A stretch of DNA of 64,000 bases from NCBI GenBank assembly GCA_050084985.1, contig JBITNC010000001.1:159774001-159838000 (forward strand), written 5' to 3'. Shown here piece by piece: positions 1-64,000 of the stretch. This DNA comes from Nageia nagi. Its lineage: Eukaryota; Plantae; Pinophyta. Every line of letters starts with the position of its first letter. The stretch's first letter is position 1. A model generated the notes under the pieces. It saw only the letters and a program-made list of their open reading frames with translations. It was not told the DNA's origin and ran no database searches. The position numbers and the translations under genes were made by a program.

Positions 1-368
1 AGACTTTGACTTTACCATGTGGTTAGTTGGTAGGTTAAAGTTAGGTGATACATTTATTGTAACCCTAACCTTACCCTTGGGTTAAAGGAGGTTAGGGAGG
101 TGCTCTCAAGCTATAAATATAGGGCCTCTCCTCTTGTAATATAACTAAGTTTTTGGAGTAAGATTACTCTACTAGTTGTGTAGGAGAGAAAGAGAATGTT
201 GTGAATAGGTGCATAGATTGAGAATTGAGAACTAGTTGTGGATGTACTCCCAAGGAGGGAGGAACCACATTATATTTGTGTTATATTGTGTAAATGGTGT
301 TATGTTGAATGATTGAGTTTCCTAGTCTTGGACCTTGAGGATTAGAGTAGGTCTAAATCCTTCAATAA
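1..368 (+). mobile_element. 3' part of a degraded copia-type LTR (runs off the window start)
   Basis: TATAAATA at about 111 followed by GGCCTCTCCTCTTGTAAT. A GTGGATGTA-N-GAACCAC motif at about 238-268 is shared with the LTRs at 2712-3209 (minus) and 45202-45836. Right boundary approximate. Confidence 0.5.
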
Positions 369-2696
369 TGTCAATGAGCAAAATTATAAAAGAAATGATT
401 ACAAAATTTTAGACATACCATGCCCATAGTGGCATGGATTTACTTTGAACATTCATGCGATTTGAAATATTGAAATACAAGGCTACTAAATATTCAAATA
501 TTTGGTACATTTATGAAAATTGAATGCTATTATTTATTATTCTACTAATAATTATTTTCAAGGCCATGGTTATTCCATGGGAAAATATCTCATTTTTCAT
601 AGGTTATTCCAAGCTTGAGTCATTAAAAGTTCTCATCAACTTGATAATCATGGATATTGCAAGCTCGAGGCATGAAAATGGACCTCCTATGCTTGCTCTT
701 CATAGACTATGAGTTTTCATCACAGTATTCTATACATCATGGTTTATAGAACTATGAGTTGCATCAACCATAGTAACATAATTGATATCATATTAATTTG
801 ATACTTGCTCTTTCAATTGATTATTCTCTAATGGGATGTGATATATATGGGTATTATGCTGATTTGTTCTTTAGGTATTATCCAAGTGAGTAGGATTGGC
901 ATAGATCGCTCACCTCATATAGGGACTTCGATTTTGGCTTGCTTACTTGATGTAACATAAGAAGTGGAAAACAAGACCAAAAGGGGGAAGAAAACATACC
1001 ATACTTGACATATAGATCAAAATAGAGAAGTTCACTTTACTATTGAAAAATTTCCTCTCTTCTCTAAACTTCTTTGGATTATGCAATTTCAATGCTTTTC
1101 ATTTCATATCCAAAGAGGTGTAAAATTTAGATGCCTAAAAATGATTTATTATTTATATAATAAATCATATTTATAATTCTTAAATTATCAATGACAATAA
1201 TATATAAATCAAGATAAAGTTGATATTACAATATAATACCATATGCTAAGATCAATGCAATATCATTTACTATGGTTCATGTTTAAGTTATCTTGAATAC
1301 AACAAAGATTATTATTATTGTTGAGATTCAAACTCATTCCTCTCTATATCCTTTTATAGGCTATAAATATGGGTGAAATAGGTTGATTTCCATAAGATTG
1401 GATTGCTTTGATATGATAAAGAACTCTAATAGGTGGTTTTCAACTATAGTAGTTTCTCTAGATGACAACCTATCTTGGGAACTTGTTATACTCTAAGCTC
1501 TAAACTTTATATCTTTTATGCATAACATGAATAATCTAGTTCCATATCATCAACAACATTCTGCCTCTATGCTATTAGCGACATGCACCTTCTAGATCAG
1601 GAGTTTTAAATTTTGGTGTTTGACTCATTGCTCTAATCAGGTGAAGATCTGTATTGAGCTTATCTCGAATCCAATCCCAATCCTCTAAAGATTCACTGCT
1701 ATTTGCTTTTGAGGATTGCACATACACTCTATATCAGGTTCATGCATTTCATGTAATATTATTGAAATATGATATAATGCTTATTATATATTCAATTGTA
1801 TATTGTAGACTATTATTTAATTATGTTATGTTATAATTAACAATTTGAGGTCTAAAATATAGAGAATGAGTTCAAAAGGTAGATATGAGAATATCTCCCT
1901 ACAGTGCTTTGGATGTCATATGTAAGGCCATAAAAAGTTGAACTTCCCCTTAAATAAATCTAATAACTCAAAACCAAAGAGCAAGGAAGATGAAAGAAAG
2001 CAAAGGAGATCCATTCCAATAGCACTAACACCAAACCAATTAGATGATAATTATAGAGAGAAAAAGCCTGTAGTCTCTATTCTCGATCAAGGTTGCCCAA
2101 TGGAAACTATCACTAAGAAGTCTTACCCTCCCAAAGGGGTCTGCACAATGGTCTCATCATTGAAGGAAATAACCCCCTATGAACAACAAGTTTCATGAAG
2201 AAAAAGTCCCATTGTTGAATCAAACTCATGCACATTATCCAGTAATAAGAATATTTAGGATAGAAATCTTGATGTATAGTATGAATCTATTGATGCCCAA
2301 GAAGGTGGATCACATAGAGACTATCTACGAAGCCTCAAATGCAAAAATAATTTCTCTAATCTTTTTGATACATAACCCTGTACCTGGCCAATAATTGTAG
2401 CAAAATCTATGGCTATTTTAGAAGAATAACATGTTGATCTATATTCTCTTGTTGGTTACCATAGATGGATGGATACTCCTTCTGAGTATGAAAATAGAGT
2501 GTAGGATAGTATTGAAATATATTGACTAAATGATGTATCTTTTTAAGATTTTGTAATATGGGTTTTTGGGCCCTATATAAAAAACCACTATTATATAAAT
2601 TTACCTTTGACAAAAAAAAAATTATACTTTCAAATATTTTATCTCACCAAAGTGGATGAACTGTAAAAAAATGTTGAGGAGGAGCCTTCACACCAA

Positions 2697-2709
2697 GCTC
2701 TTGATACCA
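2697..2709 (-). promoter_or_regulatory. Primer-binding site (tRNA-iMet type)
   Basis: Plus strand GCTCTTGATACCA = minus TGGTATCAAGAGC, 2 nt from the LTR end at 2712. Confidence 0.7.
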
Positions 2710-2711
2710 AA

Positions 2712-3209
2712 TGTAGGAATAAAGACTTAAACACTAAAGTCCTAGAGGCCTTAGATTATATAAAAGCTCTTTTAAACATCAATACTCAAAGCATAAACAA
2801 TCTCACAAATTGACACAATATATAAGTGGTTCCTCCAACTATGGAAGTACATATACTAACTAAGATCTTTCTCATTCATAAAGATAACTCTCTTATAAGA
2901 CCTCTTTCTTCCTCTCCTAATGCTAATCCTAAAGCATAACTTTGATTTAACTTTTGGTAAGTAATCACAAGGAGAGGGCCTTCTATTTATAGAGAAAAAT
3001 CCTCCATTAGATCACCCTTTTAACCATTGTACAAAGACATGATATGCTTCACCACTTTACCCAAGGGGCGTGCTCATGAGGAGTGTATGAAAAGTTACAT
3101 TATCATATTCACTTAAATACTTAAGGTATCTAGGGATACCTTTAAGTATTGTTGAATTTAAAAGAACAACCTTACAAAACTTTACAAAAATGCATTATAC
3201 ATTCCAACA
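2712..3209 (-). mobile_element. LTR (about 498 bp) of a copia-type element, followed on the minus strand by a tRNA-iMet-type PBS
   Basis: Termini TGTAGGAAT...ATTCCAACA form an imperfect inverted repeat. Minus-strand TATA (plus strand TATTTATAG at about 2984). It abuts an integrase-coding relic at 3210. Confidence 0.7.
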
Positions 3210-4030
3210 TTAAACACTTTAAGTAGAACCCACTTTGATTTTCCACATGATTCTTAAAAAAATTAAAATATTAAAAATGCCTCATACTTTGCTTTCAAAA
3301 AAGTAGACCCAACATATTCTTGAAAAATCATCTATAAAGTAAGGAAGTAGAAACTTTTACCTAAACTTAGAGTTTGCATTGGGCCATAATTTTTGGAATG
3401 CACCTATTGAAGGGGGTAAGAGGATCTCCATGCTTTGCTTCTTGGAAAACTTGACCTTGAGTTCTTTCCCAAAGCATATCCTTTACACACACCTTTGTGA
3501 TCTTGGACTTTAGGCAATCCATACACCATCTCTTGAGAAACCAACAATCTCAAACTATGAAAGTTCAAGTGCCCATATCTTAAGTGCCATAACTAACTTT
3601 TATCATCAATAAAAATATTTGCAAAATTAGTTCTTTGCTCTCCAAAATTTAATAGAAACAACCTTTTCTTAGTCAATGGTGACAAGCATATGCCCATGAT
3701 TCTTTTCATAGATAACATAATTGTTATCTTAAAAAATAAGCTTATAATTGTTTTCCATGATTTGAACAATACTTAATAAGTTATGTTTCATATTTAGAGT
3801 GTAGTATATGTCATTCACCTTTTTTTTACCTTCATTGATGTGTTCCTTCATAACTCCTTTGCCTTCAACTTGAAAATAATTATAATCTTTAAGATTGATC
3901 TTTGACTTGTAGTAAGTGTCTATTGTAGAAAAAATCTCCCCCTTATTGATCATGCCATTGAAAAAACCAATATCAAGAAGCCATATCGAATTCAAATTTT
4001 GATATGTTTTGATATATGATAAAAACAAAA
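3210..4030 (-). pseudogene. Degraded Ty1/copia pol (protease, GAG-pre-integrase, start of integrase)
   Basis: ORF 3729-4028 has WLLDIG (copia WxLDSG protease-like) and NLLSIVQI. Minus strand at about 3560-3590 reads WHLRYGHLNF, and at about 3215-3260 FKNHVENQSGFYLKCL. Multiple stops and frameshifts. Confidence 0.8.
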
Positions 4031-5989
4031 TTGAAGTGCCTTCCTTCTCTCCATAGTATGTACTACTTCTCCCTTCTTGGGAAGCCTTTCAATTGATACT
4101 CCCTCTCAAAGTGTCCATACTTGTTACAATAGTAATATTACTTTTCCTTCTTGTCACCAGTTCCTCATACTCTTCCTTAGTCACCTCCTCTTTGTTGATA
4201 TGGAAAATGCAATTTGGCTCTTTATCTTGCGATCGAGTTATGGGGGTGCCAGATTGATCCTCATAATAAACCAACCATCCTTGGATGAATCTATTTTCAA
4301 TTTATTCAACATTCAATTTTATTTATTCCATGCCTAGCGAGTCATTTTTAGATAATTTTATGGACAATGATTCATAGACAAAATCATGATATGCTCGAAC
4401 AGTTAGGATTCTAAGAACGTCAAGGATATATATTTTCTATAGAATTGCTTAGCTTGTAAATGGATCTTGTTTTAAAAATTCAAAATCCTAAAGATCACTA
4501 TCTCATAATATTCTTTAGATGCATCTTGCAGACAAAGAAATGAATAGGATCTTGAGATTTCAATGGTATAGTTTTATATAGGAAAGGCCTATCATGGATA
4601 TTTAACCAATTAGATTGCATAATTTCCACATAAAAGGATACAATTCAGATGGGATTCAATCTCTCATAGAAAATAAGATGTTACCCATTCATTGTAGCTC
4701 TCAAAATTTAGAACCATGAGGTTTACTTACCATAGATAGATATGTAGACCCTTTAAAAGACTCATCATAGATAGAAGAGATAATTTGATTTCAAATTCCT
4801 CATTCTAATTTTATTAGGATGGTTCCTTATCCATCATGAAAGGTGAAAAATAAAAGAAAAAGGGGTAGAGATGTAAAAAGAGATAAAAAGGTTCAAAGTG
4901 CAAGAAAGAAAGGAAAATGGTGGGGCCAACTTGGGCTTCCAAAAATTATGTTGGAACCTGGAAGAAGGACCCCTTGCTCATAGCAATCCCTATAATGTAG
5001 TATTTATCATTCGGTTGCAAGAGATCAGAGGCTATAGTCACTACCATACCATGGAGAATAAGAAACATATAAATAATGCAACCATCTAAGGCATCTAAAG
5101 GCTACACGAAGAAATAAATGTACAAGTGCTTCCATGCTCAATTTGGGCTATAACAATAGATGTTTCATTACTAAGATGTAAATGCTACAAGATCCAACCT
5201 CTTATTTTACATCAATTTGAGCTGTATATATATAGCTTTAGATTCAAAAATATCACCAACGATAATAAGAATATAAAGAGAATCTATAAAATATAGTCTG
5301 TACTCAACTAAGTATGATATAATAGAATTATGAAATCTAAAGCATATCTAGGCTACAACTTGAATGTACATAGTTGTAACTTTCTATAATTATGCTAAAT
5401 GAAAATTGTATTTTTTATCTTTAAATCCCATACGTATTCAAGAAATCTTGCTATAGTAAGATCAAACAAATGCTAGAATATTTCTTACAATTATTATAAT
5501 GTTTATATAATCTTGCTAGACTTAGGCAGTATAATTGAGAATGTCATGATTTAGACCAATAAGAAATGATCGTTGGCTCTAGTAAATGCATGCGGACATG
5601 GTCGAGCTTTGGAAGAAGGAGTTGTAGTTGAGTTTGTCTAGTTTTGAGAAAGTACGAGGTGTATTGGTTGATAAAACTGCTTTACTTAAAGATGCCTTGG
5701 TAATAGTCTAGCCGTATTCTAGGAGTATGTGCAAAATGTGAAGACCACTGAGCTGTGGGAATATTGTAAACTTATAATTCCATTGGGTTTCAAGAAAGTT
5801 CTTCTACTTTGGAGTTCACTACACTCTAGGAAAATACGTAAGAGAAGAGTATTTTTGATCTCTGGGAAGATGATTTACATATGCAACATCATTGGGTTCC
5901 AAGAAAGTTCTCTTTTGTCAAACTGCTACTATTATGGATGCCTCTGAAATACTTCAAACATGTTAATACTTAGGCATTTTACCAAAATA

Positions 5990-6760
5990 ACTTCCCTACT
6001 TAATGTAAGTTATGATTTCTATAACACTCTTCTTCCTCTACCTCTTCCTCTTGAAGGAGATCTACCTCTCCCTCTACCTTGGCCTTGGCCACTTGTACTA
6101 GGTTCACCTTCCTTGGATTCAAAATCTCTCTTTAACATGCCCAACATTTGGATATAGATAAAGTATTTCCTCATGGTACATAAGTGAACCAATGGTTTGA
6201 TCATAATTAAGAGTATAAAGATTTTTACTCTCTTCAATTATGATAACTACATGATTCCATATGGGAAGAAGTGTTCTTAACATTTTCTTCATAACCACTT
6301 TATTCTTTACCTCTTCACCAAGAGTCTCCATCTAGTTAACATATTCCTTGACTCTCACACAAAACTCTCCAATTTTTTCATCCTCCTTCATTCTCAAATT
6401 CTCAAACTCTATCTTCAGAGTTTGTAATATCACTTGCTTTACTTGGGCATTACCTTCGAAACCATCCTTCAAAGCTTTCCAAGATTTACTAGATGTATTA
6501 TAATTATCTAAATTCTAGGAAAGAGGCTCTGTTACAAGGTTTTTAAGAGATTATAAAGGGAAAAACTATTTTTTGTCTATGCCTCTCTTGGTTGGTCTAT
6601 TAATAGCTATAAGGGTGCTCTAATTTGGCTCAATATAGCCATCTTCAATGATATCCCAAACACCCTTTCCAATGAGTAACATCTTCATCTTAAGAGACCA
6701 ATACTCATAATCATGTTCATTGAAATTTGGAATGGGAAAATGATTAGTTTTAATAGCCAT
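5990..6760 (-). pseudogene. Degraded Ty1/copia gag
   Basis: ATG at 6760 gives MAIKTNHFPIPNFNEHDYEYWSLKMKMLLIGKGVWDIIEDGY (copia gag N-terminus). UBN2-like VVMKKMLRTL...IIEESKNL in ORF 6119-6331. GRGRGR tract in ORF 6019-6237. Confidence 0.8.
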
Positions 6761-9700
6761 TCGCTTCTCCACAATCAAACACAACTACAAGAAGAAGCCT
6801 TTTTATATCAACTTTACCAAAACTTGCTAAGTTCTTCAAAAAGCACCCACAAGCCTACTCTAACTTAAAAGATCTACAAGCTTGGATATCACAATAAGAG
6901 AATTGAATTGATTCTCATATATTGATTCAAGAATGAAACTTAAAAATATATATGATTTGGAGCTACAACATGAGATACTCCATAACTGAAATATTAAATG
7001 AATACTACACCTTGGAATGTCACAAAGATTGACTAAAGAATCCTACTAATGTAACAACCCACCCATTATGCACTTGGTATGAATCTATTATGTATGTGGT
7101 ATTTGAAATAAATTTGGATTAATTATGAACTTTGATGAAGTTTACATGTATATGTATGATTATTTTTATCGGATTGATACTGGCTTTGAAAATGTTTTCG
7201 ATGCAGATTACAAGTGGGCTTAGTAGGAGAGGAAATTGGAGAATCAAGTGAACCAAGGATGAGCTGGTCATGGGAATTGATAGGTAGGAATGATGAAATA
7301 CTTGGTTCTTGAATTGCTGATAGTCCATATGGGCCACCGTAAATCATGTAGTTGCATATCATATTGTTTGAATAGCATGAAGTTTGACCCATGTGATGGT
7401 TATTTGCACTAACAATTTTACACTGTAGGACAAACAAGCTCCTCAAGTAATAATGTGTGCAAAAATATTATAGTATGTTTATTTAATGTGAATGATGAAT
7501 TAATTAAATTTTTGAAAGGAGAAATAAAATATTTGGATACCATATCTTAGCACACAAAATATTTTTACCCATTAACAATTTTATTTTACTTTTAGAAAAT
7601 TTATTTACCTAGTGAAAAATATTTGTCTCCATGGTAATTTATCCAAAATTATTAGTCTATCATAAGGTTTAAAAAGTCCACACCTCTTTTGGCTACCAAC
7701 AGGGTAGCGATTTTCTCCTTGGGAAACTATTTGGTGATTGGTTTTTTTGGGATCCGGATAAAACCCTGCATTTTTTGATAATGTAATTTACCCTTATTAT
7801 AAAAAAATTCACACCTCAAAATATTTTGAAATACATGTGAGGTAGCATAAAATAATTGATGACTATTGCAAACTTTTGCCCAAAGATAAACATTGAATTA
7901 AAATTTAACCATGAAGAGAATCAATATATCTCCCACCTAAATAAAAATGATGAAGATAAATCTATTTTATAATTAATTTTCAATATTTTAATATAAATAC
8001 CACATGAGGCTTCAAAAGAATACAACTCTCCTAAGCATCAATTCCCATGCAAGAAGTTTAGAAAAAGACTCCCTCAACCTTCCTCAAGTTCTCTTCTAAG
8101 TTTTACCATCTTTATGCCAAATTTATTTATTTTATAAAAGAATTATGCTTTCAAGTTTATTTAATGATTTCTTGTATTAAGCTATCTTATGTTACATTTT
8201 CTATAATATTAGTATAAGTTCTTGTATGGTCTTTTCCATTTGTACCTTGCACTAGTATTTTAATGGAAAAACACTCTTTTTAAACATAAAATATTTGGAT
8301 TCAAATTTAATGACAATAATTTGATACTGATGGATGCTAAGCGTCAAGTATTCTGGCTAAATGTGCGAGACACCAGTGAGATCCTTTTTGCAGACTTCCT
8401 TTCTGGATGATCTTATTTGAATTAAGTTTTATACCTGTTTTAAAAGAACCGGTTGTGCTCGACCGTAGGTATCCCTCACAATGCCTTGTATACGCTTAGA
8501 TGTGTGTCTAAAGATTAGAAGCAATATGTCTTTGATATTTTTTATGAAGCCTTGCTTTTGTGATTCAGCCTTTCATTTTTTTTATTTTGACCTCTGCAAC
8601 CAATATAATGTTTTAAAGTTTTTTTTGAAGGGTTGAGTAAGCATATGTTTTCCTTCTAGAGAGATTGAACTTAAATATCTGTGTCTTCTTTGAATTAATA
8701 CTATAATACAAGTATAAATCTCTAACTCAGTTCTTAAAGCGGATCCATAGATTTGTTAGTTCATTTGATGTCTCCTTCCCTAGAGTTAAGTGCACTCAGA
8801 CGTCTATACGTTATGTCAGATCGTATATGCTTGGTCAGGTTTTTGATTTATACGAATTAAATCAAATTTGAGTTATAGTTTTTTTAGTGAAGCCTCCTCT
8901 ACTCTTTTAATTTTGAATAACAGGGATTGAAAAATTAATGTTATTAAAACCTATGGTGTTATATTGATTGCCTTTGCAATATAAAAACATTAGTAATACA
9001 ATCTTAAACCTATTTGAATATGCAATAAGAACACAAACCTTGTCCATTTCTATTGTGGGTTCATAAAATATTAATATGGACTTCTTTAAAATATGAGTGT
9101 ATAATAATGTTCTAAAATTATAGTTGGTATCTCTTGTGAAAATGATATTCAATATGTTTGATAAAAAAGAAAGTTTCAACATTTATTCATATGAAGGATT
9201 ATTGATAGGTTTAATCAAAAGTGATTGAGATCATGTTTTTTTTACTCCAAGATCGAGGAAGAGGGGTATTCATTAAGTTGACTTTGACATCCTTGAGCTT
9301 TAGAACGAAATTATGTATGAGTATTTTTTTCAATGCATTGTTGAGATGTATACCATGTTTGAACTTTTGATAGGGTGAACATTTTGTGAAACATTGCATA
9401 GTAGATGAAGTGAACAATTTTGTAGAATTGATGAAGCATCTAGGGTAGGAGGTATTTCATTGCATAATAAGAGTTGTCCTGATCCTCACATAATTTCAAG
9501 CCAAGTCCTAGTGCCTAGAACCAACGAGTCTTGGGTTCACTTGAAGAGATGCTTGGAAAATGAAGATGGCTAGAGATTGAAGACAAATTAAGACTTGAAA
9601 TATGTTTGAAAACTTTTATAATAATTGTATCTTGTTTTGTTAAGAGGTTATTGCACTTGTATTACTTATTGATAGCAAACCTCCATTTGTAATTATCTTC

Positions 9701-9987
9701 TTATTTCAATTAAGGTGGAATTAAAGTGTGCCCTTGTTAAAAGAGTTTATGTTATGAGCCATGAAGATAGAATAAACATCATAATCATCTTTTATATTTG
9801 GATCATAAGAGGAATTGAGTTGAAATTGTACATACAAGACCTAATAAAGAATATAAAGTTTGTATTCAATATAATGAAACATAGAATCATTATTGATTTA
9901 CTTATTGAGTATTACATTTATATGAAGTATTCATGGAAATCCAAAGAGATATCAATGTGTGTAATGATCTCTAACTTATAAAACAAC

Positions 9988-12857
9988 TTTTAGAGTATAT
10001 TATACTTAGGTATGATATTTACTTAATTTTTACTAGGATATTAGGTATTATATTTTTATCTTTTTCCTAATTTGTTCAGGATTCTAACATCTTCTTGTTA
10101 TAAGTCCCTCCATGTAATTTGTGTTCCTTAGGTATTTATTCATAGCCTTTTTGGAATAATCAATCAGTTTCTTGAATTTTTCTTTATTCCTTTTGTAGTG
10201 TTGTGTATAGCTATTTTCTTCCGTTTGTATTGCTTTTATTGCAAACATCCTAAGATTTCTTGCAACTCTAGTTTATAGGCTGCTGGTTCATCATTTTTAA
10301 TCCTTTAGCTGGTGTGAATTGGTGTGTTTTGTGAGATCATCCACATCTGCTGGGCGTTTTTGAGGAGATTGTTTAGATCAGAAACCACTTTATGATTATC
10401 CTGTGGTCATTGTCGTTCAGAAATTGTCTGCATTATGCCATGTCTATATGTGTTTGGCTTGCATATAGGCGTGTAGATCTAGTGGATACGGACGGTAAAT
10501 AGTGTGACTTCTAAAGTTCCTATGAGATCTGATGTGATTGTGCACTCTGTCGAGGCATCAGCAATCTCTGGTGTGTTTTGCAGCAGATCGTTTGAAGACT
10601 TTTTGCAGACAACAACTTTCTAGACGTCTCCCTCCTTGGTGTGATCTGCAATCGTATGGTCCTCTGCATCTCAGTGCTTCAAAGTGGTTTACCTTGGCAG
10701 ATTTCTACGTATCTCCTTTTTGGTCTCTGCTTTGCCTGCACTTCTCAGTGTACACTGATCTGGATCTGGCTTGAGTTCTTCACCTCAAGGCCTGCAGTCA
10801 CTAGACGTCTCCTTAGCTCTGTGTTTTTTGCGGAGATCTATGGTTGCTCTCTCTTACAGCAGATGGTGGTTGGGACAGCTTGTTTGAGAGCTTATAAATC
10901 TGTTGAGGACATTGGGAGGTTATTCTCTTCTGATGGGGATATTTGAATTTAGGCGTTCCAAACTAATGTGGGCCCAGTTTATTTTTGGCTGAGTGGGCCC
11001 TTCTTCTGCTAACATGACGTTGACCTTGTGTGCTTTCCCTTGGTGACATGGCATTTGGTGTTTTTTGGCTGATTTGGAGTTGCTAAAAATGCAGCATTAG
11101 CTGGCTTGGCTCAAAACTTTTTTATTTACCATTTAAAAATGTCACCTTGGGGCAGTCACAATATCAGTCACTCTTTTGAAGATTTTTCCCTCCCTGGATC
11201 TCTATTTCGAGTGTCACCAGTTTTCGAGGATTCTTCATTTCATGTTGGATATTTTGAGTGGTTGTATTACATGTTTTTGCATTTTCATGACATGGTTATT
11301 GGTTCGTCTAAGGTATTTTGTTTTGATGGTGTTTTGTCTTGTTGTACTCTTGGTAAGCAACATTAAGATCTTTTTTTAGAAGGCAAAGTTCATTGTGTAT
11401 CTTCTCCTTTGGAGTTGGTACATAGTGACTTGATGATTTTTCTATACCCATCATTTACAGGATCTTTGATACCATGGAAAGATTTGTAAGGGAAGCAAAT
11501 CAAGCTCAAGAACACAAAAAATACACATCATCATAAATCTGAAAGAAGCTCAAACAAAACTGATCATGAGTATGGAAAAAGAGATCATGAGTGTCAAGAT
11601 CAATCAATTGATATGCCTTCATGTCCTCATTGTAGCCAACAAAGATGAGAGGCTTGCTCTTCTTATCCAAGCCTTACACTTGATCTTCGAAATGAAGGCC
11701 CAAGCATGACTACCAAACACATTGAAGCGTGACATATCTGGCTTGGTTCCAGTCCAAGCCTCTTCAAGAGTCATGTGCTCAAGTGCTAGATGGGGAGTGC
11801 AATTCTAGACATAGTTCGCACAATTGATTGCCTCTGCCCAAAAAATAGGAGAAAAGTCTCTAGAATGCATCATACAATTGGCCATCTCCTTCAGTGTTTT
11901 GTTCTTTCTTTTTGCAACTCCATTTTGTTGTGGAGTGTGAAGGACATAATGTTGATGAACATTTCCATGCTTCTCAAGGAGCTCTGAAAAGTTTGTACTA
12001 AAGTACTCCCCCCATTGTCTATGCGAAGATTTTTGATGCAACTAGAAGATTGATTCTCGACCAAAGCCTTGGAGATTTTCAAGTGAGCAAAAACATCACT
12101 CTTGTACTTGAATGCATACTGAGCTCCTATAAAGGATGGGTACGAAAAAATTATCAAGTCACTATGTACCAACTCTAAAGGAGAAGATGCACATTGAGCT
12201 TTGCCTTTTGGAAAAGGGTCTTGATGTTGGTTACCAAGGGCACAACTAGTGAAAACACCATCAGAACAAGACACCTTGCAAGCTAATGACCATGTCATAA
12301 GGGAGGTATTGCTACAAACAACTTTGTGTCACCTTACTTTCTTTGGGTGATGGAAGCTATCCTTAGGGGGTGTTGATGAGGACATCTTCCTCTCCATCCT
12401 CCTTCTACTTCTTCTTTCTCTATTGGCATATGTTTTTTTCCATATGCGGTTTTTTCATCATCTTTCAACAAAGTTTTATGGATATATTATACATGAGTAC
12501 CTGATCAGGTATTGTTGTTGGGACTCATATCTGTGGATATGCCACTTATTTTACCTCCTAGTCTCACTTAAGGGGGGGTGTTAGAGTATATTATACTAAA
12601 GTATGATATTTACTTAAGTTTTACTAGGATATTAGGTATATTTTTATCATTTTCCTAATTTATCTTTTTCCTAATTTGTTAAGGATTCTAACAACTTCTT
12701 GTTATGAATATCGGCATGTAATTTATGCACCTTGGATATTTATTCATAGCCTCTCTTTTGGAATAATCAATCAATCTCATGAGTTTCTCTTCATTCCTTT
12801 TGTATTGTTGTGTATAGTTATTTTCTAGGTTGGTATTGCTTTTATGCAATCCTTTCA
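9988..12857 (+). mobile_element. Internally deleted, rearranged Ty1/copia element (about 2.9 kb)
   Basis: Similar LTRs at about 9988-10250 and 12579-12857. G-run PPT (TTAAGGGGGGG) immediately before the 3' LTR. Flanks ACAAC (9983-9987) and ATAAC (12858-12862) are a probable 5-bp TSD with one transition. Contains integrase-region remnants. Confidence 0.75.
11650..12300 (-). pseudogene. Copia integrase remnant, inverted inside the 9988-12857 element
   Basis: ORFs 11891-12298 (SSPLELVHSDL, LRIDNGG) and 11805-12041 (HTPQQNGVAKRKNKTLKEMANCM, FWAEAINCANYV) are rve integrase motifs. Confidence 0.85.
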
Positions 12858-15800
12858 ATAACATCACTCTAGGGTAAAGTTTAATATGTTTGAAAAGTAT
12901 TAATTTATAATGGAGCATATGAAGAATTAGATTGAAATCAAGACCTATTAATGAACATAAGTCAATGAGATTACAAGAATATATTAATGGGTGTATCACA
13001 ATTGTATCTTGAATTCACTAATGAGCATGGAGCTTCAAAAGATGTAAATTTTTACATTAAAAGTATGATACATGATTTTATCAAAACCATAAAACCCATA
13101 TTGTGTCTCTAATTTTATAAGATCTTGGATTCAAGCTAAAATAAATTTTAGAACTATGGGAATAAGATGAATATCATTAAAAGTTTAGAACTAATTTCAA
13201 AATGAGGTATTAGTACCTAAATTTATGCAATCTTCAATATGAGATAATGATATAAGAAACTTGCATGGTTATAGAATTACCCATTGAAGTAATGGACTTT
13301 AACTTGTAATATACTTGTCAAACGTAGAGATTACTCTAGTGAATAGAGAATCTAAAACAAAGAACACAAAATAATTATGTTCGAATAAATAAAAAGTGTT
13401 CGTATTGATAATAAGGTTGGATATATTAAATGATACATTGAAGTAATAAAAGTTGTTGAGAAACGATACAAGGTGAAATTTAATAGGGTATTCAAATGAT
13501 AGTGATTTATGGATTACAAGAGAAATTCATATAATTTTTTTATGAAACATTGTTAGTAAATATAAGTGAATAACACACAACAATTAGTGATGTTTGGTAA
13601 ATGATTTGATAAGGATATGAAAGATATTTTGTCGTAGATGAAAAATAAGAAAATTGAACCATGTTTTGGCAAGATCTTGTTTTTAGAATTGTAACCACAA
13701 GCTATGCATACTAAATTACTTATGATTGGATAATTGAATTAGGAGATAAAGACAAATGCTTTAAGTCCGTTATGTGTAAATATTGTTAATTCTAAAATTT
13801 TATTTTATGAATATCGTGAAGAAAAAGTCAAATGCTAATTATTTGAATACAAACAAGTATTGATTACGAGTTAGTGGTCAATGAACATTTGTTGGTTTGG
13901 GTTGTTTAACACTTGATTAAAAACATGTAGACAACAATAGATAAACCATGCTGAATTTTGGTAAACGACAAGAAATTCTTATCCTAAAATTATTCCATTT
14001 GTGAGGACCAATTTTTTCTGCACTCCCTTATTAAGACTAGACATCTTTTGTGGTACTTAGGATTTGTTACTACCCTTTTGTAGTAGTGTACTTATAAAGA
14101 AAAATTCTTATTATCGAGTTGTGCATATGAGATCTTTATGTGAAGTACTATTGCATGCATTCTATATTGTCTTCTCGAGCATGCTTGAGTTTCTTATTTT
14201 TCAATGATCAAACTACAATGATTTTATTCAAAGTATTATTAATGATATTTGGAATTATGTTATACTTGATTTATTTGGCTTTATGCAAGATGTGATTGGA
14301 TTTATCATTATTGTACATGGATATATGCTTTATGAAATATGGTTTCATTGGAATATAATTATCTTTATTATAGATGCTTGGGATGTAGTAAACATCATGG
14401 CTTGTAATTTAACAAGAAATAAAACATACAAAACCAATACTTGGCTCTGTGCTAAACATAATTAAGGATAATATAGTTGGGTGGTTTTTTTTTTTAAACT
14501 TGTTTAGTAAATTTATTAGATTCAACAAACCACTTGAGGATATTATTGGTATGGTCACCAAAATATCCATGGCTCCCCAAGATATGGGCACAAGAATGCT
14601 AGGCAACATAGTGAACCTAACTGATAAATATGGGTAGGCTAGTATTCCATATCCTTGACAAGTTATCAGATAGGGGTGGTATTTGCTAAAATTGTGGTTA
14701 CGAGTGAGGGTAACTTGTGGTCATATTTCCTATGGTTAAGCACATAGGTGTATGATGATTGTTCCATAAGGTGATGACACTATACTTGTATCATATGGAA
14801 GATGAATTTAGGATAATCTTGCTTGTACCTATGATACAAAGGGTTATTTATTAGTTATATGTCTAACCTTATGAATGGGCATTCTCTTGGGTTATATGGG
14901 TCCCAAGTATGAAACCACAATGTCATGACCAAAATATTTGCATTACAGTTCATGGAAAGAAATGGTAGGGTCACATATGTGGCATCTTCCCAATGAGGTG
15001 TACATTGAGGAAGTGAACTCTAGAAAGTTTCTTACAAGATTGGTTAATCTAGATTCACCAATCTTGCCATGTGAGTGTCAACTAGCCAATAACATGGATA
15101 TGCTCATGTGGATTGCTTTTATCCATTCTTAAAACATTTGAGTATTGAATATTAAATAAAAAATAGGTTTGAAATTCTAGGATTTTGGTAAAGCTAGGAA
15201 TAGGTGGAATATTACAACTAAAATAAGCTAAAGATAGTTACAAATAATATAGGAAGTTACAAAGCAACAATACAAAAATAATAATGGAGTAATGACTATT
15301 AAAATGAAAGCATAATACATATAAAATATTAAATAGATCATAACTACCAAAATTGATAAAATGTGCCTCTGAGATGAAATGTGATCACGTTATAGAGTGA
15401 AAACACGTAGGGTACTAAAACACAAAGGCATTTTCGAAGTGCAAAAATGTTTGATAAATGCAAGGACATTTTCGATGATGAAATACATAAGGGTCCCACA
15501 TTTTGGAATTGAGAACTCAAAACTCATATGATCTTCATCTTTAGCCAACTCAAATCCCAACAAAAAAATTGATGAAGAAGTCTTTTCATTAGTTGGAGAG
15601 TAAGATAGAACATCTTTTAGTATTAATATAATCAAACATATGAGTTACCAAGCTAATATGTATTATCTCATGGAATTAATACAATGGATAATTACCCTTT
15701 CCTCTTCCCTTTGATATATTTATGATGACACATCATTATGCTAATGCATGGTTACAAACCCTAATCTCCTATTGAGTTAATTAACCTAAAGAAGTTATTT

Positions 15801-18479
15801 CTCCTATAAATGAAGGATAAAACCTTAAGAAAAATCTCCTACATATTTTCTACAACTTGCAATAAAATTTTGTTGAAATATCTTCATAATCATCAATCTT
15901 TGTGAGCTTGTTTTGTGTTTATATCATGGCAACTAACCTTATGCATTATCTTGCATTAATGTTTTCTTGGTTCTTGTTTATGTAACAACTTATAGTTTTA
16001 GCTGTAAAATTAGGCAAAAGATAACTTTAACCATTCAAAATCCATCTATGGAACTCAAATTTGCAAAAGAAAAAAAGAATTAAAATTGACCATATAGGTA
16101 TGGTTTGCTATCTAAACCCAACCAACTAGGCCTAGTTTTTTACAGGTATAATTTCAAAATTTTATGAGTTCATATCTTGATCATTTGCATAAAACTTGGG
16201 CTATATTAGTTACTTTTAATATTTTGTTGAGACATAACTATATAGAATTTGAGTTATTTATGATATACAGGCGTAGGTTGGGTCTCATGAAAGTGGGTAT
16301 TATTTAGAGCATTTGATAATTTTATATCAAATTTGAAGCTTATAGGTTTGAGTGGTGAACTAAAATCACTCTTTTGCGAATGCATTAGAGGCATTGAATG
16401 ATCCATTTTGTTGTACTTTAATGGCTTATTGTACCATACTTGTATAAGCCTTTTTCACCACATTTATAATTGATTTCATTAATGATAATAGAATAAAGGG
16501 TTGTTGACCCATGATTGCTATATTTTTTGCATATTACATTATCGCATGCCTGGTGGGATCCACCTCATTCCATGTAAGGAGGTTGTAGTTCTTAAACTTA
16601 CATTCCATATTTATTTTTGTTTGGTCATGTTATATCGATTTTTTATTGCTTTCGTTTATATCTAAATTTGCATATGTATAAAATCATTATCAATTTGTTC
16701 TTACTAAGCTCAACCAACCAAGTTTTGATTTGAACAATCATATCAAAACCATTGTTATAGCTTCATAAATCAATCCATCATACTCAATTTTTGACCATCT
16801 CATGAACTTTTCCCATGCACTTAGGTATTACCTTCATATAGCTAATCAACAATCTTAGGTAAGTAAAAGTCAACTTCTTGACTTACTTCTTGTCATTTAG
16901 TCATAATCAAAATGCTCTTTACCTTGTTATGTAGGTATTTTAAAAATGGTATTTTACTAATAAATTGCTATCATGTTCAATATAACTTCTCATATATTTT
17001 ATTTAGTTTCACTTTCTACAATTTTTGATTAGTTAATTCTCTTTCAACATCTTTTGATGTTTATTTAAATTTTTTTTTATATCATCTCCTTCCATGTTGT
17101 TTATTTTGTTACTCCTTCAAATTTGATTTCATAATTTACTTAATTTTTCTTGTGTACTTAGCAAAAATGAGAGCTCATATCAATCCACAAGTACCCATCA
17201 TCAATTCAACCTTCTCCCACAAGGGAAAAATAAAAAGATGACCAAAATAGACCACATGGAATAATTTTTGATTACAAACTATTTCTATGTAAAAAGTTTC
17301 TATTGCATAAAAGTTCTCATCGATAAAATTTTCTAGCAAACATCATCCTATTTTTAGAGAGAAAGGGATATTAGGTAAGTCTTCTTGGTTCTTGTTTTTG
17401 TAATCTAAACATAATCATAAATAAAAATAAAAATAATTTTGATTTTTGTTTGTTTAATATATATATTTTTTTCACATATATAGGTAGTAAAATTTTTCAT
17501 TTAAACATTCTCTTCTCACCTCATATTCTATAGGTTGCATTTATCATTTTAGGATAGAATTGTTTATGCATTAATTAGCTAGGTTTCCTTTAACTTGTAT
17601 GATATTTTGTATTTTATATCTTAGCATATTGAAAATATAAATAAAAATAAACTAGATTAAGCACATGTACATAAATAAAAATAGCCTAGTGATATTGTAT
17701 TTCACCACCAACCACTAGGTTTCTTCATGAGTATGATGGATTTAATTTCTGACATATTGAGGTTGACACTTTTACTTAACTAAGTAGAGCTATAGGTCAT
17801 TTTAGGGATTAGATTCATATAGTCGCTAGAATTAAATGTTGATACCTATAACTAGCAAGCAACGAAGTGCAAAATAATTGAATTAGTAGATTAAGTTTTA
17901 GGCTATTTTGTGTGTCCAATATTACTTAGAGTGATAAGTAGTACCAAGGGAGCATTATTGATTTACTCCTAATATGCACTCACCAACTTAGACATCTTTT
18001 TAGGGTTTTTTTTTATCATCAATCATTCCATTTCCTATAAATTAGGGAATAGTAAATATCAATATAATTACAAACTAATCAAAAATATAAAAATAACAAA
18101 AATAAATACAAAATAAGAGCAAAACTTCATAGAGGAACATCTAGATGATATTAGTACCTTCAGTAGATTATTAAAGACCATCACAATTTTACCATTTTTA
18201 TTTGTTACAAAAATAATCCTGTATTAATGATTACTTTTACTACAGACTAGTTTCTATAGCATATGTTTTGTAGATAGATAAATTAACATCTATTCTCATA
18301 GTTAGTATTGTACTATATTTTATGTAATTTCTTTTTTTGTTTTCTCTCTATTATTTGTTTGAGTGATTAATTAACATTTATTTTTTGTACATTAGTTACC
18401 TTCTTTCTTATTCATATTATTTTTAGTATTCTTCTTTACTTTTTTATTTCCTTTTTCATCCATTCCTTCTTATGAGATA

Positions 18480-20250
18480 GTTTATATCATGCATCATTTT
18501 CAACCGACTTCTTCAAAAACATAACCTCCTTATATGGATTTGATTCCTTTCACTCCTACCTGATATTATTGGGAAGGTATATTACTAGATGGAGACTACT
18601 ACCATGAGTCTGATTATGGCCATGCTTTTGAGGTATCATATAGTCTTCATCATTCATTCTTAGCCACCTACATCACTCCTTAGGAGCATCTCCCATACCA
18701 TTCACCCATGTCTATCCAGGATCGTTTTTGCATCTCTTTCTCATTAGATCATACCTATAAAACTATCTCATATACCCCATCACATCGTTAGATTTGTGTA
18801 GTTTATCCTGAGATGAGCTTTGTTACCACCATTTTCTTCCAATACCTCCATTGCTAGTCATTGTGGAGATGTTCTCTACCACACCTACTACCTATATCCA
18901 TTTACAACAAACTATTTCCTTTTTTCCTACAAACACTTAAATACCCCTTGCTTTGCTTGATTCTACCTCAATGTAGATGTTCTCATATCTACTCACCTCT
19001 CAATATTCTACACCACCTTCACATGTTTCTCCTTTTTGTATGTTTACCAAACCTCTTCCTTCATTTTACAATTTTCCTTTTCCTTCTCATCCTTCACCTT
19101 CTTTGTTTACATTTCCACCTACTTTCTCTCCTTATTCTCTATAAACTTTACCATTCTCTCAAACTCTTATTTCCACACCTCCACCTTTTCTTCCCACTAT
19201 ATTTAATGGCTTATATGCTTCTTCCTATCCTCTAGTTTCTTTCTAGACAATCCAATCTTCTTCAATACCAATACCTTCATTACCATCATCCCAAGAATAT
19301 TCATAATATCAATTCTATGCTTCCATAAATTCCTCTATGCAATCGTCAACCTAACCTTCCTTTGTATATGCACATTATTTATCATTTCCCCCCATACAAG
19401 CATCACATCTTACACCATCTTAGCTTCTACAACCACCACCACAAAAATAATGTTATCCTTCTCCCTATACTTAACCCCAACCATAACCACAGCCTAAGTA
19501 TGTTTTTGTGCAACCCTCACAATTGTATCCTTTTATTCCTCTAGTTTCTCTACCATCTTTTCCCCCATTATTTTAAGGACCAAATCACCCACCTCCTAGG
19601 TCTTCACCCTTTAAGCCTAGTCCTTATTCATATTCTCCACTACATATACACCTTATTATCCCCCTCATTATCCTTTATCTTATCCACCACCAAATTATTA
19701 TTTATAGATGTTAGGACCTTATCCACACATACCTTCATATGTAGCTATATCATCAAGGTCGGTTCCACCTACCTCCCTATATTCTTATGTCTTAGATAAG
19801 TTACAAAGTTTGGAGTCACATTGAGTTGGGTACAAAAAAATCCCTCCTATAGCTAAATTTGTAAGGATCCTATCCACCCTTCTACCCCATTTTATGATTA
19901 TTCCAATAGATTCAAGGTCTCCAAGTTTGAATAGTTCAAGGGTAAAGAATATTGATAAGAGAACCTTTGAATGTTCAAGAGTCTATATTATTTGATTAAC
20001 TATAGTGACCCTCTTATGTTATAAACACATACCATATCCTTAGGAGGTAAAGGAAATGATTGGTTCAATAATCTACCATATAATAGTCTCTACACATTCG
20101 AGCAATTGACCAATCTCTTTCTAGATCATTATTTGATTAACATTATGAGGAAGACTTCTTTTCCTAACTTAAATAATCTTAGATAGTATAACAATGAGTG
20201 TGTCAATGATTATGTATTCTAATGGAGGGTGGTGATTAATGATATCACCT
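18480..20250 (+). pseudogene. Degraded gypsy (Tat/Ogre-like) gag: Pro/Tyr-rich region plus Retrotrans_gag
   Basis: About 19910-20230 translates with stops and shifts to FKVSKFE*FKGK ... WFNNLPYNSLYTFEQLTNLFLDHY ... NLR*YNNECVNDYVF*WR. An upstream C/T-rich tract encodes Pro-rich sequence. Confidence 0.65.
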
Positions 20251-22554
20251 TTGTGTAAGGATTCACTATAGGATCACCTCTAATCCAAGCAATTTATTTT
20301 TCTTTCTTTTTCAACTCATCCCAAGCATCCCACTATAAGCTCAATCTAAATTATATTTTAAAATTTTTCTCTTGAAAATCAATTGCAACTTAGGTTAATA
20401 ACAATATACCTAAGAATAGTGAATTATATAATAAAATTTTATGAATAAAACATATTTTAAAACATATGTTATATAATTTTATATTATATTTTGGTATCTT
20501 CATTCATTCACTTCTATGTTAATGGTTTCTCATATTTTACATTAATCTTTTGAAGAAATCTATTTGATCACAAATCAGGATTCTATGCTAGAGGATGCAA
20601 TCTAATAAGTGAATTGAATATTTCAATCTTAATATTGCCATAGTGATTATCATGATCAAAAATTTAATTGAAAGTTTCATCACCTTATTATATTTAATCA
20701 TTGCATACACATAAATAAATAATATCATTTATGAATCCATTTTTAAATCTTCAACTCCTTGTATGTGATCATAAAATTATTTTTACCATTTTTACAATGA
20801 CATCTGAATAATCAACATTATAAAGAAATGTTAATGTTAAACAAATAGTCATCCATATTGTTTATCTATTATAACAATTCCTTATAAGCAACATGAAATG
20901 TTCAAAAAAGGAATTGTATTAAGAAAGAACTACTTCCTAGAAAATTAAGTGAGTGAATGAAAATACCAATAATATCCATCAGGTGAATAGTTCAAGCTCA
21001 TCATACTTTTTATATATTTCTATAGTTGTAAATAAATCTACCAGAATACAATTTTTGAATAGTTTTAAAAAATGTTTGCTATTCTCTCATCTACGATTAA
21101 TTTTAACCAAATATTACTAAAAACTCATAGTTTGCAACAACCAAAAATACAATATGAAATTACTAGAGAGTTTCAAAACATAGCATACAATTTTAGCTAG
21201 TTTAAATATTAGTGTAATTTATAATTTAGCATAGGCAAGAACCTTCAAGTCTAACAAATTCTAAATGTTTATATTAGTAGAATGATTTACTATCAAAACA
21301 TCAATACATAATTTAAAGTTCCCCAATGATTTCTAGTAAGCATAATACAAAAATATTGTCACATTTTACAATCATGTTGGTTCTTTTTCTATCACTAAAC
21401 CAAAAAGAGCCTTATAGGTTGTTATTCATTCATTGCATACGATCCCATCATTAAAAGTCTACTTATTATGATAGCGATTAATAAATTCCCACCCTATAAA
21501 CCATCGTTGAAGGACATAATGAGAAAACTATTCATTTCCCCCTTAAACTATAAAGTGGTTGTTTAAAGCTATCACCTAATAATTACTTTTTTTTTTTTTA
21601 AAAAAAGGAATAATTTGGAAGAATTCTTCCATCATTAAAATTTATGTAATAATTCTTCCAACCTATGCCTTCCTTGGTTGCTCGAGGTACACTAGCCCTA
21701 TGACTCAATCATAGTGTTGGCCATGGGCTCTCGAAGGACGGACTAATGGGATTGACCAATCATTGTTCAATCTCTTACATTACTCATCCTAGTATAAAAC
21801 TAATGACACTTGAAGGAATGCCTAAACATACCTCTATAGTGCCCATTCCATGGATATCTAATGTATTATCTTTTAATGCTTGTAATAAACTTATCAAAAA
21901 ATGATAAAATGCTTGTATCAAAATATTTTAGTATTGTAAAGTGTGTTATAATCATTTGAGCATAATTCTGTAATTCTTTATCATTAGAGCATAATTATAG
22001 AGCATATTTGAATCTTATTATGCTTTCCTCAATATTTATGTCCCATCTACATTACATAACCTTAATGTCTATAAATAGGGACCAAAAGCTGATTACTGTT
22101 GTAACAAACTTGCCAAAAAGTCACAAACTAACTTTTTATACAATTAGACTACCATTATTGAACTAAAGGAGGTGCCTAATATCAAAATTTAGAGTTTAAT
22201 ATACAAGCTTTCTAAAAATCATATGCTCATAGAAAATGAATCCAAAAGCTAATTATTGCTACAAAAACTTGTAAAAAGTTACAACCTGCATTTTTTATAC
22301 CATCAAGCCATTTTTTAACCAAAGGATGTGCCTTATATCACCATTTGTATTTTAATATATAATCTTTCTAAAAATCATATTCTTGTAGAAAAAGAACCCA
22401 AAATATGTCTCAAAATGAGGAATAAAAATTGGCAATTCATATGTACAACAAAAATTCCCTCAAACTCTTTAATTTGATGAAGCACTTTGGAATAAACCCT
22501 TACAACATGAGCGACTCTTATTGCACTATTCCTATGATGAATCATTATACATGC

Positions 22555-23185
22555 ATTGTTTGATAAGATGCATGATGTAAAAGTAGTTTTATGGTTTGTA
22601 ATGATTGTAGGATATACAAATGCCCACCAAAGTTACAAAAAACTTTAGCTTCTCTTCTAAAAAGCTTAAAAAACTCAAAATGTTACAAGTGCCCACCAAA
22701 GTTTCCCCAAGTGTATGGATAATATTCCAAGTGCTGCACCCCTTTGACTCTACTTTGCCTAAAAGAATAAAAAAACTTAAAAATGTTATACATGTTTTCC
22801 TAATGTTCCAAGTGCTCTACCCCTTCAACTCCGCTCTGCCTAAAAGAGTAAAAAAACTTAAAATGTTATACGTGTTTTCCTAATGTTCCAAGTGCTCTAC
22901 CCCCTCGAATTGGTTGTAAATGCCATGATAGAAATGGATGAGAAATATGGAATAATACATAATGCCCAACAATTATTTGACAAGATGCATGATGCAAACA
23001 TAATTTCATGTATTTTGTGGGTGCTTGTAAATCACATGAGAATGTAGGAATCGATGAATTGGTGAATGAAAAAAATGAGTTTTCTAAAAAAGATATCTTA
23101 AGGAAGCTTTGAACTTCACTACCAAAATACCTATAAAACTTAAATTGGATGTGTGGATGTATCTACTTGGTGCTTGTAAATCAAA
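22555..23185 (+). pseudogene. Fragments of a PLS-class (E-subgroup-like) pentatricopeptide repeat gene
   Basis: LFDKMHDVKVVLWFVMIVGY (about 22557), NAMIEMDEKYGIIHNAQQLFDKMHDANIIS (about 22919), GACKSHENVG (about 23020) and LKEALNFTTKIPIKLKLDVWMYLLGACKS (about 23099). These match PLS/E-motif consensus but are non-contiguous. Confidence 0.75.
22720..22905. repeat. 81-bp tandem repeat, about 2.3 copies
   Basis: TAAT(A/G)TTCCAAGTGCT...CCC recurs at 22720, 22801 and 22881. Confidence 0.85.
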
Positions 23186-25116
23186 TGTTGTGTAATTCTT
23201 GATCATTTAAGCATTATTGTAGAGCATATTTGAATCTTATTGTGCTTATATTTATGTTCATTTCCCATGTACATTACATAATCTTCATTTCCAAAAATGA
23301 GGCCCAAAAGTTGATATGACTGTTGTTACAAACCTATCAAAAAGTGATAAACAACCTTTTTCATGCCTATAGAATTAGACCATAGTTGAACAAAAGGAAG
23401 TTTTTGATATCACAATTTGAAAATAAATATATCAAATTTCTAAAAGTGATATGCTTGTAGAAAAAATATCCCAAAAGATGTCTCAAAATGGGGCACAAAA
23501 ATTGGCTTGGAGAAGGAAAGAAATTATCCCACCTAGAATCTTTCCAAGTGTAAAAAATTGGTAAAAAGTTAATAAGTTTATGTCATCCACCATATGTTCT
23601 AAAATGATGTAATTGTACCATATAATATGAAATGATATAAATACACTATATGATATGAAAATTTGATAGAGCTTTGAACTTTCCATGAGGATGTGTCTAC
23701 TCGATGCTCGTAAACCACACAAGAATGTAGTAATTGGGGAGTTTGTGTATGTGGAAATAATCCTTTTTTGGTTGAAGCATAAATATGTTGCATCTTATGT
23801 TCTACTTTAAAATATTTATCTTGAAGTGGGTAGTTGCATTTCAAACATGGAGAATATTCTTGTGGAATAAGACTTAAATCACTAACTAGAATAAGAAACA
23901 TCAAATATTTTATAGACATAGTTATTCAACAATTAAATTTATTTCAATAATTTACATAATAAATTGAAAATTTAATTACTAATATATTTTCATTTTATTA
24001 CATACTAACCTATAAGAATATGATTAAAGGTTGAGCTTGTTGAACCATAATACTCATTCATATGAGCATCCCCACCACATGATGACAATTTGATAATCAT
24101 CTTATTTTGTCACCCCCATTATCTTAGTACATATTGACAAATACTATTATATTTTATCTAAGCATCGAATGAATAATCATGAGTACTTAACACAAAGTCC
24201 AACCACAGAAGCACGAAATTCACTATGAATCTACATATTCTCAATCATTATTACCATAATCTTGGTGCAAAGAATGAATTCATCTATTCATCATTATATA
24301 ATAAGGTAGTTAATATGCTCCTTCTAATTATCCTACATTCATTCTTAATGTATACCTAAGCAAGATCAATAATCATGCAGGTACCAATCATAGATTGTAC
24401 ATATTTCTAGTGTAAAGTAATGGTAGCTATTACATATTTGCTTCAATCAACAACAAACAATATGATCCATTCTCACATGAAGATTATCCACATAACTATT
24501 ATTAAAGACTTGAACACTAATTTCACTTACTTGCAACCCTAAGCCAAAAATAATCATTGCCAATTAGAGTCAAATTAATGATTACTTCACCTTGATAAAA
24601 ACTAACTACCCTAAATATCACACCAAACCATTTATTTATTCAAAGATCATATATTGATGTAAAAGAATAATATCAATTTAATATTTAGTCATATATTAAA
24701 ATAATTTCAAATAATTATCTTTTAAGCTTAATCAATTATTCTACAATGATTAATCTGGGAATGTTAACCATTTACATTACTAAATATCCATAGAACAACA
24801 TCAAATTTCTTGCAATAATTATCCACTTTGAACTCTAATGTTACACATCCATAGATTATTATTTGTTACAAAATTAATACATGTAGCACAAAGCATAAAA
24901 TCAATAAGATTTAGATGAATAAGCAGAATATATAATAGTAATAGGAATTTGTTATGATTCTGCTAGATCTTAAATAAAATAATGCAAAAACAACAACAAG
25001 ATTTTCATCTTTTCAATGAAATAAGAGCATATCTGCAAAACTCATCAATATTCAATAAATAATAGAACTCAAATTTGTAAATGAAAACACTGAATCACAA
25101 TAGCTTTACTAAAAAA

Positions 25117-25245
25117 GAGCTGAATTGCTGGCCGCTTCGAGGGGGCCTCCTCCTTACACTTCAAATCTAAAAATATGAGCTGAATCGCTAGCTGCTTCGA
25201 GGGGGCTTCCTCCTTACACTTTAAATCCAAAAATATGAGCTGAAT
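25117..25245. repeat. About 60-bp GC-richer tandem duplication
   Basis: GAGCTGAAT.GCT.GC.GCTTCGAGGGGGC..CCTCCTTACACTT.AAATC.AAAAATAT twice, then a third GAGCTGAAT start. Confidence 0.85.
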
Positions 25246-27069
25246 GATAACATTCTCAAGCCATTCAACATCTTTATATGATACTAACCCTAACCCTAAT
25301 CCGCCCTACTAATAATTATGGTATTCACATTACAATCCGGTTACATCATAAGTATACTACTAATATAATTAAATGTTAGGATGTGGGATCCTAATAGAAT
25401 TTTGTAGTTATTAATATAAGTTATTGAAAGAGCTTTCTTACCCTACAAACTTCATGAACCCAAGGTTTTATTTACTTCATTTAGCTTATGTAATGCACAA
25501 TATTTTCCTTCCACTATTTAACAACACAAAATTCAACTAGACCTCTATCTGGTTTGCGTTACATTATCATCTTACAAAGAATTAAACTTCACCCTATCAT
25601 ACTCAACCAAGTGCACTTTTAGACCAGAATTCTAGAATATTCTCCTTCTAAAGAACTCTTGTTTATCTAGAGCCTCATTCTCACTATGAAATATTTTTAT
25701 AACAACAAATCCTTACTCAAGTTTAAATTCTAAACTTCAATTTTACAGTTTTTCTTTCAAGATATTTTATTAAACATAGTTTCCATTTATTTACTTCCCC
25801 CATAAATTTTCTTATAGGTACAATCCATTCACAAGAGAAAAATAATCATAAATTTATCCATTAATTATCATTTATAAATTTTTTTACCTTTTGTTATCAG
25901 CTCATAACATCTCATATTCCACTTATATCAGCAATATTTCATCCATCAATACAAGGTTACAATTAACTAATTTTGGAAGAAAACTTGTATCAAATACAAC
26001 CCTTTTTTTTTAATATTTTGAGAATATCATCTCCTCTAAAATATTTATTCAAACTCTCATCTCTTATGCAACAATACCCACAATAAGATCATTTAGTATC
26101 TCCTATAACATACCAATAACTACTTCAATAAGATGAAACATGTAGGATTTACTATCCTTAGAATCTATACATTTTATATGAAGGATATAACCAAAAACAT
26201 TCACCTATATCATATTTTTGTGATACTCATAATTAAAACATTCATCTAAGTACACATGTCTAGTGCATGAAATCATTGGACTAGCTACTCAATATACTTT
26301 TACTTCTGTAGTAAAAACAACTCATACACTCTTTTGAAAGCACCTTGTTAAATCATTACTTCAACATAAAGTTCCAAAAGACCAAATAGTTTGAAATGAC
26401 TATGAGAAATATGTTACTGCCAAAACATAATCTCAAATCTTCTCTTCTTCTAAAAAATAATAGGCATTAATTATTACTTCACTTAATAATAATCTTCACT
26501 TTAAGAGTTTAAAGATAGAACTATGAAATATTATAATAAAATATTTAATTGAACACCACTTAATTTATCTATCACCTTTTTTCTCTTAATACTAATTATC
26601 TTAATCATAAGATTGCTTACTTTTTCTATTGATAAAGCTAATTCATTAAAAAGAATACAATATACAATTGTAATAAAATTGCTATGTTTTATATCAAATA
26701 CCCAAAGCTTAGTCCTTCAACACATTATCATTTCAAGGAAATTGAACTCTTCTTCTAAGCAAAATAATAGGAATCATTTGTTAATACGTAAATATCATTT
26801 TATCTTTTATCCTTAATAACTAACATTACTTCTTACTATACAACTCACTTCATAACATGGAAAATATAAAATGGAATTGCCACAACATAATACACTTAGC
26901 TCATTAATATACAATACATAACAATTATTGAAAATAAATACTCAAACATGGACATCATAAAATTCATAGAAACATTAAAAGATACACCACATGGTAACGA
27001 CTCATGAAACAAGGCAAGCTAAGAAAAAAAAGAAAGAGTAATAACTTCATTTAGAAGAAAACCCATGAT

Positions 27070-27570
27070 GTAGAGAAAAAGGCACTTGTCGATCTTGTAG
27101 TCATGCCCTGGCTCTATTTCAAAGAGTGTCTACTCATGTCACTCTTGTAAATTCCTTACATCACTAGTCATAGCCTCTACCTAACCCCAAGTGCATACAT
27201 TCTGGAGAGGTCTCTACCTCCCATTCTCAGAGCCTAGTTGTTGGTTGGGGAGATGTCTCAAATCCCTCTCCTCTACAAGCTTAGGATATTGATATGTGTG
27301 CGAACACTAGCGATAGTACTTATAATGATGGATGGAATATGGATTCCATTGAAGGTGGTGGGTGGGAGCATATGCAATTTATTGACAACTTTCGCCCACC
27401 ATCCTCTCATGATTGATGTGGAGTTTTATGTTGCTAGACATTAAGCTTTTATGGTTGTATTTATTTTGGTTGATGATTGGGAATTCCAAGATTTTTGATT
27501 GGTAGTTTCTTCTATTCTTTTTTAGTGCATTTCTCACCTTGTGAGGATTTTGTACTTAACTCCTTGTAGT
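27070..27570 (+). mobile_element. 5'-truncated, diverged 3' fragment of the same LINE lineage as 42061-53366
   Basis: Frame 27237-27416 reads VVGWGDV...YNDGWNMDSIEGGGWEHMQFIDNFRPPSSHD*, collinear with the LINE tail at 52878-53096. The downstream GTGCATTTCTCAC...GTACTTAACTCC resembles the LINE 3'UTR GTGCTTTCTCAC...ATGCTTAATTCC. Boundaries approximate. Confidence 0.75.
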
Positions 27571-27779
27571 TAACTTGTGGTTGTAGTTGTCCATGGATGA
27601 AGTAAGACAATATGATTCTCAAAGTCATCAACAATATCATGACCAAATATTAGAAGAGAAAAGAGAAGAACAAAACCAACAATGAATACAACAAGAAAAA
27701 AGAAAGTAACAACAAATGACACATACAAAAATAGAGGATAATAGTAGAAGACATACATATCAACGATGAGTTTAACATG

Positions 27780-30700
27780 TTTGATAATCCCATGAAGAAT
27801 CTTCCTTCATTGAAAGAAATGTTGCAAACATCATTTTAGTGCAACAAACATAAAATGAACCAATAGAAATAGGGAAAGCATCAATGTTAAATCCTTTAAT
27901 ATGAAAAAAAATGTATAACATTATTAAATGAATGGGCACCAAATGGATGGTAATAGAGCATCAATGTCAAATCCTCTAAGAGATGGAAATGTACAACATG
28001 GTGGGATAGATTTGAAGATAATACAAACTATATTTCAAATTCAATTGGAAGACTTGTATCACCATCAATGTGCTATATTTTTTAATAATGTTATCCAAGA
28101 ATTAAGGCATAATTAACTTTTGAAGTACCAACATGTAATAGATGCAGATAAGAAAAAATTCCTCCTCATTGATTTTCTTCCTCAAATAATATGAATCCTA
28201 GGTCATAACCACTTGAATTATCAAACTTGACACACATTGAAGAAATATTAACAGCACGTGTCAATCCAATATTACAAGTTACACATGCTACTAGATGCCA
28301 ATATAAGTACAAAGGGCATACAATCAAATTTCCACAAGAAATGAAACAAATTATGAAGGTACCACCTCATCCTATAAATGAATTACCAGTCATTATTGTT
28401 AGGAGAAGAGATTAGCATGGCACAATTTACAATTTCATATTAAATAAAGAGAGGGTCTATAAAGATCTGAAGTATAAGATAGAACATGATAAGCTTTATA
28501 GGGATGTGAAAATTAATGAAGATGTTTTTAGAGATATCCCAACCAATACTGATACAAATGTCTTTAACATTCTAAAATTTTTTCATATGGAGTTTGATTA
28601 TGATATGAATGAATATGTAGTAATCAATCCAATGATTGATATGGATGAAGGAAATATCATTGACCACACAACATCTATGGCATGAAAACCACCTAATGCA
28701 CCAATGGATATGGAAATTATTCATGCATGGGTAAACAACCCTAACACGGAACAAGGAACACTTATTGATTGACCTAGAATTGGATCATATCCTATAAATG
28801 AGTATATCACAAAAGGGTTACTTGACATAGCATTTCTAATATTATTCCCAAATGGAAATTATGAACGAATGCAACCAAGAAAAAAATCAATATTCATAAA
28901 TTTGCAAAATATTTATTTCGATATAGAGATTATCATTTTTTAAAGCATACAAAATTAAGGTTTTTCATAATGAATATGATAATGATGCATCGTGCCCAAA
29001 ATTATTCAGCAATGTTTGTGAAGAAGAGCCTTCAAGATTTACCCACTACAATCAATGAATTACAAGAACATATGGATAACATTCCTTGATCACATCTAAC
29101 AATTAATTTAATGCATTTTGGCTCTACATTTAGAGGCACAAGATCTTATTGGATGAAGTGTCAGGCTGAATTAATTGATTTATTACATCAAATCATATCT
29201 TCAACTGTTTTATTTACTTTAACTATAGTTGATATGTATTGGCTTGACCTTTATGCATTGATGCTAGGAACACCATAAATATATTAAAGAGAAGCACAAA
29301 AATGGTGATGCTAAAATATTATTGATCATCTACATATTATAGCTAATTACATGCATCTACAATTTATACATTTTTTTACAAGGAGATATTGTAAAAATGA
29401 AATCAGATCAAAGAATTTTGGTGTAGATATGAATGGTAACATATGAGATCTCCACATGTCATGGATTCCTATGGATATAGGGGGCTCCAAATATGGATAA
29501 TTTATATTGTATGAGTGAAGAAAAGGTGAAAAATGCACAAATATATTTTGATAATATTATACATGCATGGAATTCTCGAGGAGATTCACATTAAGAAAAT
29601 ATATAGGTATGCATAAATTATCCATTTCTTTAATTTTATTTTGTAAATACAATATGAAAAATAATTAATGAACATTGTATATATTTTTTAGGTTCTTCAA
29701 AATGTTAATCAACACCCATGTTTGAGGAATATAAGTCAACTTGATAAAGTAAAATCAAATCTTGATTATGAAGAGATTCTCAATTTGTAGAATGCCACAC
29801 TGTATGTAGAGAAGGTGCATGCTTACAAAATAAAAGAGGAAAGATGGTTTGTAGGTAAATACTTATGACTAATTTGATATATTTATTACATTAAATATAT
29901 AATCCATTATGTCAATATAACTTTTTATTTTTATAGGTATAATGCACCATGGCCTTTATCTTTAGATGGATCCAAATTATACGAAGATCTAAAATCAAAA
30001 GTTAAAAGTATAAACCAATAAGAAATGATGAATGAGTCAATACACATAATTGGTACATATTATAGTTATGGAGAACAAATGTATACTTGCAACCTATTCT
30101 ATAAAAGCATGTTGTTAGCAATTATATTTCCAAATATGTTGCTAAGGCTAATAAAATTTTTGAAACCTATCAACAAATGTTGATATGAATTTGAAATTTA
30201 GAAATTGATGATGATTCAGCAACAAGAGCATACAAACATATTCTAATAGAAATAATTATTGAGAGAGATATAGGAGCACAAGAAACATGTTATATGTTAT
30301 TAGAACTTTTTTTGGTTGCAATTAGTAGAGTTTTTGTTTCTCTTAATGTTGTATGGAAAGTTTTAAAGGAGGTATAAATAAGTGATGAAGAATAAACAAA
30401 AAGTAATGATAAATATTTAATTGATGGATATATTCAACAACCATGTACAATTGAAACTATTTCGCTTATTGATGTAACTAGATCATGGTCATATAATCCA
30501 AGGTGAAGAAGTGAGTTCAAATGGAATGCTAGAAAAAATGAACCTATTGTGAGGGTATGGTCTTGATTTAACACCATTCTTGAAAATTAATAAAAAAAAT
30601 TTATCAAATTTTGTTGATTAGTGTTATTACTTTACAAGTCATTTAGAACTATGGAAAGAGATATTAGGGTTGATGATAGCATAATCATAGCAAATTGGGA

Positions 30701-31700
30701 GGCATTCAACTACAAGCCTTAGCACATTGAGAGCATGAATAATATTGAGAATACAAAAGAAGAACATCACAATGATTTAGAATATGATGATTAATGAATG
30801 GTTCAACATAACATAATAGAGAATGAGTGGGAAATTATAACCCAATTATATTATGGAAATCACTTTGTAGGAATAGAAGTAGTTATGCTTCGTATAAGGG
30901 ATGTTGAATGACAAGCATAATCGAATAATGAATACAAATCATAAGAAGACACAAATAAAGCAATAAATTGAATAAGCAAAATTAAATAAAATGGCATTTT
31001 TATTGATGATGATGCCACAAATCATAAGAATACACAAATAGAGAAATAAATTGAATAATCAAAATGAAACAAAATGGCATTTTTATTGATGATGATGCCA
31101 CTTCAAATTACTTATATAAGAGCCTTAGTAGGAAACAAAAATAAGCATATGATATAATAATGACACATTATAATCAAGGTCAAAATGTAGATCCTCCACA
31201 TATGATAAATCAAGGAACAATAGGAATGGAAAAATCCTATCTAATTGGATCGCTTCATCAAGCATTTAAAGACCTACCATCTATAAAATGTTCTCCCCTT
31301 TTTTACTTACATCTACTAGAGTTTTCAAATTCAACATTAGTGCTATTACAATCCATGGAGCACTTTCAATTCCTATTGTAGAATTTGATAAATTACAGGG
31401 AGCAAGATTAAATAATTTTCAAGAAGATATAAAACATATCAAATATATACTCATTGATGAAATGGAATTCATAGGGAAGAAAATGTTGGAACACATATTA
31501 TCGCCTTTATGAAGGGTTTCTAGAAAAATTAAACATATGCTTTGGAGGAAGGTTAATCATTTTAGTAGGTGATTTAGGATAGTTACCACCTATTATGGAT
31601 AGACCACCATATTACACTAACAAACATGCAAAATTATTATGGAAAAAGTTCACAACTATTATAAAATTAGATAGGGTATTTCACTAAGAAGGAGAGAGTG
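27780..31700 (+). mobile_element. Degraded Helitron Rep-helicase (Helitron2/Helentron-type architecture) with two introns
   Basis: DUF6570-like LTHIEEILTARVNPILQV..YKYKGHTIKFPQ (28227). PINEYITKGLLDIAF..LFPNG (about 28790). RGTRSYW..ELIDLL (about 29130). Decayed HUH region CRYEW*HMRSPHV (about 29420). YISKYVAK (about 30123). ERDIGAQETC (about 30260). PIF1 motifs QGTIGMEKS, ILIDEM and FGG..IILVGDL..LPP (31200-31590). Confidence 0.85.
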
Positions 31701-31999
31701 AAGATTAAAAAAGTAGAGAGTTTTAATTTACATTTGATAACTGTTACTTAAAAGTCTCTAAAACCTTTTCATAAAACCCATTATTATGCATCTCCTAGTA
31801 TCATTGTATTCCATGAGATTGTTCAAGGGAAAATAATTTTTTTTGGATACAGGGCAAGAATTTTTGTAAGATAACTCTTTGGTTTCTTTTTAAGGACAAT
31901 CTTAATCTGCCTCCTAAAGCATTATGGAAGAAGCTTAAAATCATCGTATAAAAATTATCACTAAATCCCAAAATTACGATTGTTTTAAAACTACCCTAG

Positions 32000-33260
32000 C
32001 AAAATTGTTATAAATTAACTACTTATAAAGCCCTTTTTGGTATAGTGTATATTGTTTCTCAAGTATATCCTCTTAGCCATTTGATGATAAAGCCATATAT
32101 TTTAGGAAGAGCTACAAAATAGGTAATATTTTTATAAGATTTTTATCTTATCTTTATTTCACAATTGTAAATCAAAGGGTATGTTATTGTAAATTTCATG
32201 GAAAACCACCCTAGGATGATTCTATACCACTAAACAAAGAGTTTCATGATGCAATTGGGGGTTAAGGTAGATCAATTATAGAGCATTGATGCATAGGCCA
32301 TATGTTGATGCATAAAACTTGAAGAAGAATTTTATAAGGCATTTTTAGGATTTAAAGAGGATGATGAATGGATATTATATTTTGGTTGTTCAAAGTGTAA
32401 TAGTGTTATATGGGCAAGATTCGTGCTTGTAAACCCCTATGATGATGTGATCCCCATATCTTATAGGTTAAGTTTTAATCACACTAACAATTTGGCTAAG
32501 CATGAAGCTTTGATTTTAGGATTTAAGGACTCAATACTTTTGAATATGCTTGGAGAATCTCAATTGGTTTTTAACCAAAAGAATGAGGTATACAACACTA
32601 AACATGAAAAGCTATATTCATACAAGTAGATGGTACTAAATTTTCTTATATATTTTCAAGAATATGAGATTCAAAATATTCCAAGAGAAAATAATAGATA
32701 TGTGGATGGTATGAAAAGTGTGTCTTCATTAGCTCTAATTTAGATTGAATATGAAGAAACCATCTTCACCATAAAATTTTTGAGTAAGCCATATGATGAT
32801 TTTATTATTGGATATTTGAACCATGATAAATGTTTTGTTATTACATCCATTCTTGTTTATCAATGATATGAGGATGTATTTGTATATTTTAAAGATGGAG
32901 TTATTCCAAATTATTTTAATGATAAAGAGAGGATAAGGCTAAAAAATATGGATTCCAAAATACACATTCTAGAGAGGGGCATGAATTCATTATCACCACT
33001 ATGAAATATTTCATAAGATGTCTAGAGGATATCCTATTGAAGTCTTCCAAGGATAATAAAATAATAGTGTTTCTTGTTGAGAATATAATACAAAGATTTG
33101 GGGTTCCCTCCAAGCTCTTCATGCACATTGACCCAAATTTAAAACCAAATGTGGTAAAGGAGTTTTGTAAAAAGTTATATATTGAGAGGAAGTTTTCTAC
33201 TCCATGTTATTTCCAAGGAAATGAATAAGCAAATGCTACTAACAAAACCATTGTTATTTT
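32000..33260 (+). pseudogene. Degraded Tat/Ogre-type gypsy pol (extra RNase H plus integrase)
   Basis: EWILYF...VLVNPYDDVIPISYRLSFNHTNNLAKHEALILG is the Tat/Ogre additional RNase H pattern. ENIIQRFGVPSKL...FSTPCYFQGN is integrase. Confidence 0.8.
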
Positions 33261-34679
33261 GTTTGTTTACATTTTTTGGTGAACCTCTAGTTCTTAATTT
33301 TGTTAATAAATTTTTGGTGAACCTAAAGCTACCATAATAGATCAAGAATATGATTATCATAATCCTAAAATGTTAGGATTGGTAAACATGTGGATTTTTG
33401 TAAATTAGATGCAAATTTGCTTGAAAAAACCTATCATGATGATACTAAAGATGATGAATTAGAAATTAAATCAAAACATCAAATATAAAAAATGGAAAAT
33501 CATAACAATCAAATGAAAAAAATCAAATCAAATAATTACACATGAACTAATTCAATTAGAGTTACCACTACATGTCTTAAAAAAGAATTAAAGAAGATAA
33601 AAATTAAGATATTTCATTTTGGCATATTCTAATTTTATGCATAATTTTATAATGGAAGGCAATGTACAAAAAGTTATCAATGACATACATCATGCTTGTG
33701 GATTATATTCATATTATGATTTCCATAGAAAACTACATATTGATGATATTACTCTTACACTTAGGTCCATACAAAATTAGTATCTGTTTGACTCTCCTAA
33801 AGACCTTGTAGTTGTTCTAACTGCATAGTAGGTATTCCTAGTATCTCAAAAATCCAACTAAACTTTTAAACAGATAAAAATCCTTACAAACAAGGTTAAC
33901 ATTGCTATTATTTCTAATACCAAATTAGTAGAGATTCCTCACATGCCTCTATCATATAATCCTCAACATATTATTACAAAAAAAATAATTGGGTAGTTCA
34001 AACATTCTGAGTACCCTTTGATTCATGTCCTTCACCACCTAAAAATTTGTCAAATTATTGAAACCAAAATCAATATAATATAATAAGGTATATTAGCAAT
34101 GTGATTATAGAGGATGATGAGGTGAAGTAGGAAGATGATGTTATGAACATGTCCTAATGGATGATAAAGATTAAAATATGACAATACACTAGGGGGTGCC
34201 TCAAGAAGTTGAGGATTATCACAACCATAATTCAATAGTAAGGTTGACCAAATATGCGATGTTACATAAACTAACTAGTTTTTAAGGGATTAAAGTGCCA
34301 AGTAATAAATAATGCTAAAAAAATTAAAAAAAAAAGCTTCATAGAAAAATAGAATTAGTTGAATAAATTTGTATGTTAGGTTGAAAATTGATGAACAAAC
34401 AATAAATGAATTAGATGAAAAAGTGAAAGAAATAAAAAGACTAGAAGCTAGAAAATAATACAAGGATCAACCTTATGAACAAAATTAGAATCAACAAAAC
34501 ATCCAAAATCAAAATTCAAAAACATACTAAGTTCCAACAAACATAGAAAGATCAACACTCTTTAGCAGATGCCTTAGAAAAGAAAAGAAAATAATCATGA
34601 CAACAATTGAAAGAGTAGAAAAGAAACTAATGACTTAATAAGATGAGTTAGATATAGACATTATTTAACCATTATGTGA

Positions 34680-35470
34680 ATGACTAAATGCCATAAAATT
34701 GACAAGAAATAGAAATTTAAAATTTATAAAATTTGATAGAAATCAAGATCTTAAAATTCTTGTTAAAAATTTTTAAGAAAAAGGAAACAAAATTCAAAAT
34801 GGATTCATATATGTTAACTAAGTTATTTTTATCAAGTTTAAAATATGATGCATTAAAGTGGTACTATAGTATCTCACAAAAAGTATAAATACTTATAAGA
34901 TGCTTATTAATAAGTTCTTTGATCAATATAGACACAATATCAAACAAAAAAAAATATTCAAAATGATTATTGATCTTGACAACCTAAGAGATGCATTTAT
35001 TTAGTCTATTTTTTTCTTTTTATCACAATATAGGATTGAAGTAGCTAGATCATAAGGTGAACCATTAACTAATACATGCCCAAATTAATAAAAAAGGAAA
35101 GCTATTTGATTTGAGTTGTCACCTAAAATACAAAGTAATAACAAAATAAAAAAATAGATAAAGAACTAATAATTAAAAAAAAGAATAATAAATTAAGCTG
35201 AAAAAAAACCCAAAACAACTCAAACTACTTTTGTTAAAAGACCAAGAAGAAAATACATGAAGTTTTTAGAAAGTATAGATTCAATTTTAAATAGTTTGGT
35301 TTATAAAAACACCATTGAAATTCCATATATTACAAAACACTCATTTTTGAATGGTGTGCCAAAAGGAGATTAGTCTGATGATTTTTTGCAATTATCACAT
35401 AAATACTAATCACACCACAACTAATTATCATAAATTAAACTATATTATCCAAGATTTGATGTATTAGAAA
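34680..35470 (+). pseudogene. Highly degraded gypsy gag
   Basis: KFIKFDRNQD...MLTKLFLSSLKYDALKWYYSI...INKFFDQYRHNI (Retrotrans_gag-like). Decayed C-x-Y-H-x4-H knuckle at about 35385-35460. Confidence 0.6.
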
Positions 35471-36279
35471 CATATTTTATTTAAAGATAAGGGAAAAAGT
35501 AAAACAATTAATAATATTGACTAAACAAGGAACCAATACATCCACATAGCAAAAAATTGGGAATTTTTATGAATTCACTTTTGGAAATAGCTTATGAATT
35601 AGTGAATGCTTCTTAGAAAGTCATTGGATATATTCATTTATTAGGAAATAATAGAGTTTAAGATCAAGCACATATTAGACTAGAGTTAGTTCAACATTTA
35701 AGGAGATATAGAGGTTGGATCAACCAATCTTACCAGTATGCACATTACCTTCACAAGAGAGTGACATCCCATGCCCATCAAAGATAATCCCATGAACATC
35801 ATGTCCTTTGTCCTTGTTTGTGTTGAAGAAATATGTTTGTGTGTGTATGTGTGTTCTATGTATTTTTTATTTATCTAATTTCAATATTTTTTTTGTTGGA
35901 GTTTTGTCCCTTGATACAGGGCACCATGAACTCTTAAGCTTAGAGCCATGATTGAGGGGAATCCACATCATCAAAATCCACTTGGGGCACGATATCGACC
36001 TCATCTGCACCTATGATCAACTTGATAGGATTTTAGGTATGTTTCAACTTTTAAGGGCAGAGAGTTTTGAACTTGGGCCTATTGTATTCGAGAGCTTTGA
36101 ACTACCCATCTCTCAACTCCCCTATCTGTCAATTCATAACTTTGATATTTTATTATACATATTTAATTTTGAGTTCCTTATGTATGCTTTTGTATTACTT
36201 ATAACATAAAATAAATAACTACAAATGCTACATCAAACATAGAGATACATTAGAAAGTAAAACATAAAACTCAATATAT

Positions 36280-36640
36280 GACTAAGAAGCTCTAGTTTTA
36301 ATCCTCTCATTGAAAACATTGAAGGATTTCCATTCTACATTAACCTTTACGCTCTTCATCTTGAGATTTGGAGAGAAAAAGCCTTCATAAATATTAGAAA
36401 TGTAATTGGCTTATATCAACATATGGATGAATAAACCAAAGAAAATCTATTTGAGAATGAAACTATGAGCAAGGCTAGGTTGGTGGTTTTGATAAATACA
36501 TCTAATTTGTGGCCTTAGTCCATCATGATATCAAAAAAATGGAGAGAATGGGTGTAGAATATCAAATATGAATTTTTTCTCTCTTTGTTGTTTTAATTAT
36601 CAACATTATGACCACATGAAGGTCAGATGCTCACGTAATC
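36280..36640 (+). pseudogene. LINE ORF1 fragment (DUF4283 C-terminal / zf-CCHC_4-like)
   Basis: PFYINLYALHLEIWREKAFINIRNVIG...ARLVVLINTS...NIKYE...CFNYQHYDH resembles plant L1 ORF1. Confidence 0.6.
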
Positions 36641-38199
36641 AATCTCAGTCAAAGATAGTTGGGAAGGCTAAAGATGCAAAAATGTAGGTGATAATCATTT
36701 CCCAAGCATGAAAAAATTAACAAAAGACTCCACAACAAAGTACTATTAGAAACACTAAGTCAAATAATTATAATTATAAAAACCACTAAAAGATAACTGA
36801 AGATCCAACCATATATGAAGGAAAACCAATCTCCTTAGTAGATTCCTTAAATGGTAAGTATGTTATAACCAATAATAATCATATTTAAAAAGTAATTACT
36901 CCTATTAGACCAAAAAAGAGTGCAAACTAAGTGAATGATAAAGGTTTATCTCAACCATATGGGAAGAATGACTTAGTCGTTAAGAATAACTCACCAAAAC
37001 CCTTCACTAAAAACCTTGAAAAATTCATTGATGATGATTACAAATCTATAAATTATGGCTTTCAAAATGATAAAAATAATTCTATAGAACAAGCTACCAC
37101 CAAATACTACCTCATAAATCTAAAATGCAAAAAACACATTCTCAAACTTAACCAAGCTGAGAGGGGATAATCTAATACTACTAAAGAACAATAATTTGAA
37201 GAGTAAATAGTTATCTTTTTGGCTACATAATTACAATAAATTCTCAGAATATATTTCATTCTTGAAAAGTTGGATTGTGGGCTACCAAATATTTCTTTCA
37301 TTGGCATTAGATGGCTACATAAGAATTGTGCTAGCATTTTGTACATGTAATACAATTTGGACTAAGAATGTAAAATCAAAGGAAATTTTGTAAATGTAAA
37401 TTTTGGGTACATATAACAAAAACCACTTAACCATTTATTATTATCGAAAAATAAAACATAAAACTCAATATTTTAACGAAACTACATACATATACATGAC
37501 AGTTCATCATAGATACATGAAAAAGTTCTTGATGGCTCATAAAACTAGATCGTAGGCCACCCTATTCTTCTCCACCAGAAAACCTACAACTACCTAAGAC
37601 TCTAACCATGTTATGTCTAACATATATGCATAATAATATTCACTTAGCTTAACCATAGGTCTATAAAGACCTGCATGCTCCACCCTATGGTTGATATCTA
37701 CCCTAGGACATAAAGTCCCCCATCTAGTGTTAGTGCTCCTATCTATTGAATCATAAAATCCTTGTAATCATTTGTAGCTGCAAAAAAACCAAAAAAACAT
37801 GCATTAATCATAAACTCAATCAATTTCATGCATGAAATATTATCCCCAATTAAATAGAAACATAACTCATATATCATTATGCCACAAAGTACTCTAGCAT
37901 AGAGATACTACCTTGTACATTATGAGATCTATTAACGCATTTGCATTATGATCACTCTCCATGTTCTTAGATGGGTAGCTTATATCATGATCACTATCCT
38001 AATCATCCTCTTCATTGTTAATTATATTATAGTCTAGATCACTCTTGTCATCTAACTCCATGGATATACCAAGCAATGTAGGATGCACTCGATACTACCA
38101 TTCAAGGTCGTTGTGTATGAATTTGGGTTCATTGACATCATTTCAAATGTGAGGGGTGTAGCTTTGGCTTAGTCCAATATGAACTCTAGCTAGGATATA

Positions 38200-39240
38200 G
38201 AATGACATTAATAAGGGAATATCTTTATTTTATGTAACACATGATTTAATGACATGAATCTAACACATCTTATCCTACACCAAACTCGCGAATATACCTA
38301 TCAAGACAATAAAGCTCAATTAAATCACATTGATTATGTATATAGCATTACCTCTACACCAAAATGAACTACTAAACATCATTTATCCCACTCATATATC
38401 CCTAGGTATGGTCTCCAAACCATATCTTCATCCTTTAATCCATCTAATGTTAATAACTACTTGACATCATGAATAACATGAAGATGGTTATCCTAAATGG
38501 TCCAATGGATATATAATAACTCATCATAGTTCTTGAGAGTTCAAGGTAGATCTTTTGTATGCATACGATAAGATTCTCATCTGCCCACACTTATATTATC
38601 ACACTATGAGAGATAGTACAACCCCCTCATGTATTAGTATCACCAACTCGTAAAGATAATAATAATGTTACACTAAAATAGCAAGTGTCCATGCATATAT
38701 TGCTCTATGGTATATTATATCTATAATTATGTGATAGAAAAGTATCACTATTCTTGTTTGGATACAAGAGCTTATCAATGATAGAAACTACAACTAGTCA
38801 TACCCATCGAAGCCCAAGAGAATACCTAACATGTTCAATATTCAAATAAAATCCCCTATTTTGTACATGGTACTTGTTTGATTCAGTTAGCCAATGAAAT
38901 AGTTCCTCTCCCTCTACAAGGGATGTCACTAGTTTTATGATCACTTGTTTCCTACAAATGGGAACTTGCATGATGCAATATACATCCTCTAGTGTCATAA
39001 TTATTTTATCCATCAAGATGTGGAAAGTGTTCATGTTAGGGTCCCACCTCTTCATTAAAGCAATTAATTTCCCTCAATTCGTATGCACATGACCCACAAG
39101 TAGCAACCAAATAAGAGAAATACCATTTGATAGATGTTGGTTTCATTTTCCATCAACAACTTATGAAATTGCACAAGTGCTAAAATCCATAAGATCCTAG
39201 GTAACATCAAGAATTGTTGATCCTGCATCAATGAAAAGAA
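38200..39240 (-). pseudogene. Plant mobile domain (PMD, aminotransferase-like) relic, probably TE-borne
   Basis: ORF 38798-39055 KRWDPNMNTFHI...MTLEDVYCIMQVPI matches the PMD ERWxxxxxTFH...TLEDV motif. Downstream minus-strand VWADEN (about 38585) and VWRPY (about 38415). Confidence 0.75.
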
Positions 39241-41145
39241 ATACAATCATCAATATAAGTATGTAACAAAAATCCATAATATTTATGCATCTATTCAACT
39301 TGTTAACCTAACATTTTAATGACTTTTGATAGTTTTCTAATCTTTTGGTAAAAATAGAGTTGACCATGATCTTGTTTCAACTAATAAGGGAAACCACAAC
39401 CTTATTTTTGGCTCTTTTAGGGCCCAAATAGAAAACTTAGGGTTTTCCAAGCAACCCAAAGCCTCTTATGGAGCCAATTATTCAAAGTTTAGCCTAAATT
39501 CATAAATTCATAAAATCTAACATCTATTTTCTCATACTAACTCTAATGCAAGTAAAAAGAAATTAAACTAGACTAAATTGAGGAAAACCAAAAAACATGA
39601 TAATAGAACTTACCAAAAAGCCTTGTGATAGCAATCTTAACTACTCTATGTGATGGTTTGCCCATCTGATAATTGGTCTTTCTATTTCAATCAGGATAGG
39701 TTTTCAAATGTGACAAAAAGTAATAAAAGGTAAACCCATCCCCTTTTTTGTACTTCATTATTGTAACTAATAGAGTTTCAAAATAAAGAAAGGAAAAAAT
39801 AACTAACTTCCAAGTATGACCATGCTACAACTTGTGTCCTATGTTTGATTCCCACTATGAGACATGCATGCTATGTACTAGCCCACTACAATCATCCCAT
39901 AGACCATTGTTGGTTTCCCATGGATGTTAATATACTTTCTTTCTTTCTATGTCTTCTATTTCTCTAGAATAAGTAATTTTATGTATGTTCTAAACTTTTC
40001 TTTCAATTCAATTTTGATTTTGGTTTCTAACAAACAAGGAGTAGTTTTATCATTATCAAGGTTGATTGCAAGCCTTGGAAATCTAGGACAAACATCAATC
40101 ATTCCAAAACAAGATTTTTCAAGTGCCTTTAGAAAGGACTTAATAATTAAATTACAAAATTTAGAACTCATCAAACAAGTGCACAAAGTATCATCTTCCT
40201 TATTTCAATTTGGGATATGCTAGCTCTAAGGTTGTGATATTCAAATTGTTAGATCATGCATGCCCTAGTTTGTTGTTAATTGTCATATAACACACCTTCA
40301 ATGCATGTAATGTTGGTGAAATGAGCGGAAGTTGACAAGCTCTTATTGGTGTTAGTCTTGATCAACACTACTCCAACAAATGCGACAAACAAATTCCATT
40401 CATTTATATCATACAAATAGTATCCATCTAGTTGCATGTCATCAACAATGTTTGACGCCATTGTGCCCTTTGAGACATAAATTACCCATACTCTTCCTTT
40501 GTAACATGGATTTCAATAATGAATATTAAATCCATTATTGAACTATGTGGCTCATATACTTGAAGCTTCTTTGCATTATGAATTATTGATTGCTAGTGAT
40601 GAAAAATTATCTATAAGGATAAATGTCATGGTAATACTATCATTTAAAGCCAATAGATGTCATTGTGAACAAGATTTTAAGTTGATAGGAACATATTTGA
40701 ATTTGAATTTACTTAATTTATATTATATCAAGTTAGAGAATGAAAGAATGACATGTAAACATCATTAGACCATTTGAATAGTTAAATTTTGATAAGACCA
40801 TTACGAACAATATTTGTGAATCAACTCATAATAGTAGAAGAAAAAGCAGTTTCCAATGTAAAAGATTTTATCATACATTTATTTTATGTCATTGGGTGCA
40901 TGGTTTTTAGTAGTTAGCTATGGAACACTTTCAATGTCAATTTGCACCCATTCACACTAGATGCCATATGTAGACTTCAAGCTCAATGAAGGATAACCAT
41001 CATAAATTTTGGTACTATGTTGTTATGTAGCCCTATTCAATTCAATATTTCATTCCCACATGCTTTATGGAATTGTGATTCTTTCTATACATCAATATTA
41101 TCATTGCAGTATCCACTTTGTCTCAGAAAATGATAATTTATTCTA

Positions 41146-42054
41146 GGGAAACTTACCAAAATACCCCTATAAATTCATGAAATTACCAAAATACCTTTTA
41201 ATCTATAAAAATTATCAAAATACCCTTATAAATTCATAAAAGTACCAAAATTCCCTTCAATCTTATAAAATTACCAAAATACCCTTATAAGTTCATGAAA
41301 ATTACCAATATGCCCCTAAATTTTATGAATTAAAAAATGAAAAATATTTTAATACTCTTATGAAAAACAAAATAATGATTGCAATATTTCATTCTATTAT
41401 TTATTGTTTAGAAAATTGAATACTTTTAATTTATTGTAATAAAAATTCATTGCAAAATTCACATATTACATACCGATTGAATTTAAAAGAATTACATTTT
41501 TTTTAAAATATTTTATTTATTTATAATTTAAACAATAACTCTTCATTTTATTTCTATTTTATGATACACACGCACCCAACTCACAAACCAACATAGGGAT
41601 TGGAACATAGGACCCATCGATGACCGTTGCAGACATCCCAAGGCCCAATTCATATAAGAATTATATTTATTTCAATTTATATAAGAATATTTATTTATTT
41701 CATTTGAAAAATATTTTATAAATTTCTTGAATCATTTTAATAATTTTTTTTATGCATTCTGCCCACTATGATTTCATGTAGTTAAAAAACATTACTAAAA
41801 AATTACATTAAAAAAATTTAAACAAATTAAATGAAGTACTAAAGGCTTAAATAGTTTTTTTCGTTATTTTATTTTTTATAAGAGTAGTAATATATATATA
41901 TATATATATATATTTTAAAGGTATTTTGGTAATTTTAAATATTAAGGGCATTTTAGTAATTTCATGAACTTATAGAACTATTTTGGTAATTTTTAAATAT
42001 TAAAGGGTATTTTGATAATTTCATGAACTTACACGGGTATTTTGGTAAGTTTCC
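41146..42054. mobile_element. Non-autonomous Mutator-like (MULE/foldback) MITE
   Basis: TIRs GGGAAACTTACCAAAATACCC / GGGTATTTTGGTAAGTTTCC(C), built from about 29-bp subrepeats (41146-41330 and 41915-42054). 9-bp TSD TTTATTCTA at 41137-41145, with the second copy displaced by the LINE to 53374-53382. Confidence 0.85.
41891..41912. repeat. (TA)11 microsatellite inside the MITE
   Basis: Direct reading. Confidence 0.95.
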
Positions 42055-42223
42055 TTTATTGCATCCATGCTGAGAGCTAAGAGTCAAACCTTCTGCATGT
42101 TTATGAGTCTAGGGTTTTGGTTTCCCCGTCACACCGCTTTTTCTTTTAAAAAGATTTTACGAGATTTTAAGTTGATTTGACATCACTTATACGTCTACCT
42201 TGGGCAGTTCCCCCTTCTTTATT

Positions 42224-43484
42224 ATGGCTGCCACTCTTGCCAACTCTTCACTTGATGGTGAAGCAACTGGAGGGAGCAATGGCACTAAGGAAGCATCCTC
42301 CCAAGTTTTTTCTAGAAGTGGAACACAAGGTAAAGGCTCTGTTCCTCAAGCTTTTATTCTTGTAGAAGATTTTAGTGCTATTTGTCAATGGTTTGAATTG
42401 CATACCCTGGTGAGATATTTTCTAGGTAGGATCCCCAATGACTCCTTGTTGCATTTTTGGGTTAGCTAAGTTTAGACCCCTTACGGTATTAAGGTAGAAA
42501 ATGTCCAAAACCTCACCAAAGGTTACTTTCTATTTCATTTTTTTGACTTTGCACATGCACAAAAGGTTCTGAACAAAGAACCATGGAAGGTATGAAATTC
42601 CTTATTAATATTTCAAATTACCATAGAGACTTTACAGTTGATAGTGAGGCTACCACTGAAGTCCCATTTTGGGTTGAGTTTCCTAGGTTACCTATTCTGT
42701 GTCAGAAGTACTTGCATACCCTAGCTAAAACCTTAGGGTCTTTTGTTTGCTTTGAACTAAAAAGGTTCTTCTCGGCTCAACCCTCTTGGTGAGTTTGTGT
42801 GAAAGTTGACCTAACTAAGGATCTCCAAGAGTTTATTAATGTGCATATTGGAGAATTGATTCTTCATCAAAGGGTGGTCTATATCAACCTTCTGAACACT
42901 TGTTATCATTGTCAATCCTCTACTCACAAGATTTGGGTCTACCCACTTATGGTGGGAAGATTCAAAAAATGGACCTCGGCTGCACCCCCGATAGTTGCAA
43001 CCCCAGCTACTCCTTCTAGAGGTGGCAATAGTGAATGAAAAGTGGTTTCTTCTCGTTGAAATCATCCACCCCAATTCAAGAGCCAACCATTGCTCCCCAA
43101 CAACCTGTTCTAGTGGAAGAACCACCGACAACCCCTACATTTGTGGCAAATGTAGGTGTTTTTCAACCCCCTCTGGTTTTCCAATAAGCGGAGGTAGATA
43201 TTCCAGTTTCAATGATGTCTGAACCCTTTGGTTCCTCCATTTGGTCGGGGCCTTCGTTTTCCTCTATTATCTCGGCTCCTCCTCTAGCTTAGGGAATAGA
43301 AGAAAGCTTAAGCTTCAAGTCTTGTCGCTCTCACAACCCTCATAGAGAGGGCTTTGATGGCCATCCAGATAAGAGATGGTAAATGTTTGACACCCGTTGC
43401 CAGGTTGCTTTTTCTCAAGATGGTGTTAATGCTTTTGGGGCCCTAACTGATTTAAGGGATTCTAATGACAACATGGATCTTTAG
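42224..43484 (+). pseudogene. LINE ORF1 (DUF4283 plus CCHC knuckle), disrupted
   Basis: ORF pieces 42200-42469, 42583-42792 (VPFWVEFPRLP) and 42799-43038 (KVDLTKDL...CYHCQSSTH). In-frame stops. Confidence 0.8.
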
Positions 43485-43501
43485 GTCCATGATACCCCTT
43501 A

Positions 43502-45201
43502 ATGATTTTTTATTCTTGGAATGTCAAAGGACTAACAAAACTAGTTTGCAAATACACGATCTGTAGTAAGTTATCCAATGTTGCTCACTTGTATAGTAAT
43601 CTTGACTTTGTCTGTTTGCAAGATATTAAAGTTGTTAACTTCATTCTTCAGTGTACTTGTTCTTTTCTTTGGTTAAAGGGCCCTTTTTTCATACCAATCA
43701 TTCTCTTGGGAGTGGAGGTGTTGTCACTTTCATTTCTCCAAGATGGTGCTCGAATGTTGTTTCTTGGGAGGTGGACCCTTCCAACCAAATGGTTCGGGTC
43801 TTGCTGGACTTGCATGGCAAGCCTTTTGGCATTATCAATATTTATGCATCCAATGATATGCATGAGCAGTGTACTTTATGGAGGTTGCTTTCTTTGTCAC
43901 TCCCCTTTGCCACCTGGGTTCTCTATGGGGACTTCAATATGGTGGAAAATAGTTAGATAAGAAAAATCAATCCCCTTGGCAGTGGAGTGTGGGAGAAAGA
44001 GAGGCTTAGTTTTTCATGAAAAACAAACTATCTCTTTGATCCGAATTTTGGTTTCACCCTTGAAGCTTTTCTAGAAGCTCAGTGGTTTACTTGGTCCAAT
44101 CTTCAAATTGGGGATGCTCGAGTTCTTAAGAGGTTGGACCATGCCATGCTTTCAGAAAGTGACTCCTTTCATTTTACTCATGTTTCACCTTTGAATCCCT
44201 TTGTGATGGTTGTCCCTAATACCACCTTGTTTGATCATGTTCCTACCTTGTTTGACATTTCTCAAGATCACACTTCTTGTAGAATTTTCACTTTATGGTT
44301 CTATCTAAACGTTTCCTTTTTGCAAAGTGTCACATTTGGAATCTCATTCCCCAACCTTCTGGGACTTCAAGGTGCATTCAATAGTAGAAAGATGCCATTA
44401 CCAAGACCACTTCTACTCTTCACACCCTTGGTGTTGGGTTCGCTAAGAGGAAAAGGAAAGGTAACATTGCTCTTCGAGTAGAACTTGCATGAGCCACCCT
44501 TAGACTAGAGGCTAGTCATTTTAGTCAACCTGCTCAAGCTTATGTTGTTGCTTTACGTCATGAAATTAGAAAACATGAGTTGTATGAAGCCAAAGGAGCC
44601 CAATTGCTAGCTAAAATGAATTGGCTCAAAGTGAGCAATAGAGTCTCCAAAGAATTTTTTGAACGCCTTCACCCTCCTATTCATGCCACTCAATTTCATG
44701 CTATTCAAGCAAAAAGGGTTTGTTTCACCTCCCTTCTTGATATTATTAACACTTTTGTGGCCCATTACCAGCAAACTTTTTATGTTCAACCTCTTACTAA
44801 TGCTCAACAAAAAGCCATTAAGAAGTGCTACTTTGTCATACCTTTGAAACTTTTTGAAGCTCAGAGGGATATTTGTGATTGTCCTCTTTCTCTTCAGGAT
44901 CTTAAGACTGCTCTTTCCCACATGGCTAATGAGAAAGCTTCTAGAATTGATGGATTTTCCTATGAGTTTTACCAAGAATTTTGAGATTTGGTTGGCTTTG
45001 ATCTCCTTTGAGTGTACAAGGATGCTATGGTTGTTGACTCTTTAGGCCAGTTAATCAATAAAAACAATATCAAGTTTATTCCCAAGCAAGGAGACCCTGA
45101 TATCATTACCAACTAGAGGCTTATAACTTTATTAAATGTGAGCTATAAAATTATTGCCAAAGCTTTAGCTTTTAAGCTTAGATTGTTGCTTACTTTGATT
45201 G
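43502..45201 (+). pseudogene. LINE ORF2 5' part (APE endonuclease plus start of RT), disrupted
   Basis: MIFYSWNVKGL, VCLQD, NIYASN, GDFNMV, KRLD, DH, KASRIDGFSYEFY and ITLLNVSYKIIAKALA. Confidence 0.9.
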
Positions 45202-45836
45202 TGTTAGAAAAATGGAGACTAAGACAGAACCAGCCAGACAGAACAGGCCAACCGGCCAACCGGCTAAGATGCCAGTAAATCTGAAGGATAGTTTTGTTTA
45301 TAAAGCCAACCGGTCTGCAGGGCAGTTTCTTTCTCATTTCAAACCAATTTTCAGTTGCCAAGGAGCCATGACACCTGTTCAGCAGTTGTAGAAGGGTTGG
45401 GGGTTACCTAACGACCTTCCTGATCCAACTTGGGTTTAAGTTGGGTTAGTTTGTACCTATAAATAAGAGGCTTGAGTTGAGGCATGTATGTAGTTGGAAT
45501 ATGTGTGTATGACTGTAATTTGACAGCATTTGTGAGGTTGATTGTAATTGTTGAGAGAGAGATTGTAGTGAGGCTTTGTTGTAACTCCAAAGTAAAGGTT
45601 GTAGCAAGGTTATGCTGCTGGTGTATTGCTTGGAGGACTTGAATGCAAAAGAGTTGAAAGCTTCTCCGTGGATGTAGCCTACACTGGGTGAACCACGTTA
45701 TCTCTTATGTCTCTCTTGTGTGATTGATGTTTATGGATGTTTATTTTCAGTAGTATGCTTAATGTTGTTTCTTCTTTGCCAAAGACAATCTAAATTGTGA
45801 ATGCTCTTGGTTATATGAACTCTTTAAATCCTAATA
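45202..45836 (+). repeat. 5' LTR
   Basis: TGTTAG...CTAATA (terminal CA mutated to TA). TATAAATA at about 45458. Six transitions versus the 3' LTR by eye. Confidence 0.97.
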
Positions 45837-45838
45837 AT

Positions 45839-45851
45839 TGGTATCAGAGCC
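45839..45851 (+). promoter_or_regulatory. Primer-binding site, tRNA-iMet
   Basis: TGGTATCAGAGCC, 2 nt after the 5' LTR. Confidence 0.95.
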
Positions 45852-45916
45852 ACGTTGTTGTGTTGGGATTTTGTTGGTGAATCTTGTGTGTAGATTGGAA
45901 ATCAAGGAAGAGCACT

Positions 45917-48900
45917 ATGGCAGAAGAAGGGAGGCTGAAGGTGGAAAGGTTTAATGGGCAAGGATTTCAGTTTTGGAAAATGCAAATGGAAGACTACCTC
46001 TACCAAAAGGATCTCTATCTACCTCTAGAAGAGAAGAGTAAGAAACTTACTTCTATGAGTGATGAAGAGTGGAATCTCTTGGATAGAAAGGCTTTGGGTG
46101 CTGTAAAGACTTTGTTTAAGTTCTAGTGTAGCTTTCAATATTTCCAATGAAAAGACCACTAAAGGTGTAATGGATAAGCTTGCTAAATTGTATGAAAAAC
46201 CATCTGCCTCTAACAAAGTATACTTAATGAAAAAATTGTTTAACATGAAGATGAATGAAGGTAGTTCAGTTCAGGACCATGTTAATGAGTTCAATACAAT
46301 CACAAATCAATTGACTTCAGTAAGTTTAGAATTTGAAGATGAAGTAAGGGCCTTGTTAATTCTGTGTTCACTTCCGGATAGTTGGAATAGCTTTGTTATG
46401 GCTGTTAGCAATTCTTCTTCTAATGCAAAATTGGTCTTTGATGAAGTTGTTGGAACAATTCTTAGTGAGGACATGAGGAGAAAGTCCACGGGAGAATGCT
46501 CCAATGCTGCTCTCACAGTAGAGGCAAGAGGAAGACCAAAGGAAAAAAGGAGAAGCAAGTCAAGAAGCAAATCACAAGGAAGGTCGAAATCACAAGGTAA
46601 AACAAAATTGGAATGTTGGTATTGTGGTAAAAAGGGTCACATTAAAAAGGATTGTTGGAATAGAAAAGGTAAAGAATGTGATAGTAGTAATAATGAAAGC
46701 ACAAGTAATCAAGAGGTTAATATGGTTGGTGAATTAATCCAAGATGCTTTAATCATGTCTAACGAAAAGAACAATGATTATTGGGTTCTTGATTCGGGTG
46801 CTTCATATCATGCTACTCCACATAAGGACTTCTTTTCTAATTTTACACATGGTGATTTTGGTCAAGTGTTATTAGGTAATGAACATCCATGTAAAATTGT
46901 TAGTATGGGCAATATAACAATGAAATTACCTAATGGAACACAATGGACTCTTAATGAAGCAAGACACATTCCGGATCTTAAAAGGAATCTCATATCAATA
47001 AGTAAATTGGATAAGGAGGGCTATGTGATGACATTCGGGGATGGTAATTGGAAAGTTTCTAAAGGTTCAATGGTATTTGCAAAGGGAAATTTGGTGGGGT
47101 CTCTTTATTTACTCACAAATGTCTTTGATTATTCATTGAATCTTGTTTCCTTTGGTAATGATACATCACTATGGCATAATAGACTTGGACATATGAGTGA
47201 AAAAGGAATGAAAATGTTACACACTAATGGTTCACTTCCAAATCTAAAAGAAATTGATTTAGGATTTTGTGAAGATTGTGTGTATGGTAAACAAAAGAAA
47301 GTTAGATTTCTTAAAGTTGGCAATGAAAGGAAGAGTCACAAATTAGAGCTTGTTCATACAGATGTGTGGGGTCCTGCACAGGTTTGCTCACTTGGGGGCT
47401 CATCTTATTTTGTCACTTTTATTGATGATTGTACCAGGAAGACATGGGTATACTGTATTAAAAAGAAATCTGATGTGTTTGAAATTTTTAAGAGGTGGAA
47501 GGCATTGGTTGAGAATGAAACTAATTCTAAGTTAAAATGTCTTAAGTCAGATAATGGTGGAGAATTTTGCAATAATGAGTTTGATTCATTTTGTTCACAC
47601 AATGGCATTAGAAGGATTAAGGTGGTTCCTAGAACTCCACAGGAAAATGGGGTTGCAGAGAGAATGAATAGGACTATCTTGGAAAGGGCTAGAAGTATGA
47701 GGATACATGCTGGGTTTCCTTTAAATCTTTGGGCTGATGCTATTGACACTGCTGTTTACTTGATTAACAGGGGTCCATCTATGGCTTTAGATGGAGGCAT
47801 TCCAGAGGAGATGTGGACAGATAAAAAGTTGAATTACTCATTCTTGAGAGTCTTTGGTTGTGAGGCTTTTGCACATGTTGATAAGGAGAATAGAAATAAA
47901 CTTGATGCAAAATCACAAAAATGTTATCTTATTGGATATGGTGTTAATGATTTTGGATATAGGTTATGGGATGTTGATAACCATAAAATCATTAGAAGTA
48001 GAGATGTTGTATTCAATGAGAATAACATGTATAAAGATAGGTTGCAAAAGGTTGAGGAACCCAAGAGTGTATCTCTAGAAGATGTTGATCAATATAAGGG
48101 TCCTGATAATGTTGAAGCACCTCCACCACAAACACCTCAAACTTTGCCGCTTAGAAGATCCACAAGGATTAGAAATCCTCCTGAACGATATTCTCCTACT
48201 CTTTATCATATTTTGTATACTGATGGTGGCGAACCTGAATGTTTTGATGAAGCTATGCAGGGTGGTACACAGATTAAGTGGGAGCATGCTATGAAGGAGG
48301 AGATGGACTCCTTACTTAAGAATCAGACTTGGAGTTTGGTTGAGCTTCCAGAGGGTAAGAGGGCTCTTACTAACAAATGGGTGTACAGGATAAAGGAGGA
48401 TGCAGATGGGCGATAAAGGTACAAGGCGAGACTTGTGGTAAAAGGTTTCGAACAGAAAAAAGGTATTGATTATGATGAGATCTTTTCTCCAGTTGTTAAA
48501 ATGACCTCGATTAGAGCAATATTGAGTCTTGTTGCTATTGAAAATTTGTTTCTTGAACAACTAGATGTAAAGACAGCTTTCCTTCATGGGGATTTGGAGG
48601 AGGATATTTATATGCATCAACCCGAAGGTTTTGAGGTCAAAGGTAAAGAAGGGTATGTATGTAAATTGGAAAAGAGTTTGTATGGCTTAAAACAAGCACC
48701 CAGGCAATGCTATCATAAGTTTGACACTTTCATGGTAACAAATGAATTTGTAAGATGTCAATCTGATCATTGTGTGTATATAAAAAGAACAACAAATGAC
48801 AACTATGTAATCTTGCCTTTATATGTGGATGACATGTTGATAGCAGGACCTAGTATGCAGGATATTGTTGATCTTAAGGAAAAGTTGGCTAAAACTTTTG

Positions 48901-49783
48901 AAATGAAAGATTTGGGTGAAGCTAATCAAATTCTTGGAATGAAAATAACAAGAGATAAACAAAACCACTCACTAAGACTAAGTCAAGAAGACTATATTGA
49001 AAAGGTTCTTAAACGGTTCAATATGAATAATGCAAAATCTGTAACTTTACCATTGGCAAACATTTTAAACTCACCAAACATTTATGTCCTAAGACAGATA
49101 AGGAAAAGGAGTACATGACTAAGGTTCCTTATGCTTCAGCGGTTGGGAGTTTAATGTATGCAATGGTATGTACTAGACCAGATATAGCACAAGCAGTGGG
49201 AGTGGTTAGTAGATTTATGAATAATCCAGGAAAAGGGCATTGGGAAGCAGTTAAATGGATCCTTAGGTATTTAAGGGGTACTTCTCATTACTCTTTATGT
49301 TTTGGTGGATCTAACTCTTGTTTGCAAGGATATGTTGATTCTGACATGGCAGGTGATATAGATGGTGGGAGAAGCACTACAGGTTATGTGTTTACCATTG
49401 GAGGTACAGCGGTTAGTTGGATTTCAAAACTCCAACAGGTTGTGGCTCTCTCCACTACTGAGGTAGAGTACGTGGCGATGACAGAGGTGAGTAAAGAATT
49501 GATTTGGTTGAAGAGGTTGATGGAGGAACTGGGAAAGGTGCAGGAGGATGCGAAGTTATGGAGCGATAGCCAGAGTGCTATCCATCTTGCAAAGAACTCA
49601 GCCTACCATTCGAGAACCAAACACATCAAATTGAGGTACCACTTCATCAGGGCAGCGTTGGAGGATGGTTCAGTCAGTTTGGGGAAGATTCACACGTCAC
49701 AAAATCTTGCGGACATGTTCACGAAAGTTGTTACAAAGGAGAAGTTGGGCTCTTGCTCAACTTGGATTGGTCTTAAGGAGTAA
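45917..49783 (+). pseudogene. Copia gag-pol polyprotein with three lesions
   Basis: CWYCGKKGHIKKDC knuckle, WVLDSGAS protease, WHNRLGH and SDNGGEF integrase, YVDD RT and GYVDSD RNase H. Frameshift at about 46106, stop at 48414-48416, frameshift at about 49060. Confidence 0.95.
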
Positions 49784-49832
49784 AGGCCAAGATGAGGAGC
49801 TTTTGACCCTTGTTGCAGAGGAAGAAGTCTCC

Positions 49833-49843
49833 AAGTGGGAGAT
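49833..49843 (+). promoter_or_regulatory. Polypurine tract
   Basis: AAGTGGGAGAT directly before the 3' LTR TG. Confidence 0.9.
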
Positions 49844-50478
49844 TGTTAGAAAAATGGAGACTAAGACAGAACCAACCAGACAGAACAGGCCAGCCGGCCA
49901 ACCGGCTAAGATGCCAGTAAATCTGAAGGATAGTTTTGTTTATAAAGCCAACCGGTCTGCAGGGCAGTTTCTTTCTCATTTCAAACCAATTTTCAGTTGC
50001 CAAGGAGCCATGACACCTGTTCAGCAGTTGTAGAAGGGTTGGGGGTTACCTAACGACCTTCCTGATCCAACTTGGGTTTAAGTTGGGTTAGTTTGTACCT
50101 ATAAATAAGAGGCTTGAGTTGAGGCATGCATGTGGTTGGAATATGTGTGTATGACTGTAATTTGACAGCATTTGTGAGGTTGATTGTAATTGTTGAGAGA
50201 GAGATTGTAGTGAGGCTTTGTTGTAACTCCAAAGTGAAGGTTGTAGCAAGGTTATGCTGCTGGTGTATTGCTTGGAGGACTTGAATGCAAAAGAGTTGAA
50301 AGCTTCTCCGTGGATGTAGCCTACACTGGGTGAACCACGTTATCTCTTATGTCTCTCTTGTGTGATTGATGTTTATGGATGTTTATTTTCAGTAGTATGC
50401 TTAATGTTGTTTCTTCTTTGCCAAAGACAATCTAAATTGTGAATGCTCTTGGTTATATGAACTCTTTAAATCCTAACA
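49844..50478 (+). repeat. 3' LTR
   Basis: TGTTAG...CTAACA, 635 bp. Confidence 0.97.
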
Positions 50479-50483
50479 GATTG

Positions 50484-53096
50484 TTCGACCAAAGGAAACA
50501 AGTTTTGTAAAGGGCCACTATATCTTAGATAATGTTATTGCTATATGGGAAGGCATGGAATGGACAAGGGTCTTTGATCAAGAAGCTCTGTTTATTAAAA
50601 TTGATTTTGAAAAAGCCTATGATAAGATTGAATGACACTTTATCTTATCCATGCTCCAAGCACTTGCGTTTGTCCTTGTTTTTCTTCAATCGATTTGAAT
50701 GTTGTTTCGAGATGCCCCTATTGTTCTTACTATGAATGGTGTTTGGTCGCCTCCCATTACCCTTGCCCGCTCTGTCCATCAAGACTGCCCTTTAGTCCCT
50801 TCCCTATTTATTTTAGTTGATGAGGCTTTCGGTTATCTTTTGGCACAAACTTGAGTAGGGTGTGATTCGGAGAATTCCTTTGCCTAACTTCCCCTTGTAG
50901 CTCATTTATGGCCATTTTGTTGATGACTCTTTTTTAACTCTTCTTCAAGATGAGCAATCTGTTTGATCAGCTTTAGAGTGTTTGAATATTTTTTTGTTGT
51001 GCCTTTAGCTCCAATATTCAATGGCAAAAAACTTCCTGCTTCAAATAGGTGTCAACACCTATGCCTAAGTGGCTTAGCCTCTTTCCCTAGAAATAAATTC
51101 AGCTTGGTGAGGTGTTTAACTTTCTTGGTATTCCCTTTGCCTTTCAAGCTTCCCCTGCTCAACTTTGGAACTTTGTTATTCAGAAGATTGATAAGAAGCT
51201 CAGGTATTGGACTACCAAAAAGCTCTCTCTTGCAAGGAGGTACCAAATTTGCACGAAGATCTTAGCTTCTCCTCGTGCATTATTCCTCTTGTTGGGTTCC
51301 TTCTAAGGCGTGCTATCAGAATTTGGATAAGCTTCTTAAAATTTTTATTTGGGCTTCTGATAGCCAATAAAGAGGTTTTCACAGAGTGGCATGGGATATT
51401 TGCTTCCTTCCTCGTGCTGCTGGTGAAATGGGCATTTTTGATTGTCAGAATCAAGGTTTTGCTTTGTGTGTCAAATGAATAATTAGAGCTTTAGAGGGTG
51501 ATGAAGCCTGAAAGATTCTCATTTGGCATTGTGTATCTATATGCCTCCCATATTGTAGGAAATCTTGGAAAGGGTTAGACCTTCAAACGATTCTCACTGC
51601 TCAAGTTCCTATCAAGATTGTTGGTTATTTTGTTGCAAAAAGTATCTGGAAAGTCTAGGAAGCCCTCAAACCATGGCTACAGTGGAATGGGAAGCAAGTT
51701 TCATCAGGGGCCTCTCTATATTCACTGAATGTTTAGTGGTCTCATGTTCTCAAATTTGATGGATTACCTTTGGCAAATATTTAGTGGGTCAAAGCCCTTC
51801 GCTTTCATAGTCAGGGAGTTGACTCTCTTCAACAATTTTTTGATTTTCAGACCAAGCATTGGTTGCCTTGGGAGCAATTTTGCAACAAGTTCAATTTGCG
51901 AACAAATGATAAAGCTACTTTTGATGTCATCCTTGACAAAATCCTATTTTCCGTTTGGACGAAACTAGGGCGACATTTTTAGAAGCTTTGGTGGGATGAT
52001 TGGCGCTAGCCTAAGAATATCCATCTTCAAAAGTTTAAACCAAAATTAGGCTATCTTTGGTTATCTCCTAATGTCCCTATGTTTGAGCATCTGAACAATT
52101 GATGGGACATTTCCACTCAATCTAGATGGAGTTTAAGATTTTCTATAATTTGGGCCTGATTCCTTGACCCTAAACAAAGTTTTTTTGCATAGAATCTATT
52201 GCATCAAAGATTACCTATTGGCCACAAGCTTCAATATTTGGGGGTGGCCAACTCAGTCTATGCTTTTTGTAGGAAACTTGATAGTTTCAATTATGTCTTG
52301 TGGTCTTGTTCTAAAGCCTCAACCACTTGGAGTTGGATTATTTCCTTCTTTCAACCTTTTATAGTTACTCCTTGTTCTTGGATTCGTGTGTTATTAGGAG
52401 ACCCTATTTAGTTTTATAAACCCTTGGAGAAAATTTGGCATATATTTCAACTCAGTATTTTATATCATCTTTGGAAAGTCAGAAATGACATTGTTTTTAC
52501 TTGTCAGGAAGCTTTCTTTTCCTTTTCTTTAGGTGACAAATATGCTATTTTCTACAAATGTTGGCTGCAGATTATTGTTCAAGTTGAGAAAGTGAACGTG
52601 GAGGTCCAACATCTGCAGAGCTTACTTGATTACTGGGGGAATGCACCCTGCTCCATTAGTCGGGTTTCTCTAGAATGAGTTCCTAGTCGTCGTTCCCAAT
52701 CGTGTGGACATTCTTCTCAATCCAAACACTTCTCTGGTGGACGAAATTCTGCTAGACCCTCACAGAGACATCACTGGTCGCAACCCCCCCCCCCAAAATC
52801 CAAATCGGAGTCAACTGTTGGACCCAATTTCTCCTTGCTCTCAGAGTGGCTGGGATGTTTGCTCTCCACCTTCTGATCCAATTGGTTGGGGTGACGTGGG
52901 AATGTCTTCCACAACTGGGAAGGGTGGTGTTAATGTGCATGTTACTGAAGTAGAGCATATTGTTCCTGAGGCAAAGCATAATGAAGCTTTTACTACTCCA
53001 GATGATGATGGCTGGCGTGCACCAAGTCTTGACGGCCATGGTTGGGAGCATCTAGGCGTTGTAGACAACTTTTGCCCACCCCAATCCCTCAATTAA
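50484..53096 (+). pseudogene. LINE ORF2 3' part (RT, zf-RVT, GW-rich C-terminal extension), disrupted
   Basis: Frame continues across the copia: LI|VRPKETSFVKGHYILDNV..KIDFEKAYD, then QDCPL, HFVDDS, FLGIPF, zf-RVT-like RLPIGHKL..FC..SFNYVLWSC and LWKVRN. A low-complexity tail ends at stop 53094-53096. Confidence 0.88.
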
Positions 53097-54265
53097 CTTG
53101 TTGTTTAATGTGCCTATGATTATGAGCTATGTTTCTCTCCGACTACCATTATCTGTTATGTGCGGATAGTTTTTCGAGGTTGATTTATTGGCGGTCTTTT
53201 GTATGGTTGTTTAACGCCCTTTTTCCTATCCTAGGGTTAGTTCGAAGGGGATTCCTTTTGGTTTATCTATGGTGCTTTCTCACGGGGTATGCTTAATTCC
53301 ACCTGCCCCTTTTTTTGTATGAAAGATTTTATGTTAATAGAAAGGTCTTTTTCATTCAAAAAAAAAGTTTCCCTTTATTCTAATACATTGTGGGTGCTGA
53401 AATACATGTACAGATTGATTGGCTTTTAAGTATTACACAAAATACAAAATCTCAGTGATTGCAACAAATGGACATTCACACAAATCTGAAACAGTGCATA
53501 ACATACCAATAAACTGAATGACACCAGACGCTCGTCTCAAATTAAGGAACAACCTGTATTATACAACATGGATATTATGAATTCAAACATAAGATAATGC
53601 CTGGACCTAAATGTTGAAACTAACATATGTATGGTTATCACATCTTTCATGTAGTATTTGGCATAATAAAGAGAATGTCATATCACGCTAAGGTCAGTAG
53701 CAATTAATTCAAAATCAATTTGAAATTTCTTGCCCAAAACAAATTTTATATGAAAACATGGCGCCATGGTCTGAACACATTATACTTGTTAACTGAATTC
53801 TGGAAAATGAGGACAATATTCAACATATAGCTTATATCACTCTACAATTTCTTGTGGCCAGATATAGGCAAACAGGAAAAGAGATCTGAATTTTGAATGT
53901 CTGTCAAATGCATGAGGCCTCTTATTTGTTCCTATCTTACTGATACAAGAGCTTTGCTCACAGCCTTCCATCTATAGGCTGCAGTTCAGTTGGGTTTTTA
54001 TCACAACTAACCAGAAGCCATTGATAATAATTTTCCCTTAAAGAAGATCGTTACCTGATTCACAACAATCAGATGAAGAAAAGGTCCAAATATTTAACAT
54101 CTGATGCACATGACATGAATACTCCTGTAGTGATTACTTGCAGAATGGAGAATGTAACTAAGCAGAGAAACATGCTTTATTCAACTTTTCACTTTGGTTG
54201 TTAAACAATCTGCAGTTTCATGATGAGAGGAGATACACTCAAATGCACATAGTATCTGTTACAGC

Positions 54266-54395
54266 TCACTTTCTTGCACAATAATAAAGTTCCATGTAGT
54301 CTAGCGCTGGTCTATTCCAGGACCAATCTTGATCCATTACTTGCTTGCACAATGAATGAAACCAGTCACGTTTCTCATACCATGCAGAGAGAGCC
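54266..54395 (-). CDS. SS3: Starch synthase III, last coding exon
   Basis: ttcag|G GCT... translates (R)ALSAWYEKRDWFHSLCKQVMDQDWSWNRPALDYMELYYCARK*, the characteristic SSIII C-terminus. Phase matches the preceding exon. AATAAA on the minus strand at 54176-54181. Confidence 0.93.
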
Positions 54396-54960
54396 CTGAA
54401 ATTTATGATAAAGGGTTAATATCAAAATCCTATAGAACTCTGCCCCAGCTAACAATTTGCATAAAGTGGAACCAAATGAAGGAAAACGATCTACAATATT
54501 TCATATCATAACTCGGATCTAAGACAAAAGTGCTTGAGCAATAAAAATAATATCGTGGAAAACCATCCACCTCATACATGCCAAATTAATGAATAACAAA
54601 TAGCATCATATGCTTGCACAATGAATGAAACCATCTACGTTTTTCATAAGATGCAGAGAGAGCCCTAAAAAATTATGATAAATGGTTAATATCAATCTCC
54701 TATAGAACTCTTCCTCAATTATCCTGAAATTTATGATAAATGGTTAATATCAATCTCCTATCGAACTCTGCCTCAATTAACAATTGCATAAAGTGGAAAC
54801 AAACCAAGAAAAACAATCTACATTTATTTCATATCATAACCCAGATTATTTCATATAATAACCCAGATCTAAGACAGAAGTGCTTAAGTGATAACAACAA
54901 TATCTTGGAAAACCATCCTTCGCATACACGCCAAATTAATTAATAACAGATATCATCATA
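54343..54960. repeat. About 270-bp tandem duplication spanning the SS3 last intron/exon junction
   Basis: GCTTGCACAATGAATGAAACCA...ATGCAGAGAGAGCCCT...TTATGATAAA.GGTTAATATC at 54343 and 54612. A third short acceptor copy lies at about 54723-54770. Confidence 0.9.
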
Positions 54961-56245
54961 GAACCCTGCCACCATATAATTATTTACCTTCATCACACTT
55001 CTACTGATTTTCATACGTATTTCATTTCTTTTAGACCAAGCATCCATCTTCCTATTGGTCAAATAGATTATCCTTCTAAGCATCTATGTTTCAAAATCGG
55101 GGGCATCCTCTTCAAACACTACAAAATTCTCTCCACCAATGGGTACTTCACTTTTATTTTTTGTTTTTTTATTATTTGGCTCCCTTTTTCAGTAGATCTT
55201 GTATTAATAACATTCAAGTCTATAGTGCAGTTTTTTGAGGCACATTATTGCAGAGTTATTTTGCCCGATGCTTCCTCATGTTTGTAGAAATTTATCAATT
55301 TCTTTTCATAGATTTCATTTCCACTAGGACTAATCTATGTTAAATTCAGCACAGCAATTTAAAGTACAGTGAGTACAGTTGCATGGTCACATCAACTTCT
55401 TGATACCAGAAAGTAAACACCATAGCCTAAAACAAGAATTAAAAAAAAAAGTCTAAAATTAGGTTTCAAAAAATGTTGTTTCCCTACTTAATTGAACTCA
55501 ATTTAGTACAAGAGTTTTTCAAATATCTTTCTTTGCATTTCACTCTTGAATCAAATGTTAAGTAAAAGTTATGCTTCCTGTAAAAAGATTGTTTAGTTTT
55601 TATTCTTTTATTTCTAATTCTAGCATACAAAGGAGAATCCATGCCTTCTAAAGTCTTTACTAAATAATAGCCATAAACAATAAATGTCCCAAGTCCACAA
55701 TAACAGAAACCACAAGCCTTAAATCCAGTTCTTGGAGAAAGCTTCTACTTGTTACATAGGTTAACTTGAATACCATTTGCAGTAAATTTAATCCAAGAAG
55801 GCACCAGGAGGAAGTATAAGATACAACACATCTTTAATAGTGATGTCTATTCAACAGAATATTCAAGATTGCGGGATTATCTCATGGTTAAGAAACTTAG
55901 ATATGCCTTTTCTATTCAATGAAAGTTGGGACAAGCAAACTTTGATATGTCAAGCTCATGTTCAATATGAGTTTAAATTCACTATCATCACATTTATAGA
56001 AAACATTTTCTCCTAAGAGGTGAAGAAAAAGTTCTGTTTACATAACAAAATGTATGGACAGTTATGTTGACTGTATTGTGACAAAAACAGATATTTATAT
56101 GCTGCTCTATCCTGAATCAAAATGGGCAAAATCAATCAAACTAGGGGTAGAAAGGTGCGATAGTTAATCTCTTGAGTTGATTACAACAACATCAGGACCC
56201 ATATTTAGACTCTGCTACTCGTAATTGCTCCGACTCATCAAAGAA

Positions 56246-59200
56246 TGTAAAGGTCAATGACAAGGCAGTAATTTGGGCCCCACATTCTGAGGCAATTTAC
56301 ATGTGACAAGCGCTGACAGCACATTCACAAATGGAGCTAGTCTGTCTTTATGGCTGCTAAGTACCCAGATTGCTGTCTTGTGTATATGGAGACTATACAA
56401 AGTTCTTATAAGATCATATCTTACATCTCTCTTTAGGTCAATTATGGCAAATATTCTGTAACATGAATAGGTTTTCATAAGTCTAACAAGGTTGTTGAGG
56501 TTTCTCTGCCTGCTTCTTAGAATTTAAGATTGTTCAGGTCTCTTGCCTGATTCTTAAAACTTAAGGTTGCTAAGAAGGTTCCTGAAGTTTTTGACTATAT
56601 CAACGCACAACAGACTACTATTATGACATCCTCCAGAAATATTGAAAATCATGAGAAAGAAGATTGAGAAAACAGAATTGAATCAACAACTGAGGAAAAT
56701 AGATGAATGAGACTCTGAAAGAAAGTACATATAAAACAAAATTTTAACAGGGTAAAAGAACCATAGGAATGTAAACATTATGGTAATGTAAACAAGACTT
56801 AAGGATCTAAACCCAAGAGGATAAATTCTAGCCATAGTATTTAAGGAGAAACTAAGTATGAACTAAAACACTATGGCAGTGCAAACAAGACTCAAGGAGC
56901 TAAATCCAAGGGGATAAACCCTAGCCATATTATCCAGGGACAAATGCATACAGCCATGCAATGGAAGGACCCCTCAAGAGAAAACAATTGATGAAGATTG
57001 AAGAATACAAACATCTACATCAGCATTTGGTAGAGACAATATGATCATCCCTTCTTAAAGTGAATTGGATCCTATTTTAAAAATATTATTTCCTTTCAAA
57101 TCAGACAAATTCTTTATCAACTATCTTAAAAAATCTTGATGCGCATGGCTTTTCTCCAACTACAAATCTTTACCTTCATCATCTTCAAAACTCTTGATGC
57201 ATGTGACTTTGCTCGCCCTCCAAAGAGGTTTAAGGTAACTTGGATCAATGGGTTTCAAAACTCCCAATAACTCGATGTCTCATTTCTGGAAGGAACATAA
57301 AGTGAGAAAATGACCATGCCCTTCTTTGTCTGGGCCACTTGAATTTATGTTGATTTCTTTTGGATGCAAGTGTCATGTGCCTTTTCTCCATTTATGCCTT
57401 TTGACACATGTAATGGCCAATGGGGTCCACTTGGGGCTTGACGTCCATCCTTAGGAGGCATCTAAGCACAAAACAATGTAATCTAGGAGTGAGTTTTGTA
57501 GTTAGGGATGCTTTACTATTAATTACATTTGTATTTAGGCATTATTGTAACCAAATGATAGGCATTTAAGGTAAATTGTGAGCCCCAAAGTGGGACGTCA
57601 AGCTCATTTTATGTCATGATTATGGTCCAAGTCTTGATTGTACACATCTTGAGGTGAATTCCTAGCGCAAGGCTTGGGACGACCCTTAGATGCTAGTTTA
57701 CTTGATCCCAAGACCCCCATGCATGGATTCTTGTAGTGCTCCATTGGCTTCATAGTGAGACGTCCAGCTAGTTAGGTGCTTGGCGCATCGTTTGGAAGAT
57801 AACTATTGATCATACTTGTCATCTGCACTCAGGGATTGGCGTGGAGTCATCTCTTGGCCTCTTGTGGACGAAAACTTGCTGGAGAAGGGTTTAGTGGGAC
57901 GTAGCCCTCACTAGATCTGACTAGGACCGAAAACCCTTGGTTAGTGTTTCAGTTGTTTAGTTCCAAATCCAGGTGTTTGACCCCATTTCCAGATGTCAAC
58001 CTTCCAAGAGCATATTTGTCATTGCTGAGTGTTAGATCTAGTCCATAGAGCCAGATGTCAAGCTTATTTGGCTTCTTCCATTGTATTTGTTCTATTTTGA
58101 TGATATATTGAGATGTGGGCCCTTGGATCCAATTTTTGTGTCATAATTGAGCATCCTTGTGTGACGTTTGCATTTTTGAGTTGTATTTGTGTAATTGGCA
58201 TCATTTCTTGTCTATAATCCTGAAGTTGAGGAGTTGTCTATAATCCATAGTGTCCCAACAACCTAGCAAAAGGAGTGGAATTTTGATATGAATAATGTCA
58301 TCAATTTAATGCATAGATACCATCAGAGAAAAATAGAAGATGATGAAGATGAAAGGGTTAATGAAGCGGAAATGGAAGAAGAAAAAGAAAGTGATATAGA
58401 AGGTTTTGTCACTGTCAAGGAAGATGGGTTATCCATTGATAGAGTCTACACAAAAAATAGGCATCCTCAAGGTCCTCAGGATATAATGATGCAGAGAAAA
58501 GATGTGAAAATGAAGATAGAACCACATGGGCAAAAACACCTCATTTGCTTAGTTGGGGAAATTGTAGAAATATGATTTAAAAAGAGAACAAGAGATCAAT
58601 GACCTAAAGAGACAATTGACCAAGAAAAACAAGCTGGTGAAAGAGATCCAAGCAGCCGGAATGAACGCCAAAGACATTAAATTGATAGCTTCATGGAATA
58701 TGGGAATCAACTTGAAAACGGAATTGCTGACCAATGAGGTAATGAGGGCTGTTCAGAGGATTTGTACACAATATTCCTATATTCTGAGGGGAGAGATAGA
58801 GGTGGAAACTCTCAAACAGAAAATTGTAGAAAGTCTGAAGAAAGTCTAAATGTACTTTCCGGTAATAATAAAATTAGAAAGGGATGCAAAGGGTGAAGAA
58901 GTAAAAACAAGTTATTGTATCCAGTTTTATATCCAGCATAATTGGTTGCAGCATGCATCTGAAAAATGTGAATATCTTATTGGCATGAGAGCTGAATTGA
59001 AAAGGGAAATCCAACAATAGATGACTGACTACCGAATGAAGGTAGAGTTCGTCAGGAGGGAAGATGGCCAAGTCAGGAATTCAGAGGAGGTGGCCCTTGA
59101 ATCAAAAAAATTGATTGAAAAAATTCCTGAAAATTAAGGATGTTAACCTCATCAAAACAGGAACAATTATTGAGCATGACAGGTAATTGAACATTTGGCG

Positions 59201-59664
59201 ATACCAAATGGAGCAGACTTCTAAGGTGATTGACGAATATTGCCAGAAGGTGGATATGATGTTGAAAGTACTGCAAGGAGAGCTCCCCAGGAAGGTCGTG
59301 TTCATCAACCATGGCTATAGGAACTTCAACATTTCGGATGCCGAATGGAGTCAATTGCTGAAAGAATGACATGTCTTTTGAATATTTTATTAATACATGC
59401 ATGAATAGGGATAGTAATTAAAACTATTTTATTTTAATTTGAACCGTGAAGGATGAGTTTTTGCTCCCATGGATTCAAAGTGCGAAGACTTTGTTATTTA
59501 ATGCTTTTGTCAGAACTTTATGGCTTTTTTCAAGCCTTTTTAGAGCTCTTTTCAGTTATTCCATAAATTGCCATATCATGCTTAATATCATACTCACTTA
59601 GATTTATTGAGAAAAGTTTTCTTTGTCTGTTTTATGGAAACATAAATTCCCAAAAAATTTCACA
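56246..59664 (+). mobile_element. Putative intronic insertion carrying a broken acidic/coiled-coil ORF (unknown family)
   Basis: TGTAAAG start and TTTCACA end. About 92-bp internal duplication (56773-56930). Collinear ORF pieces 58288-58575, 58616-58849 and 59187-59369. No exact TSD seen, so boundaries are tentative. Confidence 0.4.
57018..58260 (+). mobile_element. Probable solo LTR nested in the previous element
   Basis: Ends GTCCCAACA. Flanks ATCTA (57013-57017) and ACCTA (58261-58265) are a possible TSD. Shares TGTGAGCCCCAA(A)GTGGGA.GTC (57577) with the element at 62720 onward (62854). No TG at the left end. Confidence 0.45.
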
Positions 59665-60708
59665 AGACAACCATCTACTTTTCAATGTTTGTTATGTCTT
59701 CAGTGGAGGCTCCACAAGGTTAAGAAGTCATCCACATTTACCAACACTTGCTTAACTCCTTTCATGTCACTAATAATAAATTACAATCTGTTGCAGGCAG
59801 CCAATGCTAGTTCCCTCACATCAACTTTAATATTGCTAACCCCATGACTTCCTCTTAGTGAACATTCATATAAAATACCATGTTCACTTGAAAATTCTTA
59901 TATTGTACTTCTCAAAGCAATAAGTTCTGCATCATTGTAAAGTCCATTTAAGTCAATATGACCTCCATTATATTTATCCTTTTAATCCTTGTTTCTTTTC
60001 TTGATTGTCTCCTAGAAACTTGCCAGGCCATTATTAATGCCAATACCTATTATATATCAATTTCGAAATTTTGTTTCATCTATGACTATTTGGATTTAAA
60101 CAAGAATTGTTGGAGAAAAATAATTCTTCCATTTATAGATGAGAATGCATCCTTCCAAAGAGGGAAATGGGATGAAGGATTTGCCTAATATAGGGAACAG
60201 ATGCACTTTCCCATTAATACCAAGAATGACTCTACTGCCTTGTATGTATTCAGTGTTACTTGTCCACAAAGATAAGTCTAAGTTGGTTTCCATGAAAACA
60301 AGACTTAGAATCTGAAAGATTTTACCTCAACAGTCATTGTGACTCATTTTTTTGGCATGTAATGTTAGTTGATAAGTTCCAATACAATGCTAATTTGGAA
60401 AAACATTCATCTCAATCGGTACAAGAGTACCTGCATTGAAAAGTCACACTACAAAACTACCAAGAATCAATATTTTTTCAGTTAATGCCATGCCCATTGA
60501 AATTTCAGTACATTAAAGTATCTCTGCATTTGAAAACCAATTGTATCAAGTAACAACTGACCCTATATTTGACTTGTTATGAATTGTTGATTTTAAAATA
60601 GTCTCTTCTCTATATATAAGCCCTGGTCCCTTCAATTTTATTTCTTCAATAGCACAATGGATGCATTGTGATACAAAAAGCATGTAAAAAGAAATCTTGA
60701 CCTCTTAC

Positions 60709-60832
60709 CTATTAAGTGCATAATCAAGACCAGCAGCATCTGGCATTTCAAAACTGAATCCATTTGGCTCAATCCCTTGTTGTTCAGCTCTGTGTCTGTC
60801 ATAGTCTACATCAAATACTGTATCATTAAGCC
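60709..60832 (-). CDS. SS3: Starch synthase III, penultimate coding exon (124 nt)
   Basis: tgcag|GG CTT AAT GAT...AAT AG|gtaag reads GLNDTVFDVDYDRHRAEQQGIEPNGFSFEMPDAAGLDYALNR, matching SSIII GLxDTVFDVD...EPNGFSF...DYALNR. Splices in frame to 54395. Confidence 0.93.
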
Positions 60833-61774
60833 CTGCAGACACACAATAGCATTCTGTTAGGAATCCAAAACTTAGAAATTCTCTTTCAAGCTTACAGCTG
60901 TTCAAAGAATAGTCATCAAAGACATTACTATTAATCTATGTTCACATATTTATTAATCTATTAGAGAAATTATTTATTTATCAAATTCCATTGTAGTAGG
61001 AACAATCTTGCAGAGGAAATTGATTTACGAAATTAATCTCAAAACTCTAAATATAGCATTAATATCCATAACATAATTTATGTGAGAAATGTTGTATGAA
61101 AACAGAAAGGAAAACATATTAGCAAGGTAATAATAAATAATTGAAACAATTGTAAAATACATTAAACCCATCCACAAATTTGGAAAGGATAGGAGAATTT
61201 AACTTCTGGAATCATGAACAACATAAACAGGTGACAATTTTACTGTAAAAAGTGAATTCTTTCAATATGGAAAAGAAAACGATGTATAACTTTCAGGGAA
61301 TAATTGAATTTAAAAAAAGATAAAAAAAAAAACAGAATTTCGTTTAAGCAATTTGAACATGTCAACAGAAAATGAAGGGCAGTATATAGTTCACAAAAGT
61401 AAACTGCTAAAATTATTACATGTATCAAGAATAAATATATTATATCAGGACAAATGATGAGAAGATGCAACAAAATTCTCCTTCCAAAATTGTATCCTTT
61501 CCAAGTTAATCTGATCACAGAAGTAAATATTCACACAAGAAGAGTAGCATCAAAGCCATAAATTCCTCTTTGTATTCCATTGGGCACAAAGCACACTTAA
61601 AAATCACCTGTGGGACTATGTAAGAGATGTGAGCCAATTCTACCTGATCAGGATCTTCACCCAGAGGTTGAAATAAAAACAGGAAATATACATCAACAGT
61701 AGCCAAATAATGGTCCTATCTTGATTATCAGGGACCTGAACAAGACCAGTTCTAACAAGTATAGTGGCAGAAGA

Positions 61775-62719
61775 TGTAGAATCCCAATCACAAATTCAAG
61801 TGCAATTAAGCCAATTCAATCAAACAAGCACCCACGTTTGATCTAGGGCATCCAATTACAGCTCAAACAATGCAATAGTGCTAACGTCTGGTCTAGAAGA
61901 GCAATTACAAGCATAAACCACTTTACAATGCCAACATTTGGCTTACACAATCATGGAAGTGCAAAAGTAACCCAACGATGCAAATATGGAAGTAAACACA
62001 ATACAAAATAGAGATCCAATTGCCCAACGGGTGTATTAATGATATGAAGTGACAACAATACAATACCAGGCCCAAAAGGGCTCAACGTTGGCCTCCAAGG
62101 AGCCAACTAGGGTACAACACCTACATAGATGTGATCAATGCTGGAATGGTGGAACATTGGATGGGACAACCTCACTCCCTCAAACCTAGATGCTCTGCTG
62201 TAGAACTCCCATGCCTAGAAACCACTGAAGGTAGGAATGCAACCGGATGGATTAAGATGCTGGACCTTAGCTGTAGATCAACAGGATCCCTCAGCCTATT
62301 AACCCTCCTAGATGCGCCTAGGGATGTGCTTGACATTGTGCCAAGACTTGTGTCCATTGGACAATATGAGCAATAATAATAATTACATATATCCAACAAT
62401 GATGCTCCAAGGCCTAATATAGCTCACCCTGGATCTGGATCTCACCTCAAAGTCATCACCCAACCTTTTTGGTCCAACGTTGGCTTCCTAGAAGCCCCAC
62501 AAACCCCAACGATGGTGCCTTGGGGTCACTCCAAGCCCAACGTGGGTATCTAGGCCTCCCTTATGCTACACGTGGGTCTTAGAGGGCATGCATGGGTTAA
62601 AGAGGCATGCGTTTGTCATGAGCCAACATGGGGATCTACGAGTCTCCCCAAGGTTGGCGCATGTGTACAAGTGCTCCCAATCTTAATGATGGGGCCATTC
62701 GATGATTATCCATGCTCTA
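61775..62719 (-). mobile_element. LTR-like repeat in the upstream SS3 intron, interrupted at 62720
   Basis: Begins TGTAGAATCC with an abrupt GC rise. Inverted similarity to 63160-63815. Confidence 0.55.
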
Positions 62720-64000
62720 TGTGACGTCCCCCTTGCATTATTGTAATTGATTTTGAAATCCAACAGATTCCCCTTTTGTAATATATTTTATTATTACATT
62801 CTACTTTCAGTTGTAGCTTGGTATAGAAGACTTAATGGGTCAATCGACCCCATTGTGAGCCCCAAGTGGGATGTCTCCCTCTAGATTAGGTGTTTAATTG
62901 TACTTGGCGATCCCAATACATGATTGTGGGAATCCCAAGGTCTATTTAGCACTTAGGTGGATGGATTAGTACTTGTACACATGCTTCAGCCTTAGGGAGA
63001 CTTCTAGACCCCTGCGTTGGCCAGTAACACCCAGGTTTCCCCCTAGATGTTGACACATGCCTCCTATACCCACGCATGCATTCTAGGATCCACATGGAGC
63101 ATGAGGTATGCCCAGATACCCATGTTGAGCCCAGATTGACTCTTAGGTGCCAACATTGGGGCATGAGGATATTGGGTGATGATATTGAGGTGAGATCCAG
63201 ATCCAGGAAAGCTATATTAGCCCTCGAAGCACTCATTGTTGGACATGTTTGATTATTACTACATTCATATCGTTCAGAGCACAAGAAGACTTAGCAACGC
63301 TAAGCAATCCCTTAAGTGTAGCATATAGGAGGACTATCAGTTAGTCTACGGCACTAGAGTAGCACCCTTGCCCATACGGTGGTATTCCAAGGTTGAGCTT
63401 CTACCATTCAATTGGTCACCAAGATTAGAGGAGGGCTCCTTCGATGGAGAGGATTCAAGTTTTGAGGAAGTGAGGCTATCCCATTCGTTCATTCAATTTG
63501 AGAATACATGTTATGTTCGAGTTGGCTCCTTTGAGGCCAATGCCAGCCATCTAGGGCCTGGGATTGTGTTATTGAACATTGTTTATTCTATATACAACCG
63601 GCGGGCATTGGATTTCATATTTGCGCTATAATTGTATATGTATGCAACGTTGTGGTGTGCTTACTCTTCCATGCATGTATGAGCTAGAAGTTGGCATTAT
63701 TGCATTGTAATTACTAGTGTGTGTTTGTATGAGCCAAATGTTAGCATTGTTGTGCTGTAATCACTTGTGTTTGATGCCCTAGACCAGACATTAGGGTTTA
63801 TTTGTGTGTTTTGAGCATTTTGCACTTGATATTGTATTTGGGTCTTTACACTCTAGTAGTGTCTAAGTGCTAAATAAGCCTTTGGGATTCCCAAAATCAC
63901 TTTTCGAGATCTCCAAGTACATTAAATCACACTAATCTATACTCGGGAGGGAGATGTCCCACTTAGGGCTCATATTGGGGTCCAATGGCCCATTATGTCT
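62720..64000 (+). mobile_element. Related LTR-like repeat in opposite orientation, running off the window
   Basis: Begins TGTGACGTCCCC. Reverse complement of about 63170-63240 matches about 62390-62465 (core CTGGATCTGGATCTCACCTCAA..TCATCACCCAA). Confidence 0.55.

Follow-up and report, generated by a model that had tools for sequence, protein, structure and literature searches.

Does the second open reading frame (ORF2) of a gymnosperm LINE end in a module that docks onto a host protein, and could that protein be Argonaute? The question arises from the window, by which we mean the whole 64,000-nucleotide stretch of Nageia nagi DNA analysed here, in which an initial annotation made from the letters alone described an ORF2 running on past its zf-RVT region into a tail rich in GW dipeptides, likened to an Argonaute hook.

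A dead L1-type LINE split by a copia element

The LINE that carries the tail, referred to as copy A, and a second copy of the tail, copy B, comprise the following features of the window.

42061-53366, +: LINE copy A, L1-type, full-length but dead, split by a copia insertion
42047-42060 and 53366-53380: likely target-site duplication (TSD) of copy A, AGTTTCC(C)TTTATT, imperfect, 13-14 bp
42200-43230, +: ORF1 remnant of the DUF4283 type, with its Pfam DUF4283 match on 42583-42789
43502-45201, +: decayed 5' part of ORF2 (endonuclease and start of the reverse transcriptase, RT), 65% identical to the sister LINE on the minus strand of contig L002
45202-50478, +: Ty1/copia LTR retrotransposon inside ORF2, foreign to the LINE, with an LTR pair and a TSD
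50484-52678, +: 3' part of ORF2, comprising RT, the zf-RVT region and a C-terminal segment ending ...YWGNAPCSISRVSLE, then TGA
52676-52678, +: this TGA, which is in the ORF2 frame and belongs to a set of 13 decay stops
52679-52796, +: S/R/P-rich linker in the ORF2 frame (mod 2)
52775-52777, +: TGG codon for the W in HHWSQ, with TAG in its place in contig L001 and copy B
52784-52794, +: C11 run, 4 nt in excess of L001 and copy B
52797-53096, +: GW tail, 99 codons and TAA
53007-53084, +: conserved C-terminal block, DGW-x9-W followed by hydrophobic and NF/PP residues, with the same spacing in six copies
53097-53366, +: 3' UTR, ending in an A9 tail (53358-53366)
27132-27416, +: copy B of the tail, truncated at its 5' end and strongly diverged, with HH-TAG, a PLPNPK segment, GWGDV, DGW and GWEH

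By its RT, ORF1, poly(A) end and TSD, copy A is an L1-type plant LINE. It is collinear with the sister copy in L002 (minus strand) at 65-72% identity, with blastn matches at 42310-42822, 43502-45179 and 50480-52653. The DUF4283 match of the ORF1 remnant has an E value of 2.8e-6 (27.5 bits against a cut-off of 27.2), and the 5' part of ORF2 opens with an SWNVKGL-type endonuclease start. RVT_1 was detected in the sister copy (L002:12883-13380, minus strand; E 9.6e-8, 32.4 bits against a cut-off of 29.6) and weakly in the window piece 50477-50632 (E 0.049). Matches of sister-copy pieces to zf-RVT (E 0.0066) and Exo_endo_phos (E 0.06) fell under the Pfam cut-offs; the zf-RVT and APE endonuclease motifs are legible by eye, but the copies are broken by stops. 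From 51281 to 52678, ORF2 of copy A keeps one frame, with 13 stops in 466 codons and no frameshift.

The copia element interrupting the LINE is young. Its two 633-bp LTRs (45202-45834 and 49844-50476/8) are 99.2% identical, its TSD is GATTG (45197-45201 and 50479-50483), and it contains ORFs of 748, 227 and 222 aa.

The GW-rich tail and its counterparts in other copies

In copy A, the ORF2 frame (position mod 3 = 2) terminates at the TGA at 52676-52678, and an open stretch of frame 0 spans 52674-53093, closed by a TAA at 53094-53096. Frame 0 carries SGWDV, IGWGDV, DDDGWR and HGWEH, four GW dipeptides within 66 residues (tryptophans W1 to W4), with the glycine codons at 52848, 52884, 53010 and 53040, exactly as first annotated. 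This clustering is far above chance. Across all six frames of the window there are 81 GW dipeptides in 127,996 codons, and just two loci have at least three within 70 residues, copy A (four, in an open frame) and copy B at about 27243 (three). When the tail DNA was shuffled 20,000 times, four in-frame GW never arose.

Relatives of the tail were compared copy by copy, without a consensus, ancestral or repaired ORF2. Between the SQ and NP[KN] codons, L001 and copy B have 9 nt and copy A has 13 nt, and the four extra nucleotides in the C run shift the tail of copy A from the ORF2 frame to frame 0. In L001 and copy B, one and the same frame contains both HH-x-SQPPPNPK and the GW motifs. Thus the slip that had been suspected in the C11 run is real and specific to copy A, and once this excess is discounted the tail stands behind zf-RVT in frame with ORF2, as had been proposed. 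A further proposal, that the stop at 52676 arose by a CGA-to-TGA change, held in part: L001 reads AGA and copy B GAA at this codon, neither of them a stop, whereas P0006, which derives from a fourth copy, has a stop there in common with copy A.

W3 and W4 are invariant in the six copies compared (A, B, L001, which equals P0003/P0005, the plus-strand copy in L002, P0002 and P0004), a count biased by the retrieval of L001 and L002, the sole matches from a metagenome contig scan, with patterns demanding both tryptophans. In other copies, W1 and W2 are absent, deleted or replaced by Q (Q at both positions in P0004), so the tryptophan conservation looked for in the tail applies to the second pair and not to the first. 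The DGW-x9-W spacing is constant in all six copies of the alignment. W4 stands in the context WE[HY]L..[VI][DN]N[FW], which starts with WE[HY]L or WKYL in five of the six copies and with WEHM in copy B, and PP follows NF in five of six. In a gap-free codon alignment of the block, four DNA copies have their stop at the identical codon, at which P0002 also ends. Open frames extend over 140 codons in copy A, 81 in L001 and 73 in P0004, and peptide length differences of 7 and 10 residues leave each reading frame intact. All tail motifs of copy B are in one frame, which has 3 stops and the end codon TGA. Copy A and L001 share 83% identity over the final 90 nt of the tail, on a par with the best RT bins, and 62-66% over the 3' UTR that follows.

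No intact ORF2-plus-tail protein was found among 1.84 billion representatives, the real matches being peptides of 61-73 aa from decayed copies. A homologous-protein search with the 99-aa tail gave no match and one with the ORF2 end gave P0006 alone; a viral contig scan gave no match to the tail, and the ESM Atlas no usable one. P0001, a 1140-aa repeat protein, was dropped as spurious, its match being confined to the low-complexity middle part of the tail. The family is abundant in one low-coverage DNA run, in which the tail is poorly covered, and no RNA run was found; in run X1, the number of contigs at ≥80% likeness is 5-10 times lower for the tail than for RT.

In a sister LINE lineage, 66% identical, ORF2 ends about 20 codons past NAPCSSS without a tail, which makes the tail a lineage-specific addition. 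Together, these comparisons support an anatomy in which the tail would be an extension of ORF2, with a tryptophan motif recurring in independent, diverged copies.

Pfam searches of 52674-53093 returned no family at E<=1, in agreement with the annotated lack of RNase H and of any known folded domain, and with no predicted fold either, the element does not group with the RNase H-bearing plant L1 subclade. AlphaFold2, run on a shallow 6-row alignment, predicted no secondary structure (mean pLDDT 53.5, pTM 0.14), suggesting that the tail is probably disordered. A PDB profile search with the tail found nothing significant, only designed ankyrin repeats at E 0.1-1; the faint ankyrin likeness (D[IV]NA.D.DG...L) is not significant, and the Pfam ankyrin models gave no match.

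Translation of the tail and candidate partners

Our best explanation, in which we place a little less than even confidence, is that the tail is a decayed, lineage-specific ORF2 extension ending in a two-Trp docking motif, in a subfamily of gymnosperm L1-type LINEs. The ancestral ORF2 frame would have continued past zf-RVT and the YWGNAPCS segment, via the S/R/P-rich linker, into the low-complexity tail, an extension of about 110-140 codons closing with DGW, nine variable residues, a W with conserved hydrophobic and NF/PP residues, and a stop. The tail would have been translated in active elements, and in its most likely role its extreme C-terminus would have provided a short linear motif for docking a host factor onto the LINE ribonucleoprotein, with Argonaute as the leading candidate.

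Alternatively, the tail may be untranslated 3' UTR, ORF2 having ended at the TAG of the codon after HH or at the 52676 codon, and the open frame and the GW dipeptides being by-products of a conserved nucleic-acid element that contains GGNTGG or of limited divergence. We regard this as unlikely, though it accounts for several observations. Codon 52775, TGG in copy A, is TAG in L001 and copy B, that is in two of three copies including the most diverged one; the stop shared by P0006 and copy A at 52676 fits as well, and the sister ORF2 ends only about 15 codons upstream of the codon after HH. Moreover, mismatches between copy A and L001 fall on the three codon positions as 17/27/25 in the tail, with no third-position excess, against 99/91/159 in ORF2, where the excess is evident; mismatches in the linker lack it too. 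The Nei-Gojobori dN/dS, the measure of coding constraint that had been called for, is 0.45-1.0 over the last 37 codons, approaching 1, and no coding bias appears in the substitutions of the tail. Pointing towards coding, though not significantly (P about 0.11), three of the four isolated variable sites in the invariant DNA blocks are synonymous third positions, and the variable site of the GGN before W3 has three different bases. The 3' end also bears a terminal box (about 53284-53357) common to the family, the tail-less sister lineage included, and conserved RNA elements occur in LINE 3' ends.

Against an untranslated tail, the probability of a 100-codon open frame in random sequence is roughly 1-2%, copy B and L001 both have the tail in frame with ORF2 (chance 1 in 3), and the frame is kept despite the differences in peptide length. 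RNAalifold gave -10.75 kcal/mol for the block with a covariation term of +0.12, and an RNA-structure explanation of its conservation was rejected as lacking covariation support. Furthermore, repeated decay of one TGG codon to a stop is demonstrably common in these copies: five of the 28 Trp positions of the sister are stops in copy A, and where P0006 keeps the zf-RVT tryptophan, copy A and the sister copy each have a stop. If the tail was untranslated after all, the finding would be a lineage-specific 3' region of a dead LINE family.

For a translated docking extension, three features make Argonaute the leading candidate: the GW context, an acidic run ahead of W3 and the constant 10-residue spacing of the two tryptophans. 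Multiple GW dipeptides in a segment predicted to be disordered, a feature of Argonaute hooks, are present (four within 66 residues in copy A, three in copy B). Argonaute hooks are expected to conserve Trp (with G) alone, to be rich in G/S/N/D/A and to be poor in L/I/M/Y/C (PMC2910046); by these criteria 43% of the tail consists of favoured and 12% of disfavoured residues. Unlike the Trp-only conservation of known hooks, however, L, V/I, N, F and P near W4 are conserved too. The TAG at codon 52775, the lack of coding bias in the substitutions and the restriction of invariance to W3 and W4 further weaken the Argonaute reading, and binding of Argonaute by the tail appears quite improbable. It is likewise doubtful that, in a gymnosperm L1 lineage, the reverse transcriptase acquired a C-terminal fusion to a two-Trp module for docking Argonaute. 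If it did, the LINE ribonucleoprotein might titrate or mislead AGO-siRNA complexes as a decoy, or land on chromatin by way of the AGO bound there, and the tail would be, as far as our searches reached, the first Argonaute hook described on a retrotransposon protein.

There is also a small probability that the tail was coding and docked onto a non-Argonaute partner, for instance ATG8 or an adaptor that reads Trp plus hydrophobic residues. Consistent with this, [VI][DN]N[FW] is conserved after W4, with PP after NF in five of the six copies, and hydrophobic positions are conserved even though the composition of hooks disfavours L, I, M, Y and C (PMC2910046). W4 lies in a W-x-x-L core, present in five of six copies, with acidic residues upstream, by which the tail shows the core pattern of an ATG8-interacting motif (AIM/LIR). 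This is a resemblance only, since the [WFY]xx[LIV] pattern is of very low specificity, and W3 (DDGW-R/H/S/N) misfits it yet is equally invariant. A PAM2 (PABP-binding) reading of L..VDNF.P was rejected, the spacing from L to F being one residue short of the consensus. Very unlikely, finally, is a tail that was coding without being contiguous with ORF2, as a minor extended ORF2 isoform made by leaky read-through of the TAG, in parallel to viral read-through domains, or a small separate downstream ORF: two of three copies have the TAG followed by the tail in precisely the same frame, which would suit this, but no start codon is conserved among the copies, CAC-TAG-TC[AC] is not known to match a plant-virus read-through context, and the TGG in copy A together with frequent W-to-stop decay is the simpler account.

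Comparison with known systems

Taken as a decayed docking extension, the tail resembles the hooks of the NRPE1 CTD, SPT5L/KTF1, SGS3 and GW182/TNRC6 in having Trp beside Gly, no predicted structure and an acidic run before W3, and its C-terminal placement matches the extensions of several Arabidopsis hook candidates (PMC2910046; bioRxiv 10.1101/2025.10.18.683247). Different from the many Trp repeats of host hooks, the LINE tail has only two invariant tryptophans, with conserved non-Trp neighbours (L, V/I, F), and while known hooks are carried by host silencing factors, its carrier would be a retrotransposon reverse transcriptase.

TCV P38 and SPMMV P1 are viral silencing suppressors with few GW motifs. 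Like them, the tail would place a few GW motifs on a genetic parasite's own protein, a natural analogy for a decoy role; however, the GW motifs of P38 are in a folded capsid protein with no sequence similarity to the LINE tail. Should Argonaute be the partner, GW mimicry of host silencing cofactors would extend from viruses to retrotransposons, which would bear on how retroelements escaped or exploited small-RNA silencing in gymnosperms, whose genomes are huge and built largely of old retroelements.

VANC of VANDAL transposons is an anti-silencing, folded DNA-binding protein encoded by a separate gene. The tail may likewise be a transposon-borne accessory function acting on host silencing, but it is short, predicted to be disordered, fused to ORF2 and without similarity to VANC.

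Plant LINE ORF2 proteins gain C-terminal modules such as RNase H, and plant L1 LINEs with a C-terminal RNase H domain were reportedly described by Smyshlyaev et al. in 2013. The tail is similarly a module that one lineage has added to ORF2 behind zf-RVT, but one without RNase H, Pfam match or predicted fold. If it is a docking tail, what this LINE lineage gained would be a host-protein interface rather than an enzyme, and thus a different kind of ORF2 module.

The LINE carrying the GW-rich stretch and its decay

The GW-rich stretch is the 3' end of an L1-type LINE, which is full-length but dead. In its ORF1, DUF4283 was found narrowly over the Pfam cut-off, and RVT_1 was significant in a sister copy, the better preserved, while matches to zf-RVT and endonuclease were weak because all copies are broken. 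Window segments 42310-42822, 43502-45179 and 50480-52653 are collinear with this sister LINE, which lies on the minus strand of the plant contig L002.

Features of the LINE (window coordinates unless a contig is named)
42061-53366, plus strand: LINE
42047-42060 and 53366-53380: imperfect 13-14 bp duplication flanking the LINE
45202-50478: young Ty1/copia element within the LINE ORF2, splitting it; TSD GATTG
52797-53096: GW-rich tail
53284-53357; L001 8915-8990; L002 10250-10328 (plus) and 10552-10630 (minus): terminal box, about 75 nt, directly before the poly(A)
53358-53366: poly(A) end of the LINE (A9)

The Ty1/copia element has LTRs of 633 bp with 99.2% identity and ORFs of 748, 227 and 222 aa. 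Within the ORF2 frame at 51281-52678 (466 codons), 13 stops and no frameshifts were found, the lesions being almost all nonsense point mutations, and 5 of 28 Trp positions of the sister copy are TAG or TGA in the window copy. A further ORF2 stop (52190) lies at a Trp position of P0006, a peptide from a related copy. Differences between the window copy and its relative in the plant contig L001 over the same segment are predominantly C>T and G>A, the pattern expected of methylation-driven decay. Therefore, most of the decay of the LINE is due to point mutations of the C>T and G>A types, and the TGA at 52676 belongs to a large set of such stops.

The GW cluster and its frame relation to ORF2

Read at position mod 3 = 2, the frame of ORF2 passes through ...LLDYWGNAPCSISRVSLE and is then closed by TGA at 52676-52678. 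An open stretch of 140 codons in frame 0 (52674-53093) ends at TAA (53094-53096) and contains SGWDV, IGWGDV, DDDGWR and HGWEH, whose G codons lie at 52848, 52884, 53010 and 53040 (their Trp residues are termed W1-W4). On re-reading the window sequence, all coordinates of the initial annotation proved correct. Six-frame translation of the whole window yielded 81 GW in about 128,000 codons, and at least three GW per 70 residues occurred at two loci only, the tail and a diverged second copy near 27243 (copy B, 27132-27416, plus strand). Moreover, shuffling the tail DNA 20,000 times never gave four in-frame GW. The GW cluster is thus not due to chance.

The slip posited in the C11 run (52784-52794) was confirmed, the interval between the SQ and NP[KN] codons being 13 nt in the window copy (CCC CCC CCC CCA A) versus 9 nt in L001 and copy B. 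In these two copies, the ORF2-frame segment HH-x-SQPPPNPK and the GW motifs are read in one common frame, so in the ancestral arrangement the tail was in frame with ORF2, as the initial annotation had assumed.

Stops are mostly private to single copies. Where the window copy has TGA (52676), L001 has AGA and copy B has GAA, and additional L001 stops are CGG, CGG and CAA in the window copy; P0006, from a fourth copy, also terminates at the 52676 codon. Repeated decay of a single Trp codon to a stop is demonstrably frequent in this LINE family; at the zf-RVT Trp that P0006 keeps, the window copy and the sister copy both have a stop. The codon at 52775-52777 is TGG in the window copy and TAG in both L001 and copy B, and by a rough estimate a TGG hit twice and an ancestral TAG fit the three states about equally. 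Active elements may accordingly have had a real stop here, with the tail untranslated or reached by read-through, a reading that the TAG common to two copies favors.

Conservation and coding status of the tail

Among 1.84 billion protein representatives searched, only three real matches were found (P0002, P0003 and P0004), all peptides of 61-73 aa from short source contigs, and no long ORF2 protein with a GW tail was present. A metagenome scan yielded the two plant contigs. L001 carries a LINE copy with 72% identity, ORF2-tail junction included, and P0003 and P0005 are the same locus as this copy. L002 carries a 5'-truncated tail-bearing copy of 330 bp on the plus strand (10001-10330; last 40 codons only) and the long tail-less sister LINE on the minus strand (10552-16000; 66% identity), arranged tail to tail. 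Six independent tail copies, copy B counted, were thus available, and all comparisons are between natural copies. A second repeat family, unrelated to the LINE tail, is common to window 2687-3212 and L001 5516-6461 (76-78% identity); in L001 it occurs as two copies next to each other.

Conservation is confined to the C-terminal block, which reads D-G-W, nine variable residues and W-[EK]-[HY]-[LM]-x-[VIF]-[VI]-[DN]-N-[FW] and aligns without gaps across copies. In five of six copies it is followed by x-P-P and a stop six codons later, whereas in P0004 a probable frameshift has led to DNWPKFIL instead. Identity of the window copy to L001 reaches 83% over the last 90 nt, matching the best RT bins, compared to 63-72% with indels in mid-tail and 62-66% in the UTR. 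Of the four Trp residues, W3 and W4 are invariant, but no such conservation holds for W1 and W2: L001 retains the former and has a deletion over the latter, copy B is without W1, and P0004 has Q at both positions. As TGG to CAG takes two changes, these GQ codons, exactly at the GW positions, may be TAG translated under a non-standard code. In one low-coverage DNA run containing the family, contigs with at least 80% likeness were 5-10 times as numerous over the RT as over the tail, which fits a fast-evolving or subfamily-specific tail region.

We consider the tail probably coding because of its long open frame (140, 81 and 73 codons in the window copy, L001 and P0004, respectively, next to an ORF2 full of stops), the shared ORF2 frame, a stop codon at the identical position in four DNA copies, and the preservation of each reading frame although the peptides differ in length by 7 and 10 residues. 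Three of four isolated variable sites within invariant DNA blocks are synonymous third positions (P about 0.11, suggestive only). Against coding, the mismatches that separate the window copy from L001 are 17/27/25 at codon positions 1/2/3 in the tail versus 99/91/159 in ORF2, and the last 37 codons give a dN/dS of 0.45-1.0. Such a substitution pattern would fit a disordered region with few key residues, and non-coding DNA would look like this too. RNA structure in the conserved block received no RNAalifold support.

In the sister lineage, ORF2 ends about 20 codons past NAPCSSS, followed by a UTR of about 190 nt and the same terminal box, with no GW tail; the tail is thus an addition of roughly 370 nt confined to one lineage. 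The box contains GGTRTGCTYAATYCCACCYGMCCC and then a T run, with weak RNAalifold support; being common to tail-bearing and tail-less lineages, it may serve as the 3' element that the reverse transcriptase recognizes.

Putative role of the tail and related systems

The tail gave no Pfam matches and none significant in PDB, and AlphaFold2 predicted no secondary structure (mean pLDDT 53.5; shallow alignment). A faint ankyrin likeness at 52983-53084 (D[IV]NA.D.DG...L...G) reached E 0.1-1 against designed ankyrins in a PDB profile search and matched no Pfam ankyrin model. We tentatively regard the tail as a lineage-specific disordered C-terminal extension of ORF2, whose two conserved Trp at the end would form a putative docking motif for a host protein.

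W-x-x-L around W4 would fit an ATG8-interacting motif. Argonaute, the partner proposed initially, appears unlikely. Gly precedes both invariant Trp, an acidic run lies upstream of W3, as in SGS3-AGO1, where GW together with a negative patch is important for the positively charged AGO1 surface (bioRxiv 10.1101/2025.10.18.683247), and the constant Trp spacing of 10 residues could bridge two Argonaute pockets. However, only two Trp are conserved, and L, V/I and F conserved around W4 are residues disfavored in the published hook composition (PMC2910046).

Full-text search, incomplete in coverage, found no description of an Argonaute hook or GW motif on a retrotransposon or LINE ORF2. The element is a plant L1 bearing a novel C-terminal module, and its closest known parallels are the host hooks of NRPE1, SPT5L, SGS3 and GW182, viral suppressors that carry few GW motifs, and the acquisition of RNase H by plant L1s.
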